Source: Acidimicrobiia bacterium
GTDB taxonomy: Bacteria; Actinomycetota; Acidimicrobiia; Spongiisociales; JAHEDJ01
Direction of reading: 5' to 3'
Length of the DNA: 38,054 bases
NCBI GenBank assembly: GCA_029210695.1
Contig: JARGFH010000036.1
Location: 1 to 38,054 of the forward strand
How positions within the stretch are numbered: the stretch's first letter is position 1; each line of letters opens with the position of its first letter. A model generated the notes under the pieces. That model saw nothing but the letters and a program-made list of their open reading frames with translations, searched no databases and was not told where the DNA came from. Made by a program: the position numbers and the translations under genes. Shown here one piece after another: positions 1 to 38,054 of this stretch.

Positions 1-76
1 TCCAGTGTGACCGAAAACGACCTCGAACGCGAGCACCCCCGACCCACAACCACCAACTTTTTCGGCAGCCACCTAG
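1..76 (+). mobile_element. Probable right end of an insertion sequence (IS5/IS1182-like), truncated by the window edge
   Basis: TTTTTCGGCAGCCAC (58-72) directly followed by CTAG (73-76) resembles the ends of CTAG-targeting IS elements. The translated sequence switches here from low-complexity to SirB1-like. Confidence 0.5.
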
Positions 77-336
77 TGTATGTCGACGGCCAGCTCTGCG
101 ATCCCTTCCACGGCGGCGAGGCGATCGGATCCGACGAAGCGGCAGCCCTGGTGAGCTATGCGCTGGGAGGAGCGCCGCGGCTCGATCGCAGCTGGCTGGA
201 GGCGGTGCCGGACCATTTGATCGTTGAGCGCATGCTGCGCAACCTCAACGACGCCTACCGCCGATCAGGCGATCTCGAGCACTGGGATTGGATCGCGGCA
301 TGTCTCACCGCGCTCGGAGTCGGGCCGGCTGAGTAA
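73..336 (+). pseudogene. C-terminal part of a SirB1/transglutaminase-like protein, apparently interrupted at 73-76
   Basis: LVYVDGQLCDPFHGG...IVERMLRNLNDAY matches the SirB1-type DPF.GG and RML.NL motifs. The expected upstream PGHF segment is replaced by the IS-like end. Confidence 0.6.
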
Positions 337-349
337 CGGGAAGCTGTCC

Positions 350-634
350 CTAGCCGGCGGTCAGGCGTTCGATTTCGGCGGCCAGACTCGCGTCCTTTTC
401 GGTCAAGCCGCCTTGGTCGTGCGTTGAGAGGGCAATCGTCACGCGATTCCAACGGATATCTATATCGGGATGATGAAAACTCTTCTCGGCCAGAATCGCC
501 ACGCTGGAGACGAATCCCATCGCGGCGACGAAGTCGGTGAAGGCAAACGTCCTCAGAAGGATCTCGCCGTCGATCTCCCAGCCGGGGTGTTCGGAGAGGA
601 ATGCGGAGCGTTCGGGGTGCGTGAGAAGGGCCAT
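350..634 (-). CDS. phhB: Pterin-4-alpha-carbinolamine dehydratase
   Basis: AE..HHPDIDIRWNRV.I.LSTHDQGGLTEKD signature, 94 aa, ATG at 634. Confidence 0.93.
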   Translation of the reverse strand: MALLTHPERSAFLSEHPGWEIDGEILLRTFAFTDFVAAMGFVSSVAILAEKSFHHPDIDIRWNRVTIALSTHDQGGLTEKDASLAAEIERLTAG

Positions 635-733
635 GCGCGGATTGTTGCACATCGGCCGCGATATGGATCACCCTCGACACTGGCCCGGTTCGGCGGTCGC
701 GCCCGCAGGTTAGGGCTGATCTAGTCTCAACCC

Positions 734-1219
734 ATGTCCGATCTCAACACCCCCGAGAAGGAAACGCTCTCTCGCTACCTGGACACCTATCGGGGCATCA
801 TGGCCTACAAGGCAGCAGGTGTAGACAGAGAGGCTGCCGCGGCGCCGATGGTCCCGTCGGGAACATCGTTGCTGGGGATCGTCAAGCACATGGCATACGT
901 GGAACGTTGGTGGTTCCAGGCGGTGCTTGGTCGCCGTGACGTCGAATTCCCGTGGTCTGAGGACGACCCCGATGCCGACTGGAGGATCGAAACCGACGAG
1001 TCGGTCGAAGGCGTTACTGAGTTCTACCTCGGCGAATGCGAGGTGAGCAGGGCGATACTCGACCCGATCGGCTCGCTCGATGAGGTGTTTCCACACGATG
1101 GTGGAGAGATCTCAGCCCGCCGCGTCGTGATCCACATGCTCGAGGAAACCGCCCGGCACGCCGGCCACGCAGACATACTCCCTGAATTGATCGACGGATC
1201 AACAGGCTGGGGTCCGTAG
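734..1219 (+). CDS. DinB/DUF664-family protein
   Basis: SLLGIVKHMAYVERWWF and HMLEETARHAGHADI three-His motif. TAGTCT -10 lies 6 nt before the ATG. Confidence 0.88.
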   Translation: MSDLNTPEKETLSRYLDTYRGIMAYKAAGVDREAAAAPMVPSGTSLLGIVKHMAYVERWWFQAVLGRRDVEFPWSEDDPDADWRIETDESVEGVTEFYLGECEVSRAILDPIGSLDEVFPHDGGEISARRVVIHMLEETARHAGHADILPELIDGSTGWGP

Positions 1220-1261
1220 TCCGGATCGCATCGTGCGCCGGGATTGATGCGCGCCTGTCGG

Positions 1262-2371
1262 TCAGGGTGGGTCGCGCCGTGATGGTGTGAAGCGGAGCCG
1301 GCCTGGCGGGGATTCAGGGTCGATTTCGAAGCCCATTTGGTGGATTACCACATGGTGGTGAAACCAGCACAGAGTCGTGAGGTTGCTGGCGTTGGTTTGT
1401 CCGCCCTGCGACCAGGGGAGCCGGTGGTGGGGTTGGAGCCGGTAGCGGGAAGTGCATCCGTCTGCACAGCAGCCGCCGTCCCGGTAGAGGATGAACCGTT
1501 TGAGTCTGGGTGGGATGACTCTGGTGGTGCGTCCCTGATCGTGAGGTTGGCCGTCTGTGATGACAGTGTGTTCGACTGAACCAGCGCAAAGAATCTCCTC
1601 GATCGTGGAAACGCCGACCTGGATACCCGATGAAGTGACCGAACCGGCTTGGCCGTGTGAGGAGGCTGCCAGGTTTCCGTTGGTGAATACCGACAAGATC
1701 GGTCCGTTGGAGGTGGTGTCACCTGATGAGGCGGTGAGCGAGTCCTGGGCGATCGAGACCAGGGCGTCGGCGTTGCGCTGACCCAACGAACCCCGTGTGC
1801 CGTCGGGCAGGAGCGGGAACTGGTCGCCCCGACCGTGGAGGGCTAGTTCAACGAGGTCTCCGTCCATGCCGGGGAGCTGTCCCCATAGTCGGACAGCGCG
1901 GCGATCCAGGGTTGGTTGGAGCATCAAGAACCGATCTGAGAAGATCCGGTGACCTTCGTGGCGGGGGATCCGCCGCTGTTGAGCCGTGAGCCTTCGGACC
2001 CCGGGAATGTCTAATCCGGCGGAGAGTCCGACACTCCGGGGGGAAGCGCCGGCTGTGCCCAATCTTGCGGTAGCCAAAATCCGGTCAAACGACGATCTTC
2101 CCGCCGCGAGTGATTCCTCGAGTTCCGGCTGATCGGCCAACATCCGGGTCGCTGTGACCAAATCCTTGGCCGTTTCGGGGGCGATGTCGAGTCGTCCGGC
2201 CGTCCACTCTCCGAGTGAACGGCACCCATCAGCAGATGGCACCTGGCGGTGGTCGGCCTCCCGCAACAATCCGACCTGGCGGGCCCGAGCCTGCGCCACA
2301 AACGACTCGAGCTCAGCCAACTGTTGTTCCAGCTCATCAGTGGTCAGATTGTCGAATGCTCGGGTCTTCAT
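1262..2371 (-). CDS. DUF222 plus HNH endonuclease (13E12-repeat-like protein)
   Basis: DGCRSLGEW N-terminal motif, QRNADALV, and a C-terminal RDGGC..GC...HH..PWSQGG.T..SNL..LC.FHH..IH HNH domain. Confidence 0.9.
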   Translation of the reverse strand: MKTRAFDNLTTDELEQQLAELESFVAQARARQVGLLREADHRQVPSADGCRSLGEWTAGRLDIAPETAKDLVTATRMLADQPELEESLAAGRSSFDRILATARLGTAGASPRSVGLSAGLDIPGVRRLTAQQRRIPRHEGHRIFSDRFLMLQPTLDRRAVRLWGQLPGMDGDLVELALHGRGDQFPLLPDGTRGSLGQRNADALVSIAQDSLTASSGDTTSNGPILSVFTNGNLAASSHGQAGSVTSSGIQVGVSTIEEILCAGSVEHTVITDGQPHDQGRTTRVIPPRLKRFILYRDGGCCADGCTSRYRLQPHHRLPWSQGGQTNASNLTTLCWFHHHVVIHQMGFEIDPESPPGRLRFTPSRRDPP

Positions 2372-2399
2372 GTGGGCAACATATCAACCGGCTGTGACA
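2372..2399 (-). promoter_or_regulatory. PafBC/RecA-NDp-type DNA-damage promoter, leaderless
   Basis: Minus strand reads TGTCAC-N10-TATGTT-N6-ATG; the mycobacterial consensus is TGTCRG-N10-TAnnnT. Confidence 0.6.
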
Positions 2400-2420
2400 G
2401 AAAAAGATGGGGAACAGCCG

Positions 2421-2496
2421 GTAGGGGGCGCCTTGATGAAGGTTGCCCCCTCTGCCTTGGGGGCTCGGCATCTCCCCCACGTTGCCGTGGGGGAGA
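2421..2496. repeat. Compound REP-like palindromes
   Basis: GTAG-led imperfect hairpin AGGGGGCG-CCTT-GATG-AAGG-TT-GCCCCCT (2421-2451), and a perfect 11-bp stem TCTCCCCCACG-ttgc-CGTGGGGGAGA (2471-2496). Confidence 0.55.
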
Positions 2497-2749
2497 AACG
2501 CGTGGGTGGGGGGAGTTTGGGGAATCGGGGTGGCTTTGTTTGTGTCGAGGACTCTGTGCGAGTTCGAGTGATCTCGCAGGCTTCGCGTTCTTGCACTCTC
2601 TCCTTGCGTCCTATCCCAGCTTCCGCTGAGGGAGGTGGTCTGCTGCTGATGCAGCAGGGCGGAAAGGGCACCCAACACCGCTCTAGCGCGGCATCAGCGC
2701 GACGCAAATGCGGACATTCAACCGGCCATGCACCGGGTACCCTTCGCCA

Positions 2750-3466
2750 ATGGCAATCCGACACGACCAGGGAATCGTTCTGCGGGGGTACCCGTTCGGG
2801 GAATCCGATCGTGTCGTGATCATTCTCTCGCCGAATCACGGGAAGCTTCGTACGGTCGCCAAAGGTGTGCGCAAGACCAAGAGCCGGTTCGGCGGCAGGC
2901 TCGAGCCGCTGACCCAGGTGGACCTCGTGCTCTACGAAGGTCGCAATCTGGACACGATCACACAGGTTTCGACCATCGAGGCCTTCCCGCACGTTCGGGA
3001 CGATCTGGAGCGGGTGGGCATTGCCGGTGCGATGCTCTCGGTGGTCGATGCGGTCGCTCAGGAGAACGAGTCGGCACACCGGCTCTTCCTGCTGCTCCAT
3101 AGGTCCCTGCGCGTACTCAACGACGGTCCGGCCGACCCGGGCTTGCTGACGGCCTTCTATCTGAAGCTCGCCGCCCTGGTCGGGGTCGCCCCGGCGCTCG
3201 CCGATTGCGCCAGTTGCGGTGGTCACGTCGACGTTGAACGCTTCAGCTTCGCCGCCGGGGGAGTCGTGTGCAGCCGGTGTGCGACTCCCGATTCGGTGAA
3301 GTTGCGCCCCGGGTTGCTCGACTATCTCGCCTTTCTCGCCGGGAGCGAATTGGCTTCATTGCCCGAGAACGGTGGGTTGGCCGGGGATGGTCAGGGTCTG
3401 GTGAGGCGCTTTCTCGAATATCACCTCGAGCGCAAGTTCACGGTGGCGGAGGTGCCGGGTGGATGA
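2750..3466 (+). CDS. recO: DNA repair protein RecO
   Basis: GIVLR..FGESDRVV...GKLR.VAKGVRKTKSRFGGRLEP and a C4 zinc site (CASC...CSRC). TACCCT lies 6 nt before the ATG. Confidence 0.96.
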   Translation: MAIRHDQGIVLRGYPFGESDRVVIILSPNHGKLRTVAKGVRKTKSRFGGRLEPLTQVDLVLYEGRNLDTITQVSTIEAFPHVRDDLERVGIAGAMLSVVDAVAQENESAHRLFLLLHRSLRVLNDGPADPGLLTAFYLKLAALVGVAPALADCASCGGHVDVERFSFAAGGVVCSRCATPDSVKLRPGLLDYLAFLAGSELASLPENGGLAGDGQGLVRRFLEYHLERKFTVAEVPGG

Positions 3467-4196
3467 CCTCGACACCTCCCGGCTGGATCTCGAGCGGATC
3501 CCGCGCCACGTCGGCGTGATCATGGATGGCAACGGGCGATGGGCGGGTGACCGCGGACTCGAACGGACGGCCGGACATGCCGCCGGAGAGGCCGCATTGT
3601 ACGACTGTGCCCTCGGCGCACTCGAGATCGGCGTGGAATGGTTGACGGTCTTCACCTTCTCAACGGAGAACTGGTCTCGCTCGGCAGAGGAGGTCCAATT
3701 CTTGATGCTGTTCAACGAAGATCTGCTCGGAAGGCGCCGGGACGATTTGCACGAGCGTGGCGTGAGGATGTTCTTCGCCGGTGACCTCGACGATCCCCGG
3801 ATTCCGCAGAGCAACAAGGATCGCATGCGCGAAGCGATGGAGCTTACCGCTGCCAACCGCCGGCTCAACCTGGTGTTCGCTTTCAACTACGGAGGACGTT
3901 CCGAGATCGTTCGGGCTGCCGGAGAGATCGCCAGTCTGAGCGCAAGCGGCGAGATCATCCCGGCGGAGGTAGACGCCGAGATGGTGCAGGCTCATCTGGC
4001 GGTTCCTGGCATGCCTGATGCCGACCTGATCATTCGCACCTCCGGAGAGCAGAGGATCAGCAACTTCCTGCTCTGGCAGTCGGCCTATGCAGAATACGTG
4101 TTTCCCGAGATCCTGTGGCCCGACTTTCGTCAGCAGGACCTGGTCGATTGCATAGCGGAGTACCAGTCGAGAAAGCGCCGGTTCGGGAGGGCGTAG
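3459..4196 (+). CDS. uppS: Undecaprenyl/polyprenyl diphosphate synthase (cis-prenyltransferase)
   Basis: PRHVGVIMDGNGRWA, FSTENWSR, NYGGRSEI, IRTSGEQRISNFLLWQSAYAE. GTG start overlaps the recO end. Confidence 0.97.
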   Translation: MDDLDTSRLDLERIPRHVGVIMDGNGRWAGDRGLERTAGHAAGEAALYDCALGALEIGVEWLTVFTFSTENWSRSAEEVQFLMLFNEDLLGRRRDDLHERGVRMFFAGDLDDPRIPQSNKDRMREAMELTAANRRLNLVFAFNYGGRSEIVRAAGEIASLSASGEIIPAEVDAEMVQAHLAVPGMPDADLIIRTSGEQRISNFLLWQSAYAEYVFPEILWPDFRQQDLVDCIAEYQSRKRRFGRA

Positions 4197-4300
4197 GACG
4201 CCGACGGGTCGCGACCGTCAGACTGGCGGCCGGCCAGGGGTGACCGGCGACCAATCCCGGCGCCTATGATCTTCCGACCAACCCACAGGGATTGTTTCTC

Positions 4301-5608
4301 ATGACCATCACGCTCGACACCATCACCAATCTGTCCAAACGACGCGGGTTCGTGTTTCCCTCATCCGAGATCTACGGCGGGCTCCGGTCCGCCTACGACT
4401 ACGGACCCCTGGGTGTGCAGTTGCTTCGCAACGTCAAGGAGCAGTGGTGGCGTTCGATGGTGCAGCTGCGCAGCGACGTGGTCGGGCTCGATTCAGCGGT
4501 ATTGCAGGCCAGGAAGGTCTGGCAGGCCTCAGGCCACGAGGCGGTGTTTACCGATCCGATGGTGGAATGCAGGAATTGCCACACTCGCCATCGAGTCGAC
4601 AAGCTGACCGATCCGGATCTGTGTCCGAACTGCGGGCAGCGAGGGCAGTTCACCGAGGCCCGGGACTTCAACCTCATGTTCCGTACCAACATGGGCCCGG
4701 TAGACAGCGACGAGAACCTGGTGTACCTGCGCCCGGAAACCGCCCAGGGGATCTTCATCAACTACGAGAATGTTCGAACGACCCAGCGCCTCAAGCTGCC
4801 CTTCGGGATTGCACAGGTGGGAAAATCCTTTCGCAACGAGATAACGCCGGGCCAGTTCGTGTTCCGGACCCGCGAGTTCGAGCAGATGGAGATGGAGTAT
4901 TTCTGCCGGCCTGAGGAGGCGGGGCAATGGTTCGAGTACTGGATCGAGATCCGATCTGAGTGGTATCGCAATCTGGGAATGAACGAGAACAACTTGCGAA
5001 TTCGCAAACACGACGACGACGAGCTGTCGCACTACTCGGCCGGCACCGTCGACGTCGAGTATCGCTTTCCGTGGGGTTGGGACGAGCTCGAGGGGATCGC
5101 CAATCGCACCGATTTCGATCTACGGCAGCACACCGAGCACAGCGGCCAGGACCTGCGGTACTACGACCAGGAGGCAGATCTCCGCTTCTTCCCTTACGTG
5201 ATCGAACCGGCCGCCGGGGCGACCCGCACAACTTTCGCGTTCCTGATCGACGCCTACGATGAAGAAGAGGTGCGCGGCGAGAAGCGGGTCGTTCTGCGGC
5301 TCGATCACCGGCTGGCGCCCTATCAGCTCGCCGTCTTGCCGTTGTCCAAGAAGCGAGAGCTGACCGAGGGAGCGGAACGGGTGGCCGCCACGCTGCGGCC
5401 GCTCTACAACCTCGAGGTCGACGTCACCCAGGCGATCGGTCGCCGTTACCGGCGTCAAGACGAGATCGGGACCCCCTACTGCATCACCTATGACTTCGAT
5501 TCGATTGAAGATGCGGCAGTAACGGTGCGCGATCGGGACACGATGGAGCAAGACCGTGTGTCGATCGACCGCCTCGAGGAGTATCTGAGGACGAAGCTGA
5601 CGGCCTGA
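4301..5608 (+). CDS. glyQS: Glycine--tRNA ligase (alpha2 type)
   Basis: KRRGFVFPSSEIYGG, YLRPETAQGIF, GKSFRNEITPGQFVFRTREFEQME, IGRRYRRQDEIGTP. Confidence 0.98.
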   Translation: MTITLDTITNLSKRRGFVFPSSEIYGGLRSAYDYGPLGVQLLRNVKEQWWRSMVQLRSDVVGLDSAVLQARKVWQASGHEAVFTDPMVECRNCHTRHRVDKLTDPDLCPNCGQRGQFTEARDFNLMFRTNMGPVDSDENLVYLRPETAQGIFINYENVRTTQRLKLPFGIAQVGKSFRNEITPGQFVFRTREFEQMEMEYFCRPEEAGQWFEYWIEIRSEWYRNLGMNENNLRIRKHDDDELSHYSAGTVDVEYRFPWGWDELEGIANRTDFDLRQHTEHSGQDLRYYDQEADLRFFPYVIEPAAGATRTTFAFLIDAYDEEEVRGEKRVVLRLDHRLAPYQLAVLPLSKKRELTEGAERVAATLRPLYNLEVDVTQAIGRRYRRQDEIGTPYCITYDFDSIEDAAVTVRDRDTMEQDRVSIDRLEEYLRTKLTA

Positions 5609-5640
5609 GTCGCGGGTCGCGGCGCCGTTCCAATTGCCAA

Positions 5641-5690
5641 TTGCTTTCTGCCAGTGGCGTTGGTTACCGTTCCTTCTGGAAGCGATTCCA
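5641..5690 (+). promoter_or_regulatory. Sigma70-type promoter with LacI-family operator
   Basis: TTGCTT (5641-46)-N18-TACCGT (5665-70). Palindrome TGGAAGCGATTCCA (5677-5690) has the central CG typical of LacI/GalR operators. Confidence 0.7.
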
Positions 5691-5703
5691 AGCAGGTGTC
5701 CCC

Positions 5704-6726
5704 GTGCCGACGATCTTTGATGTGGCGCAGGCGGCCGGAGTCGGTGTAGGTACCGTATCGCGGGTGCTCAACGACAGTCCGGCGGTGAGCGATGCCACGC
5801 GGTCCAAGGTGCAAGCGGTCATTTCCGACCTCGATTACCGACCGAGTTCGCTGGCGAGGGGACTCTCCCTCGGCACCACCAACATCATCGGAGCCGTCGT
5901 GCCGAAGGTGACGCGCCCCTCTTCGATGGAACGCCTGCGCGGCGTGCTCGACGAGTTGGGCGGATCCGGCTACGACCTCGCCCTCTACCAGGTGGACGGC
6001 GAAGAACAGCGTTCGTCCCGGATCCGGGATATCGTCCGGCCCGACCGGTGTTCTGCCGGTTTGCTCATCTCATTGCGGGCCGCTCCGGACGAGATCTTGG
6101 TGATGACGCAAGCGAAGCGACCTGTGGTGACGATTGATGGTCACATCGAAGGCCTTCCGGGTTGTCACATCGACAATGTTGCCGGCGGACGAATGGCGAC
6201 CGAGCATCTGCTCAGACTCGGCCACCGGGTGATCGCGTTCGTGGGAGATATCGAAGACGATCTCGGATTCAACCCGGGGGCGGCAAGGTTCGAGGGCTAC
6301 CAGGAGGCGTTGAGGGGACTTGGTATTGCGCGCCGCGACGATCTGATCAAGACGGGACCGCATAGTAGGGAGAGCGCCGACGAGTTGACCCGAGGACTCT
6401 TCGGTGCATCCGATCCGCCAACAGGCATCGTGGCCACCAGCGATACGCAGGCGTTCGGAGTGATGGCGGCCGTTCGTTCGCAGGGCCTCGAGGTACCCAC
6501 CGACGTCTCAGTGGTCGGGTTCGATGATCTAGAATTAGCAGGGCATCTGGGGCTCACCACCGTGCGGCAGCCTCTGTACGAATCCGGAGTGCTGGGCGCC
6601 CGAATGCTCCTACAACAGCTTGATGGACATCGAGATGGTTTGGACGTTGTGGAGTTGCCGCTCGAGGTAGTAGTGCGCGAGACCACAGCCCCACCGAGCA
6701 AAGGCTCAGCGCTTTATGGCGCATGA
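5704..6726 (+). CDS. LacI-family transcriptional regulator
   Basis: TIFDVAQAAGVGVGTVSRVLN HTH, VPTDVSVVGFDD, LTTVRQP. GTG start. Confidence 0.95.
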   Translation: MPTIFDVAQAAGVGVGTVSRVLNDSPAVSDATRSKVQAVISDLDYRPSSLARGLSLGTTNIIGAVVPKVTRPSSMERLRGVLDELGGSGYDLALYQVDGEEQRSSRIRDIVRPDRCSAGLLISLRAAPDEILVMTQAKRPVVTIDGHIEGLPGCHIDNVAGGRMATEHLLRLGHRVIAFVGDIEDDLGFNPGAARFEGYQEALRGLGIARRDDLIKTGPHSRESADELTRGLFGASDPPTGIVATSDTQAFGVMAAVRSQGLEVPTDVSVVGFDDLELAGHLGLTTVRQPLYESGVLGARMLLQQLDGHRDGLDVVELPLEVVVRETTAPPSKGSALYGA

Positions 6727-6751
6727 GCAGACCCTATTAGGGTTGGCAATT

Positions 6752-6769
6752 GGGAATCACCTGATTCCC
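6752..6769. promoter_or_regulatory. Perfect palindrome upstream of the sugar-binding protein gene
   Basis: GGGAATCA-CC-TGATTCCC just before the AAGGAGG Shine-Dalgarno. Confidence 0.4.
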
Positions 6770-6792
6770 GGAAGAAGGAGGAGTCATACTCC

Positions 6793-8112
6793 ATGAAGAA
6801 AACAAGATGGATATCACTATTCGTCGCGTTGCTGCTGCTGGCAGCCGCGTGCGGCAGTGGCGACTCAACGGATACGACGGTAGCCGAGAAGCCGGTAGTC
6901 AATGTATTCGGCGCGTTCTCGGGTGTCGAGGCCACCGCGGTGCAAGAAGTCATCGACGCCGAACTCAGCTCGAAAGATTACAGCGCTGTGTACGAGGGTT
7001 CAGACAGCTTCGAGGAGCAGATCAAGATTCGGGTCGACGGCGGCAACCCGCCCGACATCGCTCTTTATCCGCAACCTGGTGCACTCGTTCAGCAGGCTGA
7101 AGCCGGCAAGTTGATTGCGCTCGAGGATCTCGGGTTCGATATGGCCGCGCTAGAAGCCACGTTCGGGAAGTACCTGCTGTCACTGGCTGAAGTCGACGGC
7201 AAGCACTACGGATTGCCGACCAATACCAACTTGAAGAGCCTCATCTGGTACCCGCTTCCCGAATTCACGGACGCCGGATATGAGGTTCCCACCACCTGGG
7301 ATGAGCTGATCACCCTCAGCGACAAGATCGTCGCCGACGGCGGTACGCCCTGGTGCATCGGCACCGGAAGCGATGCAGCAACCGGATGGACCGCCACCGA
7401 CTGGATGGAGGACATCATGCTCCGTACCGCGGGGTCTGATGCCTACGACCAGTGGGTGTCGGGCGACTTGCCCTTCGCCAGCCCTGAGGTGAAGCGGGCG
7501 GCGGAGCTGCTGGGCCAGATTGTCTTCACTGAAGGCTATGTGCTCGGTGGCGCAGCGGCCATCCCCGATATCGACTTCCGTGATGCGCCGGATCCGATGT
7601 TCAACAATCCGCCTAGCTGCTTCCTGCACCGGCAAGCGTCGTTCATCACCCAGTTCTTCAATGTTCCTGGTGAAGAAGAAGGCGCTTCCGGCCTCGAAGC
7701 CGGCGTCGACTACGGCGTCTTCGCCTTCCCCGACATCGATCCCGGTGTCAAGGGTGCTCTGGGCGCCGGTGAGCTGGCGGCAGTCTTCGTCGATCGGCCC
7801 GAGATCCGCGAATTCCTCAACGACTTCACGTCTACGGAAGTCCAGTGTGCGCAGGGAGCAAGTGCCGCTGGTCGTATCTCACCGAACACGAACGTCGGCG
7901 CCGACTGCTATCGCGACGACATTCTGGCCACGGCCTCGGAGGCAATTGTGGCCGCCCTCGCTACCGAAGGCTTCCGGTTCGATGCGTCGGACCTGATGCC
8001 CTCAGAGGTCGGATCCGGTCAGTTCTGGACCGGCATGAATGTCTACATGCGTGAAGGTCCCGATTCGCTCGACAAGGTGCTGGCAGACATCGACGCTGCC
8101 TGGCCCAGGTAG
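6793..8112 (+). CDS. aglE: Alpha-glucoside ABC transporter substrate-binding lipoprotein (AglE-like)
   Basis: Lipobox LAAAC; GNPPDIALYPQPG, PWCIG..S.AATGW..TDWMED, RFDASDLMP.EVG.G.FW. Confidence 0.85.
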   Translation: MKKTRWISLFVALLLLAAACGSGDSTDTTVAEKPVVNVFGAFSGVEATAVQEVIDAELSSKDYSAVYEGSDSFEEQIKIRVDGGNPPDIALYPQPGALVQQAEAGKLIALEDLGFDMAALEATFGKYLLSLAEVDGKHYGLPTNTNLKSLIWYPLPEFTDAGYEVPTTWDELITLSDKIVADGGTPWCIGTGSDAATGWTATDWMEDIMLRTAGSDAYDQWVSGDLPFASPEVKRAAELLGQIVFTEGYVLGGAAAIPDIDFRDAPDPMFNNPPSCFLHRQASFITQFFNVPGEEEGASGLEAGVDYGVFAFPDIDPGVKGALGAGELAAVFVDRPEIREFLNDFTSTEVQCAQGASAAGRISPNTNVGADCYRDDILATASEAIVAALATEGFRFDASDLMPSEVGSGQFWTGMNVYMREGPDSLDKVLADIDAAWPR

Positions 8113-8132
8113 AACAACTGAATAGATAACCC

Positions 8133-8162
8133 ACGAGGGGCGGCGACGGCGCCGCCCCTCGT
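8133..8162 (+). terminator. Intercistronic 13-bp hairpin (attenuator or mRNA stabiliser)
   Basis: ACGAGGGGCGGCG-acgg-CGCCGCCCCTCGT between the binding-protein and permease genes; no U-tract. Confidence 0.65.
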
Positions 8163-8204
8163 CGTGTAGTCTCCCGCTTGCTATTCGACGGGAGGAGTAG
8201 GCCA

Positions 8205-9359
8205 ATGGACGACAATCAACCCGGCAAGGGTGTCCTCACCTCCGACAAGCCTGTGCCGGTCGATGAGCTGGATCGCGCATCCGGCATTCTCGTTGTGCTC
8301 TACCGGATCATTGCGTCCCTGGCGGTACCGGTCGTGTCGTTCATCATCCTGTGGCTCACGTTCAACTGGCTCCGGGACTCCGACGCCAGCCGGGCGCTGC
8401 AGGTCGTGGTGGCAATCGTTGTCGGTGTCGGCGGCGTGTTTGCGCTCTTCTGGGGCATGGACTTCGTCGTCAATCAGTTGCCGGACCGCCTGAGAGAGCA
8501 CGTACGCCCGTTCGTATTTGTCGGGCCGGCTCTCGTGATTCTCAGCGTGTACCTCGTGTACCCCGCCATCAACACGCTGATAATCAGCTTCAAGGACAAG
8601 TCCCAGGAGGCCTGGGTGGGGTTGGAGAACTACGGCTTCGTGTTCACCGATGACGCCATGCTCCGCTCGATTCGCAACACAGTGCTCTGGATCATCATCG
8701 TCCCGCTCATCTCGGTCGGCGTCGGTCTCGCTTTTGCGACGCTGGCGGATCGGCTCCGGCGGGGAGAGGCTGTCGCCAAATCTCTGATCTTCCTGCCGAT
8801 GGCCATCTCATTCGTAGGCGCGTCGATCGTGTGGAGGTTCATCTACAGTTTCCGGCCGGAGGGCTTCGGTGAGCAGATCGGCCTTCTCAACGGCATCCTC
8901 ATCCAGCTTGGCGGTGAGCCACGGGCCTGGTTGTCGTGGGACCCCTGGAACAATCTCTTTTTGATGGTCATCATGATCTGGCTTCAGACTGGTTTTGCCA
9001 TGGTCATCCTCTCGGCGGCGATCAAGGCGGTCCCCGACGACTTCCTGGAGGCCGCCCGAATAGACGGCGCATCCGAACTGCAGATATTCTGGCGCATAAT
9101 CATCCCATCCATCATGTCCTCGATCGTGGTCGTTTCCACGACGATGGTCATCAGCGTTCTCAAGATCTTCGACATCGTCTGGGTGATGACCGGCGGTGAG
9201 ACGGGGACGGAGGTGATCGCCGAACGGATGGTGCGGTGGTTCTTCCGCAATGACCATGATGGGAGGGGTGCGGCCATCGCCGTCGTGCTCTTCATTGCGA
9301 TCATCCCGATCATGTTGCTGAATGTGCGCCGGTTCCGGCAGGAGGAGGCGATCCGATGA
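8205..9359 (+). CDS. aglF: Carbohydrate ABC permease (AglF-like)
   Basis: KSLIFLPMAISFVGA, QTGFAMVILSAA and an EAARIDGA EAA loop; GGAGGAG SD. Confidence 0.88.
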   Translation: MDDNQPGKGVLTSDKPVPVDELDRASGILVVLYRIIASLAVPVVSFIILWLTFNWLRDSDASRALQVVVAIVVGVGGVFALFWGMDFVVNQLPDRLREHVRPFVFVGPALVILSVYLVYPAINTLIISFKDKSQEAWVGLENYGFVFTDDAMLRSIRNTVLWIIIVPLISVGVGLAFATLADRLRRGEAVAKSLIFLPMAISFVGASIVWRFIYSFRPEGFGEQIGLLNGILIQLGGEPRAWLSWDPWNNLFLMVIMIWLQTGFAMVILSAAIKAVPDDFLEAARIDGASELQIFWRIIIPSIMSSIVVVSTTMVISVLKIFDIVWVMTGGETGTEVIAERMVRWFFRNDHDGRGAAIAVVLFIAIIPIMLLNVRRFRQEEAIR

Positions 9360-10297
9360 CGGCTTCGACCACGATGCTCCAGAGCGAAGTCCCGGTCAAG
9401 AAGAGCGGCTTCTTCGGCCGCCTGCTGGAACGGTGGCCTGTCAAGCTGGGTCTCCTGATCATCGTTATCTTGTGGATAATCCCGACCCTTGGTCTGTTGA
9501 TCAGCTCGTTCCGATTGCCGAACCTTGTGTCTACCACCGGATGGTGGAAGGTGTTCGGCAGTTTGGCCGACACGGCCCAGTGGACCCTCGAAAACTACCG
9601 CAACGTGCTGTCGTCGGAAGGCTTCGGCAACGCGTTTCTCAACAGCCTGGCCGTGACCATTCCGGCCACGGTCATTCCGATCGCGATAGCCGCCTTCGCT
9701 GCCTACGCCTTCGCGTGGATGGATTTCCGGGGACGGCAGTGGATGTTTGTGACCGTCGTGGGTCTCCTGGTCGTTCCGCTCCAGATGGCGTTGATCCCGA
9801 TCCTGCGCCTCTACAGCTCAGGAGCCTTCATCGGTGACTTCCAAATCTTCCCAGATCTGAACCTAAACGGCACCTACATGGCCGTCTGGCTCGCGCACAC
9901 CGGATTCGGCTTGCCCCTGGCCGTGTATCTGTTGCGCAACTACATCGGGGGATTGCCTTCGTCGACGATCGAGTCGGCTCATATCGACGGAGCCAGCCAC
10001 TTCACGATCTTCTGGAGGCTGATCGTTCCGCTGTCGGTACCTGCCCTGGCCTCGTTTGCGATCTTCCAGTTCCTCTGGGTCTGGAATGACTTCCTGGTGG
10101 CGCTCGTGTTCCTGGGTGGAACTCCCGACGTACGGGTTCTTACGCAAGCGCTGGCCGAATTGAATGGAACCAGGGGCGAAGCCTGGCACCTGCTGACGGC
10201 CGGAGCGTTCATCACCATGGTGCTGCCACTCACTGTCTTCTTCTCACTGCAGCGATACTTCGTGCGAGGTCTGACCGCAGGTTCGGTGAAGGGCTGA
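9356..10297 (+). CDS. aglG: Carbohydrate ABC permease (AglG-like)
   Basis: VVPLQMALIP, ESAHIDGAS, IFQFLWVWND, LQRYFVRGLTAGSVKG; ATGA overlap with aglF. Confidence 0.88.
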   Translation: MTASTTMLQSEVPVKKSGFFGRLLERWPVKLGLLIIVILWIIPTLGLLISSFRLPNLVSTTGWWKVFGSLADTAQWTLENYRNVLSSEGFGNAFLNSLAVTIPATVIPIAIAAFAAYAFAWMDFRGRQWMFVTVVGLLVVPLQMALIPILRLYSSGAFIGDFQIFPDLNLNGTYMAVWLAHTGFGLPLAVYLLRNYIGGLPSSTIESAHIDGASHFTIFWRLIVPLSVPALASFAIFQFLWVWNDFLVALVFLGGTPDVRVLTQALAELNGTRGEAWHLLTAGAFITMVLPLTVFFSLQRYFVRGLTAGSVKG

Positions 10298-10328
10298 GAG
10301 TTGCCGAGACGGCTACCCTCGGCGGGTC

Positions 10329-10850
10329 ATGACGACTCGCCCTGATACCGCGCTGAACCCACGTCGAAGATGGCTGGCTATTGGCGCGGCCACCGTCCCG
10401 CTGGTGTTCAGCTATGTTTCGATCGCCGCCGCCTTCACCACCGACGCCGATGGTGAGTCCCTGGTCGGACCGGGTGCGGCGGCTCTTGGTTTGGGTTTGG
10501 CCCCGTTCGTGTTCATGCTGCTCGCCTTCGTCTCGGCGCACCGGAATCCCGGTACGGCCGTGCTGAAGGCAATGGGGCTGTTCCTGCTGCTGGCCTTCCC
10601 GATCGGGGTGCTGGCACCGGCTCTTGGTGCAACCGCGGGGTACGCGGCTGGTGGAACGGTGGCACTCCGCGCAGATGAACGGTCACGGGCCAGATGGATC
10701 GCAGTGGGCTTCACCATTGTGTATGTTTTGATCCTGCTCCTGGTCGCCCCTGCCGCCGGGCTCTTCACAGGCGCGGTCTTACCCCTGCTCGCCATCGGTT
10801 TCGCAGACGAGTACGTCGACTGGAAGGCAGCGCGAGCGGAGACGGGTTGA
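10329..10850 (+). CDS. Hypothetical multi-pass membrane protein
   Basis: 173 aa with about 5-6 hydrophobic segments; GC-rich codon pattern like its neighbours. Confidence 0.75.
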   Translation: MTTRPDTALNPRRRWLAIGAATVPLVFSYVSIAAAFTTDADGESLVGPGAAALGLGLAPFVFMLLAFVSAHRNPGTAVLKAMGLFLLLAFPIGVLAPALGATAGYAAGGTVALRADERSRARWIAVGFTIVYVLILLLVAPAAGLFTGAVLPLLAIGFADEYVDWKAARAETG

Positions 10851-10877
10851 GGCCGATGGGGCGACGTTCGAGGCTCG

Positions 10878-10992
10878 CTACTCGTTGACGATTCGATCTA
10901 ATCCGACTCCCACCCGGTAGGCGAGTGCACCACCGACGCCGGCCATCAGCGGATTCTCGATGGCCGCTCGCAGCGGCCCGCCGCGAGTTGCC
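10878..10992 (-). pseudogene. Degenerate copy of the VIT1/CCC1 gene 3' end
   Basis: 97/115 nt identical (manual count) to 12345-12459. Translates ATRGGPLRAAIENPLMAGVGGALAYRVGVGLDRIVNE*. Confidence 0.88.
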
Positions 10993-11039
10993 GGCGCCCA
11001 GCAATCCAAGGCTGGTATTGATGGGAGCGATCGGTTCGC

Positions 11040-12290
11040 TCAGTCGTTGAGAAGCAAAGACCAGTCGATCGGCTGGGTGTGATCCAGGCGGCGCTCGGCT
11101 GGAGGCATCGGGTACTTCAGCCCGTTGCCGCAGTTGAACAGGACTACCTGGTCGGACCGGTCAATCTGCCCGGCTTCGAGCGCCTGCAGGTAGGCGGCGA
11201 GCGTGGCCGCTCCTTCAGGGCTCATCAACAGACCGTCTTCGCGCGCCGCCCGACCGTGGGCTTCTTCGATGGCGGAGTCTTCGACCGCGATGGCGAATCC
11301 TCCGCTGTCCCGGACGGCTTCGAGTATCAGGAAGTCGCCGATCGCCATGGGTACCCGGATTCCCGCTGCCACGGTGTGGGCGTCTTCCCACAACTCAGCG
11401 TGGTCCGCTCCGTCTCGCCACGCCTTGACGATCGGAGCGCATCCGGTCGCCTGCACCGCCACCATGCGCGGCTTCTTGGCGCCCAGCCAGCCGATCGCCT
11501 CGAGTTCTGTGAACGCTTTCCACATGCCGATCAAACCGGTTCCGCCCCCGGTCGGATAGAAGATGACGTCGGGCACCTGCCACCCGAGCTGCTCAGCGAG
11601 TTCGAGGCCCATCGTCTTCTTGCCCTCTATCCGATAGGGCTCTTTGAGGGTGGAGGCATCGAACCAGCCCATGATTTCTTTGCCCTGTCCGACGACTCGG
11701 CCGCAGTCGTTGATAAGGCCGTTGACGCGGAACGTGCGGGCGCCCTGCAGGGCGATTTCGCGCACATTCACTTCCGGCGTGTCGTCCGGGCAGAACACGA
11801 AGGTCTCGATTCCCGCTCTACTACCGTATGCGGCCAGTGCAGCTCCGGCGTTGCCATTGGTCGGCATGGCCATCCGGGTGATGCCCAGTTCTTTGGCCAT
11901 CGAAACCGCTAGCGCCAAGCCGCGAGCCTTGAAAGAGCCGGTCGGTAGACGACCCTCATCCTTGACGAGAACCTGCCCGGCACTCACCTGCTCCCCGATC
12001 CGATGGAGAGGGATGAGCGGTGTTGCTTCTTCTCCGAGAGACACGATGTTCTCGGTCCTGCGGACCGGTAGAAACTCGCGATAGCGCCACAAATCGTTAG
12101 GGCGGGCGGAGAGGGCGCCCTTGTTGAGCGCCGCTCCAAGTTGCTCGAGGTCATATCGCACCAGCAGTGGCTTCCCGTGATCGGAGAGCCCGGCGACGAC
12201 ATCGGCCGGATAGCGCTCCCCGGTGGAGCTGCATTCGAGATGGGTGACAAAGGTGGCTCGATCTTCGGTGAGATTCTCCGACGAATACAT
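11040..12290 (-). CDS. thrC: Threonine synthase-like fold-type II PLP enzyme
   Basis: SLGE..TPL, KDEGRLPTGSFKARG (PLP Lys), KEPYRIEGKKTMG.E, YPTGGGTG. Confidence 0.8.
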   Translation of the reverse strand: MYSSENLTEDRATFVTHLECSSTGERYPADVVAGLSDHGKPLLVRYDLEQLGAALNKGALSARPNDLWRYREFLPVRRTENIVSLGEEATPLIPLHRIGEQVSAGQVLVKDEGRLPTGSFKARGLALAVSMAKELGITRMAMPTNGNAGAALAAYGSRAGIETFVFCPDDTPEVNVREIALQGARTFRVNGLINDCGRVVGQGKEIMGWFDASTLKEPYRIEGKKTMGLELAEQLGWQVPDVIFYPTGGGTGLIGMWKAFTELEAIGWLGAKKPRMVAVQATGCAPIVKAWRDGADHAELWEDAHTVAAGIRVPMAIGDFLILEAVRDSGGFAIAVEDSAIEEAHGRAAREDGLLMSPEGAATLAAYLQALEAGQIDRSDQVVLFNCGNGLKYPMPPAERRLDHTQPIDWSLLLND

Positions 12291-12306
12291 CAAGCCTCCT
12301 TGCTGA

Positions 12307-12341
12307 AGTGGCTAGGTGCTAATGGCCAATGACCAACGGCC
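12307..12341. repeat. Degenerate heptamer tandem array (5 units)
   Basis: agtggct aggtgct aatggcc aatgacc aacggcc. Confidence 0.5.
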
Positions 12342-12344
12342 CCA

Positions 12345-13076
12345 CTACCCATTCACGATCTTGTCGAATCCGAATCCCACCCAGTAGGCGAGTACACCAC
12401 CGACGCCCGCCACCAGCAGATTCTCAATGGCCGCTCGCAGCGGCTTGCCGCGGGTTGCCCAGGTCTTGATGACGCCCACGATGAGCAAGCCGAGCACGGC
12501 GCCGATACCGGCAATCACCATGCCGGCGTGTGGGCTGGTGACGAGAGCGAAAGGAATGACTGCCGGAGCCGATCCCAGCAGGAACAGCCCGCCCGACATT
12601 CCGGCCGCCGCATAGGCGGAGCGCCGCTCGGAATCGAGGACGCCGAATTCGAGGGCCGTCATCACCCCGAGGAGGGCGTCGTCGTTGCCGTTGAAATGCT
12701 GAACGACTTCTTCACGAAGATCGCCTTTCAAACCGAGACCCTTCAGCAGATCCCGCAACTCGTGGAGTTCGTCCTCCCGAAAGTCGCGGATGTGTTGGCG
12801 TTCGAGGTTGATCTCACCCTGGAACACTTCATCCTGCGACTTGGTTGCCATGTACTCGCCGGCAGCCATGCTGACGGCGCCGGCAATGGCGCCCGCCACC
12901 CCTGTGAGCAGGACATTGCGGGTGGCCATTCCACCACCCACGACACCGGCGACCAGCAGGAACATCGACACGAGGCCGTCGTTGACGCCGAGAATCATGT
13001 CCCGCCAGTACTGACGATGTTTGCCGAGGTGTTCTGTGAAAGCTGGTCGGTGCCGGTAGCCGGGGTCGATATCCAT
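12345..13076 (-). CDS. VIT1/CCC1 family Fe/Mn transporter
   Basis: RDMILGVNDGLVS, GAVSMAAGEYMATKSQ, and a Glu-rich cytoplasmic metal-binding region. Confidence 0.93.
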   Translation of the reverse strand: MDIDPGYRHRPAFTEHLGKHRQYWRDMILGVNDGLVSMFLLVAGVVGGGMATRNVLLTGVAGAIAGAVSMAAGEYMATKSQDEVFQGEINLERQHIRDFREDELHELRDLLKGLGLKGDLREEVVQHFNGNDDALLGVMTALEFGVLDSERRSAYAAAGMSGGLFLLGSAPAVIPFALVTSPHAGMVIAGIGAVLGLLIVGVIKTWATRGKPLRAAIENLLVAGVGGVLAYWVGFGFDKIVNG

Positions 13077-13091
13077 GATCGAGAGTGTACG

Positions 13092-14561
13092 TCAGGACCC
13101 GGACAGTTCCCGAAGCCTGCTGAGCTCGACCTCCGGGGTTCCCTCGGTGAAGTACGAGTGGATCGGCAGGAGATTGAGCGGTGGTGCAGACCGGGCCCGT
13201 TCGAGCGCGTTTACGTAACCCTCGGCAGTGCGATCCCATGTGTAGCGGTCGAGCACTCGCTGCCGGCCGGCCTTCGCCAGGCGATCCCACTCGGGACCGA
13301 GTGCGCGTTCGAGGCCCCGGGCTATGTCAACAGGGTCGGCTGGATCGATCAGCACGCCGTATTCGGTGCTCCCATCGACGAGGCTCTCGGAAGGCCCTCC
13401 GTTGCGGGTGGCGACGATGGCGAGGCCGGCCGCGGCGGCTTCGAGCGGAGCCAGGCCGAACGGTTCGTAGAGGGCGGTGAGTGCAAAGACGGAGCGGCGC
13501 TCCGCGAAGTACCGGTACACGGCTGACAATGAAGCCTGCCCCTGGACCCCGAAGGCGGCGACTCTTCCGGCGAGACCACCCGCCTCGACGGCGGCTCGCA
13601 GGTCCTGCAACACGCCGAGTTCGATTTCTCCTGCACCGCTATCGGAGCGAAGCGGATCGTCGAGGGCGCCGGTGATGAACACCAGGTTGGCGGCCTCTCG
13701 CAGCGTCGGGCTGGCGGCGAAGGCCTCGACCAGCACAACAGGGTTCTTCTTGGGGTCGAGTCGGCTCGATGCGACGACCACTGGAAGTAATTGGCGGTCG
13801 GGAGCGAGATCCCTGCTCAGCCGGTCATCGACGAGCCGGCGAACCTCAGCTTCTACGGCATGGCGAACGTCGGTTCCGAACACATCGAGGGCGACACCGG
13901 GCGGGATGACGGAGAAGCGCGCATCCTCTGCGGTATCGACGGCGCCCGCGTAGGCGCGATGTCCATACTGTTCGAACCGTTCCTGGGCTGTGCTGGTGAT
14001 CACGACGCCCGCGTGATTCATCCCCACCCGTTCTGCTTCGAGCCGTGGGGCGAAGTGGTAGTGAGCGTCCAACTGCTCCAGGGGCATTGACCCCGTCGAC
14101 ATCTTGTCGAACTTCTGCGCCCCCAGGCTGTGCCCGGTGAACGTGTACGGCACGCCGACCTCGGCTCGCAGCAGAGCTGCGGCAAGGCCACCGTCTCCGT
14201 AATGGCCGGTGGCCGCCTCTGGCATTGCCCCCTCGGCCCGGTAGTGCGCAACGATGCCGGGAACCCAATCCCGGCCCAGGTACGGCCACAGGTCTTCTTT
14301 CCGTAAGAAGGCGGATGAATCGCCGCAATCAATGCGAAGGATCCGAACGCCGCCCGGATAGGCGTCTTGCGCGGCGGAGAACTCCGGCCAGGCCGGATCG
14401 TCGATGCGGCGAGTGATGATGTCGACCCGGTGTCCGAGTGCAGCGAGGGCCATGGCCACATTCTTGACGTAGACGAGCTGGCCTCCGAAGTCGGGGTGCT
14501 CGGTCCAATACGAGTCGGCAGGGTCGAAGTTGCCTTGTGGATTCAGGAAGGCCAGATGCAT
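13092..14561 (-). CDS. sps: Sucrose-phosphate synthase, glycosyltransferase (GT4) domain only
   Basis: The N-terminus AFLNPQGNFDPADSYWTEHPDFGGQLVYVK matches my recollection of Halothermothrix orenii SPS. Also GHYGDGG, FTGHSLG..K, SRLDPKKN and YEPFGL.PLEA. No HAD domain. Confidence 0.85.
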   Translation of the reverse strand: MHLAFLNPQGNFDPADSYWTEHPDFGGQLVYVKNVAMALAALGHRVDIITRRIDDPAWPEFSAAQDAYPGGVRILRIDCGDSSAFLRKEDLWPYLGRDWVPGIVAHYRAEGAMPEAATGHYGDGGLAAALLRAEVGVPYTFTGHSLGAQKFDKMSTGSMPLEQLDAHYHFAPRLEAERVGMNHAGVVITSTAQERFEQYGHRAYAGAVDTAEDARFSVIPPGVALDVFGTDVRHAVEAEVRRLVDDRLSRDLAPDRQLLPVVVASSRLDPKKNPVVLVEAFAASPTLREAANLVFITGALDDPLRSDSGAGEIELGVLQDLRAAVEAGGLAGRVAAFGVQGQASLSAVYRYFAERRSVFALTALYEPFGLAPLEAAAAGLAIVATRNGGPSESLVDGSTEYGVLIDPADPVDIARGLERALGPEWDRLAKAGRQRVLDRYTWDRTAEGYVNALERARSAPPLNLLPIHSYFTEGTPEVELSRLRELSGS

Positions 14562-14611
14562 CAGGGAATGGTAGGCGAAGAGAACCAGTCACCCGGCCGC
14601 CCTACACTCGG

Positions 14612-16389
14612 ATGGCGATGGCATTCATGCGCGACGACATCGAGAGAGTTCGGTCGGCGACCAACATCGTCGATCTGGTGGATTCCGTGACCACCGTCCG
14701 CAAGCGCGGGCGGGCGGTCAAAGCGATCTGTCCGTTCCATCAGGAGAAGACGGCTTCGATGTCCATCGATGTCGCCAGGGGCCTATATCACTGCTTCGGG
14801 TGTGGAGCGGGAGGCGACGTCTTCAAGTTCGTCCAGGAGACCCAGGCGCTGGACTTTTCAGAGGCCGTCGAGCACCTGGCCGCCCGTTCGGGAATCACCC
14901 TCCGCATCGACAAGGAGGCCGCCAGGCAGCGCGGCGAACGACAGGCATTGATCGAAGCCATCGAGAAGGCGGTCGAGTTTTTCCACGATCGGCTGAAAAA
15001 CGCTCCCGACGCGGCCTCCGCCAGGAAGTACCTGCGCGGGCGCGGCTACGACGGGGAGGTGGTCGACCGCTTCCAGATCGGTTACTCGCCTGCGGAAACC
15101 TGGGATGCGCTGGTCAGGTATCTCAGCGGCAAAGGCGTCAACGAAAAGACGATGCTGGACGCCGGTCTGGCGGCGCGCAACCAGCGAGGCGGGTTGCGGG
15201 ACTGGTTCCGCGGGCGGGTCATGTTTCCCATCAACGACATCAGCGGCTCACCGGTCGGCTTTGGTGCCCGCCTCCTCGATGGGGAAGGGCCCAAGTATCT
15301 CAACTCGCCGGAGACCCGCATCTACCGGAAGGCACAGCTGTTGTACGGCCTCGATCTGGCCAAAGCGGCAATCACCCGGTCGGGTTACTCACTGGTTGTC
15401 GAGGGGTACACCGATGTGATCGGTCTCCATCTGGCGGACCTGCCGGTGGCGGTGGCGACTTGCGGCACGGCGCTGGGCGAGGAGCACTTCGATCTGTTGC
15501 GGCGTTTCTCGGAACGAATCGTGCTGGCCTTCGACGCAGATGAAGCCGGGGTTGGAGCGGCCCTGCGCGGCGACGAACTGTCCACTCCTGCGGATCTCGA
15601 TCTCGACGTCAGGGTTGCTGTGATGCCCAGCGGAGCCGATCCTGCCGACATGGTGCAGTCGGGCCGGCTCGATGAACTCCGCCAGGCCGTCGAGGCATCG
15701 CGTCCTTTGCTGGAGTTCCGCATCGATCGAGAGTTGGAACACCACAACATCGGCGAAGCCGAGGGGAGGGCGCGTGCGGTCCGTTCAGCGGCCATGCTGA
15801 TCGCCCGTCAGTCAGATGAGATCGTCCGCTCCGAGTATGCCCGACGCGTCGCCAGGGCCACGGGCGTTGATCTTGGTGCCGTCCTCAAGGCGGTGCAGGA
15901 AGCGCTGCGCAGCGGAGGCCATCCGGGTCGACGCTCTGAGTCCCCCGGGCCACCGTCCGCTCCGCCGCGCTCTACGCTGTCCGGGTCGGAGCAGGCCGAA
16001 CGGGAGTTGCTGCGGCTGATGCTGGCGAACGACAGTCGTCTTCCGCTCGACGCTCTGGATCTGGACCTCTTCTCGCTCGCCGAGCACCGTGCGTACTTCG
16101 AGGCGGTGTATCCGTTGCTGTCGTCGACGCCGCCCGGAACCGTCATCGACCTCGGGGCCCTTCCGGAAGGGTGGGGTGACGCGCTACGGGTGATCGTCCT
16201 TGATGAGCGCCCGCTCGATCATGACCCGAAGGCCCTCGTGCAGCGGCTGGAACGGTGGCGAACCGAGCGCAGCATCGTCGAAGTCAGGAAGCAGATCGAC
16301 GCGGAGACGGCCGGATCAGATACCCATTCAAATCTCCTCCGCCAGTTGATAGCTTTGGAGCGACGCAAGAGAGAGTTGGATAGCGAATA

Positions 16390-16390
<1 letters not shown>
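14612..16390 (+). CDS. dnaG: DNA primase
   Basis: CPFHQEKT...CFGCG zinc domain, KYLNSPET, and VEGYTDV / [14 protein letters not shown] motifs. Start could be 14612 or 14618. Confidence 0.97.
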
Positions 16391-17524
<1,134 letters not shown>

Positions 17525-17532
<8 letters not shown>

Positions 17533-17580
17533 CGCGTTCCTGGTTCCTAGTCGCGAGTAGCGAGTAGCTAGTTCCTAGCC
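17525..17580. repeat. Degenerate heptamer tandem array (8 units) spanning two convergent stop codons
   Basis: acgagta gcgcgtt cctggtt cctagtc gcgagta gcgagta gctagtt cctagcc. Confidence 0.65.
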
Positions 17581-17823
17581 TTCTGTTTTCTCGCGGATCT
17601 TGTCGGCCGCGGTGGACATTCCCTCGCTCACGACCTGCTTGGCCCGCGCCGCGCCCAGGTCGGCCACCGCCGAGCCTTTCTCGATCAACTGCCGGGCCGT
17701 GTCGGTCTCTGCCACCCGACCGGCGAACTTCCTGATTTGCTCGTAGCGTTCACGGCCGGCTTTGGCGCCGAGCACGTAGCCGATCGCTAGGCCGATGATG
17801 AAACTAAGCCTCTTCAACTTCAC
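17575..17823 (-). CDS. Small membrane protein, YtxH-like actinobacterial family
   Basis: FIIGLAIGYVLGAKAGRERYEQI motif; GGAGG SD before GTG 17823. Confidence 0.88.
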   Translation of the reverse strand: MKLKRLSFIIGLAIGYVLGAKAGRERYEQIRKFAGRVAETDTARQLIEKGSAVADLGAARAKQVVSEGMSTAADKIREKTEG

Positions 17824-17885
17824 GCCAGAACCTCCGGAAGGGAATCGAACCATTGTGGCATACGGTGGTATTCTTCCGGCCGCCT

Positions 17886-17958
17886 TCCGGGGTAGCTCAA
17901 TTGGCAGAGCGCCGGACTGTTAATCCGTAGGTTGTGGGTTCAAGTCCCACCCCCGGAG
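17886..17958 (+). tRNA. tRNA-Asn (GTT)
   Basis: Acceptor TCCGGGG/CCCCGGA+G, D arm TAGCTCAATTGGCAGAGC, anticodon loop CT-GTT-AA, T loop GGTTCAAGTCC. CCA not encoded. Confidence 0.97.
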
Positions 17959-18191
17959 CGAAGGCTCCAACCCTCTGAACAGGCCTTTTGCGCTTCAGAG
18001 GCCAGCGCTGGCCGATGTTCGTAACGAGCGATCTGTCCGTCGGACGGGAACGCAGGACAGTGCCGGAGGTCTCACCGCATGGTGTGACATTGACGCTCAA
18101 CGACCATCCGGCGCCGGGGTTGGCACCCGCATCAGGACAGGCCACCTGTTTGACGGAACGTCGGTGGCGATTTCCGACTCGTTTCAACGTG

Positions 18192-19331
18192 TCAGCAGCT
18201 TGACCTCTGCCCGGCGTTGATTATGCAGATCCTGGCTTCGGGGTCGGTAGGGTCGCCGCATACCGCACCCCCGAGTCCTGGCGCGCTCTTGATGCTGAAC
18301 TCAAACTGGCCTGTACATTCATCGGCTGTGTTTGGGAGGCTGAGGTCACCGCCGTAGGCGTCCTGAAGGTCGGAGACGGTTGCGCCGATGGCTATTCCTG
18401 CGCTGGTGGCAAGTGGCGAACGGATGTCGAATGGCATCGATCGCGCCATCCCGTGAAAGCCGTAGAGCATGTCCATGTGGGTCAGATACCAGGCATCGAA
18501 ATGCGGGACTCCATCATCACGGAATAGGTGCCAGTCTGAGAAGGTGACGGTTAGTCCAACACCATCGTGGAGTTGCCAGTGCGCTTCGGCGTAGTAATCC
18601 TCAGCGGGATGACCGTAGAGGCAACTGTCCATGTCGTATTCAGGGACACACGAATACTCGTGGCCGGGTGGTCCGAGCACGGAGATGAGTCGTTCCAGAG
18701 CCTCTTCCGCCGGGTCGCCGAAGTCGATGAGACCGAGTCCGTCACCTCGGAGTTCGATCTGGTCGTAGAACACGAACGGTTTCGGGTCGTAGGTAACGGT
18801 CAGCTCCACCTGGGTGGACGCCGCCGAGGGACAGGAAGCGGTGAACGTGAACGTGTTTCCCCCTGGGGTCAGTTCCAGGATCAGCCACCACTGACTTGGC
18901 GCATCCGTCGGAGCTTGGGGATAAGGTTCGGGGACAATCGCCTCATAGCCGCCCTTTGCCGTGACGGTGCAACCCCGTTCGACGCTCCCGAAGAACAGCT
19001 TCGATCGTTGAGTAACCGTTTCGCCGTCCTCCGGCGAGTTGACCTCCAGAGTCGGTGGACCTTTCGGCGGAGCGGTGATCGAAGTTAACGCCGTCGTGGC
19101 AGAAGAGGTGACCAAGGGGTCCGCAGTGCTCGTCGCGGTGGCGGCACGGGCAGTTGTCGACGATATCGATGAAGTCCACGAAACGATTGTGGTCGTGGTC
19201 GACGCTTGAGCCGTTGTAGTAGAAAACCCGGTCGTCTCGTCAGCGCTCCCACAGGCATCCAGCAACAGGGACACACAGACCACGACGGCGAGTAACACGC
19301 GCCTCGGTTCTATTCGTTCCGTTGATCTCAT
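18192..19331 (-). CDS. Hypothetical lipoprotein with Thr/Ser stalk, Ig-like domain and unknown C-terminal domain
   Basis: Hydrophobic signal plus LLDAC; Thr/Ser-rich linker; PTLEVNSPEDGETV...LTPGGNTFTFTA...VELTVTY Ig-like segment. ATGA-coupled to the upstream gene. Confidence 0.75.
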   Translation of the reverse strand: MRSTERIEPRRVLLAVVVCVSLLLDACGSADETTGFSTTTAQASTTTTIVSWTSSISSTTARAATATSTADPLVTSSATTALTSITAPPKGPPTLEVNSPEDGETVTQRSKLFFGSVERGCTVTAKGGYEAIVPEPYPQAPTDAPSQWWLILELTPGGNTFTFTASCPSAASTQVELTVTYDPKPFVFYDQIELRGDGLGLIDFGDPAEEALERLISVLGPPGHEYSCVPEYDMDSCLYGHPAEDYYAEAHWQLHDGVGLTVTFSDWHLFRDDGVPHFDAWYLTHMDMLYGFHGMARSMPFDIRSPLATSAGIAIGATVSDLQDAYGGDLSLPNTADECTGQFEFSIKSAPGLGGAVCGDPTDPEARICIINAGQRSSC

Positions 19332-20542
19332 CGTCCCCGTCCCAAGAGCGACACGACACTGGGGGTGCCGATGTATATGGCCGGATGTTCTCCCCAGGTG
19401 TCGACGATTCGGATGTCGACCCAAACGTGGTTTGACCAGTCCCACCGGTGGAGAACGACGTGGCGTCCGTCGAAGTCCCCCAGTTGCACGTCCGCTCCGA
19501 TTTCGGTACTCCACATCTCTTCACCGGTGGTGAGGTCTACCACTGCCACCACTGCGGGGATCAGTTGGCTCTTCTCCCACCATCCGTCGTGGTCGCCCGT
19601 GCAGACACGGGGTCCTGTCGGGAAGTTGTCCGAATCCGGCCAGAATGCGTCGGGTCGATACCGGTAGGCCAGCAGGTTCCCGTCATCAGAGATCCGTGCA
19701 GCCAGTTCGCACGGAGCACAGCCCTGGCCCGAAGGAAACGGGTTGGAGGCTACCTCGACCTCGGTGCCGGATCGATCCCAAAACTCGATCACGTCGTAGG
19801 TGTAGTCACCGCCACACTGGCCGTAGGGGGCCCCGACGAACAGCCCCCCACCGAAAGACCCGATGTCGTACCCTGCGTCCTCCATCGGCAGGCATATGAA
19901 GGTGGACTCGTCCCCGGTAGGTAGGGCATACCCATTGAGCGCCCAGTCCGCGCACGGCCAGGTGTCCGGGTCAATCTGGATTGGCACACCGGAGTAGAAC
20001 AACGTTGCGGCACCATCCAGAATGCCCGTGAAACCCGGGTGCCAGTAGCCCGACTCACGTTCCACCTCGACCGGTTCTGATTGCCCAACTCGTTGCCACA
20101 TCAAGATTGGCTGCTCTTCGGGCATGAACATGACACCGCCCTCTAGATCATCAGCAGCCCATTGCACCGGACCTTGATCCCACAGGATTGTCGGAATCCC
20201 GCGCTCAACTCTGATCAGGCCGAAGGGTCCGTGCCACAAAAAATCCGGTCCGGTCGCAGCTTCTGGTGGAAGCGACAAGGCTGTGGTAGCCGTTGTCGAA
20301 ATCGCGGCTGTGGCGACCTCTTGGAGCGCTGCCAATCCCGAGTAGTCCACCGATACACCGCCCAGTGTGCTCGAAGGTGTCGAAGTCGAAGCGCTGGTCG
20401 TGGAGGCCACCAACGTCTCGCCGGCCGTGCTCGTCGTCGCTGAGGTAGCGGTTAGAGAGGATCCAGCGGTGTCCTCGCCGTCGGTCCCGCAGGCGGCCAA
20501 CAACAGGGACCAGCAAACTGCGATGGCGAGTGTGTAGCGCAT
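19328..20542 (-). CDS. Hypothetical lipoprotein, probably beta-rich/propeller
   Basis: Lipobox LLAAC, Thr/Ser-rich linker, ISDDGNLLAY and VVDLTTGEEMW blade-like motifs. Confidence 0.78.
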   Translation of the reverse strand: MRYTLAIAVCWSLLLAACGTDGEDTAGSSLTATSATTSTAGETLVASTTSASTSTPSSTLGGVSVDYSGLAALQEVATAAISTTATTALSLPPEAATGPDFLWHGPFGLIRVERGIPTILWDQGPVQWAADDLEGGVMFMPEEQPILMWQRVGQSEPVEVERESGYWHPGFTGILDGAATLFYSGVPIQIDPDTWPCADWALNGYALPTGDESTFICLPMEDAGYDIGSFGGGLFVGAPYGQCGGDYTYDVIEFWDRSGTEVEVASNPFPSGQGCAPCELAARISDDGNLLAYRYRPDAFWPDSDNFPTGPRVCTGDHDGWWEKSQLIPAVVAVVDLTTGEEMWSTEIGADVQLGDFDGRHVVLHRWDWSNHVWVDIRIVDTWGEHPAIYIGTPSVVSLLGRGR

Positions 20543-20593
20543 CGGTTCTCATCCCTTCTAACGTCATCATCCGCCTGCAAGTTGCGACGGTGA

Positions 20594-20798
20594 AGAGGCC
20601 AACGGCCCTGCCATCGCCATATCGCCGATTCCGACCTCGATCTTCTCGACGAACCCGCCACCCGGTGATCCGCCCGCCGGTTTGCGCGGTCGCCACGCCG
20701 GAAGGACCACCCGGTACAGGCATTGCTCATGACGGCTTCTGGGCCGTAGTGCGCAACCGGCGTTCAACCGTCGCGGACGAGAGGGGTCGTTGGCCTCT
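20594..20798. mobile_element. Putative MITE or IS remnant bounded by 15-bp inverted repeats
   Basis: AGAGGCCAACGGCCC (20594-20608) versus GGGTCGTTGGCCTCT (20784-20798), 14/15 complementary. The right end overlaps a CTAG. Confidence 0.4.
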
Positions 20799-20836
20799 AG
20801 GCCAACTCTGCTCTGGCAATGAGGATGGTGTGAGAG

Positions 20837-22621
20837 GTGATCTTGGATTCGGCAAACGGGCGCCGTAGCGCGGATGCGAATTCTCCTCGTGTGGTGCTGA
20901 TCGATGGCGAAGCGCCCGGCCCGGGGAGTCTTCGAGGGCTGCTGTTGGCGGGGTTGGTCGTTCTTGTTGTGGGGGGTATTGCACTATCTCAGGGTTATGA
21001 CGTGCAGGACGTCGCGCCGAGCACGCTGCCGCCGGTCCCGCCTTCTTCATCGACGTCGACCACCGTCGGGAGACGCCCGTCGCCGGTCGGCGAGGTAGCG
21101 GGGCAGTTTGAATCTCGCATACTCGACTGGGTATATGAGGTGAACGATGTTGAGGTTTCGCCGGATGGCTTGATGTATGTGGCGGCACCGGTGGGGGTTG
21201 CCCGGCTGGACGGGGCAGGCGAGTGGACTCTGATCGACGTGGAGGACCTGCCCGGCGGGACAGGTCTGGAGGGCGGGCGTCCGGGTCTCGGGTTTCCGGG
21301 TCGGAATATCGAACAAATCGCCATCGGCTCCGATGGAGTGTTGTGGGTGGCCGGGTCTTCCGTATCCCGGGCGGATGATGAGCAGTTCGGCGGACGCTTG
21401 GAAGGGTGGTTCGGTGCACGGTGGCTTTGGTGGGTGGCGCGTCTTGATGGCTGTTGGGGGCGTTGTTGGTGGACGGTGTTCACCTCCGACGATGTTCCCG
21501 AGCTGGAAGGCGGCATCGGTGATCTGGTGGTTTCGGAGGAAGGCGCCGTCTATTTGTCGGTGGGTGAAGACCGGCTGCTTGTGTTCGACGGATACGAGGG
21601 GGGTTCCTACTCGGTGCCCCTTCCAACAGATTTGAACGAGTCACTGTGGTCGGATTCGTTGGCGGTTGGAGACGACGGTGTGGTGTGGGCGGCTACCGAC
21701 CATCACAGCGGGGGAGTGCTCTCTTTTGACGGTGCCGGGTTTACCCGACATACGACCGAGGACGGCCTTCCCAGCGACACCGTAGTGCAGGTCACGACTG
21801 GGACGGACGGCACCATTTGGTTGGCCACCGAGGCGGCAGGGGTTGCTGCCTTTGATGGCACGATCTGGACTACCTACACGATGGCAGATGGGTTGCTGTC
21901 CAACGATGCTGTGATAGCCACCGGTATCGACGGCACGGTGTGGGCAGTCCACTATGGGTTCCCCCCATACGGATATTCACGATTTGATGACACCGGATGG
22001 ACGACCTACCCGTTCGATTCCCCGGTGGGTGACCGCCAGGCGGCAGTCACCTCGGACGGGACTCTGTGGACCGTCTCGGAGGACGAGTTGACCAGTTTCG
22101 ATGGCATCACCCGTACCATCCATCCCTCCCCGTTCACTCAACCCGTTCCCGCAACCATCGCGCTCTCCATCGACGGTTGGGAAGGAGTCGAGGGGTATCG
22201 GTTGTTGGCCGTAGTCTCGTCGTCCGATGGCTACAACGAGTTGGTAGGTGGAGCGTTTTGGACGATGATCGACTCCGACCCCTACTCGGGAACAGACTTC
22301 GTGCATCCGCCGAACTGGAGAGATGAGCCGCCCTGGGTTTTATCCGAGTCCTGGGGCGAAGGGGCGTATCTGTGGGACGAGACGGCCGGGCTGGAACCCG
22401 GCCTCTATCGGATCCACTTCCTGGCGAATCCCGGTACGTTGGCACCGTTCAACAGACACATCCCGGCCGACCCTATCGAACGCTACTGCTCGCTTGATAT
22501 TGAAGTCTCATCCGGTGTAGAAACCACCGTCAGAATCTCCGGAATCCCCACCACAGGATTGGCGTCCGATTGTCTGGGAGTCGCCGTTGACACTGAGGCC
22601 GTACCCAGCTCACCCCCATAA
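20837..22621 (+). CDS. Membrane-anchored beta-propeller protein (two-component regulator propeller-like repeats)
   Basis: One N-terminal TM helix, Pro/Ser/Thr linker, repeated (S/D)DG.(L/V/I)W blades, TTEDGLPSD and TMADGLLSN motifs. No kinase domain. Start uncertain. Confidence 0.75.
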   Translation: MILDSANGRRSADANSPRVVLIDGEAPGPGSLRGLLLAGLVVLVVGGIALSQGYDVQDVAPSTLPPVPPSSSTSTTVGRRPSPVGEVAGQFESRILDWVYEVNDVEVSPDGLMYVAAPVGVARLDGAGEWTLIDVEDLPGGTGLEGGRPGLGFPGRNIEQIAIGSDGVLWVAGSSVSRADDEQFGGRLEGWFGARWLWWVARLDGCWGRCWWTVFTSDDVPELEGGIGDLVVSEEGAVYLSVGEDRLLVFDGYEGGSYSVPLPTDLNESLWSDSLAVGDDGVVWAATDHHSGGVLSFDGAGFTRHTTEDGLPSDTVVQVTTGTDGTIWLATEAAGVAAFDGTIWTTYTMADGLLSNDAVIATGIDGTVWAVHYGFPPYGYSRFDDTGWTTYPFDSPVGDRQAAVTSDGTLWTVSEDELTSFDGITRTIHPSPFTQPVPATIALSIDGWEGVEGYRLLAVVSSSDGYNELVGGAFWTMIDSDPYSGTDFVHPPNWRDEPPWVLSESWGEGAYLWDETAGLEPGLYRIHFLANPGTLAPFNRHIPADPIERYCSLDIEVSSGVETTVRISGIPTTGLASDCLGVAVDTEAVPSSPP

Positions 22622-22688
22622 GACGGCCGCAACCCGTCCCCCGTCGTGCGCGCAGCCAGACTTCGACGGACGCGGGCTAGCCGTACTG

Positions 22689-23954
22689 CTACGGGCCCAG
22701 CTTGGCGTTTAGGGCTGGCGTACCGGCGACTTGAATGACGGTTGGTCCAATGGTCAGCAGCTTACGGTAGGCGAACGCGGCGGCAAGGAGCGTTGCTACT
22801 CCACCGAGACCGAGTCCGTAGCGCGGCCCGACGTTCTCGCCGACCCAACCGATGATTGGACCTCCGATCGGCGTCGACCCCAGAAACGCCACAGCCCACA
22901 ATCCCATGACACGTCCACGCATCTCGGGGGTGGCGCTCAGCTGAAGAGTGGCGTTTCCCAGGGCCAGAAAGGTGATGCTGGCTGCTCCAAGCGCAACCAG
23001 GGCCACGTAGACGGTCACGAGGTTGGGAGCGAACGAGGTGATGAGTTGGGTAACGCCAAAGACTGCCGCCGTACGTGAGAGGGCAACCGCCGGACGGGTA
23101 CGACGAGACGCCGCCACCAGGCCCCCGACGACCGCCCCTCCGCCCATGCAGGCGGACATCGTGGCGTATGTTCCGGCGTCGCCCCCGAACGTGAATTTGG
23201 CGATCAGCGGCAGTATGACCTGGAATTCATAGGCGAACATGCCGACGACACCCATCATCAGGAGGGGAGTGAGGACGGCGGGTGTCGCCCCGACGTACCG
23301 CAGCCCTTCTCGCAACTGCCCGGCGCGGCGCGGCTGGGGCGCCACAGTCTGCAGCTCATCGGCCCGCATGAGGATAAGAGCAACGATGACGGCCAGATAG
23401 GTTCCTGAATTGACCAGGAAGCAGGGTCCCAACCCCACCGTAACGATGAGAACCCCGGCTGCCGCCGGCCCGAGGACACGCGCCAGATTGACCAATACCG
23501 AGTTGAGGCTCACGGCGCTGGTGAGCTTCTCACGTCCAACCAGTTCGGGAACGAAAGTCTGTCGCGTCGGGTTGTCGACGCTGGAGACGAGACCGAGCGC
23601 GCCGGCCAGGACGTACACCATCCAGAGCCGGATGACATCGAAGACGACCAGCAACCCCAGTGCGCAGGCCAGAATCGCCGCCGCGCTTTGGGTGATCAGA
23701 AGCAGACGCTGCTTGTTGAACCGGTCGGCGATGACGCCGCCGTAGGGGGCGAGGATGAGCATGGGCAGGAACTGAACCGCGGTGACCAGGCCGAGAGCCG
23801 TTCCGCTTCCCGTCAGTTCCAACACGAGCCACGATTGGGCAACCCTCTGCATCCAGGTCCCCGACATTGAAAGCGTCTGGCCGATGAAATAGAGCCGGAA
23901 ATTCCGGATGGCCAACGGCGAGAAAGCTCTCTTGACCCAGACGGGCCTGCTCAT
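22689..23954 (-). CDS. MFS transporter (12 TM, MFS_3/DHA3-like)
   Basis: RNFRLYFIGQ.LS.SGTWMQ.VAQSWLV, GGVIADRFNK, MRGRVMG. Confidence 0.93.
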   Translation of the reverse strand: MSRPVWVKRAFSPLAIRNFRLYFIGQTLSMSGTWMQRVAQSWLVLELTGSGTALGLVTAVQFLPMLILAPYGGVIADRFNKQRLLLITQSAAAILACALGLLVVFDVIRLWMVYVLAGALGLVSSVDNPTRQTFVPELVGREKLTSAVSLNSVLVNLARVLGPAAAGVLIVTVGLGPCFLVNSGTYLAVIVALILMRADELQTVAPQPRRAGQLREGLRYVGATPAVLTPLLMMGVVGMFAYEFQVILPLIAKFTFGGDAGTYATMSACMGGGAVVGGLVAASRRTRPAVALSRTAAVFGVTQLITSFAPNLVTVYVALVALGAASITFLALGNATLQLSATPEMRGRVMGLWAVAFLGSTPIGGPIIGWVGENVGPRYGLGLGGVATLLAAAFAYRKLLTIGPTVIQVAGTPALNAKLGP

Positions 23955-24388
23955 TCGCCGGCCGCGATCTTGTCGAGGAGAACGGCGACTTTGGCCAGGG
24001 TGCCCACTTCTTCGTCGCTCAGGTGGGTCATCCGTTTCGCCAGGAACGCGCTGCGCCGCCGGCTAGTCGTGTCCAGGATCTCTCGGGCCGGTGCCGTCAG
24101 TCGCACGATTGTTGACCGGGCATCTTCCGGACTCGGCTCCCGGGTCACCAGCCCGCTCCCTTCCAGCCTGCCGATGATGCCGGTGATGCTCGGGCGTGAA
24201 ACTCCCTCGATGGACGCCAGCTCACCCATCCGAAGCGGACCCCGCCGGTCGAGCGTCGCCAGCACCGAGCGCTGGGAAGGAGTGAGATCACCCATCGATT
24301 CCTGCCGAAGACGGCGAGCCAGGCGGGCGACGGACAGCCACAAGGACCCGGCCGCTTCTTCTCGAGCGCCGTTCACCGAGTCTTCCAT
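23951..24388 (-). CDS. MarR-family regulator
   Basis: LTPSQ.SVL..L..GPLRMGELA..EGVSRPSIT.II.RLE..GLV.R...PEDAR; coupled to the MFS gene. Confidence 0.92.
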   Translation of the reverse strand: MEDSVNGAREEAAGSLWLSVARLARRLRQESMGDLTPSQRSVLATLDRRGPLRMGELASIEGVSRPSITGIIGRLEGSGLVTREPSPEDARSTIVRLTAPAREILDTTSRRRSAFLAKRMTHLSDEEVGTLAKVAVLLDKIAAGE

Positions 24389-24399
24389 TCCAAAGGCAT

Positions 24400-24412
24400 T
24401 TAGCCATGCTAA
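24400..24412. promoter_or_regulatory. Candidate MarR operator
   Basis: TTAGC-CAT-GCTAA palindrome 11 nt upstream of the marR start, in an AT-rich patch. Confidence 0.55.
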
Positions 24413-24506
24413 TCAAAAAGGAGCAGCGCGAGGTTGGCATGTTCGGCGAACTGGACGACAATGGCGGCGACGCGGCTTTGCCGCTCGCTTCAGGAGGTAT
24501 TGATCG

Positions 24507-24689
24507 ATGATCGTCGGATACTTGGATCCAGGCTCTGGCAGTTTGCTGCTGCAAGCCATGCTTGGAGGCCTCGCCGGCCTCGCCGTCGCCTTCAAAGCGT
24601 GGAAGAGCAGATTCTCGATTTCTCGTCAGTTGTCCAAGCTGGAGAAAGAAGTAGAAGCACCGGTGGACGAGACCCCACTCGGGTCCTGA
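24507..24689 (+). CDS. 60-aa single-TM microprotein with YLDPGSGS motif
   Basis: AGGAGG SD; YLDPGSGS followed by a hydrophobic helix and a basic then acidic tail; 7 nt upstream of the next gene. Confidence 0.8.
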   Translation: MIVGYLDPGSGSLLLQAMLGGLAGLAVAFKAWKSRFSISRQLSKLEKEVEAPVDETPLGS

Positions 24690-24696
24690 CGACCGC

Positions 24697-26070
24697 ATGA
24701 TCTCCGCCGACCCGGGTTCGTTTCGCGATCCGGCCTCGCAGATCTTCATCGACGGTACGCGAGTCCTGCGCACTCTCGACGAGCGCGGTCTCGAGGCCTG
24801 GCGGGCACTGGCCGGGACTGACTTCCTCGAGAGGGCGGTTACAGACAGCAAGATCATTGCCTCCACCGAGATAGTTGATCCACCCGCAGGCGCCGCCGGC
24901 GCGCTGGAGCATCCTCGCCTGCCCTTGATCACCTACCCGTACGAGTGGACCTTTTCGATGCTCAAGGACGCCGCACTCCTTCAGTTGGATCTGCTGGAAG
25001 GCGCACTCGGTTCCGGATTGACGATCAAGGATGCAACTCCCTTCAATATTCAGTTCGTGGACGGCAGTCCGATGTTCATCGACATCGGATCATTCGAGCG
25101 ATATCAACCCGGTGAGCCGTGGATCGGCTATCGCCAGTTCACCAGGCAGTTCCTCTTCCCACTCATGCTGCGGGCCTGGAGTGGTGTTCCCTTTCAACCC
25201 TGGATGCGCGGCGACATGGAAGGTCCGACCGCCGCCCATATGCGGAGCCTCTTGCCGTGGTGGCGAAGAATCCAACCCCGCGTTCTCCTCCATGTGGTGC
25301 TCCAGGCGCGGATGGAGGAGCGGATGTCCGGTAAGGCGGTTCGCGACGATCTCAGGCGGGCCGGATTCTCTGCCGACTTGATCCTCGCCAACGTGAGGAA
25401 ACTCCGCCGCCTCGTCGAATCGTTGCAGTGGGATCCCGAAGATGACGGATGGTCTGACTACCACGCCTGCACCCATGTGGAGCGGGATCGGGCCACCAAG
25501 GGCGAGTTCCTCGAGAGCGTCCTTCAGCGCGTGGAACCCGGCAGGGTGCTCGATGTTGGGGCCAACGACGGCTACTTCTCTCAGATCGTGGCCGGCCGTG
25601 GCGCACACGCCATCGCGGTCGACGGCGACGAGGCCGTTCTCGACCACCTGCACCGGCGTGGGACCGGGAAGGCCTTGTCAATCGTGGTGGGCGACCTCGC
25701 CAATCCATCGCCATCGCAGGGATGGGCCGGTGCGGAACGCCCATCGTTGTTCGAACGGGCCCGCCCGGACCTGGTTATCGCCTACGGTCTCATCCACCAT
25801 CTGATCTACTCGGCCAGCATCCCACCGCGCAGGGTCATGGAGTGGCTGCGCAGCTTCGACTGCCCGGTTGTGGTCGAGTTCGTCTCACCTTCAGACGAGA
25901 TGGTCGCCAAGCTCATCGGCAACAAGCTGGCCGAGGAGCTTCACGAAGGACGGGATGAAGATGCCTTCAGGGAGATCATCGCCGGCCTCTTCGAGATCAG
26001 AGACGAACGGAAGCTCGGGTCGGACACCCGCCTGCTGTTCGAACTGCATCCCCGGGAGGTCAGTCGTTGA
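24697..26070 (+). CDS. NoeA-like protein: N-terminal kinase-like domain plus C-terminal class I SAM methyltransferase
   Basis: GSFRDP, TYPYEW.FSMLKDAA, KDATPFN (catalytic-loop-like), FIDIGS (DFG-like), VLDVGANDG SAM motif, LIHHL, VVEFV. Confidence 0.82.
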   Translation: MISADPGSFRDPASQIFIDGTRVLRTLDERGLEAWRALAGTDFLERAVTDSKIIASTEIVDPPAGAAGALEHPRLPLITYPYEWTFSMLKDAALLQLDLLEGALGSGLTIKDATPFNIQFVDGSPMFIDIGSFERYQPGEPWIGYRQFTRQFLFPLMLRAWSGVPFQPWMRGDMEGPTAAHMRSLLPWWRRIQPRVLLHVVLQARMEERMSGKAVRDDLRRAGFSADLILANVRKLRRLVESLQWDPEDDGWSDYHACTHVERDRATKGEFLESVLQRVEPGRVLDVGANDGYFSQIVAGRGAHAIAVDGDEAVLDHLHRRGTGKALSIVVGDLANPSPSQGWAGAERPSLFERARPDLVIAYGLIHHLIYSASIPPRRVMEWLRSFDCPVVVEFVSPSDEMVAKLIGNKLAEELHEGRDEDAFREIIAGLFEIRDERKLGSDTRLLFELHPREVSR

Positions 26071-28534
26071 AGGTCGCCGGATCGCTGATCGCGTAATCCC
26101 CGAATTCCGCTACGACCGTCAACCGGTCGAGCCCATCCGGCACCGAGCCGGCGTCGATCTCGAATGAGAATCCCGACCGGAGAAGATCGTCACTCTTGTA
26201 CCACCTCACAACGTTCGGGTTGTCGAGATTGGGTGGGCCGTACGCAACGAGTGAGTCGCCGGCAAAGACGTAGAACCGGTCGGCGGTGACCTTCCGGCTG
26301 ACATCGGCCGCCCAACCGACCACGTGCCAGCCGGACTCGGTTCTCGTCACCTCGTCCACCTGAAGACGCCGGTTGCCCTCGTCCTGCAGTGCGAGCACGT
26401 GCCCGTCGTCTGCGATGTACTCGAGGTTCACGTCGTCCGCCGATCCGGTCAGCCATCCTGAACCGTCCGGTATCGGGACGAGGATGGTGAGTTCGTTCGC
26501 TCCGTCCGTCATCAGATCTTCTGCGACGAGCCCCCGGATCTGCCCACCGCTGGGAGTGTCCCGGGAGATGAATCCGGCCCCCGCCACCCGTCCGTTTACC
26601 GCGATGAGAATGTCGTCGCCTTCAACGTCGGTGGGCAGCTCGAGCCGGCCGGTGATCAGGGTTTGGACCATGCCGGACCGGCGATCGACCGAGGCGAGTG
26701 CATTGGCGTGATCGAGCGACCAGCGCACCTCGTCGCTGGCTTCCGGGCTGAGTTCGACCACCGGTGTGCCGACGAGTTCGCGGTATGGCCCTACCGCGGC
26801 GATCTCCGTCCAACTGTCCTGACCGGGTACCCATTGGTGGTTGCGGGCGACTTGCTCGAAGAGGACCGAGACGTCGGTGCTCGCGCCCTCCGTGCTGCAG
26901 CACCAGTGGATGATCGTGTGAGGGCGGTCGGTGCTTTCGATGTCCAGCAACGACATGCCGTCGAGCTCCCAGTCGCTGGAGATGTCCAGGGCGTCGATGA
27001 TGGTCGGGAGGATGTCGATTGTGAAGGCCGGCTCATCCCGGGTCATTCCTTCGGTTTGGCCGGGGTATTTCACGAACAACGGAACCCGGTAGAGGTCATC
27101 GCGGTTGTTCTCGTACGGCCACCGTCTGTGCTCGCCGGGGACGAATGAGGCACCGTGGTCGGCCACCACGATGATCATGGCATCATCCCAGCTGCCCGTC
27201 TCTGCCAGTCGGTCGAAGAGCGATCCGAGCATCGTATCGAGGAACCCCAGCTGGTAGAGGTGCCGCTGGAAACCGAGCCGGGTGATGTTGGGGTCGACAT
27301 CCCAGAACCCCGACCCCTGGACACCGTCGACCTCGCTGTATTGCTCCGGCCGCTCGTAGTGGGTTCCCGACGGGTTGACGACCCAGGGCACATGAGGGGA
27401 TTTCAGATGGGCGTAGTGGACCGTCGGTGGGGCGTCTTCGGTAACACCATTGATGATCCGCTGAATCCAGTCGATCCACTCGCTTCGGACACCGGCCTTG
27501 GGAACGGGAAAGTCGTCGACGGCGACGGGTGACGCCGATGGGTTGTTCTCCTGACCGAGGAACCCCTTCCAGGTGTTGTCGATGCTGGGGAGGTTGTCAC
27601 GTGCCCCGGCGGGGAGGGAGAGATGTCCGTACACCACGCCCGTATCGCGGACCAGCGAGGCGAATCGGGCCGGGGCCCTCCCGGCATAGTCCTCGCATAC
27701 ATCTTCCGGGCAGAGGTCGGCTACCCATTCGATCACGTGCATCTCATAGGCGCTGCCTAGCAGGGTGAATAGGTTGTCCGGATGGTCTATCGCCGACGGG
27801 CTGAGATCCTTGCTTCCGAAACGTCCCGTCAGCGCGGCCGGGACGCTCTGCGTTGTGGCGATGGAGGCGGACAGTGCGTTCCGGTACCAGGTGCCGGAAT
27901 TCGCCAGACGGGCGAAGTTCGGGAAAAGCGTTTCGTTGATCGAACCGTCCATGTTCATCATCGAGGCGGTTGGGAACTCATCGAGTTGTATGAAGACGAT
28001 CGAATGCGGTTGACCGACGCGGCTGGTGTCGATCGAAGCGGCGGCGGCGGGTTGTTCCCAGATGAGCCGGGACGTGGCGGAGAACACCAGGAAGAGAACG
28101 AGCACGGCCGGAAGTGCCAGCGAGAATAGAACCAGTGTTCCTTCGATTCTCTTGCGCAGGATGATCAAGACCGAGGCGATCACCAGGGTCAAAATGATCG
28201 CGCCGACGGTGCCGTCCGGTACCGCCTGCCGGCTGATCACCAGACCTAGCGCTGCTCCGCCCAGCCCTACGAAGGTTATGTAGACGCGGGTGGCCGTCCG
28301 GGATCCGATCTTCTCTGCCAAGCCTAGGAACAGGAGACCGATGAGCGGCGGAACCAACGTGATCATCAGCGCAAATAGAACGATCTGCGACTTGCTGGCT
28401 CGATTGGCGACAAAGACCTCTGGATTCTTTCCGTAGAGATCGAGAAGGGGCGCGGCAACGGCCGCGGCGCTGAGCGCGCAGATGACAAGAAAGCGGTGCC
28501 AGAGTCGGCGTCTGTTGATTCGGCTCATCGGCAC
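26060..28534 (-). CDS. Membrane-bound alkaline-phosphatase-superfamily (LtaS/sulfatase-like) transferase with C-terminal beta domains
   Basis: About 5 N-terminal TM helices, IQLDEFP, ATTQSVPAALTG (Thr at the nucleophile position), HLKSPHVPW, VVADHG, RVPLFVKYP. TACCAT lies 6 nt before GTG 28534. Confidence 0.85.
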   Translation of the reverse strand: MPMSRINRRRLWHRFLVICALSAAAVAAPLLDLYGKNPEVFVANRASKSQIVLFALMITLVPPLIGLLFLGLAEKIGSRTATRVYITFVGLGGAALGLVISRQAVPDGTVGAIILTLVIASVLIILRKRIEGTLVLFSLALPAVLVLFLVFSATSRLIWEQPAAAASIDTSRVGQPHSIVFIQLDEFPTASMMNMDGSINETLFPNFARLANSGTWYRNALSASIATTQSVPAALTGRFGSKDLSPSAIDHPDNLFTLLGSAYEMHVIEWVADLCPEDVCEDYAGRAPARFASLVRDTGVVYGHLSLPAGARDNLPSIDNTWKGFLGQENNPSASPVAVDDFPVPKAGVRSEWIDWIQRIINGVTEDAPPTVHYAHLKSPHVPWVVNPSGTHYERPEQYSEVDGVQGSGFWDVDPNITRLGFQRHLYQLGFLDTMLGSLFDRLAETGSWDDAMIIVVADHGASFVPGEHRRWPYENNRDDLYRVPLFVKYPGQTEGMTRDEPAFTIDILPTIIDALDISSDWELDGMSLLDIESTDRPHTIIHWCCSTEGASTDVSVLFEQVARNHQWVPGQDSWTEIAAVGPYRELVGTPVVELSPEASDEVRWSLDHANALASVDRRSGMVQTLITGRLELPTDVEGDDILIAVNGRVAGAGFISRDTPSGGQIRGLVAEDLMTDGANELTILVPIPDGSGWLTGSADDVNLEYIADDGHVLALQDEGNRRLQVDEVTRTESGWHVVGWAADVSRKVTADRFYVFAGDSLVAYGPPNLDNPNVVRWYKSDDLLRSGFSFEIDAGSVPDGLDRLTVVAEFGDYAISDPATFND

Positions 28535-28712
28535 CGCCGAATGGTACCGGTTGCAGGCGTCAATCAGACAACGTGCCGTCGACCCGAAATGCGCAAAGCA
28601 AGCGGTTCGGGCTCAGCCCTGAACCGAAAATGATCATGCAGTCGGCCGAAATTGGTCGCGGAGGCCCCTATTCTGCGACAATCGCCTTTGCCCGCCTCCC
28701 GAAAGACCCTTG

Positions 28713-29732
28713 ATGTCCGGCAACGCCGCCTTCAATCTGATCGACACTGCCATTGTCTCCGTTGCTCATGTGGATGCACCGGAGGTGGTTACTTCCGCAG
28801 AATTCGACGAGATCCTTGCCGAGACCTACGAGCGGGTCGGCGCTCAACCGGGACTTCTCGAGAGCCTCGCCGGCATCCGTGAGCGCCGCTGGTGGCCCGA
28901 AGGGCATCTTTTCACCGATGCAGCTGCCGCAGCCGGAGCAAAGGCGATCGAGGCCAGCGGCGTCCGGGTCGAAGAGATCGGCTTGCTGATCGACACTTCG
29001 GTCTGCCGCGATCGGCTCGAACCGTCTTCCGCGGTCACGGTCCACAATGCGCTCGATCTCCCCAGCTGGTGTCTCAATTTCGACCTCTCCAACGCCTGCC
29101 TCGGGTTCGTCAATGCACTCCAGGTGGCCGGCAACATGATCGACGCCGGACAGATCAACTATGCCCTGATCGTCGACGGCGAGGGCAGCCGCCTCATTCA
29201 GCAGAGAACCCTGGAACGGCTCTCGAGTCCCGATGCGACCATGGCCGACCTCTTCGCCGAATTCGCATCGCTGACGCTCGGCTCGGGAGGGGCCGCCGCA
29301 GTCGTTGGACGGCACTCTGAGAACCCCGGGAGCCACAAGGTGGTTGGTGGGGTGGCCAGGGCTGACACGAGTCACCACAACCTGTGTATCGGGGATATGA
29401 ACCAGATGCGTACGGATACCAGAGGTCTTCTGGATGCCGGACTGCAGGTCTCCAAGCTGGGCTGGATCGATGCAGAGGAGCGGGGCTGGCTGGAGGTCGA
29501 CCGCTACATCGTCCATCAGATCTCACTGGTGCACACGACGATGCTGTGTGAGCACCTGGGAATAGACATGGCCAAGGTTCCGCTCACGTTCCCGTACCTC
29601 GGCAACGTCGGCCCGGCGTCGATTCCCATCACTCTGTCCCGGGAAGCCGACTCACTCCTGGCCGGGGATAAAGTCCTCCTGATGGGGATGGGGTCCGGCA
29701 TCAATGCATCGGTGATTGAACTGGTCTGGTGA
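28713..29732 (+). CDS. oleA: OleA, thiolase-fold head-to-head acyl-CoA condensing enzyme
   Basis: SVCRDRLEPS (Glu base), SNACLGF (Cys), FASLTLGSG, VHQIS (His), GNVGPASIP (Asn), GSGIN; ole operon context. Confidence 0.9.
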   Translation: MSGNAAFNLIDTAIVSVAHVDAPEVVTSAEFDEILAETYERVGAQPGLLESLAGIRERRWWPEGHLFTDAAAAAGAKAIEASGVRVEEIGLLIDTSVCRDRLEPSSAVTVHNALDLPSWCLNFDLSNACLGFVNALQVAGNMIDAGQINYALIVDGEGSRLIQQRTLERLSSPDATMADLFAEFASLTLGSGGAAAVVGRHSENPGSHKVVGGVARADTSHHNLCIGDMNQMRTDTRGLLDAGLQVSKLGWIDAEERGWLEVDRYIVHQISLVHTTMLCEHLGIDMAKVPLTFPYLGNVGPASIPITLSREADSLLAGDKVLLMGMGSGINASVIELVW

Positions 29733-32299
29733 CCGCCGGTTCGACGTCGCCGGCCGCACTTCCTCCGTCCGGCCTGGCCGGTCTCGAACCCGGGTGGTCG
29801 CGGCTCGTCACGACAGCGGGCCTCGACGGAGCCGGCCGAACCTGGCACGTGCTCGACAACGGTGCGCAAGATCCGACCCTCACCCTGCTGTGTGTGCACG
29901 GCAACCCGACCTGGTCGTATCTCTGGCGTGAGCTGATCGCCGGCGCCCCGCCAACGGTGCGGGTGGTTGCGCCGGATCAGCTCGACATGGGTTTCTCGGA
30001 ACGGACCGGGACGGCTCGCCGGTTTGAGCAGCGGATCGAGGATCTGTGTGCACTGACCGAGGAACTGGGACTGAAGGGACCGGTCGTGACAGTCGCCCAC
30101 GACTGGGGTGGTCCGGTTTCTCTGGGCTGGGCCGAGCGCCATCGCGATCAGATGGCCGGAATCGTGCTGATGAACACGGCCGTGCACCAACCGGGCGGGT
30201 TGACGGCACCCCGGCTGATCCGCATGGTCCGGGCCGGTGGGATCCTGGAGAAAGCCTGCGTTGCGACTCCGACCTTTCTGCGGGGAGCCCTGGCCCTGGC
30301 TCGACCTCGCCTTGCCACGTCCATCCGCGAGGCCTATGAAGCTCCGTACCGCACTTCCGACCGGCGAGCGGGGATCGGCGCCTTCGTCGAGGACATCCCG
30401 CTGAGTGACGATCACCCGACCCGGCGGCCTCTGGATGAGGTTGCCGCCGGCCTCGACCAACTTGGCGAAGTTCCGGCGCTGCTTCTGTGGGGCCCACGCG
30501 ACCCGGTGTTCTCCGAGCGCTATCTGCACGACCTCGTTGCCCGGCTACCGAAGTCCGAGATTCATCGATTCGAGGGTGCCGGTCACCTCGTGACCGAGGA
30601 CGCCGATGTCGCAAGTGCCATTTCCACCTGGGTCCAGGGGCTCGACCGTGCGCCCTTCCCGGTTACACCGATCGCGGATCGAGAACCGCTCTGGGCCGCC
30701 CTCGACCGGCGGAGCGAAGATGCCGCCGTGGCCATCGTCGAGATGGGTTCCGGCGGAGCAGAAGCATCCCTTACGTTTGCAGAACTCAATTCGGATGTGA
30801 GGAGCGTGGCTGCCGGGCTCGCCGAGTTCGGCGTTGAGAAAGGCGATCGGGTCGCCTTGCTGGTTCCACCGGGCATCGACCTGGCCGTCTCTCTCTACGC
30901 CTGCTGGCGGATTGGGGCGGTGGTGGTGGTTGCCGATGCCGGTCTCGGTGCCCGTGGCATGAGCAGGGCACTCGCAGCCGCCAACCCGGACTACCTCATC
31001 GGGGTTCCCCGTGCCCTGGCCGCCGCCCGGACGCTGGGCTGGCCCGGTCTGCGGATTTCAACCGCACCGCTGGGGCCGGCTCTCGTCCGTCTGTTTGATG
31101 TGCGGGCGACCCTCGATGAGCTGCGCAGCCGAGGCAAACGGCGCCCGGCTCCGCCGATGCCGGAGCCCGTCGATGAGGCGGCGATCGCTTTTACGTCCGG
31201 CGCGACGGGGCCTGCCAAGGGAGTTGCGTATCGGCACCACCAGCTTCAGGCCCAGCGTGACGCCCTCGTCGATCTATACGGGATCCATAGCGATGACCGC
31301 CTGGTGGCCGCGTTCGGGCCGTTCGCCCTGTTCGGGCCCGCCATGGGTATAACTTCCGTGGTGCCGGACATGGTTGTTACTGCTCCGGGCAGCCTCACCG
31401 CTCGAGCACTGGCGGAGGCCGTGCAGGCAGTCCGGGCAACGCTCGTCTTCGCCTCTCCCGCCGCGTTGACCAATGCTGCGCTGACGGCAGACGGGGTATC
31501 GGCTGCCGGAGCCGCCGCAATGCAGGGGGTCCGGTTGGTGATGTCGGCGGGGGCACCGGTTCAAGTCGACGTTTTGCGCGGAGCCGTCGCGCTGATGCCG
31601 CGGGCCCAGGCGCGCACTCCCTACGGCATGACCGAGGTTCTGCCCGTCGCGGACATCAGCCTGACGGAAATCGAGGCGGTCGGATCGGGAAATGGAGTAT
31701 GTGTCGGACATCCGGTTCGAGGTGTCGAGGTGGCGATCAGCCCCTTCGGCTCCGGCGCTGAGGAGACGGGCACCCTTACCCACGCCGGCGGCGTCGCAGG
31801 CGAAGTCTGCATCCGGGCCGCGCACATGCGGGACGGTTACGACGGCCTCTGGATGACTCAGCAACTGGCGTCGCAACCGGCCGGTTGGCACCGCAGCGGG
31901 GATGTGGGCCATTTCGATGACGCCGGCCGCCTGTGGATTGAAGGCAGGGTCGGACACATCGTGACGACTGCAGGCGGATTGGTGACTCCGGTCGGGATTG
32001 AGCATTCGGTGACGGCTCTTCCCGATGTTGCGCAAGCGGCTGCAGTCGGGATCGGTCCGGCCGGCACGCAGCAGTTGGTCGTGGTGGTGGTTCCGGTGGC
32101 CGGCCGCCGGCGTCCGGATCTGGCCGATGAGGATCTAGCCGATCGGGTCAGAGCGCGGGTCGGCGCGATCGACGTAGCCGCGGTCCTGACGGTCCCGTCA
32201 CTTCCCGTCGACAAGCGTCACAACTCCAAGATCGATCGTCCCCGGGTCGCCCGTTGGGCAGCGCAGGTACTGGCCGGCGGCCGCTTGGGTCGAATATGA
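29729..32299 (+). CDS. oleBC: OleBC fusion: beta-lactone decarboxylase (alpha/beta hydrolase) plus beta-lactone synthetase (AMP ligase)
   Basis: HGNPTWS, HDWGG, MNT, GAGHL.TED, followed by FTSGATGPAKG, TPYGMTE, HRSGDVG and VDKRHNSKIDR. Confidence 0.9.
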   Translation: MTAGSTSPAALPPSGLAGLEPGWSRLVTTAGLDGAGRTWHVLDNGAQDPTLTLLCVHGNPTWSYLWRELIAGAPPTVRVVAPDQLDMGFSERTGTARRFEQRIEDLCALTEELGLKGPVVTVAHDWGGPVSLGWAERHRDQMAGIVLMNTAVHQPGGLTAPRLIRMVRAGGILEKACVATPTFLRGALALARPRLATSIREAYEAPYRTSDRRAGIGAFVEDIPLSDDHPTRRPLDEVAAGLDQLGEVPALLLWGPRDPVFSERYLHDLVARLPKSEIHRFEGAGHLVTEDADVASAISTWVQGLDRAPFPVTPIADREPLWAALDRRSEDAAVAIVEMGSGGAEASLTFAELNSDVRSVAAGLAEFGVEKGDRVALLVPPGIDLAVSLYACWRIGAVVVVADAGLGARGMSRALAAANPDYLIGVPRALAAARTLGWPGLRISTAPLGPALVRLFDVRATLDELRSRGKRRPAPPMPEPVDEAAIAFTSGATGPAKGVAYRHHQLQAQRDALVDLYGIHSDDRLVAAFGPFALFGPAMGITSVVPDMVVTAPGSLTARALAEAVQAVRATLVFASPAALTNAALTADGVSAAGAAAMQGVRLVMSAGAPVQVDVLRGAVALMPRAQARTPYGMTEVLPVADISLTEIEAVGSGNGVCVGHPVRGVEVAISPFGSGAEETGTLTHAGGVAGEVCIRAAHMRDGYDGLWMTQQLASQPAGWHRSGDVGHFDDAGRLWIEGRVGHIVTTAGGLVTPVGIEHSVTALPDVAQAAAVGIGPAGTQQLVVVVVPVAGRRRPDLADEDLADRVRARVGAIDVAAVLTVPSLPVDKRHNSKIDRPRVARWAAQVLAGGRLGRI

Positions 32300-33288
32300 G
32301 AGTTCTCGTTACGGGCGCCACGAGCTTGCTGGGACGCGTAGTTGTGGGCCGGCTGACCGGCCGCGGAGACGATGTCACGGTTTTCCAGCGAAGACCCGCC
32401 GACCTAGGGGTTGCCGAACACCTTGGTGACGTTGCAGACCGTGCGGCGGTAGTCGCGGCCATGGCCGGGGCGGAGGGGGTCATCCACCTGGCTGCCCGAG
32501 CGACGGTGACCGGATCGTGGCAGCAGTTCGAATCGACCAACGTCATCGGCACACGGAACGCCCTCGATGTCGCCAGTGCAGAAGGGGTCGACCGGTTCGT
32601 GCACGTGTCGTCTCCGTCGGTTGCCCACGCAGGCAGATCGCTCGTCGGGGAAGCCGCCGGTCCCGCAGATCCCGATCGCGCCCGGGGGCACTATGCCAGG
32701 AGCAAGGCACAGGCAGAACTGATCGCGCAGGCCGCCAATTCGACGAGCCTGGCGGTCGTCGCCATCAGGCCTCATCTCATCTGGGGGCCGGGTGACACGC
32801 AGCTGGTGGAGCGGATTGTGAGCAGGGCCCGAGGGGGCCGATTGGCGATCGTGGGTTCCGGTGCTTCCCTGATCGATACCACCTATGTCGACAATGCCGC
32901 CGATGCCCTCGTGGCCGCCTTGGACCGGGCTCCGGAGCTTGGAGGCAGAGCGCTGGTGGTCACCAACGGGCAGCCACGCCCGGTTCGCGAGTTGTTGAAC
33001 AGAATCGTTCTCGCCGCCGGTCTGGAGCCGCCCCGCGTCAAGGTTCCCTACCGGGTGGCTCGTACCAGCGGACTCGTCGTGGAGCGGATCTGGGAGCGGC
33101 AGAGAAGGGAAGATGACCCCCCGATGACGAGCTTCCTCGCCGAGCAGCTCGGAACGGCCCACTGGTTCGACCAGCGAGAGACCAGGAGGGCCCTCTCGTG
33201 GGAGCCGGTGGTGAGTCTGGATGAGGGTTTTCGGCGGCTCAACGCCTGGTATGAAACAGGCGGCGCCGGATCGGCCCGCCGCGGCTAG
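32296..33288 (+). CDS. oleD: OleD, 2-alkyl-3-oxoalkanoate reductase (extended SDR)
   Basis: VLVTGATSLLG, HVSSPSV, YARSK, IRPHLIWGPGD; ATGA-coupled to oleBC. Confidence 0.88.
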   Translation: MRVLVTGATSLLGRVVVGRLTGRGDDVTVFQRRPADLGVAEHLGDVADRAAVVAAMAGAEGVIHLAARATVTGSWQQFESTNVIGTRNALDVASAEGVDRFVHVSSPSVAHAGRSLVGEAAGPADPDRARGHYARSKAQAELIAQAANSTSLAVVAIRPHLIWGPGDTQLVERIVSRARGGRLAIVGSGASLIDTTYVDNAADALVAALDRAPELGGRALVVTNGQPRPVRELLNRIVLAAGLEPPRVKVPYRVARTSGLVVERIWERQRREDDPPMTSFLAEQLGTAHWFDQRETRRALSWEPVVSLDEGFRRLNAWYETGGAGSARRG

Positions 33289-33322
33289 CGGCGGGCGCCG
33301 CTGCGGGCCATCCCACTTCCTT

Positions 33323-33348
33323 GGAAGAAATCCTCTGCATCGGCGGTT
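33323..33348 (+). promoter_or_regulatory. SigmaR/SigH-type ECF promoter
   Basis: GGAAG-N18-GTT versus the consensus GGAAY-N18-GTT, about 50 nt upstream of the rsrA-like gene. Confidence 0.5.
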
Positions 33349-33397
33349 GTCAACGCTTGGACGGCAACGAAGCTCGATCGGGAGCGCGTAAACGAGG

Positions 33398-33646
33398 ATG
33401 TACAACGGCAGCTGCGAACACGCGATCGCTCAGATCTACTTCTACCTCGACGGTGAGATCACGTGGATCGCCAGGCTGCGCGTCGCCCGCCATCTGCGGA
33501 GATGCCGGGACTGTTCGGGTGCCTACGACTTCGAGAGCCGCCTGAAGGCGATCGTGCGCGATCACCTTTCCGTGGAACCCCCACCCGAAGCGATCGGCCG
33601 TCTACGCGCGTTTCTCAGAGAGAACGAATCGGGATTCGGGCGCTGA
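33398..33646 (+). CDS. Zinc-binding anti-sigma factor (ZAS), RsrA/RshA-like
   Basis: C..A...IYFYLDGE...HLRRCRDC...YDFE.RLK..V with the HxxxCxxC motif; 82 aa, soluble. Confidence 0.85.
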   Translation: MYNGSCEHAIAQIYFYLDGEITWIARLRVARHLRRCRDCSGAYDFESRLKAIVRDHLSVEPPPEAIGRLRAFLRENESGFGR

Positions 33647-33766
33647 GAGGTCCCGGGCTTGTCCGGTGAGTCCGTGTCGTTGAGTGCCGCTAGGCCAGCG
33701 CACTGAGTACTGTTCTGGTCACGAACGGGGTTGCCCGCAACCGAATGATCCAGGTGTGGAGAGACA

Positions 33767-34063
33767 ATGATCACGAAGCGCTTCTTCAAGACGAAAGATG
33801 AGGTCGAAGTCGCGTTCGAGCTCTCCCTTCCGGTTGACGTTGACGGCGTCTCGGTGCTGTGCGATGCGACCGAATGGGTGGCTACCCCAATGCGGCGCGC
33901 CAAAGGTGCGTGGCGGGTACGGTTACGCCTTCCCGTCGACCGGCACATTCAGTTCCGGTACCTGGCCAGTGGTGGGATCTGGATCACCGACGACGAAGCC
34001 GACGGCTACGTCGACAACCCCCACGGTGGCCAGAACTCGGTGGTCAATACCTACCGTCCCTGA
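33767..34063 (+). CDS. Stand-alone isoamylase early-set/CBM48 domain protein
   Basis: V.F.L...W...PMRR..G.W...L.LP...QFRYL..G..W..D..AD.YV.NP.GGQNSV. Confidence 0.85.
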   Translation: MITKRFFKTKDEVEVAFELSLPVDVDGVSVLCDATEWVATPMRRAKGAWRVRLRLPVDRHIQFRYLASGGIWITDDEADGYVDNPHGGQNSVVNTYRP

Positions 34064-34068
34064 CGTAT

Positions 34069-34085
34069 CGTTCAGTTCCTGAACG
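34069..34085 (+). terminator. Short hairpin after the CBM48 gene
   Basis: CGTTCAG-ttc-CTGAACG, 5 nt after the stop codon; no U-tract. Confidence 0.35.
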
Positions 34086-34240
34086 GGTTAGATGGAAGGC
34101 AGGGAGAACCCCCCCCCGGAAGTTATGACCGTGCGGGGCAAGCGCCGACGAAATCCCCCGAACGGCGTCGGTGTAGGTGTCCTCGGGATTCCGGTCCGCT
34201 CCTGCGCCGATCGCGGTGTCCCGGTCCCATACCAGCTAAC

Positions 34241-34266
34241 GTCGCTACCCGGAAGGGAGCGACATG
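34241..34266 (+). promoter_or_regulatory. Hairpin that sequesters the Shine-Dalgarno sequence
   Basis: GTCGCT-a-CCC-ggaa-GGG-AGCGAC immediately followed by ATG. Confidence 0.5.
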
Positions 34267-35586
34267 CAGATACCCGAACACGGAGTTGCCCGCCGGCAGG
34301 TCCTCAGCGATATGCAGGCACTGCGGATCGATGATGCCGACTGGCAATCCGGGCACACATGGAGCCTCGTGTACCAGGCATCCGAAGAACACACGGAATT
34401 CCTCAAAGAGGCGTACGGCACGCTCTTCTCCGAGAACGGGTTGAATCCGATCGCTTTTCCATCCCTTCGACAATTCGAGGCTGAGGTGGTGCGGATGACC
34501 GCCACGATGCTCAACGGCGATGCGGCGGTGGCCGGGACGATGACCTCGGGCGGGACGGAGAGCCTCCTGATGACCGTCAAGACCTACCGGGATTGGGGTA
34601 GGGCAACCAAAGGTATCGAGCATCCGAACATGATTCTTCCGCGGACGGCCCATGCCGCGTTCGGCAAGGCTGCGCACTATTTCGGCGTTGAGCCCATCTG
34701 GGTGGACATCGCTCCTGATCTGCGAGCCGACGTAGCGGCGATGCAAGCGGCGGTTACTGGAGATACCGTGCTGCTGGTCGGTTCGGCCCCCAACTACCCG
34801 CACGGCATGATTGATCCGATTGAAGAACTCGCCACTGTCGCGATGGAGCGGGAGGTCGGCATGCATGTCGATGCCTGTCTCGGTGGCTTCTTGCTGCCGT
34901 GGGTCGAACGTCTCGGGTATCCGATCCCTCCATTCGATTTCAGGGTGACGGGCGTGACGTCGATGTCGGCCGACGTGCACAAGTACGGATACGCGGCCAA
35001 GGGCGCTTCGACGGTGATGTATCGAAACGCCGAACTCCGGCGGCATCAGTTCCACGTCACGACCGGCTGGCCGGGTGGGATCTATGCCTCACCATCAATG
35101 GCAGGCACGCGGCCCGGCGGAGCGATCGCGGCGGCCTGGGCGGCGCTCAATGCGATGGGACAGGATGGATACCTGGCCATCGCCGAGGAGATCATGTCGG
35201 CCGCCCACCGGCTGATCGACGGCGTGAGTGCGATCGATGGGGTTCGCGTCCTCGGAACCCCACCGGCAAGCGTGTTCGCCTTCGAGTCCGATTCGACCGA
35301 CGTGGACATCTACGCGGTCGGCGACGCGCTGGAGGCCAGGGGCTGGCATATGGACCGGCAGATTGCTCCGGCTTCGCTGCACGTGATGGTGACATCGCCG
35401 GCGCACGGTGACGTTGCCGAGGATTTCCTCGCCGACCTGAGCGCATCTGTTGAGCAGGTGCGGCGCAACCCGGCGGCCTCGCAGCAAGGCCAGGCCGCCC
35501 TGTACGGGATGATGACGACGCTGCCCGATCCGACGATGGTTGACGAAATGGTTCTCCAGATGCTCGACGGCCTCTACTCCACCTGA
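34264..35586 (+). CDS. Sphingosine-1-phosphate lyase-like PLP enzyme (group II decarboxylase fold)
   Basis: ENGLNPIAFPSL..FE.EVV, GTMTSGGTES, GSAPNYPHG.IDPI, HVDACLGGF, SADVHKYGYAAKG.S, WPGG.YASP.MAGTRPG. Confidence 0.82.
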   Translation: MQIPEHGVARRQVLSDMQALRIDDADWQSGHTWSLVYQASEEHTEFLKEAYGTLFSENGLNPIAFPSLRQFEAEVVRMTATMLNGDAAVAGTMTSGGTESLLMTVKTYRDWGRATKGIEHPNMILPRTAHAAFGKAAHYFGVEPIWVDIAPDLRADVAAMQAAVTGDTVLLVGSAPNYPHGMIDPIEELATVAMEREVGMHVDACLGGFLLPWVERLGYPIPPFDFRVTGVTSMSADVHKYGYAAKGASTVMYRNAELRRHQFHVTTGWPGGIYASPSMAGTRPGGAIAAAWAALNAMGQDGYLAIAEEIMSAAHRLIDGVSAIDGVRVLGTPPASVFAFESDSTDVDIYAVGDALEARGWHMDRQIAPASLHVMVTSPAHGDVAEDFLADLSASVEQVRRNPAASQQGQAALYGMMTTLPDPTMVDEMVLQMLDGLYST

Positions 35587-35587
35587 G

Positions 35588-35696
35588 TTTCTCCGCAATG
35601 CAGCGACGTGTGGTGGTCCACTGCATTGCGCAGAAAGTTCCAGTGGTTTTCTCCGCAATGCAATGGCGCGTAGCGGTCCACAGCATTGCTGAGAAA
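35588..35696. repeat. Tandem pair of 49-bp palindromic REP-like units (60-bp period)
   Basis: Units 35588-35636 and 35648-35696 are 40/49 identical, each TTTCTCCGCAATGC...GCATTGC..AGAAA, between convergent genes. Confidence 0.85.
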
Positions 35697-35698
35697 TG

Positions 35699-36808
35699 TC
35701 AGGGTTGGACGAGGTAGGCGATCGCCAGGCCGGCATAGTTGCCGATTGCGTAGCCGAGCACACCGGCAGCCAGGCCGGACACGATGATCCTGCGGTTACT
35801 GATGGCAGCAGCCACCGGCCCGACGAACGCCGGTCCGAAGACCGCGGCGGTGGAAGTGATCAGGACGGTGTCGGTGTCGATGCGAAACAGCCGGGCCAGG
35901 AGGTAATGCAGGAGGATGGAAGCAACGAACACGACGGCGACGAACACGAATACTGTTGAGAATGAGTCGGCGAGTTCGCGGATGTTGGCGAGCGTTCCGA
36001 TCGCGACGGCAAACACCAGCAGAAGGTACTCGCCGGTTTCGTAGGTCCCCGGCAATGCACGAATCCTCGGTACGAACGAGGCGGCCAACCCGAGCGTTGT
36101 GATTCCCAGGATGACGGCCGCCACCGGCAACTCCCCGGTGATCGCAATGAGCAAACCGGCAACGGCCCCGCCGACTACGACGGCCAGGCCGAGCGACATG
36201 ATCACCTGGCGCCACCCATATGGGAGCGGTTCTTCGAACCCACCATCGATTCCCAGGGTGGCGTCATCAAACGGTGGAAGGAATCGGCCGAGCACCCGCC
36301 GGGCGATCGTCATCAGGAACAGCAGGTAGAGGGCGGACAGCACAACATCGGCGCCGTTCATCAACACGAAAGTCTCATCCGTCACGTCTAGCGCCACGCC
36401 GATGGCGCTCATGTTGGGGGTGCCGCCCGTGTAGACACCGACCGTCATGCCGGCCATCTTCCATGTTTCCGGATGGCGCTCTGCCAGAACCCAGGCAGAC
36501 GAGGCCGACACCACCATGACCGAGATAGCCGCCAGGCCGAACGAGATCATTGCCGGTCGGGCGATACGCAACCACTTCCGCACGTCGGTTGAGAAGAGCA
36601 GAAGAGGGATGGCGAGCAAGACCATGGCTTCGCTGACGGTCGTAGCGAAGTCGGTGTCGAGATCGAAGAGGTTCCCGAGTGCAATACCGAACAAGTATGC
36701 GAGCACGATCGGACCGGCCCACTCGAGCACTCGCCACCTCTTTGCTCCCCACCGGGCGAGCGCGGGGAAGCCTATGAACACCAAGCCCAACAGGGCGATC
36801 CCGGCCAA
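35699..36808 (-). CDS. DUF819-family membrane protein
   Basis: About 10-12 TM; LAIPLLLFS.D, VGVYTGGTPNM.AI, ITSTAAVFGPAFV, GYAIGNY.G. TTG start after GAGGAGG. Confidence 0.85.
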   Translation of the reverse strand: MAGIALLGLVFIGFPALARWGAKRWRVLEWAGPIVLAYLFGIALGNLFDLDTDFATTVSEAMVLLAIPLLLFSTDVRKWLRIARPAMISFGLAAISVMVVSASSAWVLAERHPETWKMAGMTVGVYTGGTPNMSAIGVALDVTDETFVLMNGADVVLSALYLLFLMTIARRVLGRFLPPFDDATLGIDGGFEEPLPYGWRQVIMSLGLAVVVGGAVAGLLIAITGELPVAAVILGITTLGLAASFVPRIRALPGTYETGEYLLLVFAVAIGTLANIRELADSFSTVFVFVAVVFVASILLHYLLARLFRIDTDTVLITSTAAVFGPAFVGPVAAAISNRRIIVSGLAAGVLGYAIGNYAGLAIAYLVQP

Positions 36809-36883
36809 ATTCCCTCCTCGATTGCCGACATTGTTGCTGGCCCGACGCTTCGGTGTCGGTTAGATCGAGGTCGGTCTCAGGGA

Positions 36884-36901
36884 TCAGTAGAGTTGTACTG
36901 A
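36884..36901. promoter_or_regulatory. Palindrome overlapping the putative -10 of the USP gene
   Basis: TCAGTA-GAGTTG-TACTGA containing TAGAGT. Confidence 0.4.
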
Positions 36902-36919
36902 AACCGAGTGGAGGAATTG

Positions 36920-37774
36920 ATGCGCCGGGTCGTGGCGGCCGTTGATCTGTCGGGGTTGCGTCGTCGCGTTGCCGATCGGGCTCGCATCATTGCGGAAGAG
37001 CATCACGCCAAGTTGACCCTGCTGCACGCCATCCCGCCGTTGGAGGATGTGTTCCTCAGTGAGGCCGAAGTGACCGCGATGCAGGTGCTGCGGCGAGATT
37101 CGACCGAGCATCTGGCGGAGTGGCTTCGTGAACGAACGGATGTCCACATCGACATCCGCCTCCCGGTGGGTCCGCCCGCGAGAGTGGTGGCAAGCGAGGC
37201 GCGCCATGCCGACCTCGTCGTGGCAGGTACCTCATCACTCGATCCGGCGTCTGTCGGTCCGATGACGCGCCGAATTGCCCGCAAGTCGCGCTCGCACCTC
37301 ATAGCAGTGCGCCGTCAGCCGAGGGTGCCGTACCGGCGGGTGCTGGTCGGCGTCGATCTCTCGCAGCCGTCGGTTGTGGCCGTTGGCTTTGCTTTGGAGC
37401 TGGCGCCGAAGGCGGATATCACCCTCGTGTACTCGCTGCCGGTCAGGTTCGATGCGTTCCTCGGGGAGGCCGGCTTCAAAGATGCCGATCTCGTCATGAG
37501 CCGGTCGAGACGGATGGCCGAAGCGAGCGAGGCTCTGAAGGATTTCGTCGCTCCGTGGGCCGATCGAGTTCGCACGCTCGTGATGGAAGGTCCACCCGGT
37601 CAGAGCATTCAGGAGGTGGTCCGGCAGCGCAGCGCCGACCTGGTGGTCGTCGCCACTCGCGGCGCGTCGGACGACTCGATGGTGCTGCTCGGTACCGTGG
37701 CCGAGGAGGTTCTGGCCACGGCGCCGTGCGATGTGGCCATTGCCCACGTCGGCGGTACATTCCGGCGCCCGTGA
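36920..37774 (+). CDS. Tandem-domain universal stress protein
   Basis: RRVVAAVDLS...ADLVVAG and RRVLVGVDLS...ADLVVVATRG...LLGTVAEEVL..APCDV; GGAGGA SD. Confidence 0.92.
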   Translation: MRRVVAAVDLSGLRRRVADRARIIAEEHHAKLTLLHAIPPLEDVFLSEAEVTAMQVLRRDSTEHLAEWLRERTDVHIDIRLPVGPPARVVASEARHADLVVAGTSSLDPASVGPMTRRIARKSRSHLIAVRRQPRVPYRRVLVGVDLSQPSVVAVGFALELAPKADITLVYSLPVRFDAFLGEAGFKDADLVMSRSRRMAEASEALKDFVAPWADRVRTLVMEGPPGQSIQEVVRQRSADLVVVATRGASDDSMVLLGTVAEEVLATAPCDVAIAHVGGTFRRP

Positions 37775-37844
37775 TTTCGAGGTAGCAGCGGCCTGCAGGA
37801 CGGGTTGTGGTTGGCGGGGTGAGGGGTCGTAGTATCCGGGTGTC

Positions 37845-37919
37845 GGGCCCGTAGCTCAATTCGGTCAGAGCAGCGGACTCATAATCCGTTGGTTGCAGGT
37901 TCAAGTCCTGCCGGGCCCA
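37845..37919 (+). tRNA. tRNA with CAT anticodon, most likely tRNA-Ile2 (lysidine)
   Basis: Acceptor GGGCCCG/CGGGCCC+A; anticodon arm GCGGA-CTCATAA-TCCGT resembles actinobacterial Ile2; lacks initiator features. Confidence 0.9.
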
Positions 37920-37923
37920 CAAA

Positions 37924-37950
37924 CGAAACCCCCGCTCAGCGGGGGTTTCG
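37924..37950 (+). terminator. 12-bp hairpin after the tRNA
   Basis: CGAAACCCCCGC-tca-GCGGGGGTTTCG. Confidence 0.7.
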
Positions 37951-38054
37951 GCGCCTTTGAGGCAGGTCGACGACATCGCCCAGGACGCGCTCAGGACGCG
38001 ATCCGGTCGTGGAGTGGGTGTCTAGGCGGTCCATCAATTCGGCGAGATCACCTT
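37936..38054 (-). CDS. C-terminal fragment of a gene ending at the tRNA 3' end; possibly a tyrosine integrase
   Basis: Open frame GDLAELMDRLDTHSTTGSRPERVLGDVVDLPQRRRNPR* runs in from the window edge. It resembles post-catalytic-Tyr tails of actinobacterial integrases and carries a CAGGACGCG direct repeat. Confidence 0.4.
   Translation of the reverse strand, partial: GDLAELMDRLDTHSTTGSRPERVLGDVVDLPQRRRNPR

Follow-up and report, generated by a model that had tools for sequence, protein, structure and literature searches.

A NoeA/NoeB-type gene cassette from an Acidimicrobiia bacterium, predicted to modify the cell envelope

Three adjacent genes of an Acidimicrobiia bacterium most likely form a cassette that adds a phosphate-based group to a molecule of the cell envelope. 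In the arrangement that we favor with moderate confidence, a NoeA-like kinase/methyltransferase acts inside the cell, a NoeB-like transferase acts outside, and a microprotein serves as membrane-spanning partner. Judged by sequence, the set is a remote actinobacterial version of the NoeA/NoeB cassette of rhizobia, which is widespread and had been noticed before. The original prediction had called the system undescribed, a label that must be dropped because the three-gene neighborhood was already reported in the 2022 Legionella kinome paper of Krysinska et al. (PMC9758233).

Organization of the locus

The genes lie in a 38,054-nucleotide stretch of DNA (contig JARGFH010000036.1), referred to as the window. 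Gene limits are those of the ORF list.

24434..24462, plus strand: promoter-like site TTGGCA-17-GACAAT, a consensus match only
24492..24497, plus strand: Shine-Dalgarno AGGAGG, 9 nt 5' of the microprotein ATG, read from the sequence
24507..24689, plus strand: microprotein gene, 60 aa, starting MIVGYLDPGSGS
24697..26070, plus strand: NoeA-like gene, 457 aa, two-domain enzyme
26060..28534, minus strand: NoeB-like gene, 824 aa, membrane enzyme, GTG start

These coordinates match exactly the layout first described, including the 7-nt gap (24690-24696) between the microprotein and NoeA-like genes and the 11-bp overlap (26060-26070) of the convergent NoeA-like and NoeB-like genes. The microprotein gene is real, as evidenced by its AGGAGG, the promoter-like site, its relatives, and its recurrent position. 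The promoter-like site falls in the 118-bp gap that separates the microprotein gene from a divergent MarR gene, and positions 23900-28800 hold two such consensus sites versus a mean of 0.4 in shuffles. Translation of the 824-aa protein may instead start at an ATG two codons inward (28528), the residue at which its Atlas record begins. The window has no glycan-assembly or Wzm/Wzt export genes beside the cassette, no nodL-type or OafA-type acetyltransferase, and, in this Acidimicrobiia host, no nod genes.

Rhizobial and Legionella counterparts

The label NoeA-like, used from the outset, is supported: the protein is a full-length homolog of S. meliloti NoeA (BLASTP, 31% identity, E 9e-68), and tblastn in plasmids yields 30.8% identity at 98% coverage (E 1e-53). 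The pSymA gene order is nodL, a 71-aa hypothetical, noeA, and noeB, and the 71-aa protein, which reads ...IVPAHA-YLDPGTGSMLVQ..., belongs to the same microprotein family. In an hhalign comparison, the alignment of NoeB-like proteins matches NoeB over 303 columns (probability 93.6%, E 2e-7), placing T227 on the NoeB Thr. The original prediction took NoeB to be a membrane protein of alkaline-phosphatase fold, and this is borne out by its match to Pfam Sulfatase (1.1e-10), by a T-x-x-S-V-P-A-A-L motif shared with the NoeB-like enzyme, and by published HHpred matches of both NoeB and Lani_1195 to EptA 5FGN (PMC9758233, supplement file 6).

The same trio, with the small-protein motif Y-L-D-P-G-[ST]-G-S, is found at S. 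meliloti nodL-noeA-noeB and in Lani_1193/1194/1195. In describing the Lani_1194/NoeA kinase-methyltransferase family, Krysinska et al. gave the domain pair as present in 94% of about two thousand homologs, the small hypothetical neighbor Lani_1193 in 65% of 816 neighborhoods, and the EptA-like neighbor Lani_1195/NoeB in 38% of them, and termed the set a likely functional unit (PMC9758233). The window copy differs from that of S. meliloti in several respects. Its NoeB-like gene converges on the NoeA-like gene instead of sharing its direction; its NoeB-like protein has 824 aa rather than 553, with two extra C-terminal modules, and shares no more than 23% identity with NoeB across 142 aa in BLASTP; and its microprotein has a 4-residue leader in place of a signal-peptide-like one. 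In the account of a nodL mutant polar on noeA and noeB, only Nod factor O-acetylation was altered (bioRxiv 10.1101/2021.11.23.469708). What the S. meliloti cassette modifies is therefore probably a molecule other than Nod factor.

Distribution of the cassette

A survey of 80 NoeA-like loci from at least six phyla, with counts taken over evaluable loci, places the microprotein directly upstream of the NoeA-like gene on the same strand in 72 of 75 cases. A NoeB-like gene lies no more than 6 kb away in 63 of 73 loci: it is the immediate neighbor and co-directional in 52, the immediate neighbor but convergent in 6, and placed elsewhere in 5. The full trio is found in 57 of 68. The same trio is carried by two further annotated plasmids. 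Two loci (L024 and L037) have the NoeA-like and NoeB-like genes without the microprotein. An HMM was built from the 17 close relatives of the microprotein in the protein collection and run over the loci; the sole additional match in about 900 kb (E<1e-3) adjoins a second NoeA-like copy in L015, where the microprotein and NoeA-like pair has been duplicated jointly. Overlapping-frame artefacts aside, every other gene cluster is limited to 8 loci or fewer, and the window's own flanking genes occur in none. Across phyla the trio stays together while no further neighbor is conserved, which sustains the co-occurrence expected in the original prediction. The presence of the cassette far outside nodulating bacteria agrees with the suggestion made there of a general envelope pathway.

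The window unit might still consist of the microprotein and NoeA-like genes only, the 824-aa enzyme being independent, for example a general envelope phosphoglycerol/phosphoethanolamine transferase. The NoeB-like gene lies on the opposite strand and therefore cannot be co-transcribed with the pair, its product belongs to a clade apart from the co-directional Acidimicrobiia type on a long stem (quick tree, SH-aLRT 100) and carries two extra modules, and 10 of 73 loci lack a NoeB-like gene within 6 kb of the pair. Set against this, the gene is adjacent in 58 of 73 loci, and the convergent layout recurs in 6, including four from Acidimicrobiia relatives in which similarity to the window protein extends over nearly the full length (E 1e-271 to 0.0). 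Moreover, the window protein has the N-terminal motif, T227, and D-H pair of the co-directional type. We consider an independent 824-aa enzyme quite unlikely and treat the three genes as one cassette.

The NoeA-like enzyme

24697..25434, plus strand: kinase-like domain, aa 1-246, with invariant R25, D112, N117, and D129
25444..26070, plus strand: class I SAM methyltransferase domain, aa ~250-457, with motif I D286-x-G288, D309, and H367-H368

The NoeA-like enzyme is predicted to join an atypical kinase-like domain with intact catalytic residues to a class I SAM methyltransferase, and hydropathy detects no membrane segment in it. R25, D112, N117, and D129 are invariant among 60 diverse sequences. 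A sequence-level search of the PDB with the N-domain profile gave no match. The N-domain model (pLDDT 89.6; full-length model, 93.8) has at least 500 Foldseek matches at E<=1e-3, and all 47 listed are protein kinases, such as CK2, PknG, and MSK1; the top kinase matches reach E ~3e-6 with TMq of only 0.35-0.47 over ~150 columns. The C-domain scores just under the cut-off of each of four Pfam methyltransferase families, and Foldseek leads to class I methyltransferases. Both domain assignments made at the outset, a kinase fold followed by a methyltransferase, agree with these matches and with the intact D112/N117/D129, and the analogy then drawn to WbdD, in the opposite domain order, is supported at the profile level.

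WbdD of E. coli O9a (PDB 4azs, 4azw, and 4uw0) is likewise a bifunctional kinase and SAM methyltransferase, and its chains head the PDB matches of the NoeA-like family profile (E 2.8e-6, 3.1e-6, and 4.9e-5), with both domains matched. Three stretches align: motif I of the methyltransferase, its HH region, and the catalytic loop of the kinase. Taken singly, they score i-E-values of 0.07, 20, and 95, and together they span only ~130 residues. WbdD D351/N356/D369 align with D112/N117/D129 of the NoeA-like enzyme, and N356 and D369 are described as binding Mg-ATP (PMC3482155). Similarly, H367/H368 align with WbdD H132/H133, which make the phosphate site and are required for methylation (PMC3482155). 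The His pair is no proof of phosphate methylation, because NodS and RebM, too, carry paired His or Tyr residues at these positions (PMC3482155). The NoeA-like enzyme further differs from WbdD in its reversed domain order, in having neither the coiled-coil nor the membrane-binding C-terminus, in the presence of R25 where Lys is usual (a reading made for Lani_1194, PMC9758233), and in a setting that is not beside a Wzm/Wzt transporter or polymannose glycosyltransferase.

That all 47 listed N-domain matches are protein kinases invites the view that the NoeA-like enzyme phosphorylates, and perhaps methylates, the microprotein itself, either on the N-terminal motif before export or on the tail, as a signalling or maturation device. 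Apparent translational coupling of the two genes and their joint duplication in L015 would fit such a role. It is nonetheless very unlikely, given that the best sequence-level relative, WbdD, is a sugar kinase of the same protein-kinase fold (PMC3482155), that the cytoplasmic tail is weakly conserved in an alignment of 46 microproteins, and that the conserved motif ends up outside, often behind a signal-peptide-like leader.

The NoeB-like enzyme

28082..28534, minus strand: N-terminal membrane domain, aa 1-151, with five hydrophobic segments, the first followed by a family motif
26915..28021, minus strand: alkaline-phosphatase-superfamily catalytic domain, aa 172-540, extracytoplasmic; Pfam Sulfatase 7.3e-26 at aa 179-518
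26063..26902, minus strand: C-terminal extension, aa 545-824, two apparent beta-rich modules

The NoeB-like enzyme is, by sequence, a relative of NoeB with a five-segment membrane domain, an outward catalytic domain, and a predicted Thr nucleophile. Hydropathy places the segments at 15-33, 51-76, 82-100, 108-126, and 133-151, behind an N-terminus with five K/R. The motif A-x-P-L-L-D-L-x-G-K/R-N-P-E-x-F, which follows the first segment, is common to the downstream genes of the loci (P29 is invariant), is the most conserved element of the membrane domain, and is predicted to lie outside. Conserved catalytic-domain residues include D185, T227 (codon 27854-27856), H376, D459-H460, and a C275/C280 pair. 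The C/S-x-P-x-R motif is absent from the enzyme. In 4 of 5 listed alignments to solved sulfatases, T227, which is nearly invariant, takes the place of the formylglycine Cys/Ser. The five transmembrane segments and the LtaS-like domain with a Thr nucleophile had both been anticipated.

Phospho-headgroup transferases such as LtaS, EptA (MCR-1), and OpgB share this build of five segments, an outward sulfatase-fold domain, a Thr nucleophile, and a D-H metal pair. The NoeB-like enzyme differs from them in its own motif after segment 1, its conserved Cys pair, its ~280-aa C-terminal extension, and its genetic tie to a kinase-methyltransferase and a microprotein; we know of no such link for LtaS, EptA, or OpgB enzymes. 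Among NCBIfam models, no named member's cut-off is reached (lipoteichoic acid synthase, 22.7 bits versus 970). The extension matches no Pfam family (an Fn3-like match at 0.048 only), and the structures closest to it in the Atlas model are tails from this same sulfatase-like family. Ig-like modules of cell-wall hydrolases also match, at TM below 0.4, and are therefore leads only.

A hydrolytic role for the 824-aa protein, as a sulfatase or as a phosphatase/phosphodiesterase, is suggested by the Pfam name and by its best profile matches in the PDB, which are phosphonate monoester hydrolases and sulfatases. The same search also matches LtaS, LtaP, and YejM, and NCBI names a Singulisphaera homolog "LTA synthase family protein". 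Combined with the Thr at the nucleophile position in place of C/S-x-P-x-R and a five-segment membrane domain ahead of the catalytic domain, as in LtaS/EptA-type transferases, these matches make a hydrolase highly improbable and argue for a transferase.

The microprotein

The microprotein has the motif Y5-L-D-P-G-S-G-S12 facing outward, a single hydrophobic segment forming one TM helix at ~11-31 (with Q16 and G20-G21), and a K/R-rich cytoplasmic tail; it matches no Pfam or NCBIfam family. Y5, D7, G11, and G21 are invariant in 46 sequences, and across 73 the motif retains Y and D in all, S/T at position 6 in 72, and S at position 8 in 71. A hydrophobic leader ending in [A/V]-x-A immediately precedes the Tyr in 15 of 20 diderm-lineage loci examined, and the S. 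meliloti and Novosphingobium proteins have the same type of leader. Because this signal-peptide-like leader ends directly before the motif in many diderm lineages, the motif is taken to face outward, and the predicted topology is bitopic, with the conserved N-terminal motif outside and the basic tail in the cytoplasm. The NoeA-like start follows the microprotein stop at a median of 9 nt, and at <=10 nt in 34 of 62 cases, consistent with translational coupling.

A conserved motif exposed right at the membrane surface, where enzymes of NoeB-like build act, raises the possibility that the microprotein is the acceptor. The NoeB-like enzyme would then place a phospho-headgroup (phosphoethanolamine or glycerol phosphate, for example) on Ser10 or Ser12 of G-S-G-S, and the NoeA-like enzyme would perform another step. 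EptA-family enzymes do transfer phospho-forms to protein Ser/Thr, as PptA does on pilin and EptC on FlgG. Near-complete retention of Ser/Thr at motif position 6 and of Ser at position 8, and the NoeB-like motif after the first hydrophobic segment, also predicted outside, would suit such a reaction. The distribution and conservation of the microprotein make an acceptor role unlikely, if still the most plausible of the alternatives considered here. The microprotein tracks the NoeA-like gene (72/75) more closely than the NoeB-like gene (63/73), as in the published neighborhoods (65% versus 38%, PMC9758233), and all 10 loci without a nearby NoeB-like gene keep it (the L061 copy is frameshifted). 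In addition, two Acidimicrobiia clades share ~70% identity in the microprotein but only 27-30% in their NoeB-like proteins.

Proposed mechanism

In the favored three-gene cassette, the NoeA-like enzyme, by homology to WbdD, would phosphorylate a hydroxyl of a membrane-associated substrate, probably lipid-linked or a glycan, at the inner face and then methylate the added phosphate. By way of Thr227, the NoeB-like enzyme would take a phospho-headgroup from a membrane lipid and pass it to an acceptor at the outer face. In the original prediction, the kinase/methyltransferase would itself supply a lipid-linked donor to this outer enzyme, and the microprotein might be an anchor, an adaptor, or a substrate. 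The microprotein may tether the soluble NoeA-like enzyme to the membrane, replacing the C-terminal membrane-binding part of WbdD, and its exposed motif may couple the cytoplasmic step to the outer one.

The role of the microprotein is constrained by the location of its conserved motif outside and by a NoeA-like enzyme without a membrane segment, which is also the gap in the tether idea. As a separate observation, the NoeB-like gene is the loosest member of the cassette, being missing within 6 kb in 10 of 73 loci, present in only 38% of the published neighborhoods (PMC9758233), on the opposite strand here, and in a separate clade.

Organization and conservation of the cassette

The cassette is made up of two co-directional genes and a third that converges on them:

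24507-24689, + strand: microprotein gene, a 60-aa open reading frame (ORF)
24697-26070, + strand: NoeA-like gene, a 457-aa ORF starting 7 nt past the microprotein ORF
26060-28534, - strand: NoeB-like gene, an 824-aa ORF sharing its last 11 bases with the end of the 457-aa ORF

All three ORFs of the original prediction are in place. The sequence AGGAGG lies 9 nt ahead of the microprotein ATG, and a promoter-like site is found 45 nt upstream of the ORF. G+C content is ~62% throughout the window, which also holds core genes (undecaprenyl-diphosphate synthase, a class II tRNA synthetase, DnaG primase, and a sigma-70 factor) and a mycothiol S-transferase gene. Close relatives of the 457-aa protein with a named source are mostly labelled Acidimicrobiia.

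Related loci were gathered by a genome scan that used a 12-sequence subset of the 60 NoeA-like sequences as query. At least 600 stretches matched; of the 600 listed, 599 code for relatives. The 80 best loci, taken for analysis, span Actinomycetota, Acidobacteriota, Binatia, Planctomycetota, Pseudomonadota, and Bacteroidota. In 72 of the 75 loci with enough upstream sequence, the microprotein gene immediately precedes the NoeA-like gene on the same strand; the median distance between the microprotein stop and the NoeA-like start is 9 nt. A NoeB-like gene (E<1e-20) is present in the flanks of 63 of 73 evaluable loci, the other 10 having none; 52 of these genes are adjacent on the same strand, 6 are adjacent and convergent as in the window, and 5 lie elsewhere. 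The trio, whose co-occurrence had been singled out for measurement in the original prediction, is complete in 57 of 68 loci, a share that, like the others, may exceed that of the whole family because the 80 loci are the best-scoring ones. Clustering of ORFs of at least 80 aa revealed no other neighbor conserved in more than 8 loci, overlapping-frame artefacts of the cassette genes aside. Mirror-tree analysis of 18 loci gives correlations between the microprotein and the NoeA-like (r = 0.55) or NoeB-like (r = 0.49) enzyme, with partial correlations of 0.34 and 0.19, respectively; these values are too weak, and the pairs too dependent, to be relied on.

Individual loci vary. A Vicinamibacterales contig (L015) has a second pair of microprotein and NoeA-like genes at 2061-3808 (-), the second NoeA-like copy being disrupted by an insertion sequence, with similarity gone after about 220 residues beside a transposase-like ORF (1090-2241). 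In another locus (L061, about 5620-5992) a frameshift, which may be an assembly error or mark a pseudogene, splits the microprotein gene between motif and membrane helix. Two actinomycetotal loci (L024 and L037) have NoeA-like and NoeB-like genes with no microprotein ORF; upstream of position 5998, a different gene stops some 60 nt short of the NoeA-like start. On plasmid Lpl of Novosphingobium sp. PP1Y (L083, 1-3135), the cassette adjoins genes for phosphomannomutase, GDP-mannose pyrophosphorylase, and a glycosyltransferase, which hints at a polysaccharide context in that organism.

Relation to published families

The system had been put forward as undescribed, but both the neighborhood and the family already appear in Krysinska et al. 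2022 (PMC9758233). The text of that paper unites Lani_1194 of Legionella and NoeA in a family of kinase-like plus methyltransferase proteins found in 1201 species besides Legionella, with the methyltransferase domain in 94% of about two thousand homologues. Lani_1194 has R38 at the site of the catalytic Lys and keeps the D, N, and D residues. Among 816 neighborhoods, homologues of the small protein Lani_1193 occur in 65% and homologues of Lani_1195 in 38%. In the supplement, Lani_1193 is a hypothetical protein for which no domain is given and whose alignment ranges reach residue 65 at most; HHpred matches to EptA are reported there for both Lani_1195 and NoeB. The proposed function is decoration of secreted factors or of the envelope. 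The window shows the arrangement described for NoeA and Lani_1194, with a small membrane-protein gene upstream and an EptA-like gene adjacent. Within the text and supplement of PMC9758233, figures aside, neither a motif, signal peptide, or topology for the microprotein nor a Thr nucleophile or residue-level match to WbdD was found.

A 2022 preprint (bioRxiv 10.1101/2021.11.23.469708) states that what NoeA and NoeB do is still unknown and that a nodL mutant polar on noeA and noeB is altered in Nod-factor O-acetylation only, and a 2022 genome paper presents Nod-factor modification by NoeA/NoeB as a hypothesis. The two have been host-range genes without assigned biochemistry since 1995. In earlier comparative papers, noeA is also recorded outside Medicago symbionts, and in truncated form in a strain that nodulates poorly. 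The system in the window belongs, as a distant member, to a cassette already noticed but not yet solved.

The NoeA-like enzyme

The 457-aa protein is homologous to Sinorhizobium meliloti NoeA over its full length, with 31% identity across residues 7-454 by BLASTP (E 9e-68) and 98% coverage by tblastn (E 1e-53). A tblastn search of plasmids with the 457-aa protein yielded 65 records, 57 of them from Sinorhizobium, and the matched genes are annotated noeA. An exhaustive search of 50%-identity cluster representatives returned 5124 relatives at E<=1e-3, with 1484 left at the stricter E<=1e-30, and most relatives cover the full length; the family is large and extends over many phyla. Seven residues (R25, D112, N117, D129, D286, G288, and H367) do not vary among 60 diverse NoeA-like sequences, and H368 is nearly invariant.

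Both Pfam and Foldseek place a class I SAM methyltransferase domain at the C terminus. Four class I methyltransferase families of Pfam match weakly at aa 278-375, all just below their cut-offs, and the full-length AlphaFold model (pLDDT 93.8) retrieves class I methyltransferases only (Foldseek, E about 1e-7). Residues 1-260 had no match in the Pfam scan. Because the full-length search gave methyltransferases only, aa 1-246 were folded separately with 57 sequences from the loci (pLDDT 89.6). This model has at least 500 Foldseek matches at E<=1e-3, and the 47 matches listed are all protein kinases, including CK2 alpha, PknG, MSK1, VRK3, and PAK1, at E about 3e-6 to 2e-5 and TM scores of 0.35-0.47 normalised to the query. 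A profile of the N-domain compared with PDB sequences gave a single match, at E 1.4. Taken together, the modeling supports with moderate strength a protein-kinase-like fold for the N-domain, which holds the invariant R25, D112, N117, and D129, so that the two-domain assignment made from the sequence, including its kinase half, stands.

Two other candidates were set aside. An apparent fusion of NoeA-like and NoeB-like proteins through a low-complexity stretch (P0213, 890 aa) most likely arose artificially, by read-through or a frameshift between neighboring genes. A defense-system reading of the cassette was rejected after PADLOC gave just a weak methyltransferase match (mad2, 7e-7). Scanning the N-terminal 120 residues of 270 NoeA-like proteins for the motif revealed no fusion to the microprotein.

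Three WbdD sequences are the best matches of the full NoeA-family profile in the PDB (E 2.8e-6, 3.1e-6, and 4.9e-5), although the alignment (4uw0_A, 4azw_A) falls into three stretches that are each weak alone (i-E 0.07, 20, and 95). The aligned regions include methyltransferase motif I and the H367-H368 segment, which faces WbdD F131-H132-H133. In the kinase catalytic loop, the profile alignment equates D112, N117, and D129 with WbdD D351, N356, and D369. WbdD phosphorylates a terminal mannose and then methylates the same phosphate; H132, H133, and R203 surround the methyl group at the phosphate site, methylation is lost in the H132A and H133A mutants, and N356 and D369 bind Mg-ATP (PMC3482155). 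By alignment, the catalytic-loop Asp, the Mg-binding Asn, the DFG Asp, and the His-His phosphate site are all matched in the NoeA-like enzyme. The His pair is suggestive rather than diagnostic, because NodS and RebM carry two His or two Tyr at the place of H132/H133 (PMC3482155).

The two enzymes also differ. WbdD is ordered methyltransferase, kinase, coiled-coil, whereas the NoeA-like enzyme runs from kinase to methyltransferase and stops at aa 457 with no further domain. Unlike the WbdD system, the window lacks an ABC-transporter-dependent O-polysaccharide locus (Wzm/Wzt plus polymerising glycosyltransferases). When 22 further ORFs of the window were scanned with Pfam, all that emerged in this regard was a sugar-uptake ABC system (6793-10297) and, ~10 kb away, a single GT4 glycosyltransferase; across the 80 loci no Wzm/Wzt or polymerising glycosyltransferase genes are conserved.

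The NoeB-like enzyme

Pfam Sulfatase matches the 824-aa protein at aa 179-518 (7.3e-26), and its PDB matches include phosphonate monoester hydrolases, sulfatases, lipoteichoic acid primase and synthase, and YejM. Hydropathy alone defines five hydrophobic segments within aa 15-151; they follow an Arg-rich N terminus with 5 K/R and include an inner loop, RKRIEG, and this arrangement would place the catalytic domain outside. Among 36 family members, D185, T227, C275, and C280 are nearly invariant and H376, D459, and H460 are invariant; T227 is also invariant in a set of 29 sequences.

Several alignments point to T227 as the nucleophile. With a sub-profile of aa 172-300, it falls at the formylglycine position in four of the five alignments listed, facing the formylglycine Cys in 6bia and 9koq, the Ser of a mutant in 6b0k, and the equivalent site of 4fdi; in the fifth, 2vqr, the motif is longer. 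The C/S-x-P-x-R signature of type I (formylglycine) sulfatases is missing, the window reading T-T-Q-S-V-P-A-A-L-T-G-R there. The protein resembles LtaS, EptA, and OpgB, with five N-terminal membrane segments, a catalytic domain predicted to lie outside, a Thr at the nucleophile place of the alkaline-phosphatase-superfamily fold, and conserved putative metal ligands (D185, D459-H460). The last 280 residues have no Pfam family; in an Atlas model they look like two beta-rich modules, mostly found in tails of the same family.

Comparison with S. meliloti NoeB, which the original prediction had named as the relative to check, supports kinship. NoeB (553 aa) matches Pfam Sulfatase (1.1e-10), carries T-Q-V-S-V-P-A-A-L and G-D-H-G, and shares T-x-x-S-V-P-A-A-L with the 824-aa protein. 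Profile comparison by hhalign gives a probability of 93.6% (E 2e-7, 303 columns) with the Thr residues matched; the BLASTP match is weak (E 2e-7 over 142 aa). In a quick tree, NoeB sits on a very long branch, and the window protein belongs to a separate 7-row clade (SH-aLRT 100, stem 1.22) that stands apart from the co-directional Acidimicrobiia type.

The microprotein

Close relatives of the microprotein number 17 and are 52-66 aa long; it falls in no Pfam or NCBIfam family, and the Atlas has only unnamed clusters for it. Across 46 microproteins taken from the loci, four positions are invariant (Y5, D7, G11, and G21) and five nearly so (G9, S12, G20, A23, and V27). A literature search for YLDPG, YLDPGSGS, and YLDPGTGS as text found none of them.

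Conservation of the microprotein motif, numbered from the Tyr (copies with the residue, of 73)
Position 1: Y, 73
Position 2: L, 64
Position 3: D, 73
Position 4: P/A, 73
Position 5: G, 68
Position 6: S/T, 72
Position 7: G, 66
Position 8: S, 71
Position 12: Q, 61
Position 16: G, 64
Position 17: G, 73

Past the motif come one hydrophobic segment and then a K/R-rich stretch. The Tyr is preceded by 3-9 residues in Actinomycetota and Planctomycetota. In 15 of the 20 diderm loci examined, these 15 being from Acidobacteriota, Binatia, and Gamma- and Alphaproteobacteria, a hydrophobic leader ending in [A/V]-x-A abuts the Tyr, as it does in S. meliloti (…IVPAHA-YLDPGTGS), Novosphingobium, and the frameshifted L061 copy. 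This leader reads as a predicted signal peptide, and the motif would then be the outward N terminus of the mature microprotein.

The classical nodL-noeA-noeB operon has a fourth gene of this kind. On S. meliloti pSymA (L081, CP140958.1), a 71-aa microprotein is encoded at 4248-4463; its gene carries no annotation beyond hypothetical and shares 23 nt with the start of noeA. The equivalent ORF of Singulisphaera pSINAC01 (L082, 3796-3978) has no annotation at all.

Proposed mechanism

These observations fit an envelope-decoration pathway split across the membrane. The proposed chemistry is plausible and better grounded than when first put forward. On the inner side, the soluble NoeA-like enzyme would resemble WbdD in phosphorylating a hydroxyl and then methylating the phosphate. 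At the outer face, the NoeB-like enzyme would transfer a phospho-headgroup from a lipid via Thr227. The microprotein is the only part both membrane-spanning and tied to the soluble enzyme, and for this reason it is taken as the membrane partner of the NoeA-like enzyme, with its outward motif perhaps linking to the outer step. The chief doubt is that the conserved half of the microprotein would lie across the membrane from the NoeA-like enzyme, the gene product it follows most closely.

The main rival to a membrane partner is an acceptor substrate. One elaboration, which we consider quite improbable, makes the microprotein a protein primer or carrier: the exposed Ser residues of Y-L-D-P-G-S-G-S would covalently take a phospho-headgroup added or polymerised by the LtaS-like enzyme, yielding a protein-anchored teichoic-acid-like or phospho-form structure, and in the cytoplasm the matching lipid-linked component would be provided, or capped with methyl phosphate, by the WbdD-like enzyme. 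Were it true, the microprotein would represent a new class of envelope polymer anchor, and NoeA/NoeB would gain a concrete chemistry after going unexplained since 1995.

The cassette offers several experimental handles: a WbdD-like catalytic set that predicts, by analogy, methyl-phosphate chemistry; a predicted Thr nucleophile on the outer NoeB-like enzyme; and a usually overlooked fourth gene, the microprotein, whose motif is predicted to face outward. If its function were solved in any tractable host, a widespread modification of the envelope would be explained, as would part of the host range on Medicago.

Neighboring genes in the window

The MarR, MFS, and Ole (olefin) genes that flank the cassette in the window are found in none of the 80 loci. 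A MarR-family regulator (23951-24388) and an MFS_3 transporter (22689-23954), both on the - strand with a 4-nt overlap, are divergent from the microprotein gene. Farther upstream, a 594-aa ORF (20837-22621, +) has a hydrophobic N-terminal segment; its sole family match is a weak repeat match to Reg_prop (two-component regulator propeller, 8.4e-5), with no NCBIfam family. Two long, mutually overlapping ORFs of 440 and 404 aa (18192-20542, -), each putatively coding, have no Pfam family at E<=1e-5.

On the other side, the Ole gene set directly adjoins the cassette (28710-33288, +). Its first gene encodes an OleA-like ketosynthase (NCBIfam NF006720, 421 bits, above cut-off). The second encodes an 856-aa fusion of an OleB-like alpha/beta-hydrolase and an AMP-ligase, for which the best names, fatty acid CoA ligase family and olefin beta-lactone synthetase, both score below cut-off. 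The last belongs to the NAD-dependent epimerase/3-beta-HSD family and is OleD-like.
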